In this document: in pieces, positions 1 to 64,000 of the stretch
Layout: each line of letters starts with the position of its first letter
Numbering within the stretch: the stretch's first letter is position 1
NCBI GenBank assembly: GCA_965262785.1
Contig: OZ253559.1
Location: 4,066,151-4,130,150 of the forward strand
Direction: 5' to 3'
Length of the DNA stretch: 64,000 nt
Source: Rhodothermales bacterium
GTDB lineage: Bacteria; Bacteroidota; Rhodothermia; Rhodothermales; Bin80
Program-made: the position numbers and the translations under genes
Notes under the pieces: generated by a model
Told to the model about the DNA's origin: nothing
What the model saw: the letters and a program-made list of their open reading frames with translations, nothing else
Database searches by the model: none

Positions 1-958
1 CGGCACGCTGCAGGACGCTATCGAGCGTCTGAACGCCAGCGTGGACGGCCAGAAGCCGACGGTGGTCATGGATGCAGGGATCGCTACGGAAGCAAACGTG
101 TCCTGGCTGGCAGAACAGGGCTACGACTGGATCTGCGTACACCGGGGTAAGCGGCCCCTGCCGCCAGAGCGGGAGCCCGACAGTACGCTGACCACGCAGG
201 CTGGACACGCCGTACGCGTGTGGCAGTTGCAGCAAAAGAAGCAGGAGATGCTGCTCTATGCCGTCAGCGAAGCCAGAAAGCACAAGGAAGAGCAGATCCT
301 CCAGCGCCGGCGCACGCTACTGGAAGCAGCCCTCACCTCGCTGCACGAAGGGCTGCAGAAGCCCTACCATACCAAGCGGCTCAAGAAGGTCGTAGAGCAG
401 GTCGGACGCATAAAAGAGCGATATGCCCGCGTATCTCATCAGTACGAAGTGACGGTTGTAGAAGGGAGTGGCCCCAACGCCAAGGCCGTGAAGTTTGCAC
501 GCAAGACGCAGTGGGAAGAGGCCGATGAGGCCCTGGGGGGCTACGTGCTGCGCACCAGTCAGACGGGATGGGACCTTAAGCACATTGTAGCCACGTATTG
601 GCGGCTGTCCGAGGTGGAGGCCACCTTCCGCTCGTTGAAGTCGGAACTGGGGATGCGGCCGCTTTACCACAGCAAGGACGCACGCATCGCAGCGCACATC
701 AGTATAGCTGTGTATGCCTATCACGCCGTGCACCTGATCCGGACCCGATTGAAGGCGCAAGACATCCACACCAGCTGGAAGACGCTTCGCCAGAAGCTGA
801 GCGCCTGGCAACGGGTGATGACAACCGTAAAGGACACCCAGGGCCAGGTGATTGTCAACGTGCAGGACGAGCGCCCAAGGGCAGAGCTGGCTCAGATAGC
901 GCGCATCTGCGGCGTCACGCCCAGCCTGCATCGGCAACGCTACGTGCGCCAGGACTAA
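1..958 (+). mobile_element. IS1634-family DDE transposase (5' end outside window)
   Basis: VVMDAGI; YWRLSEVEATFRSLKSELGMRPLYH..DARIAAHI motifs typical of IS1634 transposases; element probably ends near 1078. Confidence 0.85.
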
Positions 959-1374
959 GGCAGGCGCACGGCGTTAGAAAAGTAGTGCCAGCCAGGCGGG
1001 AGTACACCCTTTTCTTATATGTGGAGAATGTGTCCACCTATACTGTTTGAGTCATAAAATGGCGAAGTAGAGTCAGGTACGGCCCAGGGCGATTCCGGGG
1101 GCCTTCCCCTGATTCCGGGGGTACGTGCAGGGCCAGTGACACTCACTGTTGTGCCTTCCACTGGCTTGGCTTCTGCTTTCTCTAGGAGTCTGCCGGGCTT
1201 TCGCAGATTCGGAGCGTGACCTGCGTTGACGGCCCACATGTTCTCTGTCAAACGCCCGAATTTGTCCATCATTTAGTTACCTTGGGGCCAAGTTCGGCGC
1301 ATTCTGGGCCCATTGAATCGCCCAACAGTCCTTATTCGAGTGGCTTCTCCCCAAAACCCGACAGGTAGCCTCGC

Positions 1375-2559
1375 ATGAAATTGCATTTCGTATCGCCGTA
1401 TCGCCTCACCAAAGGCATGCGGTATGTTGTCTTGGCCTCCTTTTTGGGGGTCTGTGGCTTAATCAGAGCGGAGGCCTTGGAGGCGAACCGCTCCGGCGCA
1501 GTCGGGGGGCCGCAAGACTTTGAGCTGGTGGAGCTGTGGCAAGTAGGTGCCTCGGAGGACGATGAGGTGCTTTTTGGTCGCCTCTGGGATGTAGCGGTAG
1601 ATTCCAAAGGTATATCGTATGCCGTGGGCCCGAGTCACCCTGCGGTCTATGCGTTCTCGGACACAGGTACCTTAGTCGCTGAGATTGGGCGCGAAGGGGA
1701 AGGGCCCGGGGAATTCAAAGATATCGTAGATGTATTCGTAGGCGTAGGTGATACGGTATTCGTGTGGGACTTTGATCGGCGTCGCGTATCAAGCTTTTCT
1801 CCCGATGGTTTTGGCTTTGTCGAAACGGTCCGAGTGAATAATGCACTCGCCAGTGCTTATCCGTCAGGCCTTATTGGCGTGACGTCCGAGGTGTTCATTT
1901 TTAAGTACGCACACCTGCTTGAGGACGGTGTTGACAACCAGGCTACGAGAGGAGTGAAAGTGCATCTCGTAGACCGGCGGCGCGGCGTAATCCTGGAACA
2001 GCCACCGATGGTAAAGATGTCTGACCCGGGATTGGTCGTAGACGACGGTAGTGACGGATCAATCTCGATGAGAAGAATGCCGTTTCGTGGCATGCCAGAA
2101 TTTTATGCTAGCCAGAAGGGGTTTCTGTACGCGGCTCACGGCGATGCTAGTGCTATTACGGTCATGTCTACGGATGGGGCGGTGCAGGATACCATCAGAT
2201 GGACACATGATCCTGTACCTGTGACTAGACGTGAGGCTGAAGAGACATTGGATAAACTAAGCAGACAGACCCGAAAGGTGCTGCGGAAAAAAGGGATTGG
2301 GATACCAAAGTCAAAGGCTGCGTTCACAAATCTCGTGGTGGACGACCAGGATCGTGTGTGGATACAACTAAGCGCTGCGTATGGCGAATCGCTGGCCACA
2401 TGTTTGATTCTGAGTGCGGAGGGCAACAAGGTGGGTTCTGTAAAACTACCCGTAACCCTTCAGCTTGAGGCCATTCGCGGCAATCGAGCCTATGGCATTA
2501 TGACAGTAGATAGTGGGGCCAGTGTTTTGGTCGCGTATGCTATCCAAGGGGCCGATTGA
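1375..2559 (+). CDS. Secreted 6-bladed beta-propeller (NHL-like) protein
   Basis: Hydrophobic N-terminal signal-like segment (start may be 1417); DVAVDSKG, IGREGEGPGEF, LVVDDQDRVW blade motifs. Confidence 0.8.
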   Translation: MKLHFVSPYRLTKGMRYVVLASFLGVCGLIRAEALEANRSGAVGGPQDFELVELWQVGASEDDEVLFGRLWDVAVDSKGISYAVGPSHPAVYAFSDTGTLVAEIGREGEGPGEFKDIVDVFVGVGDTVFVWDFDRRRVSSFSPDGFGFVETVRVNNALASAYPSGLIGVTSEVFIFKYAHLLEDGVDNQATRGVKVHLVDRRRGVILEQPPMVKMSDPGLVVDDGSDGSISMRRMPFRGMPEFYASQKGFLYAAHGDASAITVMSTDGAVQDTIRWTHDPVPVTRREAEETLDKLSRQTRKVLRKKGIGIPKSKAAFTNLVVDDQDRVWIQLSAAYGESLATCLILSAEGNKVGSVKLPVTLQLEAIRGNRAYGIMTVDSGASVLVAYAIQGAD

Positions 2560-2585
2560 TATAACCAGCCGTAGCATTTGGCCTC

Positions 2586-2627
2586 TGATGAATGTCAATA
2601 GTCTTTCCCGGTTTGCGACAATTGAAG
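2586..2627 (+). repeat. Transposon-end-like repeat, copy A (interrupted by IS; continues at 4134)
   Basis: TGATGAATGTCAATAGTCTTTCCCGGTTTGCGACAATT; near-identical copies at 14470-14521 (-), 17726 (+), 26102 (+). Confidence 0.8.
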
Positions 2628-4129
2628 GAGCCTCTTGCAAAAACCACGAAACAGGTGGTTTTTCCTTTTGCGGGCGAGGGAGATAAGGGACTGGCGCCTC
2701 CGATTTGGTATCTTCAGAGGTACTCTAAATCTCTAAGACAACGGAGGCAACCATGTCCCTTGGAAGGAAGATACTGTGTTCTTGGATAAGTCACCAAAAG
2801 ACACTCTTCTCCTGTGCGGAGGAGCTGCTCGGTCCTTTGAGCGAGTTGCAGACGAAGCTACTGAACGTGTTGGATATCGTCCGCGTTGAGTGCTATCTGC
2901 GCAGCGATCCCACGGCAGCGCGCGGGCGTCCGCTGCAGGATCGTGCGGCGCTTGCACGGGCGTTTCTGGCGAAGGCGGTCTACAATATTGGTACGACCCG
3001 CGCGTTGATCGACCGGATTTGCTCAGACCCACAGCTACGCCGCCTGTGTGGGTGGGAACGTCAAGACCAGGTTCCAAGCGAGGCGACGTTTTCACGCGCA
3101 TTCGCAGAGTTTGCCATGACTAGTCTTCCAGATCAGATGCATCGTGCGCTGATCGAATCGTGCTACCAGGAGGAGGAAGTGGTTGGACATATCTCACGTG
3201 ATTCGACGGCGATTCAGGCGCGCGAGCGCCCTGCTGCGAAGGAGCCGGCGCCTGCCAAGCGCAAGCCTGGGCGACCGCGTAAGGGAGAGGAACCTGCAAA
3301 GAAGGAGCGACGCGTCGTACGCCAGTTGGGTATGAGCCTGCAGGAGATGGAAGAAGACCTGCCAAAGGAGTGCAACCGGGGAGTCAAGCGCAATTCCAAG
3401 GGCTACAAGCAAAGCTGGAGTGGCTATAAGCTGCACGCGGATGTGGCAGATGGGGGCATACCGATCAGTTGCATCGTGACGTCCGCATCCGTGCATGACA
3501 GTCAGGTGGCCATTCCGCTGGGGACCAAGTCCGCCGAGCTGGTCACGAGTTTATACGATTTGATGGATAGCGCCTATGATGTGGAGGAGATACGCCTTCA
3601 CAGCCAGCGTCTTGGACATGTGCCGATCATTGACCAGCACCCGCGTACACGCGCTGGGAAGGAGGCGCTAAAGCGTGAGGCGAAGGCCCAGCGTGCGGCT
3701 GGGTTTGTACCGCCCGTGCGTGAGCGCTACAAGGAGCGTTCGACCGTCGAGCGCGTCTTTGGTCGCCTCAAGGACGAGTATGGCGGTCGTCACGTTCGCG
3801 TACGTGGCAACGCGAAGGTGCAGTGCCACCTCATGTTCGGTATGCTTGCGCTGACCGTGGACCAGATGGTGCGACTGCTGGGCTAAACGACCTCAGCTGA
3901 GCGCAGAAAGGCGCCTGTCGTGCCAGGTGTGCAGGATAGGTGTGCGTGATTGTCACAGCCCATCGCCGACATCTGTCCTTCCGGGTCGCAATCACTGCAA
4001 CGCTTAGCGTTTTCGAAGTGCGAAAACCACATCGGCGTCTTTCTTTCTTCAATCCACTGAATGCATGCTGAATTGCAGCGCCGATTGTCTATACTGACAA
4101 CCCCGGCGGCCCATTTATGCAAGAGCCTC
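2628..4129 (+). mobile_element. Complete IS1182/IS5-like insertion sequence with 4-bp TSD (GAAG)
   Basis: Terminal IRs GAGCCTCTTGCAAAAA / TTTATGCAAGAGCCTC; GAAG at 2624-2627 and 4130-4133. Confidence 0.85.
2753..3886 (+). CDS. DDE transposase (DUF772-like N-terminus + DDE_Tnp_1-like core)
   Basis: PSEATFSR, ISRDST, GYKLH, MDSAYD, YKERSTVERVFGRLK motifs. Confidence 0.9.
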   Translation: MSLGRKILCSWISHQKTLFSCAEELLGPLSELQTKLLNVLDIVRVECYLRSDPTAARGRPLQDRAALARAFLAKAVYNIGTTRALIDRICSDPQLRRLCGWERQDQVPSEATFSRAFAEFAMTSLPDQMHRALIESCYQEEEVVGHISRDSTAIQARERPAAKEPAPAKRKPGRPRKGEEPAKKERRVVRQLGMSLQEMEEDLPKECNRGVKRNSKGYKQSWSGYKLHADVADGGIPISCIVTSASVHDSQVAIPLGTKSAELVTSLYDLMDSAYDVEEIRLHSQRLGHVPIIDQHPRTRAGKEALKREAKAQRAAGFVPPVRERYKERSTVERVFGRLKDEYGGRHVRVRGNAKVQCHLMFGMLALTVDQMVRLLG

Positions 4130-4342
4130 GAAGGTACCGGTTTTTAGAGGATGAGGAGGGGACGCGTGTCTGGAGCCAGCCGGGCATGGGTGCATTTGCT
4201 GCTGGTCGCCAGTGACACATGCCCGCTGCTTTCCTTAATCTTGTGGGCCGGCGCTCCGTGAGCCAGTGCCGGGGAGGAGGGCGGCTAAGGGCATGACGCG
4301 GGGCTGAGGGCGCTCAATTCTTTCCCCCGACGTGTTATTATC

Positions 4343-4420
4343 GGAAATGTTTTAGGCCTCTAGAACCAGTCATGAACGACCGGCTGGGCACCCCCGCACG
4401 GCGCCTGAGGTCACCGCACG
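4343..4420 (+). repeat. Dispersed ~70-bp repeat M, copy 1
   Basis: GGAAATGTTTTA..ATGAACGACCGGCTGGGCACC..GCACG; copies at 14369 and 26149. Confidence 0.75.
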
Positions 4421-4626
4421 TAAGCATGTACGGAGCGGCTTAAGTCGCGCCTCGCGCGAGGGCATAGTAGGATGTTGTTGCAACAATGTTGGCGATTGAT
4501 TCGTTAGTAACTTATATTTGTCAACAACAAAACCCGTCGGACCGCCACCCAGACAGGGATTCCCGGCACCGACTATCGTAACCCCAAGGACGCCTCGAGC
4601 GTCCTTGTATTTTTACGGGGGATTGA

Positions 4627-5268
4627 GTGACGGGGGAGGCATCGCATCCAAGGCCGCGCTACCGCGTCCGGGTATTCGTCGACTTCTGGAATTACACGCT
4701 ATCGATGCAGGAGGTTGATGCATCATTTCGTACCGACTGGGCGCGGATTGGGCCTGTGCTTTCGCAAGCCGCAGCAGCACTCGTTGATAGTGCCGCCATT
4801 GGCGAGTATCAGGGTCTAAATTTATACGGTTCTTATGATCGAACACGGGAAAAGGGTAAGAAACTGCACCACTGGGCTACGAGAGTCGTAGATACATTTC
4901 CGGGGGTAAGCGTGTCGATCGTGCCCCGCCAGAAGAAACGCTCACCGCCTAGGTGCCCCGGTTGCCAGCAGCCGGTCGGAACCTGCCCATCCTGCGCCGC
5001 CGACCTGCGCGGGACCGAGGAGAAGGGCGTTGATGTTCGCCTAGCGACCGATATGATAAGTCTGGCCTGGGTCAATAACTACGACGTCGCTGTTCTGGTC
5101 TCTTCCGACCGAGACTTTGTGCCTGTTGCCGAATTATTGGAGACCAAGGGCATCAAGGTGATTCATGGTGCATTCCCGCCGAAAGGCGCACAGCTGAGTG
5201 CCCGGTGCTGGGGAAAGATTGATATCCCTAGATTGCGTGACGCCTTGCGCTTTAGCAAAAAGACGTGA
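4627..5268 (+). CDS. NYN/LabA (DUF88) PIN-like ribonuclease with CxxC..CxxC insertion
   Basis: VFVDFWN, EEKGVDVRLATDM, LVSSDRDFVP..L...G motifs; CPGC/CPSC. Confidence 0.9.
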   Translation: MTGEASHPRPRYRVRVFVDFWNYTLSMQEVDASFRTDWARIGPVLSQAAAALVDSAAIGEYQGLNLYGSYDRTREKGKKLHHWATRVVDTFPGVSVSIVPRQKKRSPPRCPGCQQPVGTCPSCAADLRGTEEKGVDVRLATDMISLAWVNNYDVAVLVSSDRDFVPVAELLETKGIKVIHGAFPPKGAQLSARCWGKIDIPRLRDALRFSKKT

Positions 5269-5402
5269 GGCAGGTGGTTAGAGCTGCAGCGCGATTCATA
5301 CTACCATGCGCCCGGTATAAACTTCCCACCATGAGTACCCTACACACAATCGCCGTCAGATGTTTATGCAGCGTTGACTCCTGGGTCCAGCCATAGCTCG
5401 TA

Positions 5403-6677
5403 ATGACGTCCTTTCACTTCCTACATGCCGCCGACATTCACCTCGACAGCCCTCTCATTGGACTGGCTGGGCAGGACGGTAACGCAGCCGAGCGCGTGCA
5501 CACCGCCACCAGGGAGGCCCTTGGCCAGCTAGTTGCTTTGGCGATCAAGGAGAAGGCCGATTTCTTAATTATTGCTGGGGACCTCTACGACGGTGATTGG
5601 CGCGACTACAATACAGGACTATTCTTCGTCAGGCAGATGGGACGACTCGCACAGGCGGGCATTCCGGTCTATCTGCTACACGGAAATCACGACGCAGAAA
5701 GTCAAATAACTCGGCGGCTTGAACTGCCTCGCAACGTGCATGTTTTTGGTACGCGCAATGCCGAGACGTTCACCCTTGGAGAGTTACACGTCGCGCTTCA
5801 CGGTCAGAGTTTCCACCAGCCTAAGATGCAAGGTAATCTTGCTCTCAACTACCCGGCCCCCGTCTCCTCCGCATTCAATATCGGCGTGCTGCACACTGGC
5901 CTTGGCGGCATGAGCAATCACGCCAACTACGCGCCTTGTTCGCTCAATGATCTTGTGAACAAGGGGTATGACTACTGGGCGCTAGGTCATGTTCATCAGG
6001 CGGAGGTGCTGCATGAGGGGCCTCACGTCGTCTTTGCGGGTAACCTGCAGGGACGTCATGTACGGGAACCCGGGGCCAAGGGTGCTTATCTAGTCACCGT
6101 GGAAGACAGTGAAGTTGCCGAACTCGAATTCGTACCATGCGACGTCGTGCGCTGGGCCAAGCTGCCGGTACCGTTACTTGGTGCCGAAAACTTCGGCGAT
6201 GTCACCGATCGTGTTAGGGATGCCTTGGTGTCAGCCGTTGCCAGTGAGACCGATGGGCAATTGCTTGCCTGTCGCATCGTGTTCCAAGGCCGCACCGCCG
6301 TTCACGAGAGACTCGTCGCTTCCGAGGATGAAGTACTGGCCGAGGCCCGCGCCTGTGCGCTTGGTCTGGGCGACGAAGTGGCTTGGGTTGAGAAAACTGT
6401 CATTGCCACCGAGGCAGTCGTTGACCCGCAAACCCTGGCGCAGCGAGAGGATGCCATAGGAGCGTTACGGCGTATGTTGGCGGATGCTGGAAGTGATGAC
6501 GCTCTTGTTGCGCAGATCGCAGATAAGATCGGCGAGCTGGTCCGGCGACTGCCCCCGGAATTACGAAAGGCTGTTGAGGATCAGGTTCTGAAAGCAGCCA
6601 TTGGAGGTGATTACGTTGCGCTTATCGACAACGTCGCACCTTATTTGTTCGCGCGCCTGACCACCCCGGAGGGTTGA
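5403..6677 (+). CDS. yhaO: Mre11/SbcD-like metallophosphoesterase nuclease (YhaO family)
   Basis: HAADIHLD, AGDLYD, GNHD, YWALGHVH, GNLQGRH..E.GAKG motifs. Confidence 0.9.
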   Translation: MTSFHFLHAADIHLDSPLIGLAGQDGNAAERVHTATREALGQLVALAIKEKADFLIIAGDLYDGDWRDYNTGLFFVRQMGRLAQAGIPVYLLHGNHDAESQITRRLELPRNVHVFGTRNAETFTLGELHVALHGQSFHQPKMQGNLALNYPAPVSSAFNIGVLHTGLGGMSNHANYAPCSLNDLVNKGYDYWALGHVHQAEVLHEGPHVVFAGNLQGRHVREPGAKGAYLVTVEDSEVAELEFVPCDVVRWAKLPVPLLGAENFGDVTDRVRDALVSAVASETDGQLLACRIVFQGRTAVHERLVASEDEVLAEARACALGLGDEVAWVEKTVIATEAVVDPQTLAQREDAIGALRRMLADAGSDDALVAQIADKIGELVRRLPPELRKAVEDQVLKAAIGGDYVALIDNVAPYLFARLTTPEG

Positions 6678-9600
6678 GTATGCGACTGCGAAACCTTGAC
6701 TTGGTACGATATGGTTGCTTCACGGACAGCTCTATTGAGCTGCCTGCCAGGAGCGCTGACTTTCACATTGTTTTTGGACCGAATGAAGCAGGCAAGTCCA
6801 CGGCGCTTACCGCAATCGGGGATTTGCTGTTTGGCATTCCAACGCGCTCGCCCTATAACTTCCTGCATGCTTACAAAAGCATGCGAATCGGCGCGGAGCT
6901 TGAAAATGGTAGTTCGTCGCTGGAAATACTTCGGCGCAAGGGTAGCAAGAACACCCTGCTACGTGCGGACGGGTTACCCATTGCCGGTGGTGAGGGCGCA
7001 TTAAGACTCTACCTTGCCGGTGCGGATCGATCATTCTTCGAGCGCATGTTCAGCCTTGACCACGCCCGACTTCGGGCTGGCGGGCAGGAAATCCTCGAGG
7101 CCAGGGGAGATGTTGGCCAGATGCTGTTTTCGGCAGGCGCCGGGATAGTGGGGTTACGTAAGCGCCTCGGTGAGCTTTCCGCTGAAGCCGAGGTGTTGTG
7201 GGATCCACATAAGGCTAAACATCGCAAGTTCTACATCGCCTACGACAAGTTCACGGAGGCTAAAAGGAGCTTGCGGGAGCACTCCTTTACCACAACAAAA
7301 TGGAGCGCGTTGAAGCGCACCTATAAAATAGCCGAGGACGCCTACGCAGAGGTCAGTAAGTTACTCAAAGAAACCAGCGCCGAGCGAAATCGCCTCAGCC
7401 GCATTCGCCGTGTTTTCCGGAATGTGCGTAGGAAGCAGGAGCTTGACGGCCAGCTTGCGGAGCTGGGGGACGTAATTGCGCTGTCGGTAGATGCGGCGCA
7501 GGTGGTAGCAAAAGCTGAACGCGGAGAAACGGAGGCGGCAACACGCACTGCTACGCTTAAGGAACAGTTGAAACTCGCTGATAAGAATCTGGGGGATCTA
7601 ACGTTCGACGAAGTGCTTATTCAAAGGTCCGAAGATGTTGGCCAGCTCCACGAGAGACGGATTGAGGTTCGTAGTGAGAAGGCGGACTTACCCAAGCGAG
7701 AAGCGGAACTTAATGCCGCTGAAGAAGAGCTGCGAGCATATGCTTCCGAGGTTGAATGGTCGGAGACCGACTCAGCGACGCTGATTGAGCGCATCCCGCC
7801 TCGCGCCAAAGTCCGTGTGGTGCGTATCCTGCTAAATCAAAGAGGCAAACTAGAGGCTAAGGTCACGAGCCATACCCGTTTACTGCAAGAGTCTCAGGAA
7901 ACGTACAGCGGACTAAAAAAGAGACTTGACGAAATGGGCGAACCCGTCCATGCGTCCAAACTGGCCATTGTCCTCAGGACGTTGCGCGCCCAAGGTGAAC
8001 TCACAGGCTTATTCCGAACCGCTGAGAAAGCTTTTGGGGATGCGCAGAGACTAGTGAAGTACAAACTTAGCGCGCTCAACCCTGGCGGCACTAGTGAAGA
8101 TACGCTAGCGAACATGATTGTGCCTGCGCTAGCACAGGTGCAGGACTACAGGGTGCGTGAACAGGAGTATGAGAGACGCTTGCGGGACACAAGGCAGGAG
8201 GTGTGGACAGTTCAGCAGGAATTGAACGGTGCAGTTGCCGCATTTGATCGCCGCGCACGAGACGGTAAAGTCATAACCGGCGAAGCGTTGCACGATGCGC
8301 GCAGCTATCGAGATATACTCTGGCATCTGGTGACACTCACGTATGTGCGAGGTGAGTCGATCTCGGACGACCAGGCTAGCGGCTTTGAAGAGGAACTGGA
8401 GGATTTGGCAGGGGCATTCGAGTCTGCCATGACTACGGCTGATGATCTTTCTGACCGGCGTTTTGATCACGCCGAGGCAGCCGGCCGAATCGCGGAAATC
8501 AAACGGAAGATAGGGGAGCAGGAGATACTTCTCGAACAGAAGAAAGAAAATCAGACCAAGCTTGCCGAGCAAGGCAAGCAACTGCAAACGGAATGGTCCA
8601 CCATGTGGGCCGAAGCGCCTTTTGACCCGCTGACTGCTATGTCCATGCTCGAGTGGCTCGAAGCCAGAGAGAAGGTACTGGAGGCCGTTCAAGAGCGGGA
8701 AGACGCTGCAGCAGCACTGGAAGCGCTAAGCAAAGAGGAACGCGAGGCAAAGCAACAGGTGCTCAATGAGTTAGCTGTGCTGGGGGTTAATGTGGCTGTG
8801 CTTGAAAATGACAGTCTGAATGTGATCATCGAACGCGCTGCAGAAGAGCAGCGTCTTAGAGAGGACGAGGTCAGACAAAAGGTGCAGCTTGAAGAAGAAG
8901 CAACTAACGCCGCTGAGGAGGTCACGCGACGGAAACGCGAGTTTCGAGAGGCCAAAGAAGCCCGGGACGAATGGCATATAAGATGGACAGACGCGCTTGA
9001 TGGCCTTGGACTCGCCAGAAGTACCGCACCAGAAGCGGTGGAGGAGCTGATCGACATTATCGACCTGATGCGCGAGACGGCTAGCCGCATCAGATCATTG
9101 CAGAATGACCGTATAGACAAAATTAAACGTGACATCGCCGACTTCGAACAGGCTGTTCTTGACCTAGTCAAGGACCTAGCGGAGGACCTGTTGGATCAGC
9201 CGGCTGAACATGCCCTTCTGAAACTCGAAACACGCTTTGCTGATGCCCAGCGTATTCAGGGACTTCGGAAAAAGAAAAACCAAGAGGTGAAAGGGCTGGT
9301 AGCGCAGATAGCCAAACTTGAGAAGGAACGTCGAGACCTGACTGCTTCCATCTCGGACCTGAAGACAGCTGCTGCTGTCGATACAATTGACGCGTTGAAG
9401 GAGGCCATCAAGCGGTCGGATCAGCGGCGATCTTTTGACCATGAACGACAACAAATCATCAATACGCTCACACAAGACGGTGATGGGAAAACGATTGAGG
9501 AGCTTGTGGAAGAATGTAAGGGTGTTGACATCGATGATGTTGCTGCGCGGGACGTATCTATTCAATCTGAACTGGAGGACTTGCATAGGCAGCAGACAAA

Positions 9601-10207
9601 CGCCGCAACAGAACAATCTCGGGCGCGGGAGGCATTTCTAGCGGTTGGCGGTGGCGATGCGGCAGCACGAGCGGCGGCGAGCGAGCAGGAAGCGCTCGCT
9701 GAAATGCGGAATGTCGCCGAGCAATATATTCGCATGAAGATTTCAGCCATACTTCTCCAGTGGGGCATAGATCGCTACCGACGGGAGAAGCAAGGCCCGT
9801 TGCTAAAGCGGGCGGGAGAGCTGTTCAAGGTCATTACCTGCGGTTCTTTCTCATGCCTTCAGGTCGACTTTGACGATCAGGACAACGCGCACTTGACGGG
9901 AATACGGCCCAACGGCAGCATTGTACCTGTATCCGGCATGAGCACTGGCACGGCCGATCAACTCTACCTGACACTTCGCGTTGCTTCGATTGAAAACTAT
10001 CTAGAGCAAGCGGACGCTCTCCCGTTTATTGCCGACGACTTGTTCATCAACTTCGATAATGAACGTGCGGCAGCAGGATTCACGTTGCTTGGCGAATTGA
10101 GTAATACGACGCAGGTGGTGTTTTTCACCCACCATCAGCACCTTGTAGATATAGCGAAGAAGTCACTTGGGACCTCTGTAAGTATGGTTACCTTGGCAAA
10201 TCAATAG
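6674..10207 (+). CDS. yhaN: SMC/Rad50-like coiled-coil ATPase (YhaN, AAA_27)
   Basis: Walker A GPNEAGKST, long coiled coil, MSTGTADQLYL signature, Walker B FIADDLFINFD, FFTHH; overlaps yhaO stop. Confidence 0.9.
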   Translation: MSMRLRNLDLVRYGCFTDSSIELPARSADFHIVFGPNEAGKSTALTAIGDLLFGIPTRSPYNFLHAYKSMRIGAELENGSSSLEILRRKGSKNTLLRADGLPIAGGEGALRLYLAGADRSFFERMFSLDHARLRAGGQEILEARGDVGQMLFSAGAGIVGLRKRLGELSAEAEVLWDPHKAKHRKFYIAYDKFTEAKRSLREHSFTTTKWSALKRTYKIAEDAYAEVSKLLKETSAERNRLSRIRRVFRNVRRKQELDGQLAELGDVIALSVDAAQVVAKAERGETEAATRTATLKEQLKLADKNLGDLTFDEVLIQRSEDVGQLHERRIEVRSEKADLPKREAELNAAEEELRAYASEVEWSETDSATLIERIPPRAKVRVVRILLNQRGKLEAKVTSHTRLLQESQETYSGLKKRLDEMGEPVHASKLAIVLRTLRAQGELTGLFRTAEKAFGDAQRLVKYKLSALNPGGTSEDTLANMIVPALAQVQDYRVREQEYERRLRDTRQEVWTVQQELNGAVAAFDRRARDGKVITGEALHDARSYRDILWHLVTLTYVRGESISDDQASGFEEELEDLAGAFESAMTTADDLSDRRFDHAEAAGRIAEIKRKIGEQEILLEQKKENQTKLAEQGKQLQTEWSTMWAEAPFDPLTAMSMLEWLEAREKVLEAVQEREDAAAALEALSKEEREAKQQVLNELAVLGVNVAVLENDSLNVIIERAAEEQRLREDEVRQKVQLEEEATNAAEEVTRRKREFREAKEARDEWHIRWTDALDGLGLARSTAPEAVEELIDIIDLMRETASRIRSLQNDRIDKIKRDIADFEQAVLDLVKDLAEDLLDQPAEHALLKLETRFADAQRIQGLRKKKNQEVKGLVAQIAKLEKERRDLTASISDLKTAAAVDTIDALKEAIKRSDQRRSFDHERQQIINTLTQDGDGKTIEELVEECKGVDIDDVAARDVSIQSELEDLHRQQTNAATEQSRAREAFLAVGGGDAAARAAASEQEALAEMRNVAEQYIRMKISAILLQWGIDRYRREKQGPLLKRAGELFKVITCGSFSCLQVDFDDQDNAHLTGIRPNGSIVPVSGMSTGTADQLYLTLRVASIENYLEQADALPFIADDLFINFDNERAAAGFTLLGELSNTTQVVFFTHHQHLVDIAKKSLGTSVSMVTLANQ

Positions 10208-10506
10208 ACTGCAGTTGCCTAAAACGAAGCCGTGGCTCTGGTGTGCGCGCAGCGCCAAATGCGTCTAAGCCACGGTCGCTTTAGCATACTAGCAGGTGCT
10301 GGTGCAGTCTTCTTCGACTTATTGTTGCATTCTTGAGTTGGCACGGAAGTGGCCTGTACAGAACCTACAAGCGGCAGTAGCACGAACGCGAGGACCAGAA
10401 CAGCACACCATGCACCTGCTACGATATAGCCGAGCCTCCCTTTCAGTGCGAGTATAACGATAGTTGGCGAGACATCAACGAGAGTGCAGGGCGCAATGCA
10501 CGACGG

Positions 10507-10549
10507 TTGTACTTAACGAACGTAACCACGATGAAGGCAACGACCCGCG
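10507..10549 (+). repeat. Dispersed ~43-bp repeat N, copy 1 (copy 2 at 28931-28973)
   Basis: TTGTACT(T/A)AACGAACGTAACCACGATGAAGGCAA(C/T)GACCCGC at both sites. Confidence 0.8.
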
Positions 10550-10583
10550 CTGCCGGTGGCGCTGAGCGGCCGCCAGGTCGGGT

Positions 10584-10645
10584 CGCGAGAATCGCCGCAA
10601 GTCGGGTAAATACCCGATCAGATGCGATTTGCGGCGACTCTGACG
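10584..10645. repeat. Nested-hairpin element (origin-like); inverted copy at ~39930-39992
   Basis: AGAATCGCCGCAA..TCGGGTAAATACCCGA..TTGCGGCGACTCT; reverse complement recognisable near 39.9 kb. Confidence 0.65.
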
Positions 10646-10943
10646 CGCGCGACGCCCTTAAACCGCGCCATTTCGTGCCCTTGAGACCGGTTTTAAGGCG
10701 ATTCTCCGCGCTTTAGCTGAAAACAGGTAACAACCCCGGCGTACGCAGGAGCCGCACAGGGCCCATAGCGGCCGTCCCAAGCCACTGTCACTGGCTCGGG
10801 CTATATGCTGCCGCATTCGCCTCGAGCTCCACCCGGCTGGCGACTACGTGAGATACTTCGCGACGGCGCCCCGGCCGGCCAGCTGGTTGCGTGCATACAG
10901 CGCCGGCATGGCAGCGGAAAGACAACCCCAGATATCTGCCCGC

Positions 10944-11468
10944 TCACGGGCCGCGCGCTGGTAGCGCTCCACGGCGGCGGGCCGCCTCCCTGTTGTAGCA
11001 GTCCTTACAGCGGGAGTGCAGTCCATTGAACCGGGTCCGATCCTTGTAGAAATCGGTGTGCGGCAGGCCATCACGGCATAGGGAGCATGTGTACGTGCCA
11101 GGGCGCACAGGTTTATTCCGCCTGCGCCCTGCCCTGTAGCGGCGTCTGGATGTGTTGGACGGCGTGAATGGCAAGGTGCGTGCCCCTGGAGCCAGGCGCA
11201 TCAGGCGATTGAGCGGGTCGGCCTCTGCATGGATGAAGGCCAGCTCGTGGGCGTAGGCCTTCCCTGCAGGTACGTCCGCGGCCAGGATAGTAAGCTCGTA
11301 GGGCTGGCCAGCACTGAGCCGCCTGTAAAGCTCCATATTGACGGCGGCGTGCAACTGGCCGTGCTGACGGATGCGCACGGCGACCTCCTTAGAGGTAACG
11401 CCCACGTAGGCGCGCCCATCCGCAAAGCCGATGCGGTAGATGGTGCGTGAGACCTCAGTGGTGTCCAT
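10944..11468 (-). CDS. GIY-YIG-like endonuclease with basic linker and C-terminal C4 zinc finger, copy 1
   Basis: TIYRI..AYVGVT..RIRQH..E...I..PLN; CSLC..DFYKD..GLHSRCKDC. Confidence 0.75.
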   Translation of the reverse strand: MDTTEVSRTIYRIGFADGRAYVGVTSKEVAVRIRQHGQLHAAVNMELYRRLSAGQPYELTILAADVPAGKAYAHELAFIHAEADPLNRLMRLAPGARTLPFTPSNTSRRRYRAGRRRNKPVRPGTYTCSLCRDGLPHTDFYKDRTRFNGLHSRCKDCYNREAARRRGALPARGP

Positions 11469-11477
11469 GTCTGGCTG

Positions 11478-11756
11478 CTACAGGCCCAGCACATCGCCAC
11501 ATTCACCGGCCGACGCTGGCGACGCACTGTCTGCCACCACCCCGCAACCACGCTTGAATGCGACGGCTACCTGAAACTGGGCCTCGACGTGGCCCTGCAG
11601 TGCGGCCTTCATGTACAGGGTGGCCGCCCGCTCGGCGTCGCGCTCCAGGCCTTGGGCACCCTTCCGGTGTAATGCGGCCAGCTGGCACTGGGCCTCGGAG
11701 GCGCCGTCGCGGGCCTGCGCCTGCAGCTGCGCGGTGTCATGCTGTGACGTATCCAT
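11478..11756 (-). pseudogene. Sel1-repeat protein, internally deleted, copy 1
   Basis: AQCQLAALHRKG..LYMKAALQGHVEAQFQVA; lacks the repeats present in the copy at 37050-37612. Confidence 0.75.
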
Positions 11757-11884
11757 AGCGCCGTATGGGATGGTGAATCACTATCCCATAATAGGCCTGC
11801 GCGGATGTGAGATGCTGGAGCTGGATGCATTGGCGGGAATTATGACAGGAAGCGGCTGTCAACCTTTCTATATAATTCCCGCCG
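11757..11884. other. Conserved structured intergenic spacer (two hairpins)
   Basis: TATGGGATGGTGAATCACTATCCCATA and GGCGGGAATTATGACAG..CTGTC..ATAATTCCCGCC; conserved at 28727-28853, partly at 37613-37675. Confidence 0.6.
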
Positions 11885-12859
11885 CTACTCCGCGGCTTCT
11901 GCGGCTTGCGCCGCATAGTAGCGGGCAACAGCGCCCTTTCCGGCTCTCTGGGCGCGGGTGTAGTGTGCTGGCATAGACGACGACTTCCAGCGTCCCGCCG
12001 TCTGGAGCTCAACCAGCGATATACCCATCGCAGCCAGGTCCGAGGCCATGCCTACCCGGGGAGAGTGGCCCGTGAAGCGCCCCTCTAATCCCCCATAGCG
12101 TGCTGCGTCCGCAATGCGGCGGGCTACAGTGCGACTGGACATGCCGAGTATAGACATGTCGCCGTCCGCGCCCATGCGGACATCCTGCAGGGCCGCTACA
12201 GTAGCCCGGGACACATAGAGCACCTGGCCGTGCGCGTCCTGGTCGGTCTTGCTGCGGCGCACGGTCAATCGTCCGGTACCATCCGCCACCACCTGCAGGT
12301 CCTCCCACACGAGTGCCGCGGCTTCGCTGCGGCGCAGCAGCGCATCGCGCATCAGGCACACGAGCGCGATATCGACCTTTCCGCGCCGTTGGGCAGCGGC
12401 GGCGGCTTCTGTGCGGCCCGTTGTGCTTGTTCGGGGGCGGCACGCCGTGGCCCTGATGGCGCCCACCATCGCGGCTGTTAAGCCGGTTGCCTGCCTTGTC
12501 CGCTGCTGACCTGCCCTGGCGGCCTTGCGCCGCAATCCCCGCAGCACGGTGGCCACCGCCGGATGCGCTCCGGGCGTGGAATGGCCCGCCCATTCGTGGG
12601 CCTGTTTGATCGCGCACAGCGTGGTCGCGCGCCAGGAGTGGGATTTACCCGCGCGGTCCGTCAGGTACATGGCCACCACTTCGGGCACAGCAGGTAGTGC
12701 GGTGAACCTGTGCTCGTCCGCCCATGCCTGAAAGCCGCGCCATAGCGCCTGATACGTGCGTACGGTGGTGGGAGCCAGGGCATCTGCGAGCGCCTCTGCG
12801 ACCCGGGCGGCCGCTTCGGAAGGCATGGCTTGGAGGGCTGTTGCGGGAAGTGTTGCCAT
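11885..12859 (-). CDS. Cre-like tyrosine recombinase A
   Basis: SAM-like N-terminus (APTTVRTY..W..F..W); catalytic LLRRSE (R), RSKTDQ (K), HSPR (HxxR), GRW (W), HY (Y). Confidence 0.9.
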   Translation of the reverse strand: MATLPATALQAMPSEAAARVAEALADALAPTTVRTYQALWRGFQAWADEHRFTALPAVPEVVAMYLTDRAGKSHSWRATTLCAIKQAHEWAGHSTPGAHPAVATVLRGLRRKAARAGQQRTRQATGLTAAMVGAIRATACRPRTSTTGRTEAAAAAQRRGKVDIALVCLMRDALLRRSEAAALVWEDLQVVADGTGRLTVRRSKTDQDAHGQVLYVSRATVAALQDVRMGADGDMSILGMSSRTVARRIADAARYGGLEGRFTGHSPRVGMASDLAAMGISLVELQTAGRWKSSSMPAHYTRAQRAGKGAVARYYAAQAAEAAE

Positions 12860-12885
12860 GTCCGTTAAATACCTTTAACGGACAT
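12858..12885. promoter_or_regulatory. lox-like palindrome overlapping recombinase A start codon
   Basis: ATGTCCGTTAAA-TACC-TTTAACGGACAT, perfect 12-bp arms. Confidence 0.65.
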
Positions 12886-13148
12886 CGTACACGGGCGGTG
12901 AACAGGGGTTCCGGAGCTTCGGATGGCCTTGGGTCAGCGGCCCTCATCCCAGGTCTCGTGCTCCATGCGGGCCGTCCCGACTCAGCTGGCTGAACGTGGG
13001 CAACTCAGCACTAGCATGTGCAAGGGCTGGATGCGAGTTGGGTGGCCCGCAGGCACACTTAGCCCGCATCGCTCCCAGACCGGGACCCATTGGCTACAGA
13101 CGCCTCGAACTATGGCGATTCAAGATCTTGGTGAGCGATGCGGGTTAG

Positions 13149-14165
13149 CTATGCGGATTCACGGCCCCTGCGGGGGCCGTCACCCATGACAGCGGATATA
13201 CGCTCCTCCAGCCGCACTCGCAAATCATCCTCCGTCTCCCAGAGAATGTGATTGTCTTGGAGGATATCAAAATGCAGCTTATGCTGGTCGGCGTCGGCTT
13301 TTCTGCACGTAGAAATGACCTTCAAACCCAGACCGCGTGCAAAACCCGCTTCGTAATAGACGCCGCCTCGCGCACAATCGTCCTGTGAGAAATCTGCCAC
13401 AACAAAACGGGATCTGCGAATCTCGCTGATAATCTTGTCAATAATATTGCCGACGTAGTGCTGCTTATCCACGCGGATGGCCTGGTAACCAGCCGCCTCA
13501 ATGGCATCCTTAATGCTTTCCGACGCGGTGTCAAGCGACTTGTCAAACCACATGGCCACGAATACCCGATCCGAGGTTGCGTTTACTACGTGCTCAAGAT
13601 CTGCCACCCGCTCGTACCCTGGCACGGTAAGGGTAAGATCAAACCGACGGTTATGAAGACTCTGACTCTCTATCATCCCCGTTTCCTTCAGATAGCGAAG
13701 GAGAAACTGCAGATCATCCGTCCTGTCTTTTGGAGACTCTCCGACGCTTTCAGAGTGTGCCAGCATTTGCAGATACGTCGTTCTGTCTTCGGTCATTGTC
13801 TGCGAGTCAGGACTCGAGTCTACATCAACGGCTGTGCCAGGCTTGCGGGCCTTCTCCGCCAAGAACTGCAGAATGCGGTCCGCGCGCTTACTAACACGCA
13901 TGTCTTTGGCCCTCCGCGCAGCCTCTATTTTGTCGCGGGTTACCTCTGGCCCGCTGTTTCCCAAGCGCCGCTGATCTACCAGCCAGGTAGTGAGTCGCGC
14001 TTTACCACGTTCGTCGAGCTCATACTGCACGACATCCCCCAAGTCAATGTCAATTAGATACTTCCCACCAGCTCGAGGGGAGTCTATGTCGCGGATCAAA
14101 TCATGCTGAGGGGACAGCACCCACTTATCCGCTGGTGTCTGCCAGATTGCACATCCGTCATTCAT
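13149..14165 (-). CDS. Protein with wHTH-like middle region and C-terminal nucleoside 2-deoxyribosyltransferase/TIR-like domain
   Basis: VFVAMWFD..IKDAIEAAGY..RVD..I.DKIISEIRRSRFVVADF..GGVYYEAGFARGLG..HFDI. Confidence 0.75.
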   Translation of the reverse strand: MNDGCAIWQTPADKWVLSPQHDLIRDIDSPRAGGKYLIDIDLGDVVQYELDERGKARLTTWLVDQRRLGNSGPEVTRDKIEAARRAKDMRVSKRADRILQFLAEKARKPGTAVDVDSSPDSQTMTEDRTTYLQMLAHSESVGESPKDRTDDLQFLLRYLKETGMIESQSLHNRRFDLTLTVPGYERVADLEHVVNATSDRVFVAMWFDKSLDTASESIKDAIEAAGYQAIRVDKQHYVGNIIDKIISEIRRSRFVVADFSQDDCARGGVYYEAGFARGLGLKVISTCRKADADQHKLHFDILQDNHILWETEDDLRVRLEERISAVMGDGPRRGRESA

Positions 14166-14368
14166 GGTGATGTTGTGGTGTTAGGGAATTAGAGATGGAA
14201 CGCGCCAGGAAAGGGGCTTATACGAATAAGCCCCATATCTTGACCCTTACTCAGGGTCCCGCCGGATCCTGACTAAGGGGGAGTGAGAACCTGCTGGATT
14301 CGTGCAGGAAGGTCCTTAATGGGCTTCATTTCGCCCAGCCTTTTCGTGAGCTTGTATGTGTCATTACA

Positions 14369-14430
14369 GGACATGTTTTATGCCTCGACAAACGGCAATG
14401 AACGACCGGCTGGGCAGCCTGCACGGCAGG
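14369..14430 (+). repeat. Dispersed repeat M, copy 2
   Basis: GGACATGTTTTATGCCTCG..ATGAACGACCGGCTGGGCAGCCTGCACGGC. Confidence 0.7.
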
Positions 14431-14469
14431 AGGCGCGGTAGCCAAAAACACCCCCGCCACCCCCTCAAC

Positions 14470-14521
14470 AAACCGATACTTTTAATTGTCGCTGATCGGT
14501 AAAGACTATTGACATTCATCA
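14470..14521 (-). repeat. Transposon-end-like repeat, copy B (inverted)
   Basis: Reverse complement TGATGAATGTCAATAGTCTTTACCGATCAGCGACAATTAAAAGTATCGGTTT. Confidence 0.8.
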
Positions 14522-14570
14522 GTACGGGGCTGGGCACGTAGCCTAAGCAGGATCTGTCTACCGTATAGAA

Positions 14571-15497
14571 TTACACGTTTACGCTAGGTGTCCTCTGCAG
14601 GGAGGCGTCAATCCAATCCCAGAGCCGCCTTTCGAGTCGATCATCTAATGTTCCCGAACATAGTGCCGAGATACGGCAACGGTCGAGCAAGATCTGGTCG
14701 ATTCCGACGTCCTTGGCATCCTTTTCCGATAAGGCCCGTGGGACGAAGAATGCCGGGATCGGGTCCATGGCGAGAGGTGCAGCGAAGTTCCTCTTGCACC
14801 AGCGTTTCGGCTGCAATTCGTATGCCTTGCCCTCCCAATGCCGACCGACTGTACACTGGCCAAATAGTATCAGCTTCGAAGCTTTCCGATCGGGGAACTC
14901 CCTCCACGCCACGACATCAAGACCATCGTCCTTTAACTGTTCAATCCCCTCCCGGTCCTTGCATGCCTTCCCCTCACGCAAGAGATCCACTAGGTGGGCG
15001 ACAGCGGCACGAAAGCCCGTCGGGAGGTCGCGGCGCGGCGATCCGAATACTACGGATGTCTTGCTGTCACCGAGGTACCGACCAGCCGCTGCCGCACTCA
15101 ACTCCTCAAACATCTTGGAGACCGTGGTTCCATCGGGATGTTTGTTACTGCTGCCAAGAGATGCGAGAAGTTGGAACAGGTACGCAGGGGAAGGTCTTCT
15201 ACGAAGCTTAAGTCCCTGCCGGGTGATCTCGAATGGGTATGCACTACCCGGCCCGCAAGCTTGGTCCCGATGAGTCAGGACTTCCCTCCACTGTTCCAGA
15301 ATTGTCTCAAAGGGCTCGATGTATGACTGTCCCTCCTCGGGTTCGCCGTACGTCACGACCGCTTCATCCTCGGAGACGGTGAGTCGTAGGTCACGGATCA
15401 CGTCGGTCCATGCAAGGAAGCCCGTGGAGCCTTCCATGCAGGCCTTCTCTAGGCAGTCGGCGTTATCTTCGACCGCCAGGCTCGCGTTCACGGTCAA
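14571..15497 (-). CDS. Hypothetical protein, putative PD-(D/E)XK/Mrr-like nuclease fold
   Basis: FEE..KDDGLDVVAW..FGQC motif pattern; overlaps upstream ParB-like gene. Confidence 0.55.
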   Translation of the reverse strand: MTVNASLAVEDNADCLEKACMEGSTGFLAWTDVIRDLRLTVSEDEAVVTYGEPEEGQSYIEPFETILEQWREVLTHRDQACGPGSAYPFEITRQGLKLRRRPSPAYLFQLLASLGSSNKHPDGTTVSKMFEELSAAAAGRYLGDSKTSVVFGSPRRDLPTGFRAAVAHLVDLLREGKACKDREGIEQLKDDGLDVVAWREFPDRKASKLILFGQCTVGRHWEGKAYELQPKRWCKRNFAAPLAMDPIPAFFVPRALSEKDAKDVGIDQILLDRCRISALCSGTLDDRLERRLWDWIDASLQRTPSVNV

Positions 15498-16552
15498 GGC
15501 TCATCGGGTGTCATGAGAGACTTGAGAGACTTCGCTTGTTGATAGAGGCTATTCCCTCTTGCCACCAGGTCGTTCTCGCCCTTGAATCCAGTTGATATAA
15601 ACTGCATGGCTTCTCTTGCGCTGTTATCGGCTCTTGTGAGCGCGGTACGAAACAGGTAAGTGTCGCCTAGTGAAGCGTCCAGCGCCGCCACAAGCGAGCT
15701 TCCGGACTCCAGCAAGTCTATGCCCTCCCGAGTCTCAAGAGCGCGTGCAAGGTGCCGGAGGTCCGGGTTCTGGCGACGAACCTTTGCCTCGATATTTTGA
15801 GACTGGTTCCCGAAAAGCCAATCCATGAGACTCTGCAATTGTGGCAGTCGGTCGTTTGGAACAGGGTTTTCGTTATCAAGCGTTTCGGCATCAACTCCCA
15901 AGTAGTCCCGGATGGACACATAGCCCAACGCGGTCCATAGATGGGAAAACGGGAATCGTGGGTGCCGGGTGTTAGACGTATCAAAAGAGAACAGGTCCTG
16001 CGCCTGCCGAAGGACGACGTATCCTCGGTACAGGCGAGTCACGGTGTCGTGACGGTCTCCGATCCCTGATGCGATCTCAGCGAGACTCAAGCCGAAGTTC
16101 TTTCGTACGTCGAACACGTACTCAGCCTTGGCGATAGAATCCCAAGCCTGCGGTCCGTTGACATGTTTGAACCCGACGAAACTCCACAGCTCCTTTCGCG
16201 ATGCGAGGATCACCGGTAGTTCTCGTATTGAATCGAGAACATCCTGTGGCGGCTTGGTTAGCTGGATTTCGAGCTGCTCCCGAAGGCCAGAATCCGAGAT
16301 GATCTTTACGGCCGCGAGACGTCGGTTGCCCTCGACTACGACCAACTTGCCCTCCTCCTTGGTCGCGAAGAACTCCTCATGCTCCCAGTAACAATTTGCG
16401 AGGATGGAGTCCACTAATTCGTTCACTGACTTGTTGTGCCAGAGCCAGCGCAGGATAGCTTGCTGGTCCTTCAAAGAGAACTCATCGGACCCGATCCGTG
16501 GGTTATGGGGGTCGAGGTACAGGTCGGACGGGGGGAAATGATGGATGTCCAA
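15494..16552 (-). CDS. ParB/sulfiredoxin-like N-terminal domain protein
   Basis: LYLDPHNPR..LVDSILAN..VVVEGNRRLAAVK. Confidence 0.75.
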   Translation of the reverse strand: MDIHHFPPSDLYLDPHNPRIGSDEFSLKDQQAILRWLWHNKSVNELVDSILANCYWEHEEFFATKEEGKLVVVEGNRRLAAVKIISDSGLREQLEIQLTKPPQDVLDSIRELPVILASRKELWSFVGFKHVNGPQAWDSIAKAEYVFDVRKNFGLSLAEIASGIGDRHDTVTRLYRGYVVLRQAQDLFSFDTSNTRHPRFPFSHLWTALGYVSIRDYLGVDAETLDNENPVPNDRLPQLQSLMDWLFGNQSQNIEAKVRRQNPDLRHLARALETREGIDLLESGSSLVAALDASLGDTYLFRTALTRADNSAREAMQFISTGFKGENDLVARGNSLYQQAKSLKSLMTPDEP

Positions 16553-16631
16553 GGCAGCTGCCGGGATTTTTAGGGTTGTGGTGTGAGCATCAGGAACTGC
16601 TGGCCGTACCGCTCTGTGATGTCGCAGTAAC

Positions 16632-17507
16632 TCATGTGAATAGTCTGTCGCGCGTAATGAGCAGTTCGGGCATCTTGAGGTGGTGGCGGCTTTTCATTTC
16701 CACGAGGGCGGCGTGGAATTCGTGGTGGCGGACCAGCGCGATGATCTCGGAAGAGCAATCGTAGGTCATCAGGAAGTTAGCCTGGCTCTCGGCCAGAGCA
16801 GCAAAAATACGCGCGTGATCCACGGTGCTGTGAGTGTAGAGTCGGGTGCCCGCCTGCTTACCGCCCTCCGCCGTGTACGGCGGATCCACAAAGAAGGCTG
16901 TACCTGGCCGGTCGCACAGTAACTCCAGCAAGCGCACGCCATCGCTTTCGCAGAGCAGCAGCTTATCGGAATGCTCAGCGATGTTCTTCACCCTGTCCAC
17001 CAGTGTGTCTGGATACCACCGGGAGCCAATACCAGCGCCATTTTCGCCGCTCCTGATGAGTGAGGCATCAGGTGCCAAAACACCTCCGTGTCGGGTGCGA
17101 TTCAGGACCAGCGTGCGAAATCCGTGATCGAGAACACTTTGAGGTGCCCCATGGGCTATGCGCTCGACATCATCCCGGCTGGGAGTAAAGGATTGAATGC
17201 GCTCGATCAGCTCCTCTGAGTGCTCCAGCACCGCTCGCCAGAAGGAGGATAGGTCTCGGTCCAACTCCACCATTAGGGCCTGCTTCGCCAGTTCCTCCAT
17301 GACAGCAGTCAATGCTACGACCCCGCCACCAGCAAACGGTTCGATGAGTATGTCGACAGGATCCGCCAACCATTTTCGGATATGGGGCACGAGCCATGTT
17401 TTCCCGCCGGGGTACCGGAGTGGACTGCGCTGTGGCACGCTGGCTACGTTGGCTGCCGGGATAGTCGACGTCCCGAACTCCTGGAGAACCGCAAGCCCGA
17501 AATTCAT
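16632..17507 (-). CDS. Dam/D12-class N6-adenine DNA methyltransferase
   Basis: SPLRYPGGK, EPFAGGG, FFVDPPY, LMTYD motifs. Confidence 0.9.
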   Translation of the reverse strand: MNFGLAVLQEFGTSTIPAANVASVPQRSPLRYPGGKTWLVPHIRKWLADPVDILIEPFAGGGVVALTAVMEELAKQALMVELDRDLSSFWRAVLEHSEELIERIQSFTPSRDDVERIAHGAPQSVLDHGFRTLVLNRTRHGGVLAPDASLIRSGENGAGIGSRWYPDTLVDRVKNIAEHSDKLLLCESDGVRLLELLCDRPGTAFFVDPPYTAEGGKQAGTRLYTHSTVDHARIFAALAESQANFLMTYDCSSEIIALVRHHEFHAALVEMKSRHHLKMPELLITRDRLFT

Positions 17508-17725
17508 GCCTTGTATGATACGAATGTGGACACTGCCCTATACAATGTATTGCCACGGGTCGCTTGTTGCCGAGTTTAAACGGACGCAGGAAGCCTGGCT
17601 AGGGCCCCACGCCCCGTGGGAGCCGGCATTATTCAATATGCCTCGAAATTACCGCTGCGTGGGGCAAGCGTCACAGCACCCGTAACCGCCTCCTGCTTGC
17701 CCCTAATGAGTGAATTGGCACGGAA

Positions 17726-17768
17726 TGATGAATGTCAATAGTCTTTACCGGTCTGCGACAATTAAAAG
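17726..17768 (+). repeat. Transposon-end-like repeat, copy C
   Basis: TGATGAATGTCAATAGTCTTTACCGGTCTGCGACAATTAAAAG. Confidence 0.8.
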
Positions 17769-17769
17769 G

Positions 17770-17865
17770 GCTCCTCACCGGCGGCGGTGCTGTGGGGAAG
17801 GTGCCTGTTGCTGGACTGAGGGACAGAGAAACGAACACGATCCGAACGCGTGTGGTGCCGGACGA
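17770..17865 (+). pseudogene. IS1595-family transposase fragment
   Basis: GGGAVGKVPVAGLRDRETNTIRTRVVPD resembles the IS1595 DDE core. Confidence 0.6.
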
Positions 17866-17885
17866 GCCTCCGCGCAACAGACGAC

Positions 17886-18929
17886 TCACGTCCCTAGTAT
17901 GGCCAGCAATATAGTGCTCAGCATGGACTCGCCGCCCGCCGCATCCACGAAGTTACCACCCCCAGCCCGCGCAACGTCCCTTAGGAAGCGAAGGGCTGCA
18001 TCTCTCGCGATCGGATCGTACGGGAAATTCGCCCGCACGGCAGATACGAAGTGTCCCTGCTGCGCTCCGAAGCTTCTGGCCGCTGCGATCGCTGTCGTAA
18101 TCCTTTCCGGATATGCAGCGTTATCCGTGATTACAATCACGTAGCGCTTCTCACTGACTGCGCGCCAAGGCATGGACATGGCTTCATTCATGGCGGTCGC
18201 GACTGCCTCTGGCTGATCAAGATTCAGCGACCAGTTGGGATCCATGTTTGCACGCAGCGAATTGATGAATGCCGTGATCCTGCTCAGGCGCGTGGTTTCG
18301 ACTATGGCCAAGCGGTGAATAGGCTGCCTCCACCGCCGATCGCCAAACGCCACGATACCGATTCCAACCGAGGGTGCCACTCTGTCCAGCACCCGGGCCA
18401 GCGAAGCTATCTCCCGCTTGAGACCCTCAACCTGGTTCGTCATGCTACCGGTCACGTCAAGGCAAATCACTACGTCCAGTGGTGGCAGCTTCAACTCGCG
18501 GCTTGCCGCTGCCAGACCCGATGCTCGTGTTTGCGCCTCTGCCAGAACCTCCCGCATCGCAGCCAACTGCTGTTCCAACTCCAATTCTCGAGACGCGTCC
18601 TGCCCCTGCGCCAATGCCCGTTCGAGCCTGCTAATCTGCACGCTCGCATCCTCCAACTGCTGTTGCGCTTCCGAGAGCGCCGCTGCCACGGCAGCCTGTA
18701 TATCGCTTTCCTGCTGCATCCTGCCCATCAGGCCCTCCAAGGCCCGGGTACGAGTCTGGGCAACCTCCAGTTCGTCTTTCAGATCTTCTACTCGTACTTC
18801 AGAATCACCGGTATTGGGAAAAAATGGAATGGTAATGATGGCCAGCAGCACGAACGCTCCCATCCCGGACGCAAACAGGTCAAGCGCAGAGATGGAGAAC
18901 ACGTTGAGTTCGCGACGCAGGGGCTTCAT
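17886..18929 (-). CDS. vWA-domain protein with N-terminal ExbD/MotB-like TM helix and coiled coil
   Basis: NVFSISALDLFASGMGAFVLLAII TM with acidic residue; coiled coil; MIDAS DVTGSM and VITD. Confidence 0.85.
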   Translation of the reverse strand: MKPLRRELNVFSISALDLFASGMGAFVLLAIITIPFFPNTGDSEVRVEDLKDELEVAQTRTRALEGLMGRMQQESDIQAAVAAALSEAQQQLEDASVQISRLERALAQGQDASRELELEQQLAAMREVLAEAQTRASGLAAASRELKLPPLDVVICLDVTGSMTNQVEGLKREIASLARVLDRVAPSVGIGIVAFGDRRWRQPIHRLAIVETTRLSRITAFINSLRANMDPNWSLNLDQPEAVATAMNEAMSMPWRAVSEKRYVIVITDNAAYPERITTAIAAARSFGAQQGHFVSAVRANFPYDPIARDAALRFLRDVARAGGGNFVDAAGGESMLSTILLAILGT

Positions 18930-20365
18930 GGCTTGAGCATTTGCACGTCGAGAGTCACATCCCCTAGCCCAATCGTGGCTCCGCTGGCTACTTGCCGTGC
19001 TTGGCCAGCAGAAAGTCGCTCACCGTTGATACTGGTGCCATTGAGACTCCCAAGATCCTCGATCGTGAGGCTTTTCCCGGAGGCGCGCACACGTGCATGC
19101 CGCCTTGATACGCTCGCTTCACTGATAACGTAGTCCGCCTGCGAAGACGATCGCCCAATGATTGCACCGGCTTCGCTCTGCGCCAAGGCATATCCATTCA
19201 CCTTGACATGAAACTCATCCCCAGCCGACCCGCTGCCCGAAAGCACTATGTCTGGAAACGAAGCGGACTTCCGCTCGATTTCGTCTTCCGCTTCCTTCAG
19301 CTTCGCACCAGTTTCGCTAAGCTCATCCCATGCCTGCTTGCGGCGCCTCCACAACCACCATGTCAGCAGGGCCGCCAACATGATCAGGGCAACGCCTGCG
19401 CCCGTCAGCGCGCGCAGTTGCCGTTGTGCGCGTTGCTGATCTGCCTCAGCTTGCTGCTCAAGTGAGTCACTCGCCGCACGAAGCTGCTCAAAATCAGACT
19501 GGAGCCTATCCTTCTCCGCGATAATGGAATCTTGCTCGGCCAACTCGTTAGCGGTCTCCACAAGGCGCCTTTCAAGCGAAGCTTTCTGTGCAGTCACCGC
19601 GGCGATCGTTTCGGCACTCCGCTGCTGATCCTGCTCTGCAGACTCTTCCAGTTGCTTGAGTTCCTCCTCAAGTGATTGCCTTTCCTCTTCAAGCGCTGTA
19701 CTGGCAACCTTAGCTTGCTCCAACTGCTCCTGAACGGATGGGCACACTTCGTCTTCGGTCATAAAGTCTACCTGGCTCTCTTCCAGGAACGCCACAAGAT
19801 TCTGGCGAGACCAGCCACGCACCATGTTGTCCTCGGCTTCCTCATCTCTAATTCCCAGCTCACCGGCTACCATGGCAACAAGGTGTCCGCAGTGGTTCAT
19901 CAGAGGCGCCCCGACCTCATGTAGCCCAACGGTCATCGTCAAGTGGTACCGCGAGGCCGTGCTGTCCGAGGATTCAATCGACAGCAGCAACCCTCGTCGA
20001 CGCGTCCCGTCAGCAACCAGAAGGTGCACGCTGCTGTCAGAATCCGGGGATCCTGCCGCAATGGATGCCGAGGTACCAGTCAGGCCAGGCACCGAAAGAA
20101 GTGCGAGCCCCCCGGAGCGCGCATGAATCGTCGCCGCATAGCGAGCGCCGCTTGCGAAATCCTGGACCAGGACCTGGTCTCCGCTGTCAACCAGATCAGC
20201 GTCTGTCAGAAGAAGATGCTCGGCTACAAGGACTCCGTAGCCCTGCGCGACAACCACCCCTTCGGCCTGGACCACTATTCTGAAGACCGTGGATTCCGCC
20301 CGATGCGCTATCATTCCCGCTGCCATTACAGCGACAAGTACGATCCTGAGGCTACGTGTTGTCAT
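18926..20365 (-). CDS. Membrane protein: signal - degenerate trypsin-like domain - coiled coil - TM - cytoplasmic FHA
   Basis: GYGVLV..LLTDADLV, GAPLMNHCGHLV (trypsin fold, triad lost); IIGRSS..SVSRRHA..DLGSLNGT (FHA); ORF track start 20422, likely start 20365. Confidence 0.8.
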   Translation of the reverse strand: MTTRSLRIVLVAVMAAGMIAHRAESTVFRIVVQAEGVVVAQGYGVLVAEHLLLTDADLVDSGDQVLVQDFASGARYAATIHARSGGLALLSVPGLTGTSASIAAGSPDSDSSVHLLVADGTRRRGLLLSIESSDSTASRYHLTMTVGLHEVGAPLMNHCGHLVAMVAGELGIRDEEAEDNMVRGWSRQNLVAFLEESQVDFMTEDEVCPSVQEQLEQAKVASTALEEERQSLEEELKQLEESAEQDQQRSAETIAAVTAQKASLERRLVETANELAEQDSIIAEKDRLQSDFEQLRAASDSLEQQAEADQQRAQRQLRALTGAGVALIMLAALLTWWLWRRRKQAWDELSETGAKLKEAEDEIERKSASFPDIVLSGSGSAGDEFHVKVNGYALAQSEAGAIIGRSSSQADYVISEASVSRRHARVRASGKSLTIEDLGSLNGTSINGERLSAGQARQVASGATIGLGDVTLDVQMLKP

Positions 20366-20373
20366 GGCCTTCC

Positions 20374-21120
20374 TTATCTCGGTCGGTAAACAACCAGGGT
20401 TGCGTTGTCCTGTCCAGGCCACTCGTGCTCCGCGACGGCATCCAGAATCGCACCGACAATGTCCGCAGCGGAGGGCTTGCCTGCCGTTACAATATCACAA
20501 AGCTCTGCGCCGGTGCAGGTCTCGACGCCGTCGCTAGCGGCTATGACAGTATCTCCAGGAAGCAGGTCAAGCGCCTCCAGAGGTGCATCCACGTATTGCA
20601 TGTCCTCACCCTGGACCGCTTCAAACAGAACCCCTCTCTGGCGAGAACTCGCCGCTTCTTCGGCAGTGATTTCCCCGGCCTTAGCTCTCATGTCAAGCAG
20701 CCCGCCAATGGAATGGTTCTCATTCAATCGGTCGATAGCTCCGTTTCTGATCAGCCAGAGGGGACTATCTCCCACGCTTACCCAAGCCAGCTTGGCCTTT
20801 GCTACTGCAGCTCCTACCAAGGTAGTGCCCATGGAAGCAAGTGCTGGTACGTTCCGTTTTTTATCGCAGACAGCATCGTTGGCATCCTCCAGCGCCGCCA
20901 GCAGCCGACTACGAACCGCGGCGGCTGGATTCTTCATGAACGACTCGACAAATCCGGCAGCCGCAGTCTCACTCGCGACATCTCCCCCGGCAGCACCACC
21001 GATTCCGTCTGCCAACACAAGAAGATACTTGCCCTTCTTCCATTCCACCCAATTCGCAGCGTCCTGCTGCGATTCTCGGTCACCTTTGATCGTACCCCAT
21101 GCTACTGCGGCCTGCCTCAC
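20374..21120 (-). CDS. PP2C-family Ser/Thr phosphatase
   Basis: RESQQDA, LADGIGG, MGTT, VGDS, ASDG, QDNAT motifs. Confidence 0.93.
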   Translation of the reverse strand: MRQAAVAWGTIKGDRESQQDAANWVEWKKGKYLLVLADGIGGAAGGDVASETAAAGFVESFMKNPAAAVRSRLLAALEDANDAVCDKKRNVPALASMGTTLVGAAVAKAKLAWVSVGDSPLWLIRNGAIDRLNENHSIGGLLDMRAKAGEITAEEAASSRQRGVLFEAVQGEDMQYVDAPLEALDLLPGDTVIAASDGVETCTGAELCDIVTAGKPSAADIVGAILDAVAEHEWPGQDNATLVVYRPR

Positions 21121-21782
21121 TGGGACAAAACTCCTTTATTCCAAGTGAAGTCTTCGTCGCAGAACGCGACGAACCGCAGCGTGGTCTCGCCAAGCGTAAT
21201 CACGCTGCCAGACCTTAACGCTGTAGGAGACAGGACCGGCTCTCCACCCAGGTAAGTCAGGTTGGTCCCCGCACCCTGCTGAATGTGAAACCGATTATTT
21301 CTGGGGTCATACGTCACAATGGCATGCGATTCTCGCGAAATATGTCGGTCACCGAAATCAACCCGTGCCCGGGCCTTGCCCCCCCTTCCCACGGAGTTCT
21401 GCCCGCTTCCCAGTCTTACAGCCGACCCGCGGCCGGGCCCGCCTACAACGACAAGCCACCCCACGACTGGATCCGCCATGGGATCTGAGGCCGGAAGTGG
21501 GTCCCCGGGTTCGCTGGCAGACCGCTTTCGTCCCACGGCGACAACCGTGCGGGGCTCACCGCCCGCAGGTGCAAAGGCATCCAAGTCTGCATGCGGGCGA
21601 ACGGCTGGCCTGGTGGGCAACTCCCCACGCCCTATGACACTGCGACCGCGCGGGTGCTGGTCCTGTTCAGATGTGTCTTCCTTCGGACCGGACTCAAGGC
21701 CACGAAACAGGCCCTTGGCCTTCGGCGGTACCGCCGAAGGCACATCCGTCAGTAGTCCGTCTTTGTTGAGCTTCTTCGCCAT
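21117..21782 (-). CDS. FHA-domain protein with disordered N-terminus
   Basis: VVGWLVVVGGPGRG..NSVGR..GDRHISRESHA..GTNLTY. Confidence 0.88.
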   Translation of the reverse strand: MAKKLNKDGLLTDVPSAVPPKAKGLFRGLESGPKEDTSEQDQHPRGRSVIGRGELPTRPAVRPHADLDAFAPAGGEPRTVVAVGRKRSASEPGDPLPASDPMADPVVGWLVVVGGPGRGSAVRLGSGQNSVGRGGKARARVDFGDRHISRESHAIVTYDPRNNRFHIQQGAGTNLTYLGGEPVLSPTALRSGSVITLGETTLRFVAFCDEDFTWNKGVLSQ

Positions 21783-21793
21783 TGCCTCCGCTC

Positions 21794-22675
21794 CTATTCT
21801 TCGTAGAGCCGATTGATGAGGTTGTCCATGCAGTACTGGCCCGCGCTGTTGAGGGCAGCCTCCTCCTTACCCTGGGCAATGTGCTGCAGAAACACCAGCA
21901 CTGCGGCCATCACGAGCGCCATGAACGTGGTGTTGAATGCAAGCCCCAGTTTGGCGGTTATCGCCCCAAACCAAGCCTGCACAGCTTGCGCATCGTCTAG
22001 GCTCGGCATGTCGTTAGCCGCCGTGAGGGCCAGCGCGATACCGATGACCGTCCCAATGAAGCCCAGCGTGGGTATGAGCCAAGTAATATAGCGTACCATG
22101 CTGTACTTGAGGTCAATCTCGTGCTGCATGAGCTCAAGGCTGGAGTCCACCAGGCTATTCGCCTGGGCCACAGACCTGCTGATCTGGAACTGCTGAATCG
22201 CGCGCAGGATTAGTCGCTGAAGCCGAAAGTGCGTGGAACGCTTGGCCTTCATGACCTTGCGGTAGATACCAATCAGATCCTTCGATCGAAGGATGGTGCC
22301 ATGATCGTCTGGCAACAGCCCGATGCCAAATTGCCTGAATTCCGCGCGTGCGCGTGTGAACCGAGGCCACAATTCAGCCAGACCAATGAAGAACGTCAGC
22401 CACATCACATTCTGGATCGTCAGCGGGTAGAGGGCGCTTCCCCGATCCAAGAGTAGGGCGGAAAGAATGATGCGATCACTCGCTACTTCCGGTACCGGGA
22501 GCAGAGCGGTGAGGATCGCTATCACTCCAGAGCCAGCCAGCAGCGCCGAAAGGGCGCCGACAACGCGGCCGGTGGACTCGTGCAGTTCAAGCACGTTCAC
22601 GAATTCAGCCTTGCGATTGGTGAATGGTAGCGCCGTTGCGGGACTCTGGTTCCAACTATTGGGCCAGCGCCACAA
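21794..22675 (-). CDS. MotA/TolQ/ExbB proton-channel family protein
   Basis: IPTLGFIGTVIGI and LGLAFNTTFMAL TM signatures; start may be ~22600. Confidence 0.9.
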   Translation of the reverse strand: MWRWPNSWNQSPATALPFTNRKAEFVNVLELHESTGRVVGALSALLAGSGVIAILTALLPVPEVASDRIILSALLLDRGSALYPLTIQNVMWLTFFIGLAELWPRFTRARAEFRQFGIGLLPDDHGTILRSKDLIGIYRKVMKAKRSTHFRLQRLILRAIQQFQISRSVAQANSLVDSSLELMQHEIDLKYSMVRYITWLIPTLGFIGTVIGIALALTAANDMPSLDDAQAVQAWFGAITAKLGLAFNTTFMALVMAAVLVFLQHIAQGKEEAALNSAGQYCMDNLINRLYEE

Positions 22676-22810
22676 ATGAACCTGAGGTCTTCATGAGCAA
22701 TATGCGCCGGACTGCAGAGCCCCTCCCGAGTTATGCCGGTGTAATCCTTCGTGTTGGACAAGCGCCTCTCGCAGAGTCATACAAGCGCAAAGTAGCCAAG
22801 TACATTTGGC

Positions 22811-25807
22811 CTACCCACCGGCGTAGCCTTGCTCTCTGGCTAGCCGATACCAGCGGCGCGCTTCCACATAGTCCCGGTCCACGCCGAATCCGTTGTCGTA
22901 CATATATCCCAGGTTGTACTGCGCCCTCGCATCGCCTTGTTTTGCGGCCAGCCGATACCAGCGAAGCGCTTCCGCATAGTTCTGATCCACTCCCAACATG
23001 TTCAAATACGCATATCCCAAGGCGCTCTGCGCCACGGCATTGCCTTGCTCTGCGGCCAGCCGAAACCAGCGGACCGATTCTCCATAGTCCTGGTCCACGC
23101 CCCAACCATTCGAGTACGCTATTCCCAAGAGGCCCTGCCCGCCGGCATTGCCTTGCTCTGCGGCTAGCCGAAACCAGCGGAGCGCTTCCGCATAGTCCTG
23201 GTCTATGCCGATTCCGATCGCGTACGCATCTCCCAAGCTATTCTGCGCGTCGGCATTGCCTTGCTCTGCAGCCAGCCGGAACCAGCGGGCCGCTTCCGCA
23301 TAATTCCGGCCCACGCCTCGTCCATTCCAGTACGCATCTCCCAAGCTATTCTGCGCGTCGGCGATGCCTTGCTCTGCGGCCAGCCGGTACCAGCGGACCG
23401 CTTCCGAATAGTCCTGGTTCACACCTCTTCCGTACCAGTACGCACTTCCCAGGTTAAACTGTGCATAGGCATCTCCTTGCTCTGCGGCCAGCCGGAACCA
23501 GCGGAGCGATTCCGCATAGTCCTGGTCTATGCCGATTCCGTTCGCGTACGCAAGTCCCAAGCTATTCTGCCCGTTGGCATTGCCTTGCTCTGCGGCCAGC
23601 CGATACCAGCGGAGCGCCTCCGCATAGTCTTGGTCCACGCCGCTTCCATTCCAGTACGCACGTCCCAGGTTATTCTGCCCGTCGGCATTGCCTTGCGCTG
23701 CGGCTAGCCGATACCAGCGGACCGCTTCCGCATAGTCCTGGTTCACGCCCCAACCATTCCCGTACGCACTTCCCAGGTTATTCTGCCCGCCGGCATTGCC
23801 TTGCTCCGCGGCTAGCCGAAACCAGCGGAGCGCTTCCGTATAGTCTTGGTCCGCGCCTTCTCCTTTCGCGTACGCGTATCCCAAGCTATTCTGCCCGTAG
23901 GAATTGCCTTGCTCTGCGGCCAGCCGAAACCAGCGGACCGATTCCGCATAGTCCTGGTCTATGCCGATTCCGTTCGCGTACGCATATCCCAAGCTATTCT
24001 GCGCGTCGGCATCTCCTTGCTCTGCGGCCAGCCGGTACCAGCGGACCGATTCCGCATAGTCCTGGTCTATGCCGATTCCGTTCGCGTACGCATATCCCAA
24101 GCTATTCTGCGCGTCGGCATCTCCTTGCTCTGCGGCCAGCCGGTACCAGCGGACCGATTCCGCATAGTCTTGGTCTACGCCGGTTCCGTTCCAGTACGCA
24201 AGTCCCAAGCCATACTGCGCGCCGGCATTGCCTTGCTCCGCAGCCAGCCGGTACCAGCGGACCGATTCCGCATAGTCTTGGTCTACGCCGGTTCCGTTCC
24301 AGTACACATGTCCCAAGCCATTCTGCCCGCCGGCATTGCCTTGCTCCGCAGCCAGCCGAAACCAGCGGACCGCTTCCGTATAGTCTTGGTCTACACCGTC
24401 ACCGACGTAGTACGCAAGTCCCAAGCCAATCTGCGCGTAGGAATTGCCTTGCTCTGCGGCCAGCCGGTACCAGCGGACCGCTTCCGTATAGTCTTGGTCT
24501 ACACCGTCACCGACGTAGTACGCAACTCCCAAGCTTTTCTGGCCGTCGGCATTGCCTTGCTCTGCGGCCAGCCGAAACCAGCGGACCGCTTCCGTATAAT
24601 TCTGGTTCACGCCTCTTCCGTTCCAGTACGCACTTCCCAGATTTCCCTGCGCCACGGCCTGGCCTTGCTCTGCGCCTAGCCGATACCAGTTGAACACTGC
24701 AAATTCTCGCAGAGTAGTCACAGCCGCAATTGTAACCAACAGTAAGGTCAACGTAACGACGAGGGCACGGTAACGCGACGCTGCAGGTCGGTCTCGTCGT
24801 GCGCGCTTCTTCAGACGAGGTTGGCTAGCTATTACTCGATTCCTCCCTTCCGTTGCATCAGACGGCGATACTGCCGCCAAGTCCCGCTCGCGGACCTTAG
24901 CAAGCAGTTCATCGCAAGAGCGAATTCGTGACGCATCCGAGATCTCCAGACACTGGTCAATGGACTCAAGCAGTCTCGGCAGGAACCTTCCCTGCCCAAC
25001 AACGCTGGCAGACGGCAACGGGTCAGCCCCGCCTTGCATGACCGCGTAAGCCCTCTGCTGAACCTTTGCCAGACTTGGCGGCTCCCATGGAGGATTGCCG
25101 CCCGCCACCATACGCCACATTACTGCCCCTACGCCGTAGATATCTGTCCATGGCCCGATGGCCCCTTCACCGACCTGTTCCATTGCTGCGTAGCCATCGG
25201 TGTACGGCGCCATGGACTTCGTAACGCCCGAGGTCTCTTGCTTGGCCGCACCGAAGTCTATCAGCACCGGCTGATTGTCCTTCCGCCGAATCAGGATGTT
25301 CGAGGGCTTGATGTCTCGGTGGTACAGCCCAGATTCATGGGCTCGCTTCAGGCCACTAAGCAGCGGAAGAATCACCTGGAGCAAGTCCCCCTCCGTAAAC
25401 GGCTCTCCTCTTTTTTCCCGCAGCTCCAGCAACGCAGACAGCGGCAGGCCGTCTACAAAGTCCATCACCATGTACGCCGTGCCGTTCGCCCGAAACAAGT
25501 CGCGGCTGGTAACAATATTCGGATGTTCTCGAAACGCTTCTAATCGTCGGCCCTCTTCCAAAAAGCGCCGGAGACCGTCTTCGAAGGAAGCTTCAATTCC
25601 TGACTCCGCAGGCTGAACGACACCAGATCTGCGCGCCGCCAACTCACGCGGGAAGTACTCCTTAATTGCAACATCCGCCTGAAGCATCCTGTGGCGACCC
25701 TTATACACAACACCGAATCCGCCACGTCCGAGTACGGACTCGACTACGCAGTCACGGAGCACGGTACCACTAGCAAGGAAGTCGCCTTCTGGTGGATGCT
25801 GGATCAT
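22811..25807 (-). CDS. Receptor-type Hanks Ser/Thr kinase, TM helix, 17 Sel1-like repeats
   Basis: LGRGGFGVVY, VAIKE, HRDIKPSN, DFG, YAAME, TDIY; TM ALVVTLTLLLVTIAAV; 36-aa repeats ending RLAAEQG. Confidence 0.93.
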   Translation of the reverse strand: MIQHPPEGDFLASGTVLRDCVVESVLGRGGFGVVYKGRHRMLQADVAIKEYFPRELAARRSGVVQPAESGIEASFEDGLRRFLEEGRRLEAFREHPNIVTSRDLFRANGTAYMVMDFVDGLPLSALLELREKRGEPFTEGDLLQVILPLLSGLKRAHESGLYHRDIKPSNILIRRKDNQPVLIDFGAAKQETSGVTKSMAPYTDGYAAMEQVGEGAIGPWTDIYGVGAVMWRMVAGGNPPWEPPSLAKVQQRAYAVMQGGADPLPSASVVGQGRFLPRLLESIDQCLEISDASRIRSCDELLAKVRERDLAAVSPSDATEGRNRVIASQPRLKKRARRDRPAASRYRALVVTLTLLLVTIAAVTTLREFAVFNWYRLGAEQGQAVAQGNLGSAYWNGRGVNQNYTEAVRWFRLAAEQGNADGQKSLGVAYYVGDGVDQDYTEAVRWYRLAAEQGNSYAQIGLGLAYYVGDGVDQDYTEAVRWFRLAAEQGNAGGQNGLGHVYWNGTGVDQDYAESVRWYRLAAEQGNAGAQYGLGLAYWNGTGVDQDYAESVRWYRLAAEQGDADAQNSLGYAYANGIGIDQDYAESVRWYRLAAEQGDADAQNSLGYAYANGIGIDQDYAESVRWFRLAAEQGNSYGQNSLGYAYAKGEGADQDYTEALRWFRLAAEQGNAGGQNNLGSAYGNGWGVNQDYAEAVRWYRLAAAQGNADGQNNLGRAYWNGSGVDQDYAEALRWYRLAAEQGNANGQNSLGLAYANGIGIDQDYAESLRWFRLAAEQGDAYAQFNLGSAYWYGRGVNQDYSEAVRWYRLAAEQGIADAQNSLGDAYWNGRGVGRNYAEAARWFRLAAEQGNADAQNSLGDAYAIGIGIDQDYAEALRWFRLAAEQGNAGGQGLLGIAYSNGWGVDQDYGESVRWFRLAAEQGNAVAQSALGYAYLNMLGVDQNYAEALRWYRLAAKQGDARAQYNLGYMYDNGFGVDRDYVEARRWYRLAREQGYAGG
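22826..24661 (-). repeat. Coding tandem array of 17 x 108-bp Sel1 repeats
   Basis: Recurrent GCCTTGCTCTGCGGCCAGCCG at 108-bp period. Confidence 0.93.
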
Positions 25808-25985
25808 TGGTCAGGCGGCCATTTCCGCTCTTGCGACATGTGCTCTTCGAAAGTAAGGCAAGCTTCGGCTAAGGACAACGGCAGACCTTTGCGCAGTTGT
25901 GCATACTCCAACCATGCTACTCCTCGAGCTGCACGCTGCGTACGCGTAGCTGCATACGATTGGCCAACGCTTTACGAGGTAATCC

Positions 25986-26101
25986 ATGCCTGCAAGAAAA
26001 ATCTCCATGTGTAAACTCAAAGAAATACTTCGCCTGGCATTCGAGGGCGGGATGGGTGTACGATCCCATAGCCCGCTGCTTGGGATTGTCGCACAGTACG
26101 G
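25986..26101 (+). pseudogene. istA: IS21-family istA N-terminal remnant
   Basis: MPARKISMCKLKEILRL..(frameshift)IARCLGLSHST, cut by repeat copy D. Confidence 0.7.
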
Positions 26102-26225
26102 TAATGAATGTCAATAGTCTTTCCCGGTCTGCGACAATTGTTAGTACAGGAAATGTTTTAAGCCCCGAAAAACGGAAATGAACGACCGGAAGGGCACCCT
26201 GCACGCCGCCTGAGATCACCGCGCA
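26102..26225 (+). repeat. Transposon-end-like repeat copy D followed by repeat M copy 3
   Basis: TAATGAATGTCAATAGTCTTTCCCGGTCTGCGACAATTG then GGAAATGTTTTAAGCCCCG..ATGAACGACCGG. Confidence 0.8.
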
Positions 26226-26897
26226 CAAACAAGGGTGGAACCGCCTCGGAATCGCCGCGGATCGCGCCCGATCGCTCAGGTACGGCCCGGGGCGATTTCG
26301 GAGACCTTTTCCTGATAACCCTGACTATCTGGGGACGCTGAAGCCGTCGGGGCGGGCTTTAGCACCCGTGGGACGCGTGCCCGCGCAGCACCTAGGTCTG
26401 CTCCTGCCAGGTGGAACGCTCTACGCGTTCCAGTATCTAATCGTCATCGTCAGAAGCGTCGCTATCAGCAATAGACGCTGCGGTACGCCTCTCTGGCGGC
26501 TTAACTTTTCGTGCTTCCAGGAATGCGCGCTCGCCATCAATCAGGGTGTCCAACCTCAAGCGGATGAGACCCGAATGATCACCGTCTCGCAATAGCTGGA
26601 CGGAATCTATTGGAAAGCCGTGGCTAGGCCTGCGATCGCCCGCTTCTGAGCGCTGAAAGATTTTTACCGACAAGGGGTTTCAATCCCTTCTACGGCGGAG
26701 CGCGGACGACGTCAGGATGGAGCAAATTGCGGGTTAAGAAAATGACGTGAGTGCTTAAGCTGCAAATTCCACCACGGGCTTGAATTTCTTGATTTCGGCA
26801 GCAGGGGCACGCGGACTGGTGAATGATCCGGACTCGATGTGGACCTTTGGCTTGATATGATGCGTATTGAGCGCCTCATAGCTGAGCCTTAAGGAGG

Positions 26898-27098
26898 ATG
26901 ACTAAGAAAGTGATAACACGGCAGTCCACGAGCGTGCATTCCAACCCCGGAGGAAGTGCCGTTCACGATGATTCGCGAGCACGCATCGTCGTGCGTGCGA
27001 CCGACACAGTGCACGCTGTAAGTCCTACTTCTGAGCGGATCATCAAGGAGACCTCGGTGAAGCGCCGACAAGCCATAAAGGTGCTGGCAAATCGATAG
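26898..27098 (+). CDS. Putative small antitoxin
   Basis: AAGGAGG RBS; 66 aa ending RRQAIKVLANR, like Doc-antitoxin C-termini; directly upstream of Fic/Doc gene. Confidence 0.6.
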   Translation: MTKKVITRQSTSVHSNPGGSAVHDDSRARIVVRATDTVHAVSPTSERIIKETSVKRRQAIKVLANR

Positions 27099-27474
27099 GC
27101 GGCACTATCGCGTTACTTACAACGACGCGATTCGCTGTCATGAGGAAGCTCTTCTGGATGGCGGGGCCCCAGGGATCATAAGCGAGCATGTGATTCGGTC
27201 AGCGCTGGGTCGCCCGTACCATGACTACTACCCAGACATCCATCAGAAGGCAGCCGCCCTGATTCACGCGATCGTTTCAAGTCGCGGATTTGTAGACGGG
27301 AATAAACGAACGGCCCTCTATCTGACGGAACTGTTCGTTCAGAGAAGTGGCTATGAATTGGCCATTGATGACCTGGAATTCGTGGAGGCTCTAACGAGCG
27401 TTGCATGCGGTCAAATGAGTTGTGAGAATCTCGCGGAGTGGATTTGTATACTGCGACGTTATTCGAACAGGTAA
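27091..27474 (+). CDS. Doc/Fic-family toxin (His of Fic motif replaced; start codon unclear)
   Basis: SALGRP..KAAALIHAIVSSRGFVDGNKRT; frame open upstream of GTG 27190 to 27079 with no ATG. Confidence 0.75.
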   Translation: MDRRHYRVTYNDAIRCHEEALLDGGAPGIISEHVIRSALGRPYHDYYPDIHQKAAALIHAIVSSRGFVDGNKRTALYLTELFVQRSGYELAIDDLEFVEALTSVACGQMSCENLAEWICILRRYSNR

Positions 27475-27600
27475 CTCGAAGGAATTCGAACACTGGATTC
27501 TGGCTGTGACTCGTGCCCGAGGCACGTTGGTCTGCACGGTGCTGGAGCTTTGCTTAACCCCGGGGCTATTGGGGTTCTCTGTTAACCAACCGAGAGCCCG

Positions 27601-27855
27601 GTGCCCAGAAAGCGAATCTCCATGCGAAAGATCAAAGACGTACTTCGCCTGCGTTACTGGGAGGAATACAGCCTGCGCGCAACGGCCCGCTGTCTGAGTA
27701 TCTCTGTCAGCACAGTAAGCAACTATATCAACCGCGCAGCCGAGGCCCAGTTGGAGTGGCCGCTGCCGGACGAGTTGACCGATGCAGAGCTGCAAGAGCG
27801 GTTCTTCCCAAAGCCCAAGGAGGCCGCGGCGCGGCCCGTGCCCGACTGGAGCTGG
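27601..27855 (+). pseudogene. istA: IS21-family istA N-terminal fragment
   Basis: MPRKRISMRKIKDVLRL..ARCLSISVSTVSNY..WPLPDELTDAEL..PDW; DDE domain missing. Confidence 0.85.
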
Positions 27856-27984
27856 GCCTCAACCGTAAGGTCCCCGACCGTAACGATCTCGGGATCTGGC
27901 TGGCAACCCACCACCAGAGGCCAAGTGGCTCGTCGCATCGGCGCACATGTCATTGTTTACGAGGGGGCGCGCGACTGGGGCCGG

Positions 27985-28074
27985 GCGGGCAGATACGCGG
28001 GGCTGTCGGTGCTCCATCCTTTCCCCAGATAATACTAATTGTCAGAGGAAAGACAACCCCGCGTATCTGCCCGC
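27985..28074. repeat. 23-bp inverted repeat with 44-bp spacer
   Basis: GCGGGCAGATACGCGGGGCTGTC (27985-28007) / GACAACCCCGCGTATCTGCCCGC (28052-28074), one mismatch. Confidence 0.75.
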
Positions 28075-28599
28075 TCACGGGCCGCGCGCTGGGAGCGCTC
28101 CTCGGCGGCGGGCCGCCTCCCTGTTGTAGCAGTCCTTACAGCGGGAGTGCAGTCCATTGAACCGGGTCCGGTCCTTGTAGAAAGCGGTGTGCGGCAGGCA
28201 ATCACGGCATAGGGAGCATGTGTACGTGCCAGGGCGAACAGGTTTATTCCGCCTGCGCCCTGCCCTGGAGCGGCGTCTGGATGTGTTGGACGGCGTGAAT
28301 GGCAAGGTGCGTGCCCCTGGAGCCAGGCGCGTCAGGCGATTGAGCGGGTCGGCCTCTGCATGGATGAAGGCCAGCTCGCGGGCGTAGGCCTTCCCTGCAG
28401 GTACGTCCGCGGCCAGGATAGTAAGCTCGTAGGGCTGGCCAGCACTGAGCTGCCTGTAAAGCTCCATGTTGACGGCGGCGTGCAGCTGGCCGTGCTGACG
28501 GATGCGCACGGCGACCTCCTTAGAGGTAACGCCCACGTAGGCGCGCCCATCCGCAAAGCCGATGCGGTAAATAGTACACGAGAGCTCAGAAGTGTCCAT
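28075..28599 (-). CDS. GIY-YIG/zinc-finger endonuclease, copy 2
   Basis: Same length as and near-identical to 10944-11468. Confidence 0.75.
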   Translation of the reverse strand: MDTSELSCTIYRIGFADGRAYVGVTSKEVAVRIRQHGQLHAAVNMELYRQLSAGQPYELTILAADVPAGKAYARELAFIHAEADPLNRLTRLAPGARTLPFTPSNTSRRRSRAGRRRNKPVRPGTYTCSLCRDCLPHTAFYKDRTRFNGLHSRCKDCYNREAARRRGALPARGP

Positions 28600-28608
28600 G
28601 TCTGGCTG

Positions 28609-28897
28609 CTACAGGCCCAGCACATCGCCACACTCACCGGCCGACGGCGGCGGCCTTCCTTTCCCTGGACACCTGCATCTCCGTCAGTGCCTGCAGCTGC
28701 GCCGTGTCATGCTGTGACGTATCCATGGCGGTCTATGGGTGGTGAATCACTATCCCATAATAAGCCCGCAGGGATGCGAGATGCTGGAGCTGGATGCATT
28801 GGGTGGGGATTATGACAGAACGCGGCTGTTAACCTTTCTATATAATTCCCGCCTATACCCTGCGGCTTGCGCCGCATAATAGCGGGCAACAGCGCCC
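28609..28897 (-). pseudogene. Collapsed module remnant: Sel1 gene with all repeats deleted, structured spacer, last codons of a recombinase
   Basis: MDTSQHDTAQLQA joined to LTEMQV..; spacer matches 11757-11884; GAVARYYAAQAA recombinase tail. Confidence 0.75.
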
Positions 28898-29497
28898 GCG
28901 GGCCGTGTTCCCACGGGTTCAGGCGCACAATTGTACTAAACGAACGTAACCACGATGAAGGCAATGACCCGCACGCCCGCGCTGCATGTACCGGGTGGTT
29001 TGCCCGTCGCCCACCGCAGGGGTATCTGCGCCGCGCCCGTCTGGAAACAACAAGGCCGCAAGCGACCGGTTAAGTACATTTTCTGTACGCTTAGAAGAGG
29101 GCACCGAGAGCACCGAAGTCCTCTGCTTATCCAGCAGGAAGATCGTTGCCGAAGCACATTAGGGAGGCTCGGCGACTCTATGGCAACCTGGAGAGACAAG
29201 GCTGAGCAACCGTAGCGCCTGGGTCGGGTGTCACATGTTGTCCACCGAATACACCACAACCGTGGGGATCACCGGGGAGGGATCAAATACGGATGTGGAT
29301 TCAATGGGTCCGTAAGCACGGCCGGACATGGCTATGCGCTTGGATTCCCCATTGGACCGAAGGCAGTCGCCTACTGACACTCGTCCATTACTGACTTGGC
29401 CACGCCGTCTACGCCCCGGGGGTAACCGGGCGGAGTCATTGCGCGGCTACGACCTGCAGGCTTTCGCGCCGGTTTTGGCGTCTTTCAGGTACAAGAG

Positions 29498-29531
29498 TTA
29501 ACTTTCGATAATTGTAGTTATCGAAAGCTAA
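29498..29531. promoter_or_regulatory. lox-like 13-8-13 site upstream of recombinase B
   Basis: TTAACTTTCGATA-ATTGTAGT-TATCGAAAGCTAA, 12/13 arm match, 5 bp before ATG. Confidence 0.75.
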
Positions 29532-29536
29532 CCACC

Positions 29537-30502
29537 ATGGCGACACTACCCGCTGCCAATACGCTGCCCGAGGCGCTGGGTGGCCGCCAGGCCGCCCTCA
29601 TCAGCGCCTCGCTCTCGGCCAACACCCGGCGGGCTTACCGACACGCGTGGGATGCCTGGCTGGTATGGCTGGGCCAGGAGGAGGCCTCGGACGTCACCGC
29701 GAGCGCCTACCTCGCTGCGATGCATGACGCGGGCAAGGCGCCCGCCACCTGCGCTCTGCACGCAGCGGCCTTGCGCTTCGCTCACCGAGTGGGGGTCCGG
29801 GGCGCGCCCGTACCTGGGCCGCTCGTGGAACGGACACTGGCGGGTATCCGCAGGGAGGGCCGCGCCCGCGGCCGCGGGCAGGTCGAGGGTATCACGTGGA
29901 GTCAGGCCGATGCCACCGCGCAGGTGGCGGCGCAGGCCGGTCTCTCCGGACTCCGTGACGCGGCCCTGGTGGCCACCATGTCGGACGCACTGCTGAGGGC
30001 CTCTGAAGCCAGTGCCCTCACCGTGGCCGATATTCAGCGCCAGGCGGACGGCTCCGGGCTACTCGTCCTCGCGCACTCAAAGACGGATCAGGAAGGCCGG
30101 GGCAGCACGCTCTATCTCGGGCCGCCCACCATGGAGCGCATCACGGCCTACCTGCAGGCTGCGGGGGTGTCGGAGGGGGTGCTTTTTCGACGCATGCGGC
30201 GCGGGGAGACGATCACGCCGTCCCCGCTCTCACCCACCAGTATCCGGAGCATCGTCCGCGGCCGCGCTGCCGGCGCCGGACTCCAGGGCCGGCACAGCGC
30301 CCACAGCCTCCGGGTGGGGAGCGCCCAGTCACTCATAGAGCGCGGAGCCACGCTGCCGGAGGCGCAGCTGGCAGGGCGCTGGCAATCCCCATCCATGGTG
30401 GCACACTACGCCGCCGGGCAGCTGGCAGGACGCGGCGCGGTGGCCAAGCTCAGGTACGCTACACAAGCAGGCGATCCTGTCCCGCACGATCAGGCCACAT
30501 AG
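29537..30502 (+). CDS. Cre-like tyrosine recombinase B
   Basis: SANTRRAY..W; RDAAL..LLRASE, HSKTDQEG, HSLRVG, GRW, HY. Confidence 0.9.
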   Translation: MATLPAANTLPEALGGRQAALISASLSANTRRAYRHAWDAWLVWLGQEEASDVTASAYLAAMHDAGKAPATCALHAAALRFAHRVGVRGAPVPGPLVERTLAGIRREGRARGRGQVEGITWSQADATAQVAAQAGLSGLRDAALVATMSDALLRASEASALTVADIQRQADGSGLLVLAHSKTDQEGRGSTLYLGPPTMERITAYLQAAGVSEGVLFRRMRRGETITPSPLSPTSIRSIVRGRAAGAGLQGRHSAHSLRVGSAQSLIERGATLPEAQLAGRWQSPSMVAHYAAGQLAGRGAVAKLRYATQAGDPVPHDQAT

Positions 30503-30609
30503 ACGCCCATGCATGCAGCCGCACGCATACCATCTCTCGACGTCAGGCCGATCTCGGCAACAAATGTGTTGGTGTCCAAGATCAACACTTCCTCCCCTGT
30601 TACTTCCAT
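30500..30609 (-). pseudogene. Possible PIN-domain gene 5' fragment
   Basis: GGAG RBS then MEVTGEEVLILDTNTFV, truncated. Confidence 0.35.
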
Positions 30610-30880
30610 TAGTTCTCCTGTGTGCATGGCCGGCCGTTCCTATATCGGCTGTATGCGAATCTAACCCAACTCGATTCAATGTGTCGCCACTACTCCCTAA
30701 TAACACGTCAAACGCGACATATGTACGGCACGCCGCAGCGGGTTAAGCCAGCATGTTCGATCTGCTGGTAGCCTACTGCTTCAAAGTTTGCATACGTCTC
30801 ATTGTCCAACTCCGTATTCTTGCGCAAGCGCATCACATATGTCGATACTATAAGGCCCAAGCGGTACGCACCCGACCATC

Positions 30881-31200
30881 CTACCCTGCGGCCCGCGCAG
30901 CGTAGTAACGTGCGACAGCACCTTTTCCGGCTCCCTGCGCCCGCGCATGGTGTGCCAGCATAGATGGTGACTTCCAGCGTCCTGCCGCCTGGAGCTCCAC
31001 TATCGACATGTTCATTGCAGCCAGGTCCACGGCCATTCCTACCCGGGGAGAGTGGTCCGTGAAGCGTCCGTTCAGCCCGAATTGTAGGGCTGCGTTCGCC
31101 ATGCGGCGGGCTACAGTGCGACTAGACATGCCGACTATGGACATGTCACCAGCGTCATCCGCTCGGATATCTTGCAGGGCCGTCACAGTAGGCCGGGACA
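30881..31200 (-). pseudogene. C-terminal fragment of a third recombinase-A paralog
   Basis: HSPRVGMAVDLA..AGRWKSPSM..GKGAVARYYAA; catalytic Tyr position reads His. Confidence 0.85.
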
Positions 31201-31243
31201 AGCCGGAGTTCGCACCGGGGAGCGCACGCTGGGCGGGAACTCG

Positions 31244-33544
31244 TCAGACCAGAGCAGAATCTATTCCCAGAATCTGGTGCCGGACTGTGAACCGCAGAGT
31301 CTTGTCGGTTGGCACGAAGTGCCGCTCGAACTCTTCTGGAATCGGTAAGAAGATGTTGTTCTTCAACACGAGGGGCGTATGTACCAGAGTTCGTGTGCCG
31401 GTGCGGTTGTGGCCAGCCTCTCCTAATAGGTTCTCGAATTGAATGTCGTAATAGACGACTGCCTGTCCGTGGCTGTAGAAGAGATACCCTGCTCGATGTC
31501 CGCCCCATGAAAAGTCGGTCGATGGCCTACGCTCCAAGAACACTCGGCGATACAGAATGTGTGCATCTCTGGTGAGAGCAAGATAGTACCTTGAGAGACC
31601 GATTACAGATTGTACGTCGGTCGCATCCAGCAATTTCCCACCTACTTCAGTTTCAAGCAGGCGCACATTCAACTCTTGTCGAATATCTTCGACGGATTTG
31701 CCTCCCGTCTGTTGCGCGACCTGGTTTACTTGCTGTGTGACCGACGCGACATCACTCCTGCCGATGGATGTCACTCTTGGTACGCGCGATCTCCGGCCCC
31801 CAAACACGGCAGCTACATCCTCGGGAGCCATGTTCGTAATCGCCGCCAATCGCTGAATCCTGCTGATATCATCGGGATCGATCTCAAAAAACTCAACAGT
31901 CGACTGGAGCTTTCGAAGGAGGGCGTCGAAGTCTCGCTTCCGCAATTCAGGGTACGAGTTCTCCAGATGCGGCAAGATGGAGTCGCGGATAAAGATGTCG
32001 AACACCGCATCGAACGACAATGACTCACGAAGCAGGACAATCCTCTCGATCTGGGGATGTCTGAAATCGATGAAGAGGACTCGGTTGCTACGCTGTGAAG
32101 GCGGTGTCCAGAGCATGGCGCCGTGAGACAACTCGCCGGCACGAACGTGCAGTCCATCGATCAAAAACTGAGTCCGCAGCCGGTCTAACAATTGGTATTG
32201 TAGCGCCATCTGAGGAAACGACAGATTGTCCACAACGCGCACACACGTAACCCTGTCTTGGAGCGGCGCAGCATTGCAGTATTTCACTAGATACTGACGC
32301 TCAACCCGCTGTCTATGTCCATCTGATGACAACAGCACCACGATCTTCCCCTGTTCCATGAATGCTTGGATGATCGATGGATCATGACCGTCACGTGCGA
32401 AATACACCCCACCTTTCGGGGAGTCGCGTAAAGAGCTTAAGGCTACACGCCTACCGCTTCCATGCACACGCACGGTCGCGGAGCCAGCAAGGTGCCATCG
32501 TCCAAACTGGTCCAGGTATCTATAGAAGGATGAGAAACGTTCTGGTAGGCCGGGAGTACCTGAAATGTGCTCGGCCAAGCCGCGCTCGACCGCCGCTAGC
32601 AGGGTCTGTACGAGAGTGCGACTCTCGTCGGTTACTGCCTCGCGTCCTGCGGTCGGCCTAAGGGCAGGGCTATCGATTATCCCCCCTAGTCCAAAGATCG
32701 TCGTGATTGGGACATTCGCAAGCATGAACCCATGCTGGTAGGCCGACACTACATTGGCAGTTGTCTGGAACACGGCGGAAACCGCTGTGTCTCTACGATT
32801 CCATAACAGCTTTTCGACCTCGATCTCGGCCTGGCCGTTCTGGAGAGCACGCACGAAGATGGTAGCCTTGGCTGGGCCGCTTGCAACCTCGATCTCTGCT
32901 CCGTTGTCACGGCTTACAGAAGGGAAGGATTCCCTGGGCATCGGTCTTCCGGCGACTGTGACCGGCACGTCTAGTAACCGAACGATCGGTGTCAGGTATG
33001 CGACGATTTGCTCGTTGGTTATGGCCCGCATTAACGTTCCAGTGACCGTTGTCCCATAGTCACACTCGGGCGGTCCCGATTCATAGAAGACGCAGTTTTC
33101 TCTGGCGGATAGTTGGCTGCGCTCCGCGAATCCAACAACAGAACGTCGTGATTCGTGAGTTCTCGTAACTACGACGAGTCGTGAGCAAACACCAAAATTC
33201 GCCATCCCGCCTATTCCGAACGTGCCCACAACTCCCGCGGCCTTGGCTTCCGGAGTGTGCTTGCCACTCTTGCCAATGCTCCAGTAGAAATTGGCAAGAT
33301 CCTCTCGCGACATTCCGATACCGGTATCCGAAATCGACAAACGATCCCCCTCAAGCATGATGGCGATCCTGTGGTCGCGCGTCACAGCCTTGGTACTGTC
33401 GCGGTATTGCTGCATCCGTATTGCGTCGAATGCATTCTGCACGTTCTCCCTCAGAAACGCAAAGGGCGACGTGTATATCTCGCGGGCCAGGATCGGAAGA
33501 ATCCGTTCCAGATCGACATCGATCGGATGAGCTTCGTCGATCAT
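31244..33544 (-). CDS. Hsp90-like GHKL ATPase with long uncharacterised C-terminus
   Basis: LAREIY..FLRENVQNAFDA, DTGIGMS, SGK, GTFGIG, GTTV motifs. Confidence 0.85.
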   Translation of the reverse strand: MIDEAHPIDVDLERILPILAREIYTSPFAFLRENVQNAFDAIRMQQYRDSTKAVTRDHRIAIMLEGDRLSISDTGIGMSREDLANFYWSIGKSGKHTPEAKAAGVVGTFGIGGMANFGVCSRLVVVTRTHESRRSVVGFAERSQLSARENCVFYESGPPECDYGTTVTGTLMRAITNEQIVAYLTPIVRLLDVPVTVAGRPMPRESFPSVSRDNGAEIEVASGPAKATIFVRALQNGQAEIEVEKLLWNRRDTAVSAVFQTTANVVSAYQHGFMLANVPITTIFGLGGIIDSPALRPTAGREAVTDESRTLVQTLLAAVERGLAEHISGTPGLPERFSSFYRYLDQFGRWHLAGSATVRVHGSGRRVALSSLRDSPKGGVYFARDGHDPSIIQAFMEQGKIVVLLSSDGHRQRVERQYLVKYCNAAPLQDRVTCVRVVDNLSFPQMALQYQLLDRLRTQFLIDGLHVRAGELSHGAMLWTPPSQRSNRVLFIDFRHPQIERIVLLRESLSFDAVFDIFIRDSILPHLENSYPELRKRDFDALLRKLQSTVEFFEIDPDDISRIQRLAAITNMAPEDVAAVFGGRRSRVPRVTSIGRSDVASVTQQVNQVAQQTGGKSVEDIRQELNVRLLETEVGGKLLDATDVQSVIGLSRYYLALTRDAHILYRRVFLERRPSTDFSWGGHRAGYLFYSHGQAVVYYDIQFENLLGEAGHNRTGTRTLVHTPLVLKNNIFLPIPEEFERHFVPTDKTLRFTVRHQILGIDSALV

Positions 33545-35118
33545 GAATCCGCACCACCCAAACCAGTGAACTGGGCTGTCAGTTGCTGTCGCAGCATTCT
33601 TGCTCCATTGTCATTGTATCGGCCACAATGCAAGGCCAGTGCGTCCCTGGCCCGGCCGAATTCGTCGGTTCTAGCGTAAGCAAAGATTAGGTTCTCCAAC
33701 TCGCCGCGGGACATCGCGTCGAGATCCAACTCTTGAAGCGTATCGATGATGACCGGCCACCGCTCGAGAACGGACAGCATTTCAACGTAGCGTTCCCTCA
33801 ACGCGGACATGCCTACGAATGTGCTAAGAAATTCAGCAGCTGCGGCGGGTCCCACTGCCTCCTCGAGTCTGTCGCTCTCGACGAGCGCGGCTCCTATCTG
33901 TTCGTCATCAGTCGGACACAGCGTTTCGATGACAACTCTGTCGAAATCCTGAAGGAGCTTATCGACGCTCGTCGAATCCAGTCGGGTTCGGTAGTCGTCA
34001 GCGAGTCTCGACAAGCCCCTCGCCGCAGTCTCCAGGTCCCCAGTGGCTAGAAGCTGTTCTCGAAGGTCAAGCGACGAGGTTAGAAGTTGAGCAACCTCGG
34101 GGTCAAGGACGCAAAGTCTGCTTAGGTCCATGGGAATCGCCGCACGACCGCGCTCGATCCGGGGACCGTGCGAGTAAAGATCGAACGCGACCCCGACCAA
34201 CCACGGGCCTCCGACACAAGAGCGCACCTTCAATATCAGCTCTCTTGGTAGATGCTCATGTCTCCCCTCTACGACGGGAGAATCCAATCCACAAGCGGCT
34301 TGGAAACCACTCCAAGAAAGGAGGTTTTTTAACAGGCCGAGAGCATTGCGAACGCTGTAACGTCGCCAAGCTCCCTCCTGATTGTCGAGAGTCTTCTTGG
34401 CCTTATCCGCACGATCAGAGATGCCTCGTGCAACCAACCACGGCACAGGATGGACCCGCTTCGTGGCTGCGAAGGTCACTCCTGCGGCCTCCATGTCGAT
34501 TGCGAGGAATTTGCGATTGATGCGCTTCAATTCATCGACAAAAGCGCTCGACGCAGCAACAATATTGCCCGAAGCGATAGGACCGATGTGCAGGGTAGCC
34601 GGCAGCGAACAAACACTGTCCCTGCTCGGAACCGTCAGCTCTTCAAAATCCTTTTCGACCTGTGTCTGCCACCTTCGGAAGCCATCGGGACACGCATACT
34701 CAAAGTGTTTGACAGCTTCCCCGATCGCGAACTTCTGTGACCAGTGCCGCCCCGAGTAGTGGATTTCGTAACCGTCCTCTGTTGACTGTGCTTTGGAGCT
34801 AGCTTGGAACTCATTGACCTCGCCTGCGATTACGACGTCTCCCACCTCGACGCAATCGTCGAGTGCCCCCGCCAAGCCAAGGAGCACGAGAATCTTGACA
34901 TCCGCAAAGCCCAGTAGATGGGTTGCAGCATACAGCGCAGGTAGAGTTCCCATTTCTCCCGCTAGACAGCACACTGCCGACGCTGATGATAGCTCCAGCC
35001 GATAGAGATAGCTGCCCTCGTACGGGATCGGCTCCAATTGCTCAGAGAGCTCAGCGACGTAATCAAACTCCTCACGCAAGGCGATTACGACACCAACGTC
35101 GAAATGTTGCTTAGGCAT
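33541..35118 (-). CDS. PNP/MTA-SAH nucleosidase domain + helical (TPR-like) C-terminus
   Basis: VIALREEF, GLAGAL..GDVVI, GPIASG, IDMEAAG, RGISDRAD; ATGA overlap with GHKL gene. Confidence 0.85.
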   Translation of the reverse strand: MPKQHFDVGVVIALREEFDYVAELSEQLEPIPYEGSYLYRLELSSASAVCCLAGEMGTLPALYAATHLLGFADVKILVLLGLAGALDDCVEVGDVVIAGEVNEFQASSKAQSTEDGYEIHYSGRHWSQKFAIGEAVKHFEYACPDGFRRWQTQVEKDFEELTVPSRDSVCSLPATLHIGPIASGNIVAASSAFVDELKRINRKFLAIDMEAAGVTFAATKRVHPVPWLVARGISDRADKAKKTLDNQEGAWRRYSVRNALGLLKNLLSWSGFQAACGLDSPVVEGRHEHLPRELILKVRSCVGGPWLVGVAFDLYSHGPRIERGRAAIPMDLSRLCVLDPEVAQLLTSSLDLREQLLATGDLETAARGLSRLADDYRTRLDSTSVDKLLQDFDRVVIETLCPTDDEQIGAALVESDRLEEAVGPAAAAEFLSTFVGMSALRERYVEMLSVLERWPVIIDTLQELDLDAMSRGELENLIFAYARTDEFGRARDALALHCGRYNDNGARMLRQQLTAQFTGLGGADS

Positions 35119-35306
35119 TGTCTGGAGCTACCCCGATCCGATGGACAGCTGATCGCCATCGGCACCAGTACTTAGGTGGTCGACAGGCGGTTGAAGTAAG
35201 GTCTTTTCCAGACCCGGAAATATGGCGTACCCTCGGAGCGTATTTGTGGGCCTCTGGCGTGCCGAGTAGGAAAGCCTTGTCGGTCCGATCGTACCGATCA
35301 CCGTTC

Positions 35307-36230
35307 CTAATGTTTTATCGTGAGCCCTTCGGTCGTGTCCGACACCCGACCACAAAAGGCGTGCGAGGATGCTGTGGATGTCGCCAGGTGCCATCGAGAC
35401 GCCACAAGCCCAGTGTCCGAACCCGCCATGCTGACTGACGGCGGCAACCCATTCGGTGAGGAACATACGCTTGGTCCGGTCGCGGTCTGTGTCTTGGCCC
35501 TTGGTCTCCAGCCCCAGCATGTCACCCGAAGTAAGGCGGATGAGGGAGTCGGGTCGGCATTTCCGCACCACGCCCCGATGGACATAGAACACTTCGAAGC
35601 CGAGATGGTCGTTCTTTACCAATGCGTCTACTTCGGATGCGTGGTCGAGCGTGAAGGCGTCCGAGGCCTCCCGCGTACCGTCAGAGACGCAGAAGTTGAT
35701 GTGGCTGCGCGCCGTGGGCGCGCACGGCCTGCCCGTAAACCACGTGCGCTTGTCGCCGGTGGCGCGGATCGGCTGATCCCGGTCGAAGACCGGCTCCAGC
35801 CTCTTCGTGTTTTCGTGGCGGATCGCTTCCCAGATGTGCTGCACCACCCTGATCATGTTGAGCATGATGAGGAGACGGCGCTGAACAGACCGGGGGCAAT
35901 GGCGATTCTGTCGGAACGGATGAACAGTTCGGCCAACTGTGCGGTTTGGGCAACATCGAGTTCCAAGGGCCTTACTCGGTCCCAATCGAGCGATAGGCGT
36001 GATTGATGCGCACGACATTCGGCCATGAAATCTCGAACCGCTCCTGCCTGTCCATCACCGGCTCGATGGCGGTCTTCGGCTTCGCCGGCGATGGCAGGCT
36101 GTTCTCCCACCCCTTGTGGGGCAGGAACGTGAAGGGCACCCCGAAGACGTTGACGTATTCCGGCTCGAACAAACCCGTTGCCGGGTTCACGTCGTACGAT
36201 GTGCGACGCAGGCCGCTCACGTAACCGCGC
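35307..36230 (-). pseudogene. Type III restriction (Res)-like gene, frameshifted C-terminal remnant
   Basis: GLRRTSYDVNP..PEYVNVFGVPFTFLPH; SHINFCV; VKNDHLGF; ETKG spread over several frames. Confidence 0.75.
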
Positions 36231-36456
36231 AGCGAACGCGTCTGCCGTATATAACTCCGGCGAGTGCGCATCAAACAAGACGTACTGCTCGGTGGACCCC
36301 GGTATCCGGATATCGGTGATCGTATACGTTTTACCACCTGAACTTCGAAGTAGTTGGTCTCGGGGGTGGGCCCATTCATCAACAGCGGTCAAGGTAGCGC
36401 GCCCTTGCGGCCATGGAAATACCTCGCTGGGCCCCGGTTCTGGATTACTATAGGGA

Positions 36457-36786
36457 TCATGGCTGGTCCGCATTACCTCTCTGCAGTACCAGCGACACGC
36501 ACCCGCGCAGGACAGACGCCAGCGCTGCCCGTTCCGCACGGTCAATGGTGAGGCCATACTTTTTGCCGACGGCGATGACTCGACCCACGAACCAGCAGCG
36601 GTTCCGCTCTGGCAGCCATTCCGCGGCATCGTAATGCTTCTTTCTGTCACGATTCACTGCAGCACGGGCCATACACGCCGCCCAGACTGGCGATGATCCG
36701 GTCCTCCACACTCTGGCTGTACTGGTTGTCGTCCCTGTTGTAGGGCGTGTATCGGTGCTCAAGCGCGACGCGCATGATCCTTGCAT
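36457..36786 (-). pseudogene. DUF1524/HNH-like secreted nuclease remnant with internal deletion
   Basis: YSQSVEDRII..GVYGP; DAAEWLP..NRCWF..V..KYGLTID..E..AL. Confidence 0.55.
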
Positions 36787-36900
36787 TGCTGGCCATTCTG
36801 CACGCCCCGCCGATCTGTCGGCGTTTCTTCAGTGAAGTGCTTACCAGCGGCTTCCTGTGTTGCCATGTTAGCGCTGTTTGATAGTGGGTATTCATAGGAT

Positions 36901-37015
36901 TTACCGCGCCAGCACCATGCGGCGCGTGGCCGACCCTTCCGGGGCCGTCAGGCGGTAGAGATACACCCCGCTCGCCCACCCCTCGGCCTCCACCCGGGCC
37001 TGGTGCGTGCCGGCG
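36901..37015 (-). pseudogene. T9SS (Por) C-terminal sorting domain fragment
   Basis: AGTHQARVEAEGWASGVYLYRLTAPEGSATRRMVLAR*. Confidence 0.7.
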
Positions 37016-37049
37016 GCCGCGACGTTCCTGGGCGCTGATGCCCCCACAC

Positions 37050-37612
37050 TCACCGCCCGTCTACGCCGGATGGTGTCATATCCCTGGGTACCTGCATCTC
37101 CGTCAGCGCCTGTACCGCTTTCTGGTTGCCCTTCTCGGCCGCGCGAGTATACCACTCGCGGGCGAGTGACGTGCTCCGCAGCACGGTCGCGCCTTCCCTG
37201 TACAGCACGCCCAGCATATACATTGACCAGTCATGCCCCTGCTTCGCGGCCATCTTGTACCACCCGACGGCCCGCCTGACATCTTTGGGCATACCGAGAC
37301 CCTGCGCGAGCGCCTGTCCCATCTGATATTGGGCCTTGGCATGGCCCTGTCCGGCGGCCAGGGCGAACCACTTTCCGGCCTCCGCACTGTCCGCCACTAC
37401 CCCTTTGCCGCGCTTGTACGCGACGCCCAGCTGAAACTGGGCCTCGACATGGTTCCCCAGCGCGGCGTTATAGTACAGTGTGGCCGCCTTCTCAAGGTCG
37501 CGCGTGATGCCTGGCGCGCCCCTCCGATGCAGTGTGCCTAGCTTGTACTGGGCCTCCGGGTCGCCGGCGCGGGCCTGTGCCTGCAGCTGCCGACGTGTCG
37601 TGTCGTGTCCAT
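37050..37612 (-). pseudogene. Full-length Sel1-repeat protein (4 repeats), copy 3, frameshifted just after ATG
   Basis: AQYKLG, AQFQLG, AQYQMG, SMYMLG repeats; homologous ATG at 37612 out of frame by (GACAC)x3. Confidence 0.75.
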
Positions 37613-37774
37613 GGCTCTGTATGGGGTGGTGAATCACTACCCCATGATAAGCCTGCGCGGATGCGAGATGCTGTCGGGGGGCTGCCCTGCGACCCACCGC
37701 GGCCGGGTCGGTCGGGCAATCGCTGCTGCCTGTGCCGTACTTTACCGGCCACCACCAGGCCCGTACACCACGCC

Positions 37775-39113
37775 ATGTCCGACGAGCAGAAGAGCGCTGG
37801 GCACGATTCCCTGCGCACGGAGCTGAAGCTATTCCACGCGCTGCTGACACAGCGGGAGGATATGCAGGCATGCACCTACCCCGTTGCTATTGCACGCGAC
37901 GCACTCGCCGAGCAGGAGTTGCTGTACGCTGGCGCGCGTCATGCATTACCCCGAGCTCGAGTGGCGGAGGATTAGCGCGGTTTTCGAGTCGGGACGACGC
38001 ACGGAGGCATCACGGTAGCCCCCGGGTTTCCCCGGGGGCCCCGCACAGATCCGGACGTGCGCGTTAACGCATCCGGCTCCTCCCTTGGGTCGCGCCGTCG
38101 CGCATGACGTTAGCAGGTCGGCAAATCGACCCGCAGCCGTAACCGATCCGTCCCCTGTGACACGCAGTATCCGACGCTGTGTCCGGTACGTGTGAAACTT
38201 CACGATTTCCCCTTGAGTGCGACGCTTCGCTCCACTGACTCCGCCACGAGGGCACCCCCGCTTTGTTCGCCGGCTTCATAGCTTGTATCGCCGCATCTGA
38301 CTTCTCTCCACCGTACGTCCTCCGATCAGCATTTAGCCTACGCTTTGGCGACCTTCCCCAAAGGGATAGGTAGTGGAGAGACCTCCCAGGTCCCGACAGG
38401 ATATTTGCGTGCGTCCATGGGGTCTCGGACACCGTGGGCCTGTCCGCCCTCTCACCATAGCGAGGACGTACATGTTGCCTTCGACATAGAGGAAAACCTC
38501 GGCGACCCAGATAATGTCTCTTTCGGTGCTCAATGTCCCTGGCCACACGTACCGCTACCGACGCTTCGCGCCCACCCTCACGGATGGCCACGCACGGCTC
38601 GCGGAGATATGTACCTGGTTTAAGCTTCATAACACGGGACTTTCACCCGCTATATCCTGCCAGTTAGCCTGGCGCACCCTCCGGATCCTTCGGGACCGCC
38701 TGCGCGGGGCAGGCTGGCGTTACGCCAGAAAGACAGACCGCGAGGATCTTATAAGTCACGCGTGGGAGACCGCGATGCGCTGGCACCTCCAGGCCCTCAG
38801 CCTGCCGGCCACGGCGGACCTGGACACACTGGATGAGGCCTGCCGGACGGCCGATACCCAGCTGCGTGGCCGGCAGGAAAAGCTCGGTCGGAACCTGCTG
38901 GCCCTCCGCCTGACCGGTGGCCAGCCTGCCGGGGAGCGCGACCCGCTTGCCGCACCATTACTGGAGCACGCGGTGCACCTCGATGCGCGGCTGCGCCACG
39001 TCCCACCCAGTATGCGGCGGGCGCTTGTGGCCGACCTGCCAGCTGGGCTCCTGCCCAAGCTCGTCCAGGCACGCGAACTTGAGCGCGACCGCGAGCTGGA
39101 GCCCGCGCGGTGA
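37775..39113 (+). pseudogene. Hypothetical gene split by antisense group II intron (plus frameshift ~37948); paralog of downstream gene
   Basis: Removing 38009-38677 gives EWRRISAVFESGRRTEA|LRILRDRL, aligning with EWRRIAARF.. of 39148-39873. Confidence 0.7.
38009..38677 (-). ncRNA. ORF-less group II intron (669 nt)
   Basis: 5' GTGCG, GGGTGAAAGTCCC in DI, domain V GAGCCGGATGCGTTAACGCGCACGTCCGGATC, DVI hairpin, 3' ..CTACCGTGAT; no RT ORF. Confidence 0.9.
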
Positions 39114-39147
39114 CCTTATTGGGCGTATTTCAGACCGTACGGGGTAT

Positions 39148-39873
39148 ATGACCGCGACCATGTTCGACGCAATTCCTCTGGCCGCAGTAAGACTGAGTGC
39201 CGAGATAAACGCACTCCATGACCTGGTGGGGCTCCAAGAGACGATGGTCCTGCGTACGCACATGGCGAGCATCGTGGGCGAGGAGCTGCGGGCGTGGGAC
39301 AGGGCCGCAGCGGACGCCCGTAGCGGCGGCGCCGTCTTCAGGGGGGCGCTGGAACGGGTGATGCGGCGGCCATCGTACGAATGGCGACGCATCGCGGCCC
39401 GCTTCACCACGGATGGGGAGAGGGTGGGTATGGCCTTCGTGGAGGAGCGGCTGGAGGGTGACGACTGTCGTTACGCCAGGACGGGTGCCAGCCCTGGCGT
39501 CGTCGGTCACGCCTTCGCGGCCGCAAGCCGCTGGCGCGCGCTCGTACGGGCCCTCCCTTCGGAGGACGACGTGGAGCGGAAAGAGAGCGTCCACCACGCC
39601 CTGTGTGACCAGGTGGCACAGGTACTCGCGGACATCCGCGACCACCCCCTGACCGAGAAGCTGCTGGGGCCTGTGGCCGAGCGGACAGAAGGGGGTGCGG
39701 ACCCGCTACCGGCAGAGGTGCTGGAGCACGCCGAGTCGCTCAGCATATGGCTCGATCGCCTCCTGCCCGCGGAGCGGCAGGCTGTGGTCGACGCTGCTCC
39801 CCCCACTACACTGGCCAGGCTCTACCACGCGCGCCAGGTTCTGCTGGCGATGGACGAGCGGCTAGGACGCTGA
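39148..39873 (+). CDS. Hypothetical helical protein (tandem paralog of intron-split gene)
   Basis: Shared EWRRI, RYAR, HA..A.RW, DPL..LEHA motifs with upstream gene. Confidence 0.6.
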   Translation: MTATMFDAIPLAAVRLSAEINALHDLVGLQETMVLRTHMASIVGEELRAWDRAAADARSGGAVFRGALERVMRRPSYEWRRIAARFTTDGERVGMAFVEERLEGDDCRYARTGASPGVVGHAFAAASRWRALVRALPSEDDVERKESVHHALCDQVAQVLADIRDHPLTEKLLGPVAERTEGGADPLPAEVLEHAESLSIWLDRLLPAERQAVVDAAPPTTLARLYHARQVLLAMDERLGR

Positions 39874-40038
39874 CCGGGGGCGGTGACCATGGATGTATCC
39901 ACCACGCAGGCCTTAACATCCTTCGAGGTCCTCAGAATCGCCGCAAATGGTGTCCGATCGGGTATTTACCCGACTTAGGCCGATTCTCGCGCCCATTTCG
40001 GCCCGTTGAAGGCTAAAATGGTGGGCCATATCGGGCAT

Positions 40039-40710
40039 TTACGCCAGAACCTCGAAATCCTCAAGGCGGCAGGCCGTGGACCCGACGGGGCGGAGATGCC
40101 TGGACATGGCGTTGTCGCCGAGCTTCCACCGCAGCTCGAAGAGAAAGCGCGGGATGCTTTCCGCTATTCCGAGCTTCGTCTTTATCTCCGTGAGCGGCAC
40201 TGCGCGGCCGTGACGATGGGCGAGATACTGTAGCATCCCGCTCTCCTCGGCTGACAGCTGGATCGATGCGGCGTCCGCACCTGTGGCTGCGTGGGTGCCG
40301 AAGTCGATCGACAGGGCGCCCAGGCGGATGCGGGTAGCCTTTGCCGGCTCGCGCCTGCGCTCGTAACGCAGGCCGCGCACCATGGAGAGCAGTTTCGCGC
40401 CGCGTAGCGGCTTGCTGATGGCACCGCGAGGCGGGGCCTGCTGCCCGTTTTCTCCGGGGGCGGGGTACAACCAGGACGAGGGCGAGGTCGAGACCCTGCG
40501 CCTTTGTCCGGCGCACGGGGCGGGGTCAAGAAGACGTTCATACGCCTCCTGTCCGTCGTGACACACGGTGACATCATACCCGGCGTTCTTGAGGTGCCCG
40601 GCGGTCAGCGCCGCATCAAACCACAGGCGGTCCGCCACTAAGGCGGCGCGTCGTTTTCTGATCATGGTGGTGGTGGGTGGGGTGGAGCCGTAAGTGAGTG
40701 ATCGGCGCAA
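40039..40710 (-). pseudogene. Degenerate OmpR-like response regulator (REC + winged helix)
   Basis: HLKNAGYDVTVCHDGQEA, KP, IRLGALSIDF, QLSAEE..L.YL..GRAV, LR.KLG; phospho-acceptor region scrambled. Confidence 0.6.
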
Positions 40711-40871
40711 GCCACAATATAGGCACGGGCGCGGCGGTGGCGGGGGTGGCGGCCTGCATACGGCCGTACTGCGGCGTTACGGGCAGTTGCGGGGCGCGAT
40801 CGCGCCTCAGCTGATGCCCGGAGCGGTGCCTGGCTCTCCGGAGTTGCGCTTCGTTCTGTCCATGCGCGCCT

Positions 40872-41150
40872 TCACTCCGGGCTGTAGGGGCCAAGAAAGC
40901 GGTTGCCGTCTAAATGGATGAGGTGCGTCGGTGCATCAGCGCACCACACCTCTGTTTCCCAGGAGATCGCGCTCAGATGCCTGGCCATCGTTCTGCTGTC
41001 CGGGAAGGCGGTGACACACACGATACCCGGGTCGGCATTTGCGAACACAACGGCCACCCCGTTGCGCCGCTTGGCGTCAACGGGACCATGGGACGTAACG
41101 CTCTCGATGAGGAGCAGTCAGCTCTTTTGCCGAAGTGCAGGACTACGGCC
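40872..41150 (-). pseudogene. Duplicated 3' fragment of BsuBI/PstI-type endonuclease gene
   Basis: ESVTSHGPVDAKRR..VTAFPD..ISWETEVWCADAPTHLIH; direct repeat of ~43435-43712. Confidence 0.85.
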
Positions 41151-41254
41151 GACCACGAGTCACATTCACCGATCTTTGAGTGCCTCACACCAGTACCCGC
41201 CAACTCAGCGCAAACCAGAGGACTAAGCACGACAAGCTCCTAGACTTCACGGAT

Positions 41255-42226
41255 TCAATTGACAAATAAAGCATTCCTAAAGGTGGCGGGATCACAAGTC
41301 TGGGGAAGCACAATCTCTGACGGAATCAGCACCTTCGCCGAAACGCTCTCGTCTGTTAGAAGTCGCTGCATCCGGTCTTGCTCGGCTGTGAAGAGATACT
41401 GTACCACTGTTCCGTACGGAGACAAATTCGCCATTTGATATCCGCCTCGACGTGCCTTATCGTCTCTGATGATGTTCTCCAGGTGGGAAATATCAAGATT
41501 GAGCAGCGTGAGCAAAGTGATAATATTTTCCGCTAATCGACGCACATCGTGAGGCAATTCGTCCTGGCTCCATTGGGACTTCAGCAGGTCAATTCCGGCC
41601 TTGATCCTCTTGGTTCGCAGATCCTCTTTCGCAAGGACGCTGGACTCAGCAAGCATATTGGCTTCCTGAATGGACAATTCAGCGTGCTCGAGCATCGCCT
41701 TGAGTTGGAACGCAATTCGCTGCTTGCCCCAATCCACCTCATTACTCTTGTACACAAGATCGTGGGTCGCTATCGCCCAGGCATGCTGAAGAAACGTCTT
41801 GATTTGTACTTCGAAAACGATTCCAGACAAATCCGTAGGCGGCATAGTGTAATCGTCGCGAACAGTGACATACAGACGCAAATCGTCGAACGGAAACGCA
41901 TCGGGTGCCTTGTCGGTGGATTTCTTTGCCTTCGGCCTGCGCCTACTCAACGTGAAGTTATCGCAAATCAGTTTTTCCGCCTGGTTCAGTTCAGATGCAT
42001 TCGCAACAACGATCGTGCAGGCAAAGAAGTCCTCAAGGGCCGCTGGTTGTTTGAATCGACCCGTTTCGATCTTGAGAGCAAAGCTGACCGACTCCTTAAC
42101 GCGGCTTTCGTAGTGCCACCGCCGGCGCTTAAGGCCCAGGATTCGCTTGTCGACCTTTTCTTTTAGCCGCTTGTTCTTGTCCTTCTGGTCTTCGTAGATG
42201 CGGCTGATTGAACGCGCGATCTTCAT
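41255..42226 (-). CDS. RelA/SpoT-like (small alarmone synthetase fold) nucleotidyltransferase
   Basis: SRVK..S..K, LEDFFACTIVV, FEVQIKTFLQHAWA..THDLVYK. Confidence 0.8.
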   Translation of the reverse strand: MKIARSISRIYEDQKDKNKRLKEKVDKRILGLKRRRWHYESRVKESVSFALKIETGRFKQPAALEDFFACTIVVANASELNQAEKLICDNFTLSRRRPKAKKSTDKAPDAFPFDDLRLYVTVRDDYTMPPTDLSGIVFEVQIKTFLQHAWAIATHDLVYKSNEVDWGKQRIAFQLKAMLEHAELSIQEANMLAESSVLAKEDLRTKRIKAGIDLLKSQWSQDELPHDVRRLAENIITLLTLLNLDISHLENIIRDDKARRGGYQMANLSPYGTVVQYLFTAEQDRMQRLLTDESVSAKVLIPSEIVLPQTCDPATFRNALFVN

Positions 42227-42230
42227 TCTT

Positions 42231-43289
42231 CTAGTCGCTCAAGATCGCCGCTTTCAATGCTTCATAGCGCTTTTTACGCGGGGCCAGGTCGGTGCTGGCA
42301 CCCCGTGAGTTGTGGTAGTAGGTCGAAGGCAGAGAGTAGTTGTCCTTGTTTCGTAGAAACGCTTCCGGGTCTGGCTGCTTACGGAGCAACTGAACCTTGC
42401 CAATAAAAGCCGTATACCGCTGCGCTAACTGTTTCGGACGTATAGGACGGTCCGACAGACCGACCAATGCCCACAGGGTGTAGAAGTCACCGAATCCCTT
42501 CGCGTAGTCCGAGATGGCTCCATCAGAGTTCATTTCGACCACAAGACTTCTGATCTTGGAAAATCGCTGATTAAACTCGTCTACATCCAGCGTTGGAACC
42601 GTATCGACGTGGTCATCATACCTTGCGTAGAGATTGTCGATTGCATCTTGGTTAAAACCAGTCATTTCGTTCTCTAACACAACAAACATCAGTTCAGAGA
42701 TGAACTGTACGTCGAGCATGCGCTTGGCACGAGACGTCGTCACTATACCCAAATCGCACCACTCTTGATGGCCAGCTTCGGCCTCTGCCTGAGTGATAAA
42801 CCATCCGTCAAACTTCGCATGGCGTAATTCCTGTCGAGTAAGCTTTCTGACATTCCGATTCAGACGTTCAAATACCGAGTTTACGACTGACCCATCTGCA
42901 ACGTCGATCATCTCGACTGTGATCTGGTAATTCCAGAAGCTTTGCTTGAGGCGCGGCTCACCTTGGAGCTGGCTCCATTTCTTTCCGTCTAGTCGCAGGT
43001 CTCCGTAGTCCTGTGACATGCGCAGTTTGTCATAGAGGAAATTCAATATTGTCTGGGTCCTTTGCTTTCCGTCGACGACATGGTAGGTTGACTTTCCGTC
43101 ATCTGCTATCGTCTTGTGGAGAAAAATAGCGGGGCTAGGGTAGTCACGAAAAATTGTGTCTAGGAAAAATTGCTGGTCGCGGCGCGTCCAGACGCTGCGC
43201 CTCTGGTAAGGCGGGTCCAGATCCAGCTGGCCATTTCGGTACAGATCAACCAGCCAACTTAGGTCCTGCGTAGATGGGCGCCGCTGCAT
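42231..43289 (-). CDS. DUF262 (GmrS/ParB-like) domain protein
   Basis: PPYQRRSVW, VVDGKQR, VFERLN motifs. Confidence 0.88.
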   Translation of the reverse strand: MQRRPSTQDLSWLVDLYRNGQLDLDPPYQRRSVWTRRDQQFFLDTIFRDYPSPAIFLHKTIADDGKSTYHVVDGKQRTQTILNFLYDKLRMSQDYGDLRLDGKKWSQLQGEPRLKQSFWNYQITVEMIDVADGSVVNSVFERLNRNVRKLTRQELRHAKFDGWFITQAEAEAGHQEWCDLGIVTTSRAKRMLDVQFISELMFVVLENEMTGFNQDAIDNLYARYDDHVDTVPTLDVDEFNQRFSKIRSLVVEMNSDGAISDYAKGFGDFYTLWALVGLSDRPIRPKQLAQRYTAFIGKVQLLRKQPDPEAFLRNKDNYSLPSTYYHNSRGASTDLAPRKKRYEALKAAILSD

Positions 43290-43434
43290 TTTGACCTCCT
43301 ATGCTTCGAATGTCTCGTAGGGACCGAGGAAGTGGAGTGTATCCTTCAACAACATACTCTTTTTTACAAGACACGTTACGGCGACCTGCACCTAGGCCTT
43401 GGGAACCCTTCCGGTGCAGTACGGCCAGTAGCCG

Positions 43435-46029
43435 TCATTCCCGTCCATAAGGACCAAGGAAGCGTGTGCCGTCGAAATGGATGAGGTGCGTAGGTGCATC
43501 CGCACACCACACCTCTGTTTCCCAGGAGATCGCCCCCAGATATCTTGCCATCGTTCTGCGGTCGGGAAAGGCGGTGACATACACGACGCCGGGGGTGGCA
43601 CCTGCGAACACGGCGGCCAACTCGTTGCGCCGCTTGGCGTCAACGGGACCATGGGACGTAACGCTCTCGACGAGGAGCAGCCAGTTCCTTGCGCCGAAGT
43701 ACAGGACTACGTCCGGCATCTTTCCGTGGGGGTCCATCACAACGCCGAACTCCGCGAGCCTCTGCTCCTGGAGATGGCCAACCCTGTTCCCTGTGTCGCC
43801 GACATAGAGCACCTCTGCTCCCGGCGCAAAGCGTGCGGCGAATTCGGTGATGACCTGCCGTATAAGGACGCTATGGTCCCCGGGCGCCAGGTTGATCTGC
43901 CTCCCGCCGGGAATATCGACGGCTATCATCTGCATCGAGCGCGCCCGGGCCCATTTGCCGGCCAGCGTCCCGTGGCGCTCCAGATAGGCTTCCAAGCTAT
44001 CCTGCCACCCGCCTGTACCATACGCCGCGATCACCTTGTAGACCTCCTCGCTGACCTGGTAGCACGTACGAGGACTGTTAGTCGGCCGGTCGGGCTGGTC
44101 CGGGTTCTGCACGGCAATCCCCGCCTCGACGAACTGGTGCATTGTCTGGCGGCGGAAGGTTTCGCGCGTATTGGGGGCGTACTCCCTGCCGTAGTGGTCA
44201 CGGCAGAAGTCCATGATCGGCGTGATGCCCATCAGGGGACGGGATGCGCTGTCCCACGCAGCGCGGGGGGTCAGGGCAAGCAACGCCAGTAAGGTGAGCG
44301 CCGAGCGCTCGTTCTGCTGGCCGGGCGGCATACCCAGTGCCTTCACAATTAAGCGCGCATGGTCGATCCGTTCCTGCGCAGGTAGTGGATTCTCCTTATC
44401 GGTCATTTGGGCGCTCTCGTGTTCCATGAGACTGTCGATTTCCGGCTGGGTGAGCCGAGCTCCTTGCGCCTTTCTCCCGAGACGCTCAAGGACTGCCCGG
44501 TCCGGATAATTGAGGGACCGGAGATCCGTGGCATTGACCTGCGTGTGGCCGCTGAACTGGCGAAAGTAGCGGTCCACCAAACTGCTGTTCAGGTAGACAC
44601 TTAGGCCCGTGGCTACCAATTCAGGCAGACCCCTGTGGTTGGCATGATAGACGTTCAGGTGATTCTCGAAGCCGATCAGTTCTCCGGGCAGCTCTGGCGG
44701 GCAGACAGACGCCACCACGCGCCTCTTCTCCTCCTTTGCCGAAAACCTGCGTGTTACCACAAAGTGCCCTTCATTCGGGTAGAGCCACTTCCGGGTGGAC
44801 GCGTTCACGGTGATAGCGTTCGGCTTCTTCATCTTCTTTGGCCACTCTAGGCGCCCGCCCTGAAAGTGGGCAGGGTACAGAAGCGGGGCGGCACCCTCTT
44901 CTGGCCACGCTCGAAGATCCTTGCGTAGCCGGAAGTCTACGACGGGACCGGTTGACACCTGAACGCCCAAGTCGCCTAGTGACGTCTTGAAATGCGCCAT
45001 GCGATCCATGATGGCTTGCTCCAGGCTATTCACCGCGAGGTGGACGACGCTACGAGGGTCTTCCGGGCGGATGATCGACCGGTACTCAACCACCCGCTGT
45101 GTCAGGTCCTCGGCGGTACATTCTCCGGAGCGCGCATCGAAGCGGAAATCGGCATCCTGGCTTGTCGTCACCGTCACCACTGATGGTACGCCAGCGCGGA
45201 CGGCATGCAGTATGACATTCTCTTGCAGCACGTCGTCACCCTCGAAGGCCGCGTCACGCCTGGTGAAGACGTGGATGTGCCGGAGTGCCATCATCCGCAG
45301 GAACTTGTCCCTGAAATCCCGAAAGTAGGGGCCATTGCAGAACGATCGTGGCACAATGGCCACCATTTCGCCGGCAGGCTGGAGCTGCTTCGCGGCCAGG
45401 AAAAGAAAGCCCGTGTAGAGGTTCGATGTCTCCAGACCAGCGGAGCGGAGAGCGGCGCGGTGCGGGTGCGCGGAATGAATCTTCCTGTACGGCGGATTCA
45501 TTATGACGTGAGTAAACGACGGCCTCGCTTCCTGCCTTAGTAGAGAGTGATGGTCTTTCCGGGGCGGCTTTGCGCACGCCTCGATGAAGTCCTTCGCGTG
45601 GATGCTGGTGGTTATATCCAAGTGCGCCGACGCGCCCCAGTTCCGCGCCTCATCGAGCACCATGGTCAGATAGTCGATCAGGGCTGGTTCGATTTCGTAG
45701 CAATGCAGGGCGGCAGACCTGGTCTTGGACGCAGCGCGCGCGCAGCGCTCGGCAAAAGCAGATGTCAGGGACCCCACCCCCGCCCCGGGATCCAGCACGC
45801 GCACATCCCCGGATACATCGCTGAACAAACTGGCCATAAACCGGCTGATGGGGGTCGGCGTCATGTACTGCCCCAGCCTGCCGCGCACCTTCGGATCCAG
45901 CTTCTTGGCAGCATCTATCCTGTAGAAGTCAGCGGTGTCAGCCAAGGCTGACTGCATCCCTCGGTGATGGGGGTAGACACTCACTCCTTCCGTGCTTTGT
46001 GCAGCGTGGCGTTTAACGACTCGCGCCAC
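43435..46029 (-). CDS. Fused N6-adenine methyltransferase + BsuBI/PstI-family restriction endonuclease
   Basis: GQYMTP, LDPGAGVG, NPPY; YAPNTRETFRRQTMHQF, KMPDVV, ESVTSHGP; true start probably 45957-45980. Confidence 0.9.
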   Translation of the reverse strand: MARVVKRHAAQSTEGVSVYPHHRGMQSALADTADFYRIDAAKKLDPKVRGRLGQYMTPTPISRFMASLFSDVSGDVRVLDPGAGVGSLTSAFAERCARAASKTRSAALHCYEIEPALIDYLTMVLDEARNWGASAHLDITTSIHAKDFIEACAKPPRKDHHSLLRQEARPSFTHVIMNPPYRKIHSAHPHRAALRSAGLETSNLYTGFLFLAAKQLQPAGEMVAIVPRSFCNGPYFRDFRDKFLRMMALRHIHVFTRRDAAFEGDDVLQENVILHAVRAGVPSVVTVTTSQDADFRFDARSGECTAEDLTQRVVEYRSIIRPEDPRSVVHLAVNSLEQAIMDRMAHFKTSLGDLGVQVSTGPVVDFRLRKDLRAWPEEGAAPLLYPAHFQGGRLEWPKKMKKPNAITVNASTRKWLYPNEGHFVVTRRFSAKEEKRRVVASVCPPELPGELIGFENHLNVYHANHRGLPELVATGLSVYLNSSLVDRYFRQFSGHTQVNATDLRSLNYPDRAVLERLGRKAQGARLTQPEIDSLMEHESAQMTDKENPLPAQERIDHARLIVKALGMPPGQQNERSALTLLALLALTPRAAWDSASRPLMGITPIMDFCRDHYGREYAPNTRETFRRQTMHQFVEAGIAVQNPDQPDRPTNSPRTCYQVSEEVYKVIAAYGTGGWQDSLEAYLERHGTLAGKWARARSMQMIAVDIPGGRQINLAPGDHSVLIRQVITEFAARFAPGAEVLYVGDTGNRVGHLQEQRLAEFGVVMDPHGKMPDVVLYFGARNWLLLVESVTSHGPVDAKRRNELAAVFAGATPGVVYVTAFPDRRTMARYLGAISWETEVWCADAPTHLIHFDGTRFLGPYGRE

Positions 46030-46691
46030 GCTGCATAGTCATACCAGCCGCAACCTACGCAGCCGCGCGGGTCCTTCTTGTCCCCCGGCTCCCACAGCGG
46101 GCCGGCGGCGTAGAAGTACTCGACCCCTGTGGGGGTCCCGCGCTGACCGCTCTCGAAGCACCGCGCGCAGGCCTGGCGTTTCAGTTGACTGTTGCCGCTG
46201 GCTGATCTTGTGAGTAACTGGAACCGGGCGCGGATATCCTGGTCCGACAGGTCGCTGTAGTCAGCTTGCCTCGCTGCCTCCTCCGGGCTCCACCGCATCG
46301 CGGGCAGCTTATGGTGCGGCGCCAGCTGGTTGGGGTGCCGGACTGCCCGGCTCATCACGTCTCTTTCCCCAAGCAGCTTGATGATCCTGATAGCCACGCG
46401 TGGCGGTATGGTCACGCTGGACGTGGTGGGGGCGAAGGACCGCCTCCACTTGTCCTGCCTTGTCACGCGGTCGCATTGGGCGCAGCTCCTCCACCTGCTG
46501 GCTATATGCACGCCCGGTCTGCTCTTGGTGCCCGTGCGTAAAAACTGCACGCAACCGGCTATATCCACTAAGCCTGTGTGCGTGTACTCGCATTGCCGGC
46601 AGTGCCAATGGCCGTCCTCAAGTACGCGGAACGCCAGGAGCGTCTTTCGGCTTTGCGGTCTGAACGTGGCCTTGTATTGGTCTGCCGTCAT
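45981..46691 (-). CDS. Cys-rich putative HNH-type nuclease
   Basis: HWHCRQC, CAQC, HHKLP..RW, FQLL, CARC, GCVGCGWYD; ORF-track N-terminus (46692-46727) derives from IS1595. Confidence 0.55.
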   Translation of the reverse strand: MTADQYKATFRPQSRKTLLAFRVLEDGHWHCRQCEYTHTGLVDIAGCVQFLRTGTKSRPGVHIASRWRSCAQCDRVTRQDKWRRSFAPTTSSVTIPPRVAIRIIKLLGERDVMSRAVRHPNQLAPHHKLPAMRWSPEEAARQADYSDLSDQDIRARFQLLTRSASGNSQLKRQACARCFESGQRGTPTGVEYFYAAGPLWEPGDKKDPRGCVGCGWYDYAAWRESLNATLHKARKE

Positions 46692-46699
46692 GTCAGCTC

Positions 46700-47040
46700 T
46701 GGTCCCTGCTGCCGCAACGTCAGTCACGAACTCCTGTAATGTCGCAGCATCCGTACGGTCAACGACTTGCGCGGCAACCCTGCCAGTGGCGCGGTCCTTC
46801 GCGCCTTCTTCTACTCATGCGTGTCCATGCGAAACGCTTCGCGGATACGCTGGAGCATGAAACACACTGTCGGCTGACTCATGCTGGACACACCCTTCAG
46901 GTTGGTTGACTCAATGTAAACGGCCCACGCCCACATTAGCAAGGGCTTGTTGGAAGCCGCCAGCACGGTCCTGTGCGCACCCCTATACACGTCCTGTAAA
47001 CCCGCACCTTTCGGGGGCAGGCGACTGCCCGTGTACGGTA
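46700..47040 (-). pseudogene. IS1595-family transposase remnant
   Basis: W.WAVY..TNLKGVSSM, FMLQRIREA, GAKDRATGRVAAQVVDRTDAATLQEFV. Confidence 0.75.
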
Positions 47041-47394
47041 CCCCTACGGCGCTCCTACCCATGCCCGCTACTACTACTGCTGCGTGGCGGAAGGCATCAG
47101 GTACAAATAGAGGGTGCCAGATGGCACAAAAAGCTGATAAATTGACCCACGCTGAAGTTCAGTGTGAATGACAGCCCTATCAAGACAGCTAAACTCAGAA
47201 TTATCCATCGTACACACGTTTTGATCGGTTCAGGCAAGGGGTCGAATATGTACCTGATGAGTAAGCGTGCGGTCAACTGCATCTTGCGTGGAGGCATAGT
47301 CAGGTCAGAACTTGTGGTCCACACTTAAGGACTCAAAAACGACCTATGCGTAAGCCAAGACGTACGGAGGAGGAGATGTTTCCGCACGCTTACG

Positions 47395-48672
47395 CTATTT
47401 AATCAATAGCTCCAGCACCTCAAGCTGTTCCACAGCGAATTTAAAGCCGCGCGTGTAAGTGACATCCTTGTCCCCGCCATAATTCCTCACAAGAATAGTC
47501 GCAAAACGCCTCTCCTCGCTGGCATTACTGCTCAGAGACGTTGAGGCGAGAAACTTTTCGTACGACTTAAGTAGGGGGGTGGGTTCATACTCTTGCGTCG
47601 ACACATTCAAGCCCGCGATTTCTTGAGCAGCGCTGATGATTGCCGATTCAAACCATAGTCGCTCCATCGTAAGATTAGAATCGTCCTTCACTGTTGAGGG
47701 CAACAGGCTTTCAACCATTTCCTTGTCGGAGTTCTCGCCGCGGAGGAACTGTCCGAGCATGCTAGGATTGTACACTCGCAAAATTAGAGCGACACAAAAC
47801 TCTTCTACGTAGTTGGGGAACCTTGCGGTATCCAACCGAGCAAACTCCAATGCCATGCGAAAGCGATATAGTGCCTGTTGAACCTGCCGCAAACCTATAG
47901 CGTCTACCGCCAAAAATGCATGTAGTAATCGTCTTGCCTTTTTTCTAGCATCCTGGTCAGGCATTAGAGACATCAGTCCCAGTTCGTCGAGAATTGAGCC
48001 AATAAACGATCGCCGCGGGGGGAGCGGAAGTTTGAAATCGACGTCAAAAAAGCGACGCAAATACCCATCGCCATCGAATTCGGGGCCGTAACAGCCGCTA
48101 ACCGCATGAGCCAATTCGGACCGATTCATGGCAAACACATAAACCATGTTGTCTACTGCTAGCAGGTGTTTGACCACTTCCATAAACCTAATTGCGTAGG
48201 TTGGACGACAACGGTCCAACTCGTCAATAAGCACGATTAGCGGTTTGTCGGTTTTATTCCGAATAGCCTGTGCGACTGCTTTTAACTTCGAACGAAATTC
48301 TTTTACGGAGCTCAGCTGTTTCTCATACACATCCAGTCGCTTTTTGGCGTCAGTTGTCAATGCGGCAATAATGCCGTCAACATCCTCGGCAGTGAGATTA
48401 ACAAGAGAGCCTGCAACGTGGGGTATGGTGGCGATCACTTTGGCGAAACATTCCTTAAGTTCTGACAGCCCAATTTTACCTGGCTCATCAATTAGGCCCT
48501 GAGTGGTCAATTGCTGCGTCAATTCACCGAAAATCGCCAGAGAGGCATCGTCAAAGTAGTCCGTGCTCCACGCATTTACTTCAATCACAGAGAAAGTGTG
48601 TTGCCTAAGGTGAGCGGCCCATAGGCGCAGAAATGTAGTCTTTCCGTTTCCCCAAGCGGCGTCAATTGCGAT
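47395..48672 (-). pseudogene. KAP-family P-loop NTPase, 5'-truncated by ISL3
   Basis: Walker A AIDAAWGNGKTT abutting IS end; Walker B VLIDELDRCRP; YLRRFFD. Confidence 0.85.
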
Positions 48673-50078
48673 GGCTCTTCCCCTAATCAGATGGGTGCAA
48701 TGTTGTATTCAACGGGAAACGATATGAGATGATGCGGATTCATACCCGCTTCTTGTCTGTTTCAAGGCCATCATCACGATGGCGCACACGTTTTCTAACC
48801 CCAGCAACGATATGTCGCAACTAAAGAAAGACATCGGTTGCCTCTTGGGCGTCCAGGCTCCCTGGAAGGTTTCCGAGGTGACGTTTGCGCATGAGGCGCA
48901 AGAAGTCCGGATTCATGTAGCTTGCGAGGACGGCCATCAGCTGTCTTGTCCGGAGTGCGGCTCGGCGTCTCCGGGCTACGACCACCGTCGCCGGCAATGG
49001 CGACACCTGGACCTGTGCGAGTATCGCACCATGGTGGTTGCGGAGCTCCCCCGCGTGGAATGTTCGGAGCATGGAGTGCGCACCGTGCCTGTTCCATGGG
49101 CGGAACCTATGTCACGGTTCACTGCAGGGTTTGAGACGCTGGTGATTGATTGGCTGCAGGAGGCGAGTGTGTCGGCGGTGTCTCGTCTGATGGGGGTGAG
49201 CTGGAATGCGATAGACGGGATCATGCAGCGTGCGGTGCAACGAGGCCTTGCGCGGAGGAAGGAACGGAATGTTGCCCATATTGGCGTGGATGAGACCTCT
49301 TTTCGCAAGCGCCATGCGTATGTCACCATTGTTTCGGATGCGAAGGCGGGTACGGTGCTGCATGTGGGCGAAGACCGTAAGAAAGAAACACTTACGCGTT
49401 GGTATGCTGGGCTCACTTTGGAGCAGCTGGAGGGCATCGAGAGTGTCAGCATGGACATGTGGCCGGCCTACATCAACGCCACGCTGGAGCATGTGCCAGA
49501 GGCGCAACGGAAGGTGGCCTTTGACAAATTCCACGTGGTGAAATGTCTGGGAACTGCCGTGGACAAGGTTCGGCGCCAGGAGCACCGGGCATTGATGAAG
49601 GAAGGCTTGGAAGACCTCAAGGGAACCAAGTATGATTGGTTGACTCACCCGGCCAACATGTCTGCTAAGCAGAAGGCGCGCTTCCAGCAGTTGCGTACCA
49701 GCACGTTGAAGACGGCCCGCGCGTGGGCTATCAAGGAAATGGCCCTGCAGTTGTGGCACTATGTCCACCGCACATGGGCGCGTAAGGGTTGGGAACGATG
49801 GTTGTCGTGGGCCATGCGGTGTCGGCTGGAACCGGTCAAGGCAGCCGCCAGAACCATCAAAACACACCTGTGGGGTATCCTCAATGCGATCATCCTGAAG
49901 GTGAGCAATGGCCCTGCGGAAGGCATCAACAGCCGGATCAAAACAATCAAAGTGCGCAGTAGGGGCTTCCGCAACAAACGGCGGTTTGCTAACGCCATTT
50001 ACTTTCACCTCGGAGGCCTGGATCTTTACCCCGAAAGCGTCCGCAGGTGAGCTTACCCACTAAAAAAGGGGTAGAGCC
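48673..50078 (+). mobile_element. ISL3-family insertion sequence (no TSD)
   Basis: IRs GGCTCTTCCCCT..TGGG / CCCA..AGGGGTAGAGCC. Confidence 0.9.
48779..50050 (+). CDS. ISL3 transposase
   Basis: CPECG zinc finger, IGVDET, SMDMW, DKFHVV, SNGPAEGINSRIK..RGFRN. Confidence 0.95.
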   Translation: MAHTFSNPSNDMSQLKKDIGCLLGVQAPWKVSEVTFAHEAQEVRIHVACEDGHQLSCPECGSASPGYDHRRRQWRHLDLCEYRTMVVAELPRVECSEHGVRTVPVPWAEPMSRFTAGFETLVIDWLQEASVSAVSRLMGVSWNAIDGIMQRAVQRGLARRKERNVAHIGVDETSFRKRHAYVTIVSDAKAGTVLHVGEDRKKETLTRWYAGLTLEQLEGIESVSMDMWPAYINATLEHVPEAQRKVAFDKFHVVKCLGTAVDKVRRQEHRALMKEGLEDLKGTKYDWLTHPANMSAKQKARFQQLRTSTLKTARAWAIKEMALQLWHYVHRTWARKGWERWLSWAMRCRLEPVKAAARTIKTHLWGILNAIILKVSNGPAEGINSRIKTIKVRSRGFRNKRRFANAIYFHLGGLDLYPESVRR

Positions 50079-50286
50079 CAAATTGTTTTGCATCACAACC
50101 AGCGCTGCCGGTATGAAGATCATCTCCGATCTTGGGTATAGGCCGACTACGTATTCGGAGCTGACCTCAGACGACGCCTTTTGGCAGGGCTGTAGAAGCT
50201 GCCAAAACTTCAGCGTGCTTACGCGCATGAAGCGCCAGGTATGCCTCTGTACGAGCATGCAGTACGACCCTGCAGCGGAGTCGTAA
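50079..50286 (+). pseudogene. 3' remnant of Bacteroidota-type GNAT (ArgA-like) acetyltransferase
   Basis: F.ITT..A.MK..SDLGYRP.T.SELT.DD.FW.GC..C.N..L.R..CLCT.M.YDP. Confidence 0.7.
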
Positions 50287-50729
50287 CCCACTAGCGGCAT
50301 CTTGCTTTCCCGTAGCTATTGCTTCAACCCCGTGATTGGTGGCAAATGCTGAGCAGCATGGCTAAACACTCGTAAACGTCCGCTGAAGCACATCCCTGAA
50401 GCTGGAGAGGACGCGGAGTGCCGCGCAGGGCTACGAGATTCACGGGGGGTAGAGAAAAGACCGGCCATTTTATAAAAACGTGGCCAGCGCCCGGGAGTAT
50501 GCCGTCAGATCGTACCATTTTCCATCCCATTGCTGCTCAGTCGATAGGAATGTGACAAGCCATCGAAGTATGCCAAAGCCTCCTTTCCGATAGTCAGCCC
50601 ACAAAGATCATTTGAACTTACCGCACACACCACAATCCCCTGGACACGGCCCATACTGCACCGCGAGGCCTCCCGGCGGCATTCGTGGCGTACAGCGCAC
50701 TCATACGGTACGATGTACGCGTCCGATTT

Positions 50730-51135
50730 TCATACTACGTGACTTAGTTCACCGGGCACGTAATCCTGACGGAATCGCGCCTCCCTGGGCGGGCCTTCTG
50801 GGCCTTCCACTGCTTTATCCGCCGCTGAAAGGCGCTACTGACTGTCCTGGTTCTTGCCCGGATGACGGTGCTGGCGATCCCGTAATAGCGATGTGGCTTG
50901 CAGACCCGGATTGACTTCGAGTTTCTTAACGACCTCGCTCCATTCCTCCTGGAACGCTTCCTGGCGCATTCGGCGCGTACGCGGCTCGTGAATTCACTGG
51001 AGAGGCGGCGTGTGAGCTTGTAGTTGCAGGCGGCCTTCTCGCTGATGCCTGCTCTTCTGGCCGCTGCGGTGACCTTGCGTTCTGTGTTCAAAAGACGAAA
51101 GAATTTGCAGATGACGTTGTTGGAGCACGCGGGGC
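50730..51135 (-). pseudogene. istA: Degenerate IS21-family istA remnant
   Basis: FRLLNTE..AAARRAGISEK; PFQEEWSEVVKKLEVNPGLQA; FQRRIKQWKA across frames. Confidence 0.65.
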
Positions 51136-51762
51136 TGCAAGGGCTGGTTGTAAGAGTCAACCCTCCACCCGACGTACGCCGGGTGCGCGTCCATTCAACC
51201 GACAAAAAGCCTGTCGCTGAGCTGAATCAATAAATGCCGCTCATCTGGAGGATATGCTTGATTCTGTGCAAGGGTATGCGGTGCGCTGCCATGGTCCTGT
51301 GCCTCCAATCTTCCAGGGAAGGCACAACGTTTCCTCGGTCAATAGGCGGCCAGCCGCACGTTCAGCGGCGGCACCTCAGTGGCCCTAATGCATCGGATTC
51401 GGTGGCCCATTTGCGTGAGGTTTGGTGGCCCACTGGCATCGAAGTATCCGGGTTAGTGCTGCCGTCGCCATGGCCTGCAGCATAGCACTATTGGCCCGAT
51501 TTGGCTAGTGCCCACTTAAATGCACCGAACAAGAAAGGCACAACCGCCCTTGGTCGGAGATTCGAGGCTCCGCAGTTCGCTGACCTGGCTTGAGTCCTGC
51601 CATCCTCTCTATGTAGTTGGAATTGTCGAAGACCTTAACTATAATTGACGGCAGAAAATGTGCCTGCCCGCCATGCCATTCTACTCCGCCAGATAACTAC
51701 TCCAACATTGCAAAGACAGGATTGAATGGAAGAGTTCGAGTGCCATTGCTGGATTCCTTGTC

Positions 51763-53565
51763 GTGGAATGCGTAGATGCCGCGCTCGTTGGAGTCGCAGT
51801 AGTTGTTAGAAGCCTGAATTGGAGACCTCAGTTGGCATCGGTCCACGCAAACGATAGCATTCGCTACGAACTGGACGAGCCGTGCCCTCCATTCGTGGCC
51901 ATAGGTGTTGGGGTTCAGGGTATTCTGGTGGTGCTGGCACCGGTAGTGTTGGTCGTAGCTATCAACGTCCTGGCAGGCGGTCAGGGCGAAAGCTCCCTAG
52001 CATGGTCCGTCTTTGCGGCGCTGATAATTGTCGGAGTGGTTACGGCACTTCAGGCAGCCAGAATCGGACGAATAGGCGGAGGACACTTTCTGATCGCCGG
52101 TGTCACGCCTAACTATATCGCCGTCTCGGTCTTGGCCCTGGCTGAGGGTGGGCCGGCCATGCTGGCAACCCTCATCGTCGTTTCGTCATTCTTTTACGTG
52201 CTAGTTGCAGTGTGGCTGCCGATGCTGCGCCGCATCATTACGCCGGTCGTCACTGGCACGGTACTTATGCTAATCGCGGCTATGGTCCTACCATTCGCGT
52301 TCGATCGACTGCAAGAAGTACCTGAGGGTGCACCAAGGGCGGCAGGTCTCTGCTCGGGAGCGGTAACGCTGATAGTATCCGCAATATTGGTCCTGCGCGC
52401 GTCTAAGAGCTGGCGGCCATGGTCGCTGCTGGTCGGGATTGCAACGGGCTGCATAACCGCAGCAATGTTCGGCATATACGATGTCAAGCGTGTTGTCGTG
52501 GCTTCTTGGATCGGAGTGCCCGATGCAAGGTTCCCAGGACTTGACCTGACACCGACGACGGAGTTCGGGGCGTTGCTGGTGATGTTCCTTATTGTGACCC
52601 TCGTGCACGCCATCAAGGGCGTTGGCGATTCTGCCGCAGTACAACAGGTGTCGCGGCGTCGGCCGCAGGCGACCGATTTTCGCCTCATCCAAGGCTCCAT
52701 CTACGCCAATGGGGTAGGCATTCTGTTGTCGGGCATTGCAGGAACACCGCCAACAAGTTCGTACTTGTCCTTCACAGTCCCGTTCATCAACCTCACAGGC
52801 GTCACCGTTCGCCGTGTTGGCTACATCATGGGAGGTCTTCTCGTGGTGTTGGCGTTCTTTCCCAAGGTTACGGGAGCTCTACTCACAATTCCCAGCCCAG
52901 TCATGGGGGGATTCTTGTTGGTCGCGCTGGGGATGGTTTTCGTCGAGGGGATTCGGACTCTCGTGCGGGCAGGCCTCGACGCGCAAAAAGCTATCGTGGT
53001 AGGGCTTGCGGTCGTCACCGGGTTTGGCGTGCAGCATCACAATGTTCTTGAGGAAGTGTTCGGCAGTCCTTGGGGCAAGTTTTTGGGCAACGGCATGATA
53101 ATCGGTACCGCAACGGCGATTGCACTAACCGCCTTTTTGGAATTGACCAGCCGACGCCGCCAGCGTATGGAGGTGCAGTTGGACAATACCAGCTTCTCTC
53201 AAATCGACGTCTTCCTCCAAGGGGTTGCTGCAAGGATAAGCTGGGATACGGCTGCCACTGAGAGGTTGCGCTCCGCGGGTGAAGAGGCCTTGGCGAGTAT
53301 GTTGCAGCTGGGCAACGAGTACCCGGCAGGCAAGGCACCGCGCTTGATTGTCGCCGTGCGCCCAGAGGGTGAGGCCGTGGAGATGGAATTCCTGGCGGTA
53401 ATCGAGGACGAAAACCTGGAAAACCGTCTTACATATCTGAACGAACAGGCCGAAATCCTTGACGAAACGGAGATATCGTTTCGCCTTTTAAGGCACTATG
53501 CTTCTTCGGTGCGGCATCAGAAATATCACGGCTTGGATATCGTCACTGTGAAAGTGACGCGGTAG
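51763..53565 (+). CDS. Xanthine/uracil (NCS2) permease with C-terminal HATPase/anti-sigma-like domain
   Basis: RRIITPVVTG, many TM helices, FPK..LL.IPSPVMGG; soluble tail RLRSAGEEAL; likely start 51832. Confidence 0.85.
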   Translation: MECVDAALVGVAVVVRSLNWRPQLASVHANDSIRYELDEPCPPFVAIGVGVQGILVVLAPVVLVVAINVLAGGQGESSLAWSVFAALIIVGVVTALQAARIGRIGGGHFLIAGVTPNYIAVSVLALAEGGPAMLATLIVVSSFFYVLVAVWLPMLRRIITPVVTGTVLMLIAAMVLPFAFDRLQEVPEGAPRAAGLCSGAVTLIVSAILVLRASKSWRPWSLLVGIATGCITAAMFGIYDVKRVVVASWIGVPDARFPGLDLTPTTEFGALLVMFLIVTLVHAIKGVGDSAAVQQVSRRRPQATDFRLIQGSIYANGVGILLSGIAGTPPTSSYLSFTVPFINLTGVTVRRVGYIMGGLLVVLAFFPKVTGALLTIPSPVMGGFLLVALGMVFVEGIRTLVRAGLDAQKAIVVGLAVVTGFGVQHHNVLEEVFGSPWGKFLGNGMIIGTATAIALTAFLELTSRRRQRMEVQLDNTSFSQIDVFLQGVAARISWDTAATERLRSAGEEALASMLQLGNEYPAGKAPRLIVAVRPEGEAVEMEFLAVIEDENLENRLTYLNEQAEILDETEISFRLLRHYASSVRHQKYHGLDIVTVKVTR

Positions 53566-54281
53566 AGAATATGGGATCCGAGGCGCTTTGCCAGCCTGTT
53601 TGATACAGCGGGTGCACGTCTCGGGGCATGAATTCTGAATATTCACCTATCTACGCGTGCCGTGCCGACCGTTTCGTACGGGTCGTAATATATGCGTAGG
53701 CAGCGGTGCGTGTGGCAAAGGCTTCAGGGTACCAAAAGAATCGTCTCTCGCGTCGCCAAGTTGCTTGAGATAGTTGAATGCAATGTGGACGCTCTCCTAT
53801 TCATGAGAGCCTGGGCGAGTCCACAATTTTATTCTAGCATGCATATTTCACCTTGGCTTTGAATTACTTTATTTCGGCAGCAGGGAGCTGTCGGATTGGT
53901 GATTTGGAAACCAAGATTCCGGCTCTGGTCCCGTTGCGTGCAGCATCGGCTGTGGTAAGCACCATTCTGGAGGCGTTGTGAGACACATGCAGAATGACTT
54001 CTCCGTCCATTGGCTCCGCGAGAGCGTACGTTTCCCATCAGGATATGGTGCCGTCAGCCACTCATCGGGGTATAACAGCAACTTTGGCCTCTTATCAGGC
54101 GCGAAAAGGCCCTGCATGCGGGAGGGGACCGCCCCGTCACATCCGTACTGTGGTGAGGCTACCTTGGCCAAGACAATAGGCCTTGGGCGCTATAGCGCTA
54201 AGTGCAGGCCCTTGCACCGCGCCATGTCGCCGCTAGCAAAGAGCGACTTGTCTATCAAAACGGATTTGCGCCCGCGTGGCA

Positions 54282-54836
54282 CTACTGAGCAGGGGCATCT
54301 ACAGGAACGTCTGTGGTGACGATGGCGAAAATACCCTTATCATCGCGCGCCGGGACAGAACGGGTAATCATCCAAATCTCACCGCCACCCTTGTCAAAGT
54401 AAGGGGCTGTCCAAATACCTGCATTCGCAGCCAATGGCATCGCGAACCAGACCTGCGCCTCAATGTTGTAGCCGGGCGTAGCTAGATCAAGGGTGGCCAA
54501 GCCGTCGCCAGATCTATATACGTAGGGACTAGTCATGACCGTGCCGCTATCATTCAGCAGGGCAGCGGCACTCCCGTAGAAGGTGGAGTGTGCTTTCACG
54601 TAGGCCCGCAAGCGCGCCGCATATGCGTCTGCATCGGACGGTCGTTCCGCCACCAGTTCTGCCACAAAAACATCGAGGGCAGTCTCTACCTCCGCCTGCA
54701 TTTCCTCCTGACCTGGCGCACTGGACCGGCATGCCTGCGCGACCACAAGGGCAAGCAGCACAAGAACCAGGACTGGCATGCACCATGGCATTTGAGACAA
54801 ACTCCATTTGGACTCAGGCACGCTCGGCACGGTCAT
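54282..54836 (-). CDS. Stand-alone Cache sensor-domain (lipo)protein
   Basis: VVAQAC lipobox-like; WF..P..GIWTAPYFDKGGGEIWMIT.SVP..D. Confidence 0.75.
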   Translation of the reverse strand: MTVPSVPESKWSLSQMPWCMPVLVLVLLALVVAQACRSSAPGQEEMQAEVETALDVFVAELVAERPSDADAYAARLRAYVKAHSTFYGSAAALLNDSGTVMTSPYVYRSGDGLATLDLATPGYNIEAQVWFAMPLAANAGIWTAPYFDKGGGEIWMITRSVPARDDKGIFAIVTTDVPVDAPAQ

Positions 54837-55349
54837 TTAGGGTGTTGCGAGTACCGGTTAGGGACAGGCTAAAGTGGCCCAGCCTGCGAGAGAAAATATC
54901 CAGTGTGCAAACGCTCGGATGCGCTGGCTAAGGGGTCCGAGCGGCCTTCGGGGGCAAGAGTAACACTAGTGCGTAATTAACTTGATATCAAGTCCGATTT
55001 GTGCTGTAGGATAGAAGTCTGTCCTTGGTGCGGGGAGCGGGCAAGGTATAGAATCAGCGCTGCGAATCGCGACCGGAGCAGTGCTGGAGGATTGCTCAAC
55101 GCACCAGTAATTGTTCACAGTTAAGAAGCGATGGTCCACCGTCTACAACTCCTGCCAGTCCACCAGGACAACTCCCAAAAAGCCGTTCGGCCGACAACTC
55201 TATCGGAATGATCCGAATCACCTGCTCACAGCGTCGCAGCACCTCAATCAGGCGTGCTTCATAGGTGAATTCGCCAGTGTAAAAGCCTTGCTAAGATGAC
55301 TGCGACGCATAATTCAGGACTCCTATGGCGATAAAGACCCCAATGATTG

Positions 55350-56540
55350 TTATGCTACTTTTGCAACCAGCGCCGTGCCCCCGCCCATGCCGTGGCAGAT
55401 TGCGGCCAGCCCCAACTCCTGTTCCCGCTGCGCTAGCGCGTTCAGCAAGGTGACCAGAATACGCGTGCCTGAGCAGCCAATGGGATGACCCAGCGCGATA
55501 GCACCGCCATGAACATTGAGGTCATCATACGACACGCCTAGCTGCTTGTGATAGAGGTAACTGCTTAGTGCAAAAGCTTCGTTGTTTTCAAACAGATCAA
55601 TGTCCCTCACTCCCAGGCCGGCCAGACTTAGTGCACGCTTTGATACCTGCACAGGCACTTCAAGAAACCGCCACGACACACCCGCTGCCCATGCGCTAGA
55701 CACCAGCCGGGCGCGCGGAGTCAAGCCATGCGCCAATACGGCCTCTTCGCTCGCCAGCAGAACGGCCGCCGCGCCGTCGCTGATCTGGCTACTATTGCCG
55801 GCAGTCAACGTGCCGCGATCGTCAAAGGCCGGCTTGAGACCGCCTAGTTCTTCCAGCGTAGTATCAGCCCGAATTCCTTCGTCCTGCGTAAGTTCGCGCA
55901 CACCTTTGCGGCTCCTCACGGGCAACGGAACCACTTCATCCGCAAAGCGACACTTGCGCGTAGCTGCGCCTGCGCGCTGGTGCGACGCATGGGCGATAGC
56001 ATCCAGGTCTGCACGTGTAGCGCCTGACTCTGCAACAAGCCTTTCCGCCTGCTCTCCCATGGCCTCGCCGGAAAGCGGGTCCGACAGCCCATCGCCGTAC
56101 AGCACATCAGTTACAGGCTCTTTGGGTCCCGGCAGGTACTTGTATCCCCAGCGCGCTTTCCCGGACAGGTAAAAGCCTGTGCTCGACATTGACTCGGTCC
56201 CACCCGCAAGGATGAGGTGCGCAGCTCCGGCTTTGATGTACGCTGCCGCTGTCATCACGCTCATCATTCCGGAAGAACAAACCATGTCAACCGAAACTGC
56301 GTCCACTGCTGGCGGAATCCCCGCCGTCAATGCTGCCTGTCGCGCCACCAGCTGTCCGCGCCCGGCGCGAAGCACATTGCCTAGGATGACCAAATCAAGT
56401 GCGTCACCGGTGACGCGCGCGCGCTCCAGCACTGACTGCAATACAGGTACCGCCAGCTGCACAGGTCCCCAACTCTTTAGCGATCCGCCGAAGCGACCGA
56501 TCGGCGTGCGTGCCGCCGCCAAAATAAACACGTCACTCAT
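55350..56540 (-). CDS. Thiolase (acetyl-CoA C-acyltransferase)
   Basis: ARTPIG.FGG, VCSSG, NEAF, GGAIALGHPIG, CHGMG. Confidence 0.95.
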   Translation of the reverse strand: MSDVFILAAARTPIGRFGGSLKSWGPVQLAVPVLQSVLERARVTGDALDLVILGNVLRAGRGQLVARQAALTAGIPPAVDAVSVDMVCSSGMMSVMTAAAYIKAGAAHLILAGGTESMSSTGFYLSGKARWGYKYLPGPKEPVTDVLYGDGLSDPLSGEAMGEQAERLVAESGATRADLDAIAHASHQRAGAATRKCRFADEVVPLPVRSRKGVRELTQDEGIRADTTLEELGGLKPAFDDRGTLTAGNSSQISDGAAAVLLASEEAVLAHGLTPRARLVSSAWAAGVSWRFLEVPVQVSKRALSLAGLGVRDIDLFENNEAFALSSYLYHKQLGVSYDDLNVHGGAIALGHPIGCSGTRILVTLLNALAQREQELGLAAICHGMGGGTALVAKVA

Positions 56541-56545
56541 GCTAC

Positions 56546-58630
56546 TCAGGGTAAATGGGACTGAGACTGCGTGCTGGCACGCACTTCGCCAAGCTGCCGA
56601 AGCATCGTGGCCACATAATTGGTGGGCGCCCGGCAGGCAAAGCCCTCGCAAACATACGCGGTAGCTTTGTCATCAATCATCTTGTACGGCGAAAGGCGGG
56701 GGCCTAGCATCGCATCCGGTGCCGTAGTCCGAGCCGAAGTCACCGGACGCAAGAAGGTTGCCGAGTTTGGCAAGTATGTGCTGCGAAGTGCCCGAAGCAT
56801 GGCTTTCGTATCCGGCGCCTGCGGGCTTCCGGCGATGACGACTTCAGAACAAGGACCCAGCGCATAGTCCAACGCAGACAGCATCGCCGTGACGCTCGTC
56901 GGTGCGGAGGTCATTAGTCTGGCGTGTGCTCTTAAAACACCCCAGGCTTCATCGACCAACTCAGCATCCGACGTTAGGTGCCCCAGGCGCAATAGATTCA
57001 TCATCATGACTGCGTTGCTGGAGGGGCCAGGTGCGTCGTACGAGGAGCGCGTTCGGACCAGTAAGGCTTCGCCGTCATCTGGCGTCAGGTAGAATGCTCC
57101 ATCCTCGGACCGAAAGTGCACTCGACAGACCTGGCAATAGCGCAGCGCCATCTGCAAGTACCGTGCGTCAAACGTTGTTTCGTAGAGTTCAATCAGGCCC
57201 CAAGCCATGTTTGCGTAGTCGTCCAGGAGTGCAGGAATCGCGGCCTCGCCATCTCGCCAGCGATGCAACAGGCGGTGCCCGGCGCGCGACAGGTGAGTTT
57301 CCACAAATGCTGCCGCACGTGCCGCCGCTTCTGAATAGGATGCCTTGTCCAGTACACGCCCAGCTCGCGCCATCGCCGCGATCATCAGCCCGTTCCAATC
57401 TGTCAGCACCTTGTCGTCCTTAAGGGGATGAACACGGGCCTTGCGACGCTCAAAGAGCTTCTGTCGGGCTAACTCCAGGCGTGAATCCGCCGCGCTAGCG
57501 CCGGTCAGGTACAGGATGTTCTCTCCAGTGTGCCGCCGCGTAGTTTCATCTCTGAAGTTGCCTCCTGGCTGCACATTGTATGCGCGTTCAACGAATTCAG
57601 ACTGGTCTTTGCCGAGCACATCTCGCAGCTCCTCGCGCGTCCAGAAGTAATACTTGCCTTCCATGCCCTCGCTGTCCGCGTCCTCAGCCGAATAGAAGCC
57701 TCCTTCCGGACTTGTCATGTCGCGCAGAACATAGCGTAGGATTTCGTCAGCCGCCTGCCCGAACAGCTCTTCTCCGGTAGCCTGGTAGGCTTCTGTATAC
57801 GTCAGTGCCATCGTTGCCTGGTCGTGCAGCATCTTTTCGAAGTGCGGAACCGTCCATGCGGCATCGGTTGCGTACCGATGAAAGCCCCAGCCAACCTGGT
57901 CGTAGATACCGCCGCGGCGCATTGCTGTAAGCGTCTGCCCCACCATCTGGAGGGCACCCGCCTGCCCGGTACGTTTCCAGTACCGCAGCAGAAAGCGCAG
58001 ACTTGTTGGCGACGGAAACTTCGGCGCATGACCAAAGCCACCATTCACCGCGTCGAAGTTGGACTGCAGCGCTCCGAAGGCTCTGTGAAGTAATACCTCG
58101 TTCGGCATGTCGCCGCTGGTATCTGCCATGATGGTGTCTGAAAGCGCGCGGGTCACGCGGTCCGCATCCATCATGAGATCATCACGCCTTGCGCGCCAGG
58201 CGTTCGCCGCTCTGGGCACTAAGTCCATCATCCCTATCCGTCCGTGGCTACTCGCTTTTGGGATATACGTGGCCGCAAAGAACGGTCGTTTGTCGGGCGT
58301 CATGATGATAGTAAGCGGCCATCCGCCACGCCCCGTCATCATTTGGCATACCGTCATGTAAACAGAATCTATGTCCGGCCGCTCCTCCCGATCCACTTTG
58401 ATGTTGACGAATGCTGCATTCAGAAGCGCTGCCACCTCTTGGTCCTCAAAGGATTCGTGCTCCATGACATGGCACCAATGGCAGGTCGAATAGCCGATTG
58501 ACAGGAAAACGGGCTTATCCTCCTCTGCTGCTGCCGCAAACGCTTCTTCTGACCAAGCCCACCAGTCCACAGGATTGTCCTTGTGCTGAAGCAGATATGG
58601 GCTTCGTTCGTTCTCCAATCTGTTTGCCAT
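56546..58630 (-). CDS. yyaL: Thioredoxin-domain/six-hairpin glycosidase-like protein (YyaL/SSP411)
   Basis: [36 protein letters not shown]. Confidence 0.93.
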
Positions 58631-58646
58631 GCAGACACCTTTTTCC

Positions 58647-59942
58647 TTAGACTATAAGTGCAACTTGTAAGTCCATAACGTTCGTATGCGTGGGGCCGGT
58701 GCGTAGCGACCCTTCCGCCATCACAAAGAACGGATACGAATTGTTGTTGCGCAAAGACGCATACGGATCCGCGCCGCCAGCCCTTGCCTTCGCAACTGTC
58801 TGGGGCGTAGCCCAGGCTCCCGCCGCACTGGTCATGCCGTCAACGCCGTCAGTTCCCCCGCTTAGCACTAGCGCCTTTCGATCCGATCCTGCAAGGACCA
58901 AGGCGGCCCCAAGGGCCACCTCGTGGTTGCGCCCGCCAACGCCACTTCCAGTCACGGTAACCGTAGTTTCCCCGCCCCAGAGTACGCACGCCTTTCTTGG
59001 CTGAGCAAGAATCTCCGTGGCTAGCGCCTGCCCCACCAGGTACGCCTCGCCCGTCACATCGTGGCGAAGCACTGGAGCGTAGCCCAAGGCCGCGGCCTGG
59101 AGGGCCGCGGCCTCCAGTGCATGCCGATTTGAACCAATAATACCTGCGTGGGCAGCCTCCAGTTCGCTCACGTCCGGTGTCTCGTCCACCGCACCTCGAG
59201 TGCCGGACGTTAGATGCACCCTCACAGACGATGGTGCGGAATCCCATAGCCCGTATCTGCGCAGCACTTCTTGCGCGTCAGTAAAAGTAGACGGATCTGG
59301 TACTGCCGGTCCACTCGCGATAACGGACAGGTCATCGGTAGGCACGTCGGATACCGCAAGCGTCAATGTCGTGGCTGGCCAGGCTTCGGCAGCCAGCCAG
59401 CCACCTTTGATGCGCGACAAGTGTTTTCGCACGGCATTCATCTCTTGAATGTTCGCGCCGGAGCGCAGAAGCGCGCGGTTCACCCGCCTCACGTCCATCA
59501 GGGTCACGTCGGCCACGGGTGCACACCAAAGGGCGGAACCACCTCCCGAAAGCAACACCAGCAGCAGATCGTCTGGACCGCATTGCCGAGCTACAGTAAG
59601 TGCATAGTCAGCAGCCTGCACGCTCGCTGCGTTAGGCACAGGATGTCCGGCCTCAACAAGCTTGATTGACGTCGGACACCGCTGTGGGGCAGGCAAGGTG
59701 TCTTTGTAGCCCTCTGGAATCGCTACCTGCCCGCCGGCAATCAGGCCGGGTAGCTCTGCTTCCAGCGCTCCGGCCATCGCCATGGCCGCCTTACCCGCAC
59801 CCACGACAAATAGCTCCCTGAATTTCTCCAACGGCCTACCTACTGCCTTCTCAAAGTCGTAGCCACTCAGTAGGCGGTCGGCCTGCGCACTTCGCACTGC
59901 GGCCCAGTAGATTGACTGGCTGTCATTGACGAGCTGCCGCAT
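58647..59942 (-). CDS. Glycerate 2-kinase (MOFRL family)
   Basis: GAGKAA, SGGGSAL, KGG.LA, GGETTV, GGRN, GTDG.DG, TGPT.TNVMD. Confidence 0.93.
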
Positions 59943-60010
59943 GAATGCCCCAACGCTGAGTTCACTATAATACGTGCGCTCACCATTAATGACGTTTTAA
60001 GCCAACTTTC

Positions 60011-60787
60011 ATGAATCGGCGTAACTTTCTGGCTGCCTCAGGCGCGGTTGCCGCAGCCCCACTCGCTTCCATTCCACTTCGCTCCGATGAGCGGCAGTAT
60101 CTGGAGGTGATCATTTACCACACGCGCGTCGGTGCACGCCGCGGACGCGTAGCCGACTTCTATCGTGATGTGGCGCTGCCTGCGTACCAGCGCCTCGGAG
60201 TAGGCCCCGTAGGTGTGTTTACGGTCTTGTACGGTCCCAACTCGCCTTCGCTGTATGTACTAATTCCACATAACTCTCTCGAGTCCGCCGTTTCCACTGG
60301 CACACAACTCCGCCAGGACTCGACCTATGTGCAGGATGGAGCAGCGTTTTTTGCGGCTCGACTGTCTGATCCGGCATACATTCGTCAAGAGCGCCAGCTA
60401 ATGCTGGCATTCAAGGGCATGCCAAAGCTGGAAGCACCCACGAACGCGATGGGTGATGGCCGGATCTTCGAGTGGCGTGTCTATGAAAGCCATAGCATCA
60501 AGGCCGGCCAGAAGAAGATTGACATGTTCAATGAGGGAGGAGAAATTTCCATCTTTAGAAAGACCGGCCTTACGCCCGTCTTTTTTGGCGAAACGCTATT
60601 CGGCCCTGCTATGCCAAATCTGACCTACATGCTAGCGTTTGACAGCATGGCTACACGCGATGCGGCTTGGCGACGCTTCATGGAGGATCCGGAATGGCAC
60701 GCGCTGAGGGATGATCCTCAGTATGAGGGCACTGTATCCAACATCTCCGACATCATTCTGCGACCGACGCCGTTCTCACAGATCTGA
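60011..60787 (+). CDS. Tat-exported NIPSNAP-family protein
   Basis: MNRRNFL Tat signal; RIFEWRVYES, PVFFGE, PNLTYML, LRPTPFSQI. Confidence 0.88.
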   Translation: MNRRNFLAASGAVAAAPLASIPLRSDERQYLEVIIYHTRVGARRGRVADFYRDVALPAYQRLGVGPVGVFTVLYGPNSPSLYVLIPHNSLESAVSTGTQLRQDSTYVQDGAAFFAARLSDPAYIRQERQLMLAFKGMPKLEAPTNAMGDGRIFEWRVYESHSIKAGQKKIDMFNEGGEISIFRKTGLTPVFFGETLFGPAMPNLTYMLAFDSMATRDAAWRRFMEDPEWHALRDDPQYEGTVSNISDIILRPTPFSQI

Positions 60788-60809
60788 CACACCATTTGCC
60801 ACCAGCTCT

Positions 60810-62444
60810 ATGCCCTTTCCACGTTTTACCTCCTTACTCCTTGTCGCTTGCGGACTGCTTATTGCAGGACTCTTGCCGCCGGTAGCGGCATTCGCCCAAG
60901 AGCAGCGCCGCGGAGTCCTCGGGGCACCGGACCGCAACGACGGAGAGGGCGAAGGTCCCTTTGAGCGCCTTATCATCCGTGGCGCCACGCTTATTGACGG
61001 TTCAGGCGCACCACCACGAAGCCCTGTTGACATCGTCATCGAAGGCAGCAAAATAGTTCGGATCGCCAGCGTTGGAGCCCCGATGCTGGAGATAAACGAG
61101 GTGCGCCGCCCAGGCGAGGCGACCAATGAGATTGATGCGCACGGCATGTACGTCATGCCTGGCATCATTGACCTGCACGCGCACACGGGCGGCCTGCCCA
61201 AAGTGCCCGAGGCCGAATACGTGTATAAGTTGTGGATGGCACATGGCATTACTACGGTACGTGGCGTGCCCACCGGACCGCTAGACTGGTCCCTCGAAGA
61301 AAAGGAACGAAGCGCGCGCAATGAGATCGTCGCGCCACACATTGTTTCATTCCACCGTCCAGGCAGCGGCTGGGACCGCGCAATTGAGACTCCACTGGAC
61401 GCGCGTGAGTGGGTACGATTCGCTGCGGAAAACGGTGTTGACGGCCTAAAGCTGGGCTCATACCGCCCCGCAATTATGGAAGCACTTCTGGATGAGGCTG
61501 AAAAGTACAGCATGGGCTCGACGGCGCACTTGGGACAGATGGGCGTGGCCGATATGAATGCGCTGGATGCGGCACGCTTGGGTTTGACTGGCATGACGCA
61601 TTTCTATGGACTGTTCGAAGCGATGTACGACTATAGCGACGTGCAGACATGGCCTGTGTCGATGGACTACAACGACGAGCAGTTGCGATTCGCTCAGGTG
61701 GCACATCAGTGGAGCATGATTACGCCCGGAGGCGACAAATGGAACGCGCTGATGGACGAGCTGCTCGGGCTGGATTTCTATATCAACCCTACGATGGGCA
61801 TCTACTCGGCAGGCAGGGATGTGATGCGAGCCCGTAACGCCGATTGGCATGCCGAGTACACGCTCCCCAGCCTTCAGGAGTTCTATGATCCAAGCCGCCG
61901 GGACCATGGCTCGTATTTCTACGACTGGACCACACATGAGGAGGTAACCTGGAAACGGTTTTACCAAGTCTGGATGCGTTTTCTCAACGAATACAAAAAC
62001 CGGGGAGGCAAGGTCACAGTGGGATCTGACAGCGGGTACATCTACCAGCTCTATGGATTCGGCACCATCCTGGAGATGGAGCTGCTGCAGGAAGCAGGGT
62101 TTCATCCATTGGAGGTCATCCGATCCGCGACCATGCACGGCGCACAGGAGATCTTTAAGCCATCTGGTGAGCCGATTGAGTATGGCATGGTGCGAGCGGG
62201 ACTCCGAGCCGACCTGTTGGTGCTGGAAGAGAACCCGCTTCACAACCTGAAGACGCTCTACGGCACCGGCGCCATGAAGCTAAACGACGAGACGGGAAAA
62301 ATTGAACGCGTTGGCGGCGTAAAATTCACTATCAAGAATGGCATAATCTATGATGCTCGCGCCTTGCTGCGTGATGTAGCGGAAATGGTTAAGCAACAGC
62401 GTGAGGAGGTGGCCGTCCAAGATCCCACTGGGGATGACAATTAG
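60810..62444 (+). CDS. Secreted amidohydrolase-family protein
   Basis: PGIIDLHAH, GITTVR, GSDSG, ADLLVL..NPL. Confidence 0.88.
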   Translation: MPFPRFTSLLLVACGLLIAGLLPPVAAFAQEQRRGVLGAPDRNDGEGEGPFERLIIRGATLIDGSGAPPRSPVDIVIEGSKIVRIASVGAPMLEINEVRRPGEATNEIDAHGMYVMPGIIDLHAHTGGLPKVPEAEYVYKLWMAHGITTVRGVPTGPLDWSLEEKERSARNEIVAPHIVSFHRPGSGWDRAIETPLDAREWVRFAAENGVDGLKLGSYRPAIMEALLDEAEKYSMGSTAHLGQMGVADMNALDAARLGLTGMTHFYGLFEAMYDYSDVQTWPVSMDYNDEQLRFAQVAHQWSMITPGGDKWNALMDELLGLDFYINPTMGIYSAGRDVMRARNADWHAEYTLPSLQEFYDPSRRDHGSYFYDWTTHEEVTWKRFYQVWMRFLNEYKNRGGKVTVGSDSGYIYQLYGFGTILEMELLQEAGFHPLEVIRSATMHGAQEIFKPSGEPIEYGMVRAGLRADLLVLEENPLHNLKTLYGTGAMKLNDETGKIERVGGVKFTIKNGIIYDARALLRDVAEMVKQQREEVAVQDPTGDDN

Positions 62445-62821
62445 GAGGGCAAGACCCGGGTGTCCAAGCCGCCGGCACCTGTTGAAAGCGCCGATCTTGG
62501 CGTCACTCACCGGTGGTACGTGCTTGCATCTCGCCGCACCTACCTTCCCGTTCGGCCAACCGCGTCCGTTTTTGAATCCAACGCAGCTGTTGCACGGTGC
62601 GTAGCATACCTGTGGTGCTTCTTTCGGGGGCGGGGCCGACCCTGCAAGTACTTGGGATAGGCTGAAGGCTCTATAACTGGTCTACCCAAAATGGTGGGCA
62701 CTGTCCGCTGCTCAGCGAACCACCTATACGCTTCAGCATTCTCTGGTGCGTCTTGCCCCGGCTTCGCAATTTGGCTCTCTGATGAGCGCTGGACTCTTGA
62801 ATCACGCGCTCGTGGAGCATC

Positions 62822-64000
62822 CTACCGCAAGGTGATGCGTGTACCCAGGTTGAAGGTGCGGGGGAGGCCCAGGAATACCGCTGCGTCGTCCGAAGTTCCC
62901 ATACCCGTGCCGTTGCCAACGTAGGCGTAAAAACGCGAATTGTTGGTAGCGTCTTGAACGTAGAACGTGTTCAACAAGTTGAATACGTGGAGAAAGGCAC
63001 GTATGCCCATACGGCCCAAATCGAAATGGTAGCCTCCCTGCAGATCAATAACGGTATACGGCGGAGCGTTCCACACGCGCCCTCCCGGCGAGCTCTGTCC
63101 AGCAGGATCGAAATCCGCGTAGTGCTGAGCGTAGGAGCGTCCGGTGAGCGTGATGTGCAGGCTCTTGCCTGCAAACGCAGTCAAGGAATACGCCAGTTGC
63201 AGCTGGGGAGCATCACCCACCTTCACGTCTTTGAGGTATAGCGACACTTGCGTCTGGGATCGTGGATCCGATCGGTCTGGCGTGTACGTGCCGAAGACAT
63301 CGTCGGTGTAGCGCCAGTCGCCAAAAGAAAACGCAGCGTCTGCCCTAACGAATTCAAAAGGCTGATAGGCCAATTCCCCCTCCAAGCCCATGTGCTGCGC
63401 ATTGAGGCCGCGAATACTGACCAACTCGTCGTTGCCACTCTGCTCAACCAAGTTGCGGGTTACTGTACGATCGTTCCACTTGGTGTGATAAAGGCCCAGC
63501 TTTACGTTTAGCCTTCTGTCGGCAGACTGGTATGTTCCTCCCGCCTCCAATCCCAAGAACGTCTCATTCTGGGGATCGGGGTTAACGGACCCCGTGATGG
63601 CGTCCACAACGCCGTCAAAGACCGGAGCCTTGGATACTTGGCCCGCACTTGCGAAGACGGATAGACCACCGGTTAGGTTGTAGCTGGCGCCGCCCTTAAC
63701 CTGATAACCGCGAATTGGGTCTGGAGTTACGAGAAAAGGGTGACCGCCGTCATCTGAGAAAAAGTCCTCAAACGTATAGCGGGTGCCGGAGTAGCCAACC
63801 ACGGCGAAGCCGGCCAGGGGTCCTCTCTGGAATTGGCCCTGAGCGAAGCCGCCAAGCCAGTTGACGGTAGTGACGTCGTTGTAATCGAAGCGATCTCCAG
63901 GTGCCAGAAGGCGCCCGGATGCACCCCAATAGTCGCTGTCAAATCGCAAGTAGCCGATTCCGCCGAGAAGGTCTCGTACGGTGCTGAAGTGCTGAATCTC
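62822..64000 (-). CDS. TonB-dependent receptor, C-terminal part
   Basis: Amphipathic beta strands, NLLNTFY, GLPRTFNLG terminal motif. Confidence 0.88.
   Translation of the reverse strand, partial: EIQHFSTVRDLLGGIGYLRFDSDYWGASGRLLAPGDRFDYNDVTTVNWLGGFAQGQFQRGPLAGFAVVGYSGTRYTFEDFFSDDGGHPFLVTPDPIRGYQVKGGASYNLTGGLSVFASAGQVSKAPVFDGVVDAITGSVNPDPQNETFLGLEAGGTYQSADRRLNVKLGLYHTKWNDRTVTRNLVEQSGNDELVSIRGLNAQHMGLEGELAYQPFEFVRADAAFSFGDWRYTDDVFGTYTPDRSDPRSQTQVSLYLKDVKVGDAPQLQLAYSLTAFAGKSLHITLTGRSYAQHYADFDPAGQSSPGGRVWNAPPYTVIDLQGGYHFDLGRMGIRAFLHVFNLLNTFYVQDATNNSRFYAYVGNGTGMGTSDDAAVFLGLPRTFNLGTRITLR

What the first reader, a model, noticed from the sequence alone, without database searches (positions are those of the whole stretch)
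17886..25807. Ion-channel-coupled Ser/Thr phospho-signalling cluster: Sel1 receptor kinase - MotA/ExbB - FHA - PP2C - dead trypsin/FHA - ExbD-like-helix vWA
Seen: six co-oriented genes, the last five overlapping or nearly abutting. The vWA protein starts with a TM helix carrying an Asp (SALDLF) in the position of the essential ExbD/MotB/ZorB Asp. Known: MotA-MotB, ExbB-ExbD and ZorA-ZorB form ion-driven motors, and kinase/PP2C/FHA triads gate assembly of envelope machines such as T6SS (PpkA/PppA/Fha). No flagellar, TonB, T6SS or Zorya effector genes are adjacent. Inference: a self-contained envelope sensor/motor in which an extracytoplasmic Sel1 array triggers phosphorylation and a stator-like complex presents a vWA domain instead of an OmpA domain. 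Its island location fits defence or host interaction. I know of no characterised system with this composition, although related gene neighbourhoods probably exist in databases.
Basis: partly seen in the sequence, partly recalled or inferred. Interest (0 to 1): 0.85.

Follow-up and report, generated by a model that had tools for sequence, protein, structure and literature searches.

The report
Phospho-regulated TolQ-like motor with vWA arm
A conserved, mobile six-gene cluster pairs a TolQ/ExbB-like proton channel with a periplasmic adhesion-type (vWA) protein in place of the usual ExbD/MotB partner, and links both to a kinase, a phosphatase and phosphothreonine readers, so it looks like an untested envelope motor switched by protein phosphorylation.

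Summary
Six co-oriented minus-strand genes (17886-25807) encode a Hanks kinase with 17 Sel1 repeats, a TolQ/ExbB-like channel, a GarA-like FHA protein, a PP2C, a dead-trypsin/coiled-coil/TM/FHA protein, and a vWA protein whose N-terminal helix carries an ExbD-like Asp. The Asp motif is in 117 of 120 homologues; the other 3 lack the N-terminus. MotA-FHA-PP2C-FHA-vWA order recurs in Rhodothermales, Acidobacteriota, Gamma- and Alphaproteobacteria and Gemmatimonadota: 60 of 78 loci have the channel gene, 74 an FHA, 71 a kinase. The genome's ExbD genes lie elsewhere, and no TssC was found. The channel plus Asp-helix-vWA pairing is not unknown: a 2025 MBE paper predicted such "TPH-vWA" 5:2 motors in silico. 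Its main text does not mention kinases, phosphatases or FHA domains, and four full-text searches found no description of the coupling. New here: variable-sensor kinases (Sel1, FGE-sulfatase, PEGA, LRR, Ank), and periplasmic protease-TM-FHA proteins that keep their catalytic motifs in distant relatives but are dead in this window. The cluster is rare (2 of 401 genomes sampled in the phylum) and sits beside PD-Lambda-5-like genes. Its biological role is open. I rate it a new variant of a known kind, of moderate-to-high interest.

The parts
22811..25807 (-). Receptor Ser/Thr kinase: N-terminal Hanks kinase (GRGGFG, VAIK, HRDIKPSN, DFG all present), one TM helix (about aa 345-365) and 17 Sel1 repeats predicted to be periplasmic
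   Evidence: Pfam Pkinase 4e-35 and Sel1 1.4e-165 in 17 stretches. Motifs read from the translation. A kinase is present in 71 of 78 related loci.
21794..22600 (-). TolQ/ExbB-like proton-channel subunit (268 aa from GTG 22600; the longest ORF runs to 22675). It has two N-terminal TM helices, a cytoplasmic helical domain, then two pore-type helices with PTLGFIGTV (T209) and AFNTT (T249, T250)
   Evidence: Pfam MotA_ExbB 39.5 bits against a cut-off of 22.9. AF2 pLDDT 89.6. Foldseek top hits are TolQ (TMt up to 0.71), then ZorA, then ExbB. T209/T249/T250 are invariant in 25 sequences. AF.TT is in 120 of 120 and the PxxGFxGT motif in 112 of 120 homologues.
21117..21782 (-). Soluble FHA protein (FHA1): a disordered N-terminal tail of about 100 aa with a nearly invariant Thr79 (21546-21548), then a C-terminal FHA domain. 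The layout is GarA-like
   Evidence: Pfam FHA 2.2e-8. Alignment A5 of 20 sequences shows T79 in at least 90% and the FHA G/R/S/H/N residues conserved. Present in 55 of 78 loci.
20374..21120 (-). PP2C Ser/Thr phosphatase with its metal-binding motifs kept (LADGIGG, ASDGV, DNATLVV)
   Evidence: Pfam PP2C_2 2.3e-13. Motifs read. Present in 55 of 78 loci.
18926..20365 (-). Bitopic FHA2 protein: signal peptide, periplasmic trypsin-fold pseudo-protease with two invariant Cys, a coiled coil of about 115 aa, a TM helix, and a cytoplasmic FHA domain (the longest ORF runs to 20422)
   Evidence: Pfam FHA 2.5e-17 and Trypsin_2 1.9e-4, below cut-off. The family profile hits HtrA1 at 2e-5 and DegS at 4.5e-4. 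hhalign against the motif-bearing protease-TM-FHA relatives gives probability 100 and E 1.4e-46, with His->D76, Asp->G and Ser->V. C178 and C227 are invariant.
17886..18929 (-). TPH-vWA protein: short basic N-terminus, ExbD-like transpore helix, helical stalk of about 100 aa, and a C-terminal vWA domain with a MIDAS-type DxTxS...D motif, predicted to be periplasmic
   Evidence: Pfam VWA_2 2.2e-8. The AF2 model has helix 12-32, helices 43-146 and an alpha/beta domain at 151-346. Foldseek top hit is BatB 3ibs at 7.9e-10. DxS/TxS is present in 119 of 120 homologues.
18834..18899 (-). Transpore-type helix FSISALDLFASGMGAFVLLAII with Asp17 (GAC at 18879-18881)
   Evidence: S14-S21 are invariant in 25 sequences. 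The Asp motif is in 117 of 120 homologues, and the other 3 lack the whole N-terminus. The genome's own ExbD proteins read ...SSMADIAFLLLIFF and ...ASLPDIIFMLLIFF at the same place.
21371..28844 (.). Segment duplicated elsewhere in the same genome at 94-99% identity. It covers part of FHA1, the channel gene, the kinase, 2.2 kb of decayed mobile DNA and a GIY-YIG gene. The second copy stops inside FHA1, next to a DDE transposase gene
   Evidence: blastn of the window against L083; ORFs of L083; only one TPH-vWA gene in the genome.

Best explanation
The five tightly packed genes plus the kinase most likely encode an inner-membrane, proton-driven TolQ/ExbB-type motor unit.

Motor (inferred from sequence, fold and synteny; assembly not shown). 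The pore-inserted partner is not ExbD/TolR/MotB. It is the N-terminal Asp-bearing helix of a protein that carries a MIDAS-type vWA domain on a helical stalk of about 100 residues in the periplasm. This matches the 'TPH-vWA' motors predicted in 2025.

Phosphothreonine circuit (inferred from domain logic).
1. A receptor Hanks kinase with a variable periplasmic sensor (here 17 Sel1 repeats) phosphorylates Thr. The best candidate site is the nearly invariant Thr79 in the disordered tail of the GarA-like FHA1 protein; the kinase itself is another.
2. Two FHA domains read the mark. One is soluble. The other is the cytoplasmic end of a bitopic protein whose periplasmic end is a trypsin-fold (pseudo)protease on a coiled coil of similar length to the vWA stalk.
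3. The PP2C resets the state.

Phosphorylation would therefore gate assembly or activity of the motor and position the periplasmic (pseudo)protease next to the vWA arm.

What the arm binds, and the biological role (envelope surveillance, defence, adhesion or host interaction), are not determined.
For: 1. Channel. Pfam MotA_ExbB is above cut-off. The AF2 model is confident (pLDDT 89.6) and its best structural matches are TolQ, ZorA and ExbB. The pore-type motifs PTLGFIGTV and AFNTT are invariant and close to those of the genome's canonical ExbB (MFGFLGTVIGM, ALLTTVFGL).
2. Partner. The genome's 3 ExbD matches all lie beside its 2 canonical channel genes, and none is near this cluster. The vWA N-helix is invariant over S14-S21 including Asp17 in 25 diverse sequences. 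The Asp is in 117 of 120 homologues from a search not seeded on that motif.
3. Synteny in 78 loci from at least five phyla: channel gene in 60, any FHA in 74, kinase in 71, FHA1 in 55, PP2C in 55, all five kinds in 47. Alphaproteobacterial forms have channel-vWA-FHA-vWA2, and both vWA proteins carry the Asp helix.
4. Topology. The basic residues (MKPLRRE before the vWA helix, WRRRK after the FHA2 TM helix), the signal peptide and the two invariant Cys in the pseudo-protease place the vWA and protease domains outside and the FHA, PP2C and kinase domains inside.
5. Catalytic motifs of the kinase and PP2C are intact. FHA1 has a nearly invariant Thr79 in a disordered tail.
6. Print. PMC12204202 reports AF3 5:2 models for tolQ-like/TPH-vWA pairs, with the Asp pair inside a Thr ring (passages). 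In Agl-Glt, an FHA domain next to a TM helix is predicted to dock on the cytoplasmic face of a TolQ-like pentamer (PMC11761067, passages).
Against: - No experiment and no structure prediction of the complex was obtained here.
- Foldseek E-values for the channel are all above 1e-3. A sequence profile of the channel family finds only a 28-residue MotA stretch in the PDB, at E 0.76.
- The vWA N-terminus does not match the Pfam ExbD model.
- The 78 loci were found with peptide patterns taken from the vWA N-terminus. They cannot be used to measure Asp conservation, and they may over-represent one subfamily.
- 18 of 78 loci show no channel gene within the DNA held. Some are contig-end cases (for example L032 and L062), but others have the full 20 kb (for example L025, L055, L063, L066).
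- No conserved cytoplasmic Thr was found in the channel or in the vWA N-terminus, so the phospho-acceptor is a guess.
- The direction of signalling is not constrained by any result.
- The window lacks components common in relatives: a small FHA protein upstream of the channel gene, the M4 protease-FHA protein and a second vWA.
Confidence: 0.6

Rival explanations
1. Signal flows the other way, and the system is an anti-phage or anti-invader sensor of the Zorya type. The channel/vWA unit detects a ligand or an envelope disturbance in the periplasm. The kinase, FHA proteins and PP2C relay or amplify that signal to cytoplasmic targets or to the tethered proteases.
For: - The cluster lies next to PD-Lambda-5-like A and B genes (E 2.1e-16 and 1.4e-42) in a region with integrases, a PNP-type effector-like gene and NYN/HEC-09 matches.
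- Its flanks are not shared with the closest relative.
- It is found in 2 of 401 genomes sampled from the phylum, yet it occurs in several phyla.
- Some genomes hold several copies: L025, L026 and L042 come from one record.
- The kinases carry very varied outer domains.
- The kinase domain matches the PADLOC models mad6 and PD-T4-6.
- Kinase/phosphatase modules can act in defence, as in KKP (PMC11341870, passages).
Against: - No nuclease, NTPase or other recognised cytoplasmic effector is in the cluster.
- Apart from the generic kinase domain, the PADLOC hits are marginal: ZorA at 5e-4 and 17 bits, nothing for FHA1.
- In some lineages the flanks are conserved between species (L030/L033/L035 and L070/L075).
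- Island neighbours are circumstantial evidence. No phage test exists.
Confidence: 0.2
2. There is no motor. The N-terminal helix is only a membrane anchor, and the cluster is a vWA/FHA/kinase/PP2C phospho-switch like ArnA-ArnB, the Deinococcus DRA0331-0334 operon or TerY-P triads. The MotA-like protein would be a passive scaffold or a channel for something else.
For: vWA + kinase + FHA + PP2C operons without any channel gene exist (bioRxiv 10.64898/2026.01.23.701218, passages; PMC7159879, passages). 18 of 78 loci show no channel gene in the DNA held.
Against: - A plain anchor would not keep eight consecutive invariant residues, including a charged Asp, across phyla.
- The channel keeps its pore-type Thr motifs.
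- The channel has no ExbD partner of its own.
- In the alphaproteobacterial form the channel gene directly abuts the vWA gene.
- The vWA domain is predicted to lie outside the cytoplasm, out of reach of the kinase, unlike my recollection of ArnB and TerY.
Confidence: 0.1
3. The cluster is an accessory regulator of a known machine (T6SS threonine-phosphorylation pathway, flagellar stator, TonB or Tol system) encoded elsewhere.
For: The kinase/PP2C/FHA triad resembles PpkA/PppA/Fha1 of the T6SS (recalled, not tested).
Against: - No TssC (PF05943) match in the 97.1%-complete single-contig genome.
- None of these machines' genes appears among the recurrent gene families of the 78 loci.
- The genome's canonical ExbB/ExbD sets lie far away.
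- The cluster moves as a cassette.
Confidence: 0.03

Closest known systems
TPH-vWA / tolQ-like predicted 5:2 motors (PMC12204202, Mol Biol Evol 2025; passages read)
   Same: A TM-tethered vWA gene next to a tolQ-like gene with no tolR/exbD. The helix is ExbD-like with a conserved Asp, and the channel keeps its conserved Thr residues. Alphaproteobacterial relatives of this window have two different vWA genes, as the paper describes.
   Different: This window has one vWA gene. The paper's main text has no occurrence of 'kinase', 'phosphatase' or 'PP2C', and 'FHA' occurs only inside 'FhaC'. It lists Proteobacteria and Verrucomicrobia; here the hosts are Rhodothermales, Acidobacteriota, Gemmatimonadota and others. 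I could not test sequence identity with the paper's Idiomarina seed, because the supplements are closed.
TolQR-TolA, ExbBD-TonB, MotAB/PomAB and ZorAB 5:2 motors
   Same: The channel subunit has the same fold (Foldseek: TolQ, ZorA, ExbB) and the same Pfam family. The partner has a single N-in helix with an Asp.
   Different: The partner's periplasmic part is a coiled coil plus a vWA domain, not a TolR/ExbD domain or an OmpA-like peptidoglycan-binding domain. There is no TolA/TonB-like third subunit, no ZorA tail and no ZorC/D. The vWA protein has no Pfam ExbD match.
T6SS threonine phosphorylation pathway PpkA/PppA/Fha1 (recalled)
   Same: A membrane Hanks kinase, a PP2C and an FHA protein that together control an envelope machine.
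   Different: No T6SS gene is present. There are two FHA proteins in the window and up to four in relatives. The regulated machine would be a TolQ-like motor.
vWA/FHA phospho-modules: the Deinococcus DRA0331-0334 operon (bioRxiv 10.64898/2026.01.23.701218, passages); ArnA/ArnB of Sulfolobales and TerY-P triads (recalled)
   Same: vWA, Ser/Thr kinase, FHA and PP2C genes lie in one operon.
   Different: Those modules have no channel gene, and as I recall their vWA proteins are cytoplasmic. Here the vWA is predicted to be periplasmic and carries a pore helix.
Myxococcus Agl-Glt gliding machinery (PMC11761067, passages)
   Same: A TolQR-type motor, an FHA domain next to a TM helix that is predicted to sit on the motor's cytoplasmic face, and a vWA protein (CglB) as the adhesive output.
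   Different: Agl-Glt has at least 17 proteins according to that paper's abstract (search listing). Its plug subunits are AglQ/AglS and its vWA protein is an outer-membrane lipoprotein. No Glt homologues were seen among the recurrent families here.
HtrA/DegS-type membrane-tethered S1 proteases
   Same: The periplasmic domain of the FHA2 protein has the same fold (profile hits HtrA1 at 2e-5). Relatives keep TNxHV...GNSGGP.
   Different: In the window all three catalytic residues are replaced. No PDZ domain was detected. The protein has a C-terminal TM helix and a cytoplasmic FHA domain.

Membership tests
MotA/TolQ/ExbB proton channel family (PF01618) | Match to the family model above its curated cut-off | tested here: met
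   39.5 bits against a cut-off of 22.9, E 5.5e-10. 120 of the 120 listed homologues carry PF01618.
MotA/TolQ/ExbB proton channel family (PF01618) | TolQ/ExbB-like fold | tested here: met
   AF2 pLDDT 89.6. The Foldseek top ten are all TolQ chains, probability 1.00, TMt up to 0.71; but every E-value is above 1e-3.
MotA/TolQ/ExbB proton channel family (PF01618) | Conserved Thr in the two pore-lining helices | tested here: met
   T209, T249 and T250 are invariant in 25 sequences. AF.TT is in 120 of 120 homologues and the PxxGFxGT motif in 112 of 120.
MotA/TolQ/ExbB proton channel family (PF01618) | Pentamer enclosing two partner helices | not testable with these tools
   Complex prediction allows at most 4 copies of a chain.
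ExbD/TolR (PF02472) or MotB, for the vWA protein | Match to the ExbD model, or an ExbD/TolR or OmpA-like periplasmic domain | tested here: not met
   Only vWA families match at E <= 0.01. The C-terminal domain has the vWA fold.
ExbD/TolR (PF02472) or MotB, for the vWA protein | A single N-in TM helix with a conserved Asp near its cytoplasmic end | tested here: met
   D17 is invariant in 25 sequences and present in 117 of 120 homologues. The genome's own ExbD proteins have an Asp at a comparable place.
TPH-vWA / tolQ-like motors of PMC12204202 | TM-tethered vWA gene beside a tolQ-like gene, with no tolR/exbD nearby | tested here: met
   Gene order. The ExbD matches of the genome are all outside the window. 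ExbD was not searched in the 78 loci.
TPH-vWA / tolQ-like motors of PMC12204202 | vWA genes in heterologous pairs | tested here: not met
   The window has one vWA gene, and the genome has one. Pairs do occur in relatives such as L070 and L075-L080.
TPH-vWA / tolQ-like motors of PMC12204202 | Sequence relationship to the paper's seed proteins | not testable with these tools
   The seed is named only as Idiomarina in the legend. Accessions would be in the supplements, which are closed.
Zorya | ZorA with a long tail, ZorB with a peptidoglycan-binding domain, and ZorC/D or ZorE effectors | tested here: not met
   PADLOC ZorA2 is only E 5.2e-4 at 17 bits over the shared channel core. There is no ZorB, ZorC or ZorD match in the six proteins or the ten neighbours scanned.
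T6SS threonine phosphorylation pathway | Linked T6SS core genes | tested here: not met
   No PF05943 (TssC) match in the genome. Only this one T6SS family was searched.
vWA/FHA/kinase/PP2C phospho-modules (DRA0331-0334, ArnAB, TerY-P) | Co-located vWA, FHA, Ser/Thr kinase and PP2C genes | tested here: met
   recurrence.
vWA/FHA/kinase/PP2C phospho-modules (DRA0331-0334, ArnAB, TerY-P) | A cytoplasmic vWA protein within reach of the kinase | tested here: inconclusive
   Charge distribution around the helix and the analogy with ExbD put the vWA domain outside the cytoplasm. No topology program or experiment was run.
S1 (trypsin/HtrA) serine proteases, for the FHA2 N-domain | Trypsin-like fold | tested here: met
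   Pfam Trypsin_2 is below cut-off. The family profile hits HtrA1 at 2e-5, and hhalign against relatives with strong Trypsin_2 matches gives probability 100.
S1 (trypsin/HtrA) serine proteases, for the FHA2 N-domain | His-Asp-Ser catalytic triad | tested here: not met
   In the window protein His->Asp76, Asp->Gly and Ser->Val. None of the 23 aligned clade members keeps a conserved His or Ser at these positions.

The most novel reading that the evidence does not exclude
The cluster is a proton-motive-force-powered periplasmic capture-and-processing machine under receptor-kinase control. The periplasm has no ATP, so a TolQ-like rotary unit would pull or twist on a ligand held by the MIDAS site of its own vWA arm. 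It would present that ligand to S1 or M4 proteases tethered at the same height. These proteases keep their catalytic motifs in many relatives and are fossilised as a scaffold in this clade. A varied set of kinases (Sel1, FGE-sulfatase, PEGA, LRR, ankyrin, beta-helix, peptidoglycan-binding) would act as pattern receptors that license the machine through pThr-FHA contacts. This would make it an envelope-level surveillance or host-interaction system, and the first 5:2 motor gated by Hanks-type phosphorylation.
Probability: 0.12. Interest if true: 0.9.

Novelty: new variant of a known kind. Interest (0 to 1): 0.62.

Why it matters
Four functional classes of 5:2 ion-driven motor have been studied experimentally, to my recollection: flagellar stators, Ton, Tol and gliding, with Zorya added recently. 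A fifth class, in which the rotor helix itself carries an adhesion-type vWA domain, has so far only been predicted.

This window shows that such motors are embedded in a conserved phosphothreonine circuit: a Hanks kinase, a PP2C and two to four FHA proteins. They also come with membrane-tethered periplasmic proteases. That provides testable handles: Asp17, Thr209, Thr79, the kinase Lys, and the MIDAS site.

If the model holds, it would be the first case of a proton-driven envelope motor switched by eukaryote-like Ser/Thr signalling. It would also link two fields that rarely meet.

The varied sensor domains on the kinases, the patchy cross-phylum distribution and the island context make it a candidate for defence or symbiont-host interaction. 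The related records include cultured organisms (Alteromonas, Microbulbifer, Halioxenophilus, Corallincola, Pseudomonas sp.), so the genetics is feasible.

Tried and rejected
I did not split the channel into 4+1 entries to get round this.
- I used the single job on the open question of whether the periplasmic pseudo-protease domain (A3 residues 40-232) binds the vWA domain (A1 residues 146-347). The verdict was 'no answer' (score 0.00 against a mark of 0.32). This counts neither for nor against binding.
- The look-up of sequencing runs: no RNA holder listed. No reads were laid, so nothing can be said about expression.
- Sequence searches of the PDB were uninformative. The channel profile gave only a MotA fragment at E 0.76. 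The single pseudo-protease sequence gave no protease hit; only the family profile did.
- PADLOC on the six proteins gave no system-level match, only generic kinase models and marginal hits to ZorA, LmuB (coiled coil) and Ppl.
- Full-text searches that found nothing on this composition: vWA+FHA+PP2C+MotA, 0 papers; FHA+PP2C+TolQ, 0 papers; FHA/PP2C/trypsin/vWA/ExbB with at least 4 of 5 terms, only PMC7159879, which describes other systems; MotA+FHA+PP2C+'gene neighborhood', only PMC11341870, where MotA is the phage T4 protein.
- The T6SS accessory idea is rejected.
- Flank conservation between species pairs was mixed and depends on divergence, so I draw only a weak inference from it.
- The greedy ORF clustering undercounts true genes, because opposite-strand shadow ORFs in GC-rich DNA displaced some of them. 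I used it only to look for extra recurrent families.
- My first regex for the Asp motif was wrong (1 of 120). I corrected it.
- Supplements of PMC12204202, which may show neighbouring kinase or FHA genes in its gene-neighbourhood figures and give seed accessions, could not be read.

Full report
**Observation**

The minus strand between 17886 and 25807 carries six ORFs. Pfam assigns them as follows.
- 22811-25807: a 998-aa protein with a Hanks kinase domain (E 4e-35) and 17 Sel1 repeats (E 1.4e-165).
- 21794-22675: a MotA/TolQ/ExbB channel protein (39.5 bits, cut-off 22.9).
- 21117-21782: a 221-aa FHA protein.
- 20374-21120: a PP2C.
- 18926-20422: a 498-aa protein with a weak trypsin-like N-domain (22.6 bits, below the 27.6 cut-off) and a C-terminal FHA domain (E 2.5e-17).
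- 17886-18929: a 347-aa vWA protein.

The last five genes overlap or lie within 11 nt of each other. Two starts are probably later than the longest ORF: GTG at 22600 for the channel, since homologues are 268-275 aa, and ATG at 20365 for the FHA2 protein, which then begins with a signal-peptide-like sequence behind AAGGAAGG.

The kinase (GRGGFG, VAIK, HRDIKPSN, DFG) and the PP2C (LADGIGG, ASDGV, DNATLVV) keep their catalytic motifs, read.

**The stator-like pair**

The vWA protein begins MKPLRRELNVFSISALDLFASGMGAFVLLAII. In 25 diverse homologues S14-A15-L16-D17-L18-F19-A20-S21 are invariant. Among the 120 best homologues from a whole-protein search, 117 carry the Asp motif and the other 3 are N-terminally truncated.

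The genome's own ExbD proteins have ...SSMADIAFLLLIFF and ...ASLPDIIFMLLIFF at a comparable place after a basic N-terminus.

The channel protein models with pLDDT 89.6. Its best structural matches are TolQ chains (TMt up to 0.71), then ZorA, then ExbB, although all E-values are above 1e-3. Its last two helices carry PTLGFIGTV and AFNTT, with T209, T249 and T250 invariant. These are close to MFGFLGTVIGM and ALLTTVFGL of the genome's canonical ExbB.

The genome has four MotA_ExbB matches and three ExbD matches. All ExbD genes sit beside the two canonical channels. None is near this cluster or its partial duplicate. The vWA helix is therefore the only candidate pore partner.

The AF2 model of the vWA protein shows a helix at 12-32, long helices at 43-146 and an alpha/beta vWA domain at 151-346. 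The closest structures are BatB and the CMG2 and integrin I-type domains. A DxS/TxS MIDAS-type motif is present in 119 of 120 homologues.

**Conservation**

A scan of one genome per species found 240 relatives of the vWA protein, and 78 loci were kept. They come from Rhodothermales, Bryobacterales, Terriglobia and Vicinamibacterales, from Gammaproteobacteria (SAR86, Alteromonas, Microbulbifer, Halioxenophilus, Corallincola, a Pseudomonas sp.), from Alphaproteobacteria, Longimicrobiales and Binatia.

tblastn with the window's proteins gave these counts out of 78:
- channel gene: 60
- any FHA: 74
- kinase: 71
- FHA1 type: 55
- PP2C: 55
- all five kinds: 47

The commonest order is channel-FHA1-PP2C-FHA2-vWA, with kinases on either side. 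Alphaproteobacteria have kinase...channel-vWA-small FHA-vWA2, and both vWA proteins carry the Asp helix.

Two caveats apply. The scan was seeded with peptide patterns from the vWA N-terminus, so these loci say nothing independent about the Asp. Several loci are also cut by contig ends.

1. Kinase sensors. I scanned the window's kinase plus one kinase of at least 450 aa from each of 58 loci, out of 102 such ORFs. Of these 59, 58 have the kinase domain, but the outer domains differ: Sel1 in 17, FGE-sulfatase in 14, PEGA in 11, TPR in 6, beta-helix in 5, a peptidoglycan-binding domain in 4, ankyrin in 3, LRR in 3. Many loci hold two to five kinases.
2. Protease-TM-FHA proteins are a general theme. 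Of 83 FHA2-type ORFs, 12 keep TNxHV...GNSGGP and 20 carry HExxH. Pfam confirms strong Trypsin_2 (1.8e-27) and thermolysin M4 domains on such proteins, often with a second PP2C fused to a thermolysin propeptide motif.
3. The window protein is homologous over its whole length to the motif-bearing S1 forms (hhalign probability 100, E 1.4e-46). It has Asp, Gly and Val in place of the catalytic His, Asp and Ser. Two invariant Cys fit a periplasmic disulfide.
4. FHA1 has a disordered tail with a nearly invariant Thr79 ahead of its FHA domain. As I recall, GarA has the same layout.
5. In 20 loci, but not in the window, a further small FHA protein with a conserved ...RRNxxTGE[VI]E end precedes the channel gene.

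**Mechanism proposed**

Charge distribution, the signal peptide and the Cys pair place the vWA arm, the pseudo-protease and the Sel1 array in the periplasm. They place the kinase, PP2C and FHA domains in the cytoplasm. This is inference; no topology test was run.

The best-supported model is a TolQ-like pentamer with two Asp-helix vWA subunits, controlled by reversible Thr phosphorylation that is read by the soluble and the membrane-tethered FHA domains.

What is shown: domain identities, motif conservation, synteny, and the lack of an ExbD partner. What is inferred: complex formation, stoichiometry, the phospho-acceptor, and the direction of signalling.

The FHA-next-to-TM arrangement has a predicted precedent in GltG docking on the AglR pentamer (PMC11761067, passages).

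**Context and role**

- The closest relative shares only 17865-22599 at 90% identity. The flanks differ.
- The window cluster sits beside PD-Lambda-5-like genes, between two integrase/GIY-YIG pairs.
- Part of it (21371-28844) is duplicated elsewhere in the genome. That copy ends inside FHA1, next to a transposase gene, and the genome has only one vWA partner.
- In a sample of 401 genomes of the phylum, 2 have the channel subfamily at E <= 1e-30, and one of the two is the window's own genome.

This is an accessory, mobile cassette. That fits defence or host interaction but proves neither. PADLOC gives no system-level match, and no RNA data were available.

**Comparison with what is known**

The core pair was described in silico in 2025 as a second family of TM-tethered vWA proteins. 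Those co-occur with tolQ homologues, lack tolR/exbD, have a transpore helix with the conserved Asp, and are modelled by AF3 inside a Thr ring (PMC12204202, passages).

That paper's main text has no occurrence of kinase, phosphatase or PP2C, and FHA occurs only within 'FhaC'. Its supplements could not be read.

vWA/kinase/FHA/PP2C operons without a channel are known.

Four full-text searches found no paper that combines the channel with the phospho-circuit. The library lacks most subscription journals.

I therefore rate this a new variant of a known, still purely predicted, kind.

**Verdict**

The finding is real, conserved and mechanistically suggestive. Its most striking single idea has already been published as a prediction. 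Its regulatory and proteolytic layers appear new. Interest 0.62.

Noticed in passing
window 21371-28844; L083 2719-10273 (G000:C1 about 1.937-1.944 Mb): A segment of about 7.5 kb (part of FHA1, the channel gene, the kinase, decayed mobile DNA and a GIY-YIG gene) is duplicated at 94-99% identity. In the second copy the kinase has 1034 aa instead of 998 aa, and FHA1 is cut at about residue 128 next to a DDE transposase gene.
   Followed up: partly
window 10909-11515 and 28040-28646; L083 2911-3520: Three copies, about 96% identical, of a GIY-YIG gene. The two in the window each lie near a tyrosine-recombinase gene (11885-12859 and 29537-30502) and bracket the cluster. This may be a repeated mobile unit.
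   Followed up: partly
window 15494-17507 (-): A PD-Lambda-5-like pair directly downstream of the vWA gene: an A-like protein (E 2.1e-16) and a D12-class adenine methyltransferase (PD-Lambda-5_B, E 1.4e-42).
   Followed up: partly
window 31244-35118 (-): A gene with a MORC-like HATPase_c_3 domain, overlapped by a PNP_UDP_1 phosphorylase-family gene that matches PADLOC PDC-M60C (E 3.1e-19). This may be another defence candidate.
   Followed up: partly
window 38420-38643 (-): An Rfam group II intron D1-D4-6 match (161 bits, E 1.3e-46).
   Followed up: no
window 25808-28075: About 2.2 kb without a long ORF between the kinase and the GIY-YIG gene. By eye, a 94-aa ORF (27190-27474, +) has a Doc/Fic-like ...DGNKRTA motif, and a 143-aa ORF (27601-28032, +) looks like the HTH end of an IS21-type transposase. 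Both readings are recalled, not tested.
   Followed up: no
window 4627-10207 (+): An NYN-domain gene (PADLOC HEC-09, E 2.9e-12), followed by a calcineurin-like phosphoesterase gene and a 1177-aa AAA_27/SMC-like ATPase gene (an SbcCD-like pair).
   Followed up: no
window 37050-37871 (-); L083 11967-12415: A stand-alone Sel1-repeat protein (4 repeats). It has a 78%-identical DNA relative next to the partial duplicate of the cluster.
   Followed up: no
L010 5685-6233, L021 5811-6161, L035 5262-5543 and 17 other loci: A small FHA protein of about 90-180 aa with a conserved C-terminal ...RRNxxTGE[VI]E motif lies directly upstream of the channel gene in 20 related loci. It is absent from the window.
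   Followed up: partly
L035 980-5078, L021 12720-16842, L044 2619-5705 and others: About 20 related loci add a thermolysin (M4) protease-TM-FHA protein, plus a PP2C fused to a thermolysin-propeptide motif. In L044 the two are fused into one 1028-aa protein.
   Followed up: partly
window 48673-50078; L005 15038-16445: A 1.4-kb element containing a 423-aa ORF is shared at 88% identity with the closest relative's locus, but in a different position. It is probably an insertion sequence.
   Followed up: no

Follow-up and report, generated by a model that had tools for sequence, protein, structure and literature searches.

A lox-like palindrome and an adjacent Cre-type recombinase as a probable recombinase–site pair in a chromosomal defence island

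An AT-rich palindrome lies directly before the gene of a tyrosine recombinase, recB1, in the 64-kb stretch of DNA that we analysed (the window, whose positions are used below). This raises the question of whether the palindrome is the site on which recB1 acts. We conclude that recB1 and its site are very probably a new, uncharacterised Cre/lox-type pair; judging from sequence comparisons, the palindrome is likely to be where the enzyme of the adjoining gene carries out its crossover. The strongest evidence for such a pair comes from other copies in the same genome.

Anatomy of the site and its recombinase

The locus contains the following features.

29456..29496, + strand: 41-bp left flank, conserved and moving together with the left arm, with a weak -35-like TTCAGG (blastn starts at 29456/29457; alignment by eye)
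29497..29511, + strand: left (gene-distal) arm, GTTAACTTTCGATAA (sequence and repeat search)
29507..29512, + strand: -10-like GATAAT across the border of left arm and spacer, a putative promoter element (recurrence in the sites listed)
29512..29517, + strand: asymmetric central 6 bp, TTGTAG, the putative crossover region (ends of homology to other copies fall at 29510-29516)
29518..29532, + strand: right (gene-proximal) arm, TTATCGAAAGCTAAC, 4 nt 5' of the recB1 ATG (sequence and repeat search)
29537..30502, + strand: recB1, an intact 321-aa Cre-type simple tyrosine recombinase with R154, K182, H256, R259, W282 and Y291 (open ORF, domains, alignment and model)

The original prediction had described a 13-8-13 palindrome, TTAACTTTCGATA (29498-29510), ATTGTAGT (29511-29518, the 8-bp reading of the spacer) and TATCGAAAGCTAA (29519-29531), followed by CCACC and the ATG at 29537. 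All of these letters were found as given. The 13-nt arms are imperfect, since the right arm reads TTAGCTTTCGATA in reverse complement and agrees with the left at 12/13 positions. The repeat search identified arms of 15 nt each, 93% complementary (14/15 positions) and 6 nt apart. The inverted repeat is longer than was first stated and can therefore be read as 15-6-15, 14-8-14 or 13-10-13. Thus, the palindrome stands, whereas 13-8-13 is one of several equivalent readings, 15-6-15 at 29497-29532 being the best description. The site was also correctly described as AT-rich in a GC-rich context (≈ 31% G+C, counted on the sequence, versus 63-65% in the surrounding 1-kb bins) and as having an asymmetric spacer. 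Overall, the locus presents inverted arms of 13-15 bp with one mismatch around an asymmetric 6-8-bp centre, well within 1 kb of the gene.

A scan of the window for strong palindromes (arms of at least 13 nt, at most one mismatch, spacer of 4-10 nt) yielded only three distinct ones, at 12856, 29497 and 46000. The six palindrome registrations observed compare with a mean of 0.5 in twenty Markov-1 random sequences; the palindrome at 29497 is more than chance. Two of the three lie at the 5' ends of the window's two intact Cre-like genes. The second of these genes and the recombinase remnants of the window are listed below; B, C and D are labels for recombinase subfamilies coined in this analysis, and A is a paralogue with its own palindrome.

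11885..12859, - strand: recA-type Cre-like recombinase, 324 aa, 35% identical to recB1 (ORF and comparison)
12856..12887, - strand: palindrome of the A-type recombinase, 13-6-13 with one mismatch, overlapping the start codon of that gene (palindrome scan)
28918..28951, + strand: decayed D-type site, consisting of a left flank without arm, TTGTAC and the arm TAAACGAACGTAACC (sequence comparison); a recombinase 5' remnant follows from the ATG at 28955
30886..31200, - strand: 3' remnant of an A-type recombinase gene, downstream of recB1 (homology)

The repeated stretch at 28895-29326 had no Rfam match at E ≤ 0.1.

The gene was predicted to encode an intact Cre-like recombinase with an R-K-HxxR-W-Y signature, and this proved correct. 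The reading frame is open, and R154, K182, H256-x-x-R259, W282 and Y291 align with the catalytic residues of Cre, given as R173, K201, H289, R292, W315 and Y324 in PMC10250229. R154, K182, H256 and R259 were invariant in 21 family members, and W282 and Y291 were at least 90% conserved. Pfam detected a phage integrase domain (PF00589, residues 135-293, 3e-13) and a SAM-like N-domain (PF02899, residues 24-80); correspondingly, the AlphaFold model (mean pLDDT 79) consists of a helical N-domain and an alpha/beta C-domain. By Pfam and model, then, recB1 has core-binding and catalytic domains only, the composition called 'simple' by Smyshlyaev et al. 2021 (PMC8138268). A recombinase of the arm-binding lambda Int type was rejected because that domain is lacking.

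The relationship to Cre was seen in three kinds of search. All 17 PDB sequences matching recB1 at E ≤ 0.01 were Cre or Tre (best 3.9e-13). Foldseek with the model placed only Cre or Tre at ranks 1-30 (best E 3e-13, TM ≈ 0.65), followed by XerA, lambda Int, XerH and IntI with E values at least 1e4 times worse; lambda Int core structures occupied ranks 39-42. Among 50,697 phage records, the 21 that matched recB1 were all annotated as Cre or came from P1/P7-like phages. Hence, by sequence and by fold, Cre is the closest solved relative of recB1, closer than the other tyrosine recombinases, yet with only 22-26% identity.

Copies of the site and breakpoints within it

A genome-wide search for further copies had been proposed. 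It returned at least nine full or hybrid lox-like sites before recombinase genes or pseudogenes of subfamilies B, C and D, and eight matches to the recB1 protein. The arms recur only beside recombinase genes or their remnants. The original prediction had missed this multiplicity: the modules form a decaying mosaic, of which the pair is a single copy.

The right arm, with 0-1 changes, precedes all four B-type gene copies. The left arm was found with one change at 3334415 and 1154678 of the genome (G000), and split by an IS at 1.93 Mb; blastn matches to B4 and to the 1154-kb copy begin at 29456/29457. Two B copies, B2 and B3, have the gene-side arm only. They retain the right arm and the gene at 93-94% DNA identity, and their homology to recB1 and its surroundings (copy B1) begins at 29516 and 29510, respectively. 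The reverse situation was seen at 1154637-1154697, which has the far arm only: left flank, left arm and spacer are kept, and homology ends at 29516. The breakpoints are thus directly observed in the middle of the site.

Exchange of whole partners was suggested by the left flank. An 8-kb left flank occurs at two places: in the window, the spacer links it to a B-type module, and at 1.93 Mb it links it to one of C type. The two flanks are 99.7% identical over 669 bp near the site and 99.4% identical over 2846 bp. At 1.93 Mb, the flank is followed by a 2170-bp IS with a TTTC duplication and then by the spacer TTGTAC, a C-type right arm and a recC remnant. At 3309 kb there is a hybrid site, in which left arm and spacer are of C type and the right arm is of D type.

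The next B-type left arm in the correct orientation lies 51 kb and 27 kb past the two copies that have only the right arm, and the last ≈ 8 kb of both segments are homologous. The junctions at their presumed ends have unlike spacers (TTGTAC versus TTGTAG for the 51-kb segment, TCGCAG versus TTGTAC for the 27-kb segment). Homology among the B copies stops 22 nt after or 25 nt before the gene end, and comparing them revealed no clean element defined by shared cargo. To the left, B2 adjoins a truncated repeat that is present again at 788 kb, resembles a group II intron reverse transcriptase and has no recognisable pseudo-site, while B3 adjoins a repeat with four close copies. A search of the genome for an unoccupied target, joining the left side of B3 to the right side of the 1154-kb locus, found none. 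The 43 tRNA/tmRNA genes found genome-wide were compared with 12 positions of recombinases or sites, and all lie more than 6 kb from each of these.

Assembled contigs of public runs X3 and X5 bridge 29247-29626 exactly as in the assembly, and no rearranged joint at the site itself was reported among the assembled contigs of the public runs. Loose contig ends at 29482 and 29516 correspond to the 1154-kb paralogue. A 556-nt contig of run X1 matches 29094-29516 and continues with 133 unlike letters; a form of the 1.93-Mb locus lacking the IS would look like this, although the contig is no proof of it.

Pseudogenes are common among the neighbouring copies, and the system may therefore be in decay. 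The pair might accordingly be a relic: the palindrome would be a former target, the B1 copy would no longer recombine, and the junction would be a fossil whose gene is kept, if at all, for another role. At least five neighbouring or paralogous sites precede pseudogenes or gene remnants, IS elements have inserted in two such sites, and the arms of the B1 site have one mismatch. The B1 arrangement is also present in a genome of the same genus, where the junction is split by an ISL3 element, so it is not recent; the B copies likewise differ at dS 0.16-0.19. We nevertheless consider this reading unlikely. The dN/dS values among B1, B2 and B3 (0.158, 0.159 and 0.161; 0.14 for A1/A2) show that, on the sequence data, the B paralogues are under continued purifying selection, and all six catalytic residues of recB1 are intact. 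In addition, nearly identical left flanks on different right modules argue for fairly recent exchange.

Relatives, known systems and a possible regulatory role

If the palindrome is the native target of recB1, homologues should carry co-varying palindromes. This held only in part. Full lox-like sites were present at 7/80 homologue loci, in other phyla, whereas 73/80 had none in ≈ 400 nt upstream. The half-site consensus (at most two mismatches) occurred upstream at 10/80 loci versus 2/300 control windows, and the motif GATA-N8-TATC at only 4/80. Generic palindromes upstream of homologues were modestly enriched, with 7 in the -250..0 bin versus 0-4 in other bins. In another genus (G002), a gene 92% identical to recB1 is preceded, at a distance of 3 nt, by a complete B-type site together with its conserved flank. 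Among 13 sites, 9/15 arm positions change on both sides with complementarity kept, and 0/500 shuffles reached the observed score, which is inflated because the set was chosen as palindromic.

The pair resembles Cre/loxP of phage P1 in several respects. Both recombinases are two-domain simple tyrosine recombinases of ≈ 320-340 aa with R-K-H-R-W-Y, and both sites have inverted arms of 13-15 bp, an asymmetric 6-8-bp centre and a position upstream of the gene. Compared with the loxP repeat (read from P1 record AF234172.1), the left arm matches at 9/13 and the right arm at 8/13 positions; only 4e-4 of the 13-mers of the genome reach 9/13. The spacers are unrelated (1 or 3 of 8 positions match). Further differences are that loxP lies ≈ 420 bp upstream of cre, whereas the recB1 site ends 4 nt before the ATG, and that Cre/loxP is a single site on a phage-plasmid, whereas the recB1 pair is chromosomal and multi-copy, with several subfamilies in this one genome and hybrid sites.

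Jelicic et al. 2023 (PMC10250229) follow the same discovery logic, a Cre-like protein and a nearby palindrome. They report ≈ 500 predicted Cre-type recombinase/site pairs, eight of them validated, that were selected for Cre-like proteins 300-400 aa long in which the catalytic residues are conserved, and for palindromic half-sites of 13-15 bp within 1 kb. Active sites share, according to the same study, a G(T)-A-T(G)-A motif beside the spacer and a T at position 7; the 13-nt arm of the recB1 site likewise has GATA as its last four letters and T as its seventh. The recB1 half-site did not occur in one text supplementary file of that paper. Our literature and database searches found no characterised member of the recB1 family.

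Xer systems are known for acting at a single chromosomal dif site. XerC/XerD-dif is similar in its simple tyrosine recombinases and short arms around a 6-bp centre, and recB1 gave weak NCBIfam matches to XerC and XerD; these scored 40.3 and 39.6 bits, where the cut-offs are 335 and 330, and this identity was rejected. Here a genome has numerous sites, every one accompanied by a recombinase gene of its own, and the numbers of sites and of recB1 matches led us to reject a dif site as well. With lambda Int-type integrases, recB1 would share a probable role in integration and excision of genomic-island DNA; it differs from them in its domains and in the absence of nearby tRNA genes.

Taken together, Cre relatedness, the loxP-like half-site, the central breakpoints and the covariation support the proposal of a Cre-type recombinase with its own lox-like target; the rest of the proposed interpretation was not established. 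Autoregulation belongs to this remainder. The left arm lies between the -35-like and -10-like elements and the right arm 4 nt before the ATG, and the site is therefore probably also a promoter/operator. Of the 15 sites listed, 13 have GATAAT or TATAAT where arm and spacer meet, and a -35 element matching at 5-6 of 6 positions lies 17-18 nt upstream at L005, L016 and L040. At B1, the -35 element matches at only 3/6 positions, no Shine-Dalgarno sequence is visible, and a scan of 29300-29650 for consensus promoters and terminators found neither a sigma-70 promoter nor a terminator. The P1 promoter P4cre is similarly placed, beyond lox as seen from cre. It is plausible, but only that, that recB1 regulates itself through its site.

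Could the palindrome be an operator and nothing else, with recB1 or another regulator controlling the gene through it and recombination occurring elsewhere? Its closeness to the ATG, the -10-like GATAAT and the overlap of the A palindrome with its own start codon would fit. We regard this as quite improbable: it leaves unexplained why homology switches inside the central 6-8 bp and why arms of mixed subfamilies and isolated left or right arms exist, and the half-site is loxP-like, loxP being a site of crossover. A chance or structural palindrome (a terminator or generic repeat) unrelated to the recombinase is hardly credible, for although AT-rich DNA could melt or form a hairpin and random palindromes do occur, such palindromes are rare in the window and two of them mark Cre-like gene starts, the arms keep to recombinase genes and remnants, site and flank are conserved in another genus, and neither a terminator nor an Rfam family (25800-31300, E ≤ 0.1) was matched. 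Abutted IS ends (a DDE-type circle junction) were rejected because the gene next to the site encodes a tyrosine recombinase, and genes of this kind are the only ones with which the arms recur.

Proposed mechanism and significance

For the preferred reading, a crossover site used by recB1, we infer catalysis by analogy with Cre. One 321-aa monomer would bind each 13-15-bp arm, two sites would synapse as a tetramer, and Tyr291 would cleave at the edges of the central TTGTAG, with strand exchange via a Holliday junction. An arm-binding domain would play no part. The sites would join DNA modules that start with the gene-proximal arm and recombinase gene and end with the conserved flank and distal arm. 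A full palindrome would then be the closed junction of one module or the junction of two tandem modules, and integration of a module into another site would create hybrid or half sites; the direction and timing of such events are likewise conjectural. Each crossover might hand the recombinase gene to a different promoter. In a second, less certain role, binding of recB1 to the site would shut off its own gene.

On these comparisons, the lox-like site probably acts as the site at which modules in a defence island integrate and are exchanged. We offer a broader scheme only tentatively, and think it rather doubtful. Self-contained lox/Cre-type modules (a site with built-in promoter, recombinase gene and cargo) might build and reshuffle defence islands by integration at each other's sites, swap partners between subfamilies with a common inner arm motif, and gain a new promoter for the recombinase gene with each crossover. 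Horizontal transfer might have carried the family into a dozen or more phyla, an archaeon among them, from a single habitat, apparently that of sponge-associated microbes.

If recB1 recombines its site, a distant Cre/lox-type pair would be added to those known. The half-site differs from loxP at 4/13 positions and the spacer is different, so the pair would in that case be a candidate for orthogonal genome engineering. The natural B, C, D and A variants could be used to trace the co-evolution of specificity and site. A chromosomal defence island would be organised by a simple Cre-like recombinase instead of an arm-binding integrase, and a recombinase family abundant in uncultured microbes would have gone unstudied; the recB1 family came almost entirely from uncultured genomes.

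A Cre-like recombinase and the palindrome before its gene

The open reading frame at 29537–30502 (forward strand) encodes a 321-residue protein, RecB1. Pfam recognised a phage-integrase catalytic domain (residues 135–293, 3e-13) and a SAM-like N-terminal domain (residues 24–80, 1e-4). All 17 matches in a PDB sequence search at E ≤ 0.01 were to Cre or to Tre, which was engineered from Cre (best 3.9e-13, residues 38–305). As the original prediction had it, the catalytic residues of Cre are present: LLR-A-SE, SKT, HSLRVG, GRW and HY of RecB1 align with its R, K, H-x-x-R, W and Y. When an AlphaFold model (mean pLDDT 79, built on 21 relatives) was compared with the PDB by Foldseek, ranks 1–30 were Cre or Tre (best E 3e-13, TM ≈ 0.65, 22% identity), with XerA, lambda Int, XerH and IntI far behind. 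An identity as XerC or XerD was rejected (40 bits against model cut-offs of 335 and 330). Only 21 of 50,697 phage records matched RecB1, all either annotated as Cre or belonging to P1/P7-like phages (25–27% identity). Of 72,556 plasmids, 1175 matched, the best 25 of these at 28–34% identity over at least 80% of the protein. Based on all these matches, RecB1 is a simple, two-domain tyrosine recombinase in the sense used by Smyshlyaev et al. 2021 (PMC8138268); among solved proteins Cre is its nearest relative, yet a distant one.

The site lies before the ATG, as proposed: TTAACTTTCGATA-ATTGTAGT-TATCGAAAGCTAA occupies 29498–29531 and is followed by CCACC and the ATG at 29537. It is also AT-rich, with ≈ 31% G+C against 63–65% in the surrounding region. 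The proposed 13-8-13 geometry held only in part. The palindrome is present, with one mismatched position in the 13-nt arms, but the inverted repeat reaches 15 nt per arm (29497–29511 and 29518–29532, 93% complementary, 6 nt apart), and 15-6-15, 14-8-14 and 13-10-13 readings are equally valid. We searched the window for palindromes, requiring arms no shorter than 13 nt, no more than one mismatch and a spacer of 4–10 nt. Six registrations were observed, compared with a mean of 0.5 in 20 Markov-1 random sequences, and only three palindromes were distinct.

Distinct palindromes in the window (position, description)
12856: at the start codon of a paralogous (A-type) recombinase gene
29497: the B1 site, upstream of recB1
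46000 (46000–46035): GC-rich, 13-10-13 with one mismatch, at the overlap of a type II methylase–endonuclease gene and the next open reading frame; the sole strong palindrome of the window not adjoining a recombinase

The annotated record AF234172.1 of P1 opens in the middle of lox and has the cre start 436 nt into it; loxP there reads ATAACTTCGTATA GCATACAT TATACGAAGTTAT. The left B1 arm is identical to the loxP repeat at 9/13 positions, a score that only 4e-4 of the genome's 13-mers reach, and the right arm at 8/13, whereas the spacers are unrelated. According to Jelicic et al. 2023 (PMC10250229), active Cre-type sites share G(T)-A-T(G)-A beside the spacer and a T at position 7, and both features are seen in the B1 site. 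The same study describes Cre-type pairs mined by set criteria, about half of the tested pairs being validated. RecB1 and its site fit the anatomy of Cre/loxP as well as these mining criteria; full-text searching found no paper on the RecB1 family, and the B1 half-site is absent from the one supplementary file of PMC10250229 searched. For these reasons we regard the pair as probably new and uncharacterised, the Cre/lox kind itself being already known. Beyond the known picture are the many subfamilies in one chromosome, the hybrid sites, a site apparently doubling as promoter and the very broad distribution of the family in uncultured microbes.

Homology breaks inside the palindrome

Recombinase copies were located by tblastn in the source genome, a single contig of 4.25 Mb (window at G000:C1:4066151–4130150). 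Four are B-type: B1 in the window, B2 (1959799, minus strand), B3 (4044306) and B4 (3334455), in which homology ends at residue 186. Two are A-type (35% identical to B) and two C-type (≈ 41% identical to B), and there are several fragments.

Lox-like sites in the source genome (left arm, centre, right arm; gene to the right)
B1: GTTAACTTTCGATAA TTGTAG TTATCGAAAGCTAAC; intact gene downstream
B4: GTTGACTTTCGATAA TTACAC TTATCGAAAGTTAAC; broken gene downstream
D-type, 1974 kb: CGTTACGTTTGATAA TTGTAG TTATCGAACGTAACC; pseudogene downstream
C1: AAACATTTCCGATAA TAACAC TTATCGGAAACTATT; open frame of 331 codons lacking an ATG at its start
C2: AATTCTTTCCGATAA TAACAC TTATCGGAAACTATT; 316-aa open reading frame downstream
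Two further C-type sites, 1347 kb and 2276 kb: no intact gene behind
A-type palindrome: CGATGTCCGTTAA AGGTAT TTAACGGACATGG; overlaps the A-type ATG

The genome-wide search for further copies, suggested as a check of the pair, gave a favourable result: the 15-nt B arm (at most one mismatch) occurs seven times, each time at a recombinase/site locus. The dN/dS values among B1, B2 and B3 (0.158, 0.159 and 0.161; dS 0.16–0.19) and between A1 and A2 (0.14) argue that the B and A genes are maintained by selection; the B1 copy in the window may be a fossil. The A-type locus of the window (11885–12887, minus strand) encodes a protein of 324 residues, 35% identical to RecB1, and has a 13-6-13 palindrome over its start codon. 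The second A-type copy (1311535) is 95% identical and carries the same palindrome with one change.

The palindrome is probably the crossover site, and the main evidence is that breakpoints fall in its centre. In B3 and B2 the gene and its right arm are preserved; homology to B1 starts at positions corresponding to 29510 (B3) and 29516 (B2), and other DNA takes the place of the left arm. The locus at 1154637–1154697 retains the left arm with its 41-bp left flank and a centre of TTGTAC, and diverges past the position matching 29516. The left side of B1 is 99.4% identical to 1939562–1936718 over 26000–28844 and 99.7% identical to 1933467–1932799 over 28838–29506. At this 1.93-Mb locus a 2170-bp insertion sequence interrupts the left arm after GTTAACTTTC; past it and a TTTC duplication follow GATAA TTGTAC TTATCGGAAACTATT, the last a C-type right arm, and then a remnant of the C-type gene. 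Thus, near-identical left segments with the same arm are joined mid-site to modules whose recombinases belong to different subfamilies. Another hybrid site, at 3309 kb, has a C-type left arm and centre but a D-type right arm, and 28918–28951 and three other loci have a D-type left flank without its arm, TTGTAC and a decayed D-type or intact B-type right arm.

The 2170-bp insertion sequence (window 1–1072; genome 1930629–1932798) has about 30 near-identical copies in the genome. In addition to its insertion in the 1.93-Mb left arm, an ISL3-type element lies in the orthologous site of a relative, G001, and AT-rich lox-like sites seem to draw insertion sequences.

The layout of the islands can be compared with that expected if a circle with one full site integrated into another site. 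One end would then consist of a foreign arm, the right arm and the gene, and the other of the left arm and the resident right arm. In gene orientation, each of the two copies with a right arm only has a left arm downstream: for B3 it is that of the B1 site, at a distance of 51 kb, and for B2 that of the 1.93-Mb site, at 27 kb. The final ≈ 8 kb of the two segments are homologous (88–99.7% identity); they contain genes for a Sel1-repeat kinase, a sigma-70 region-4 protein and a GIY-YIG protein, as well as a decayed D-type site and the left flank. Both layouts match the expectation, and the full B1 palindrome would be the junction of the 51-kb segment and resident recB1; we infer the direction and age of the rearrangements. 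Three observations keep this picture from being a clean one: the supposed partner junctions have different centres (TTGTAC versus TTGTAG, and TCGCAG versus TTGTAC); B2 has as its left partner a repeat copy that is truncated and, in translation, resembles a group II intron reverse transcriptase; and the B copies have in common only the arm and the gene (≈ 1 kb). In assembled contigs of public runs no joint at the B1 site was found; two runs of one sample span 29247–29626 as in the assembly, and a contig from another study fits 29094–29516 and continues with 133 letters unlike the window; none of these contigs is decisive.

Sites of homologues and a putative promoter

The RecB1 family is large, with 2255 proteins at E ≤ 1e-5 among 8000 scored candidates, typically 45–57% identical. 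Of 604 candidate stretches in species-representative genomes, 568 were found to code for a relative. The top 80 of these 568 all come from metagenome-assembled genomes with names spanning at least 12 phyla, including a Nitrosopumilus; some of the names (Poribacteria, Poriferihabitaceae) suggest communities associated with sponges. Among 20 relatives of the source genome, a match at E ≤ 1e-20 was present in 9/12 genomes of the same family and 0/8 of other families of the order. G002, of a different genus, has a 92%-identical gene behind the conserved flank and GTTAGCCTTTGATAA TTGTGC TTATCGAAAGCTAAC, 3 nt before the ATG. G001, a member of the same genus, shows the arrangement seen in the window, except that the ISL3-type element (L096:67–1474) separates the arms.

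Co-varying palindromes at homologous genes, a further check proposed with the original prediction, were found at a minority of loci. A full lox-like site lies within ≈ 400 nt upstream at 7 of the 80 (L005, L012, L016, L040, L043, L064 and L077) and is absent there from 73; this scarcity is expected if most homologues integrated with hybrid sites, and it also limits the evidence. Generic palindromes numbered 7 in the –250 to 0 bin and 0–4 in every other 250-nt bin, and the half-site consensus (at most two mismatches) occurred in 10/80 upstream regions versus 2/300 control windows. All 13 full sites compared have the same inner ATAA/TTAT; their outer arms vary by lineage yet remain complementary, both sides changing in 9 of 15 pairs. 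Covariation amounted to 29 cells against 11.3 expected, a value reached in 0/500 shuffles, and sliding one arm by 1–3 columns reduced pairing from 86% to 29–45%. Because the 13 sites were chosen for being palindromic, these values show that specificity varies between lineages, not that palindromes are frequent.

The archaeal homologue (L043, Nitrosopumilus; 43% identity) has its own palindrome, TTTAGCGTTATATAA AAGCGT TTATACAACGCTATT (1476–1511), at the very 5' end of the recombinase-matching region, which suggests that the recombinase/site pair crosses domains of life.

In 13 of 15 listed sites the five bases that end the left arm, together with the first of the centre, read GATAAT or TATAAT. 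At L005, L016 and L040 a –35 element (5–6/6 match to TTGACA) lies 17–18 nt upstream of this –10-like element, so that the left arm falls between the two. The –35 is weak in the source genome (3/6 at B1, 4/6 at C1 and C2), and a consensus promoter scan called no promoter at B1. From these motifs we infer that the site may double as promoter and operator. If so, transcription would start close to where the right arm begins, the enzyme, once bound, would block transcription, and each crossover would part the gene from this promoter. A comparable promoter in P1, P4cre, lies on the far side of lox.

Defence-type surroundings

The first 50 kb of the window are a mosaic of insertion sequences and defence-type genes, and housekeeping genes start near 51 kb. 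Eight of 16 proteins scanned matched PADLOC models, including PD-Lambda-5 A and B, a fused type II methylase–endonuclease, an NsnA/GmrSD-like protein, a PDC-S20 KAP NTPase and a PNP-type effector.

Further features of the window
10944–11468 and 28075–28599, minus strand: GIY-YIG proteins of 174 aa with a Cys-rich tail, 95% identical
17886–25807, minus strand: 998-aa Ser/Thr kinase with 17 Sel1 repeats, two FHA proteins, PP2C phosphatase, VWA and MotA/ExbB-like proteins; kinase end duplicated at 1.94 Mb (88–94% identity)
28895–29326: repeated at 1143 kb, 268 kb and 1071 kb (75–87% identity); lies after the decayed D-type site and before the left flank; nothing matched in Rfam
31244–36018, minus strand: operon for a 766-aa HATPase_c_3 (GHKL-type) protein, a 525-aa PNP_UDP_1 protein matching PADLOC PDC-M60C and a PN-superfamily effector, and a 296-aa protein without family; a candidate defence system
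41255–43289, minus strand: RelA/SpoT-domain protein (323 aa) adjoining a GmrSD_N/NsnA-like protein (352 aa), just upstream of the fused restriction–modification gene

By blastn, the GIY-YIG gene region has three further copies in the genome (89–95% DNA identity). In the copies inspected the GIY-YIG gene has as its neighbour a Cre-like recombinase gene, either complete or reduced to a 3' remnant, and it may be a homing-endonuclease-type parasite of such genes.
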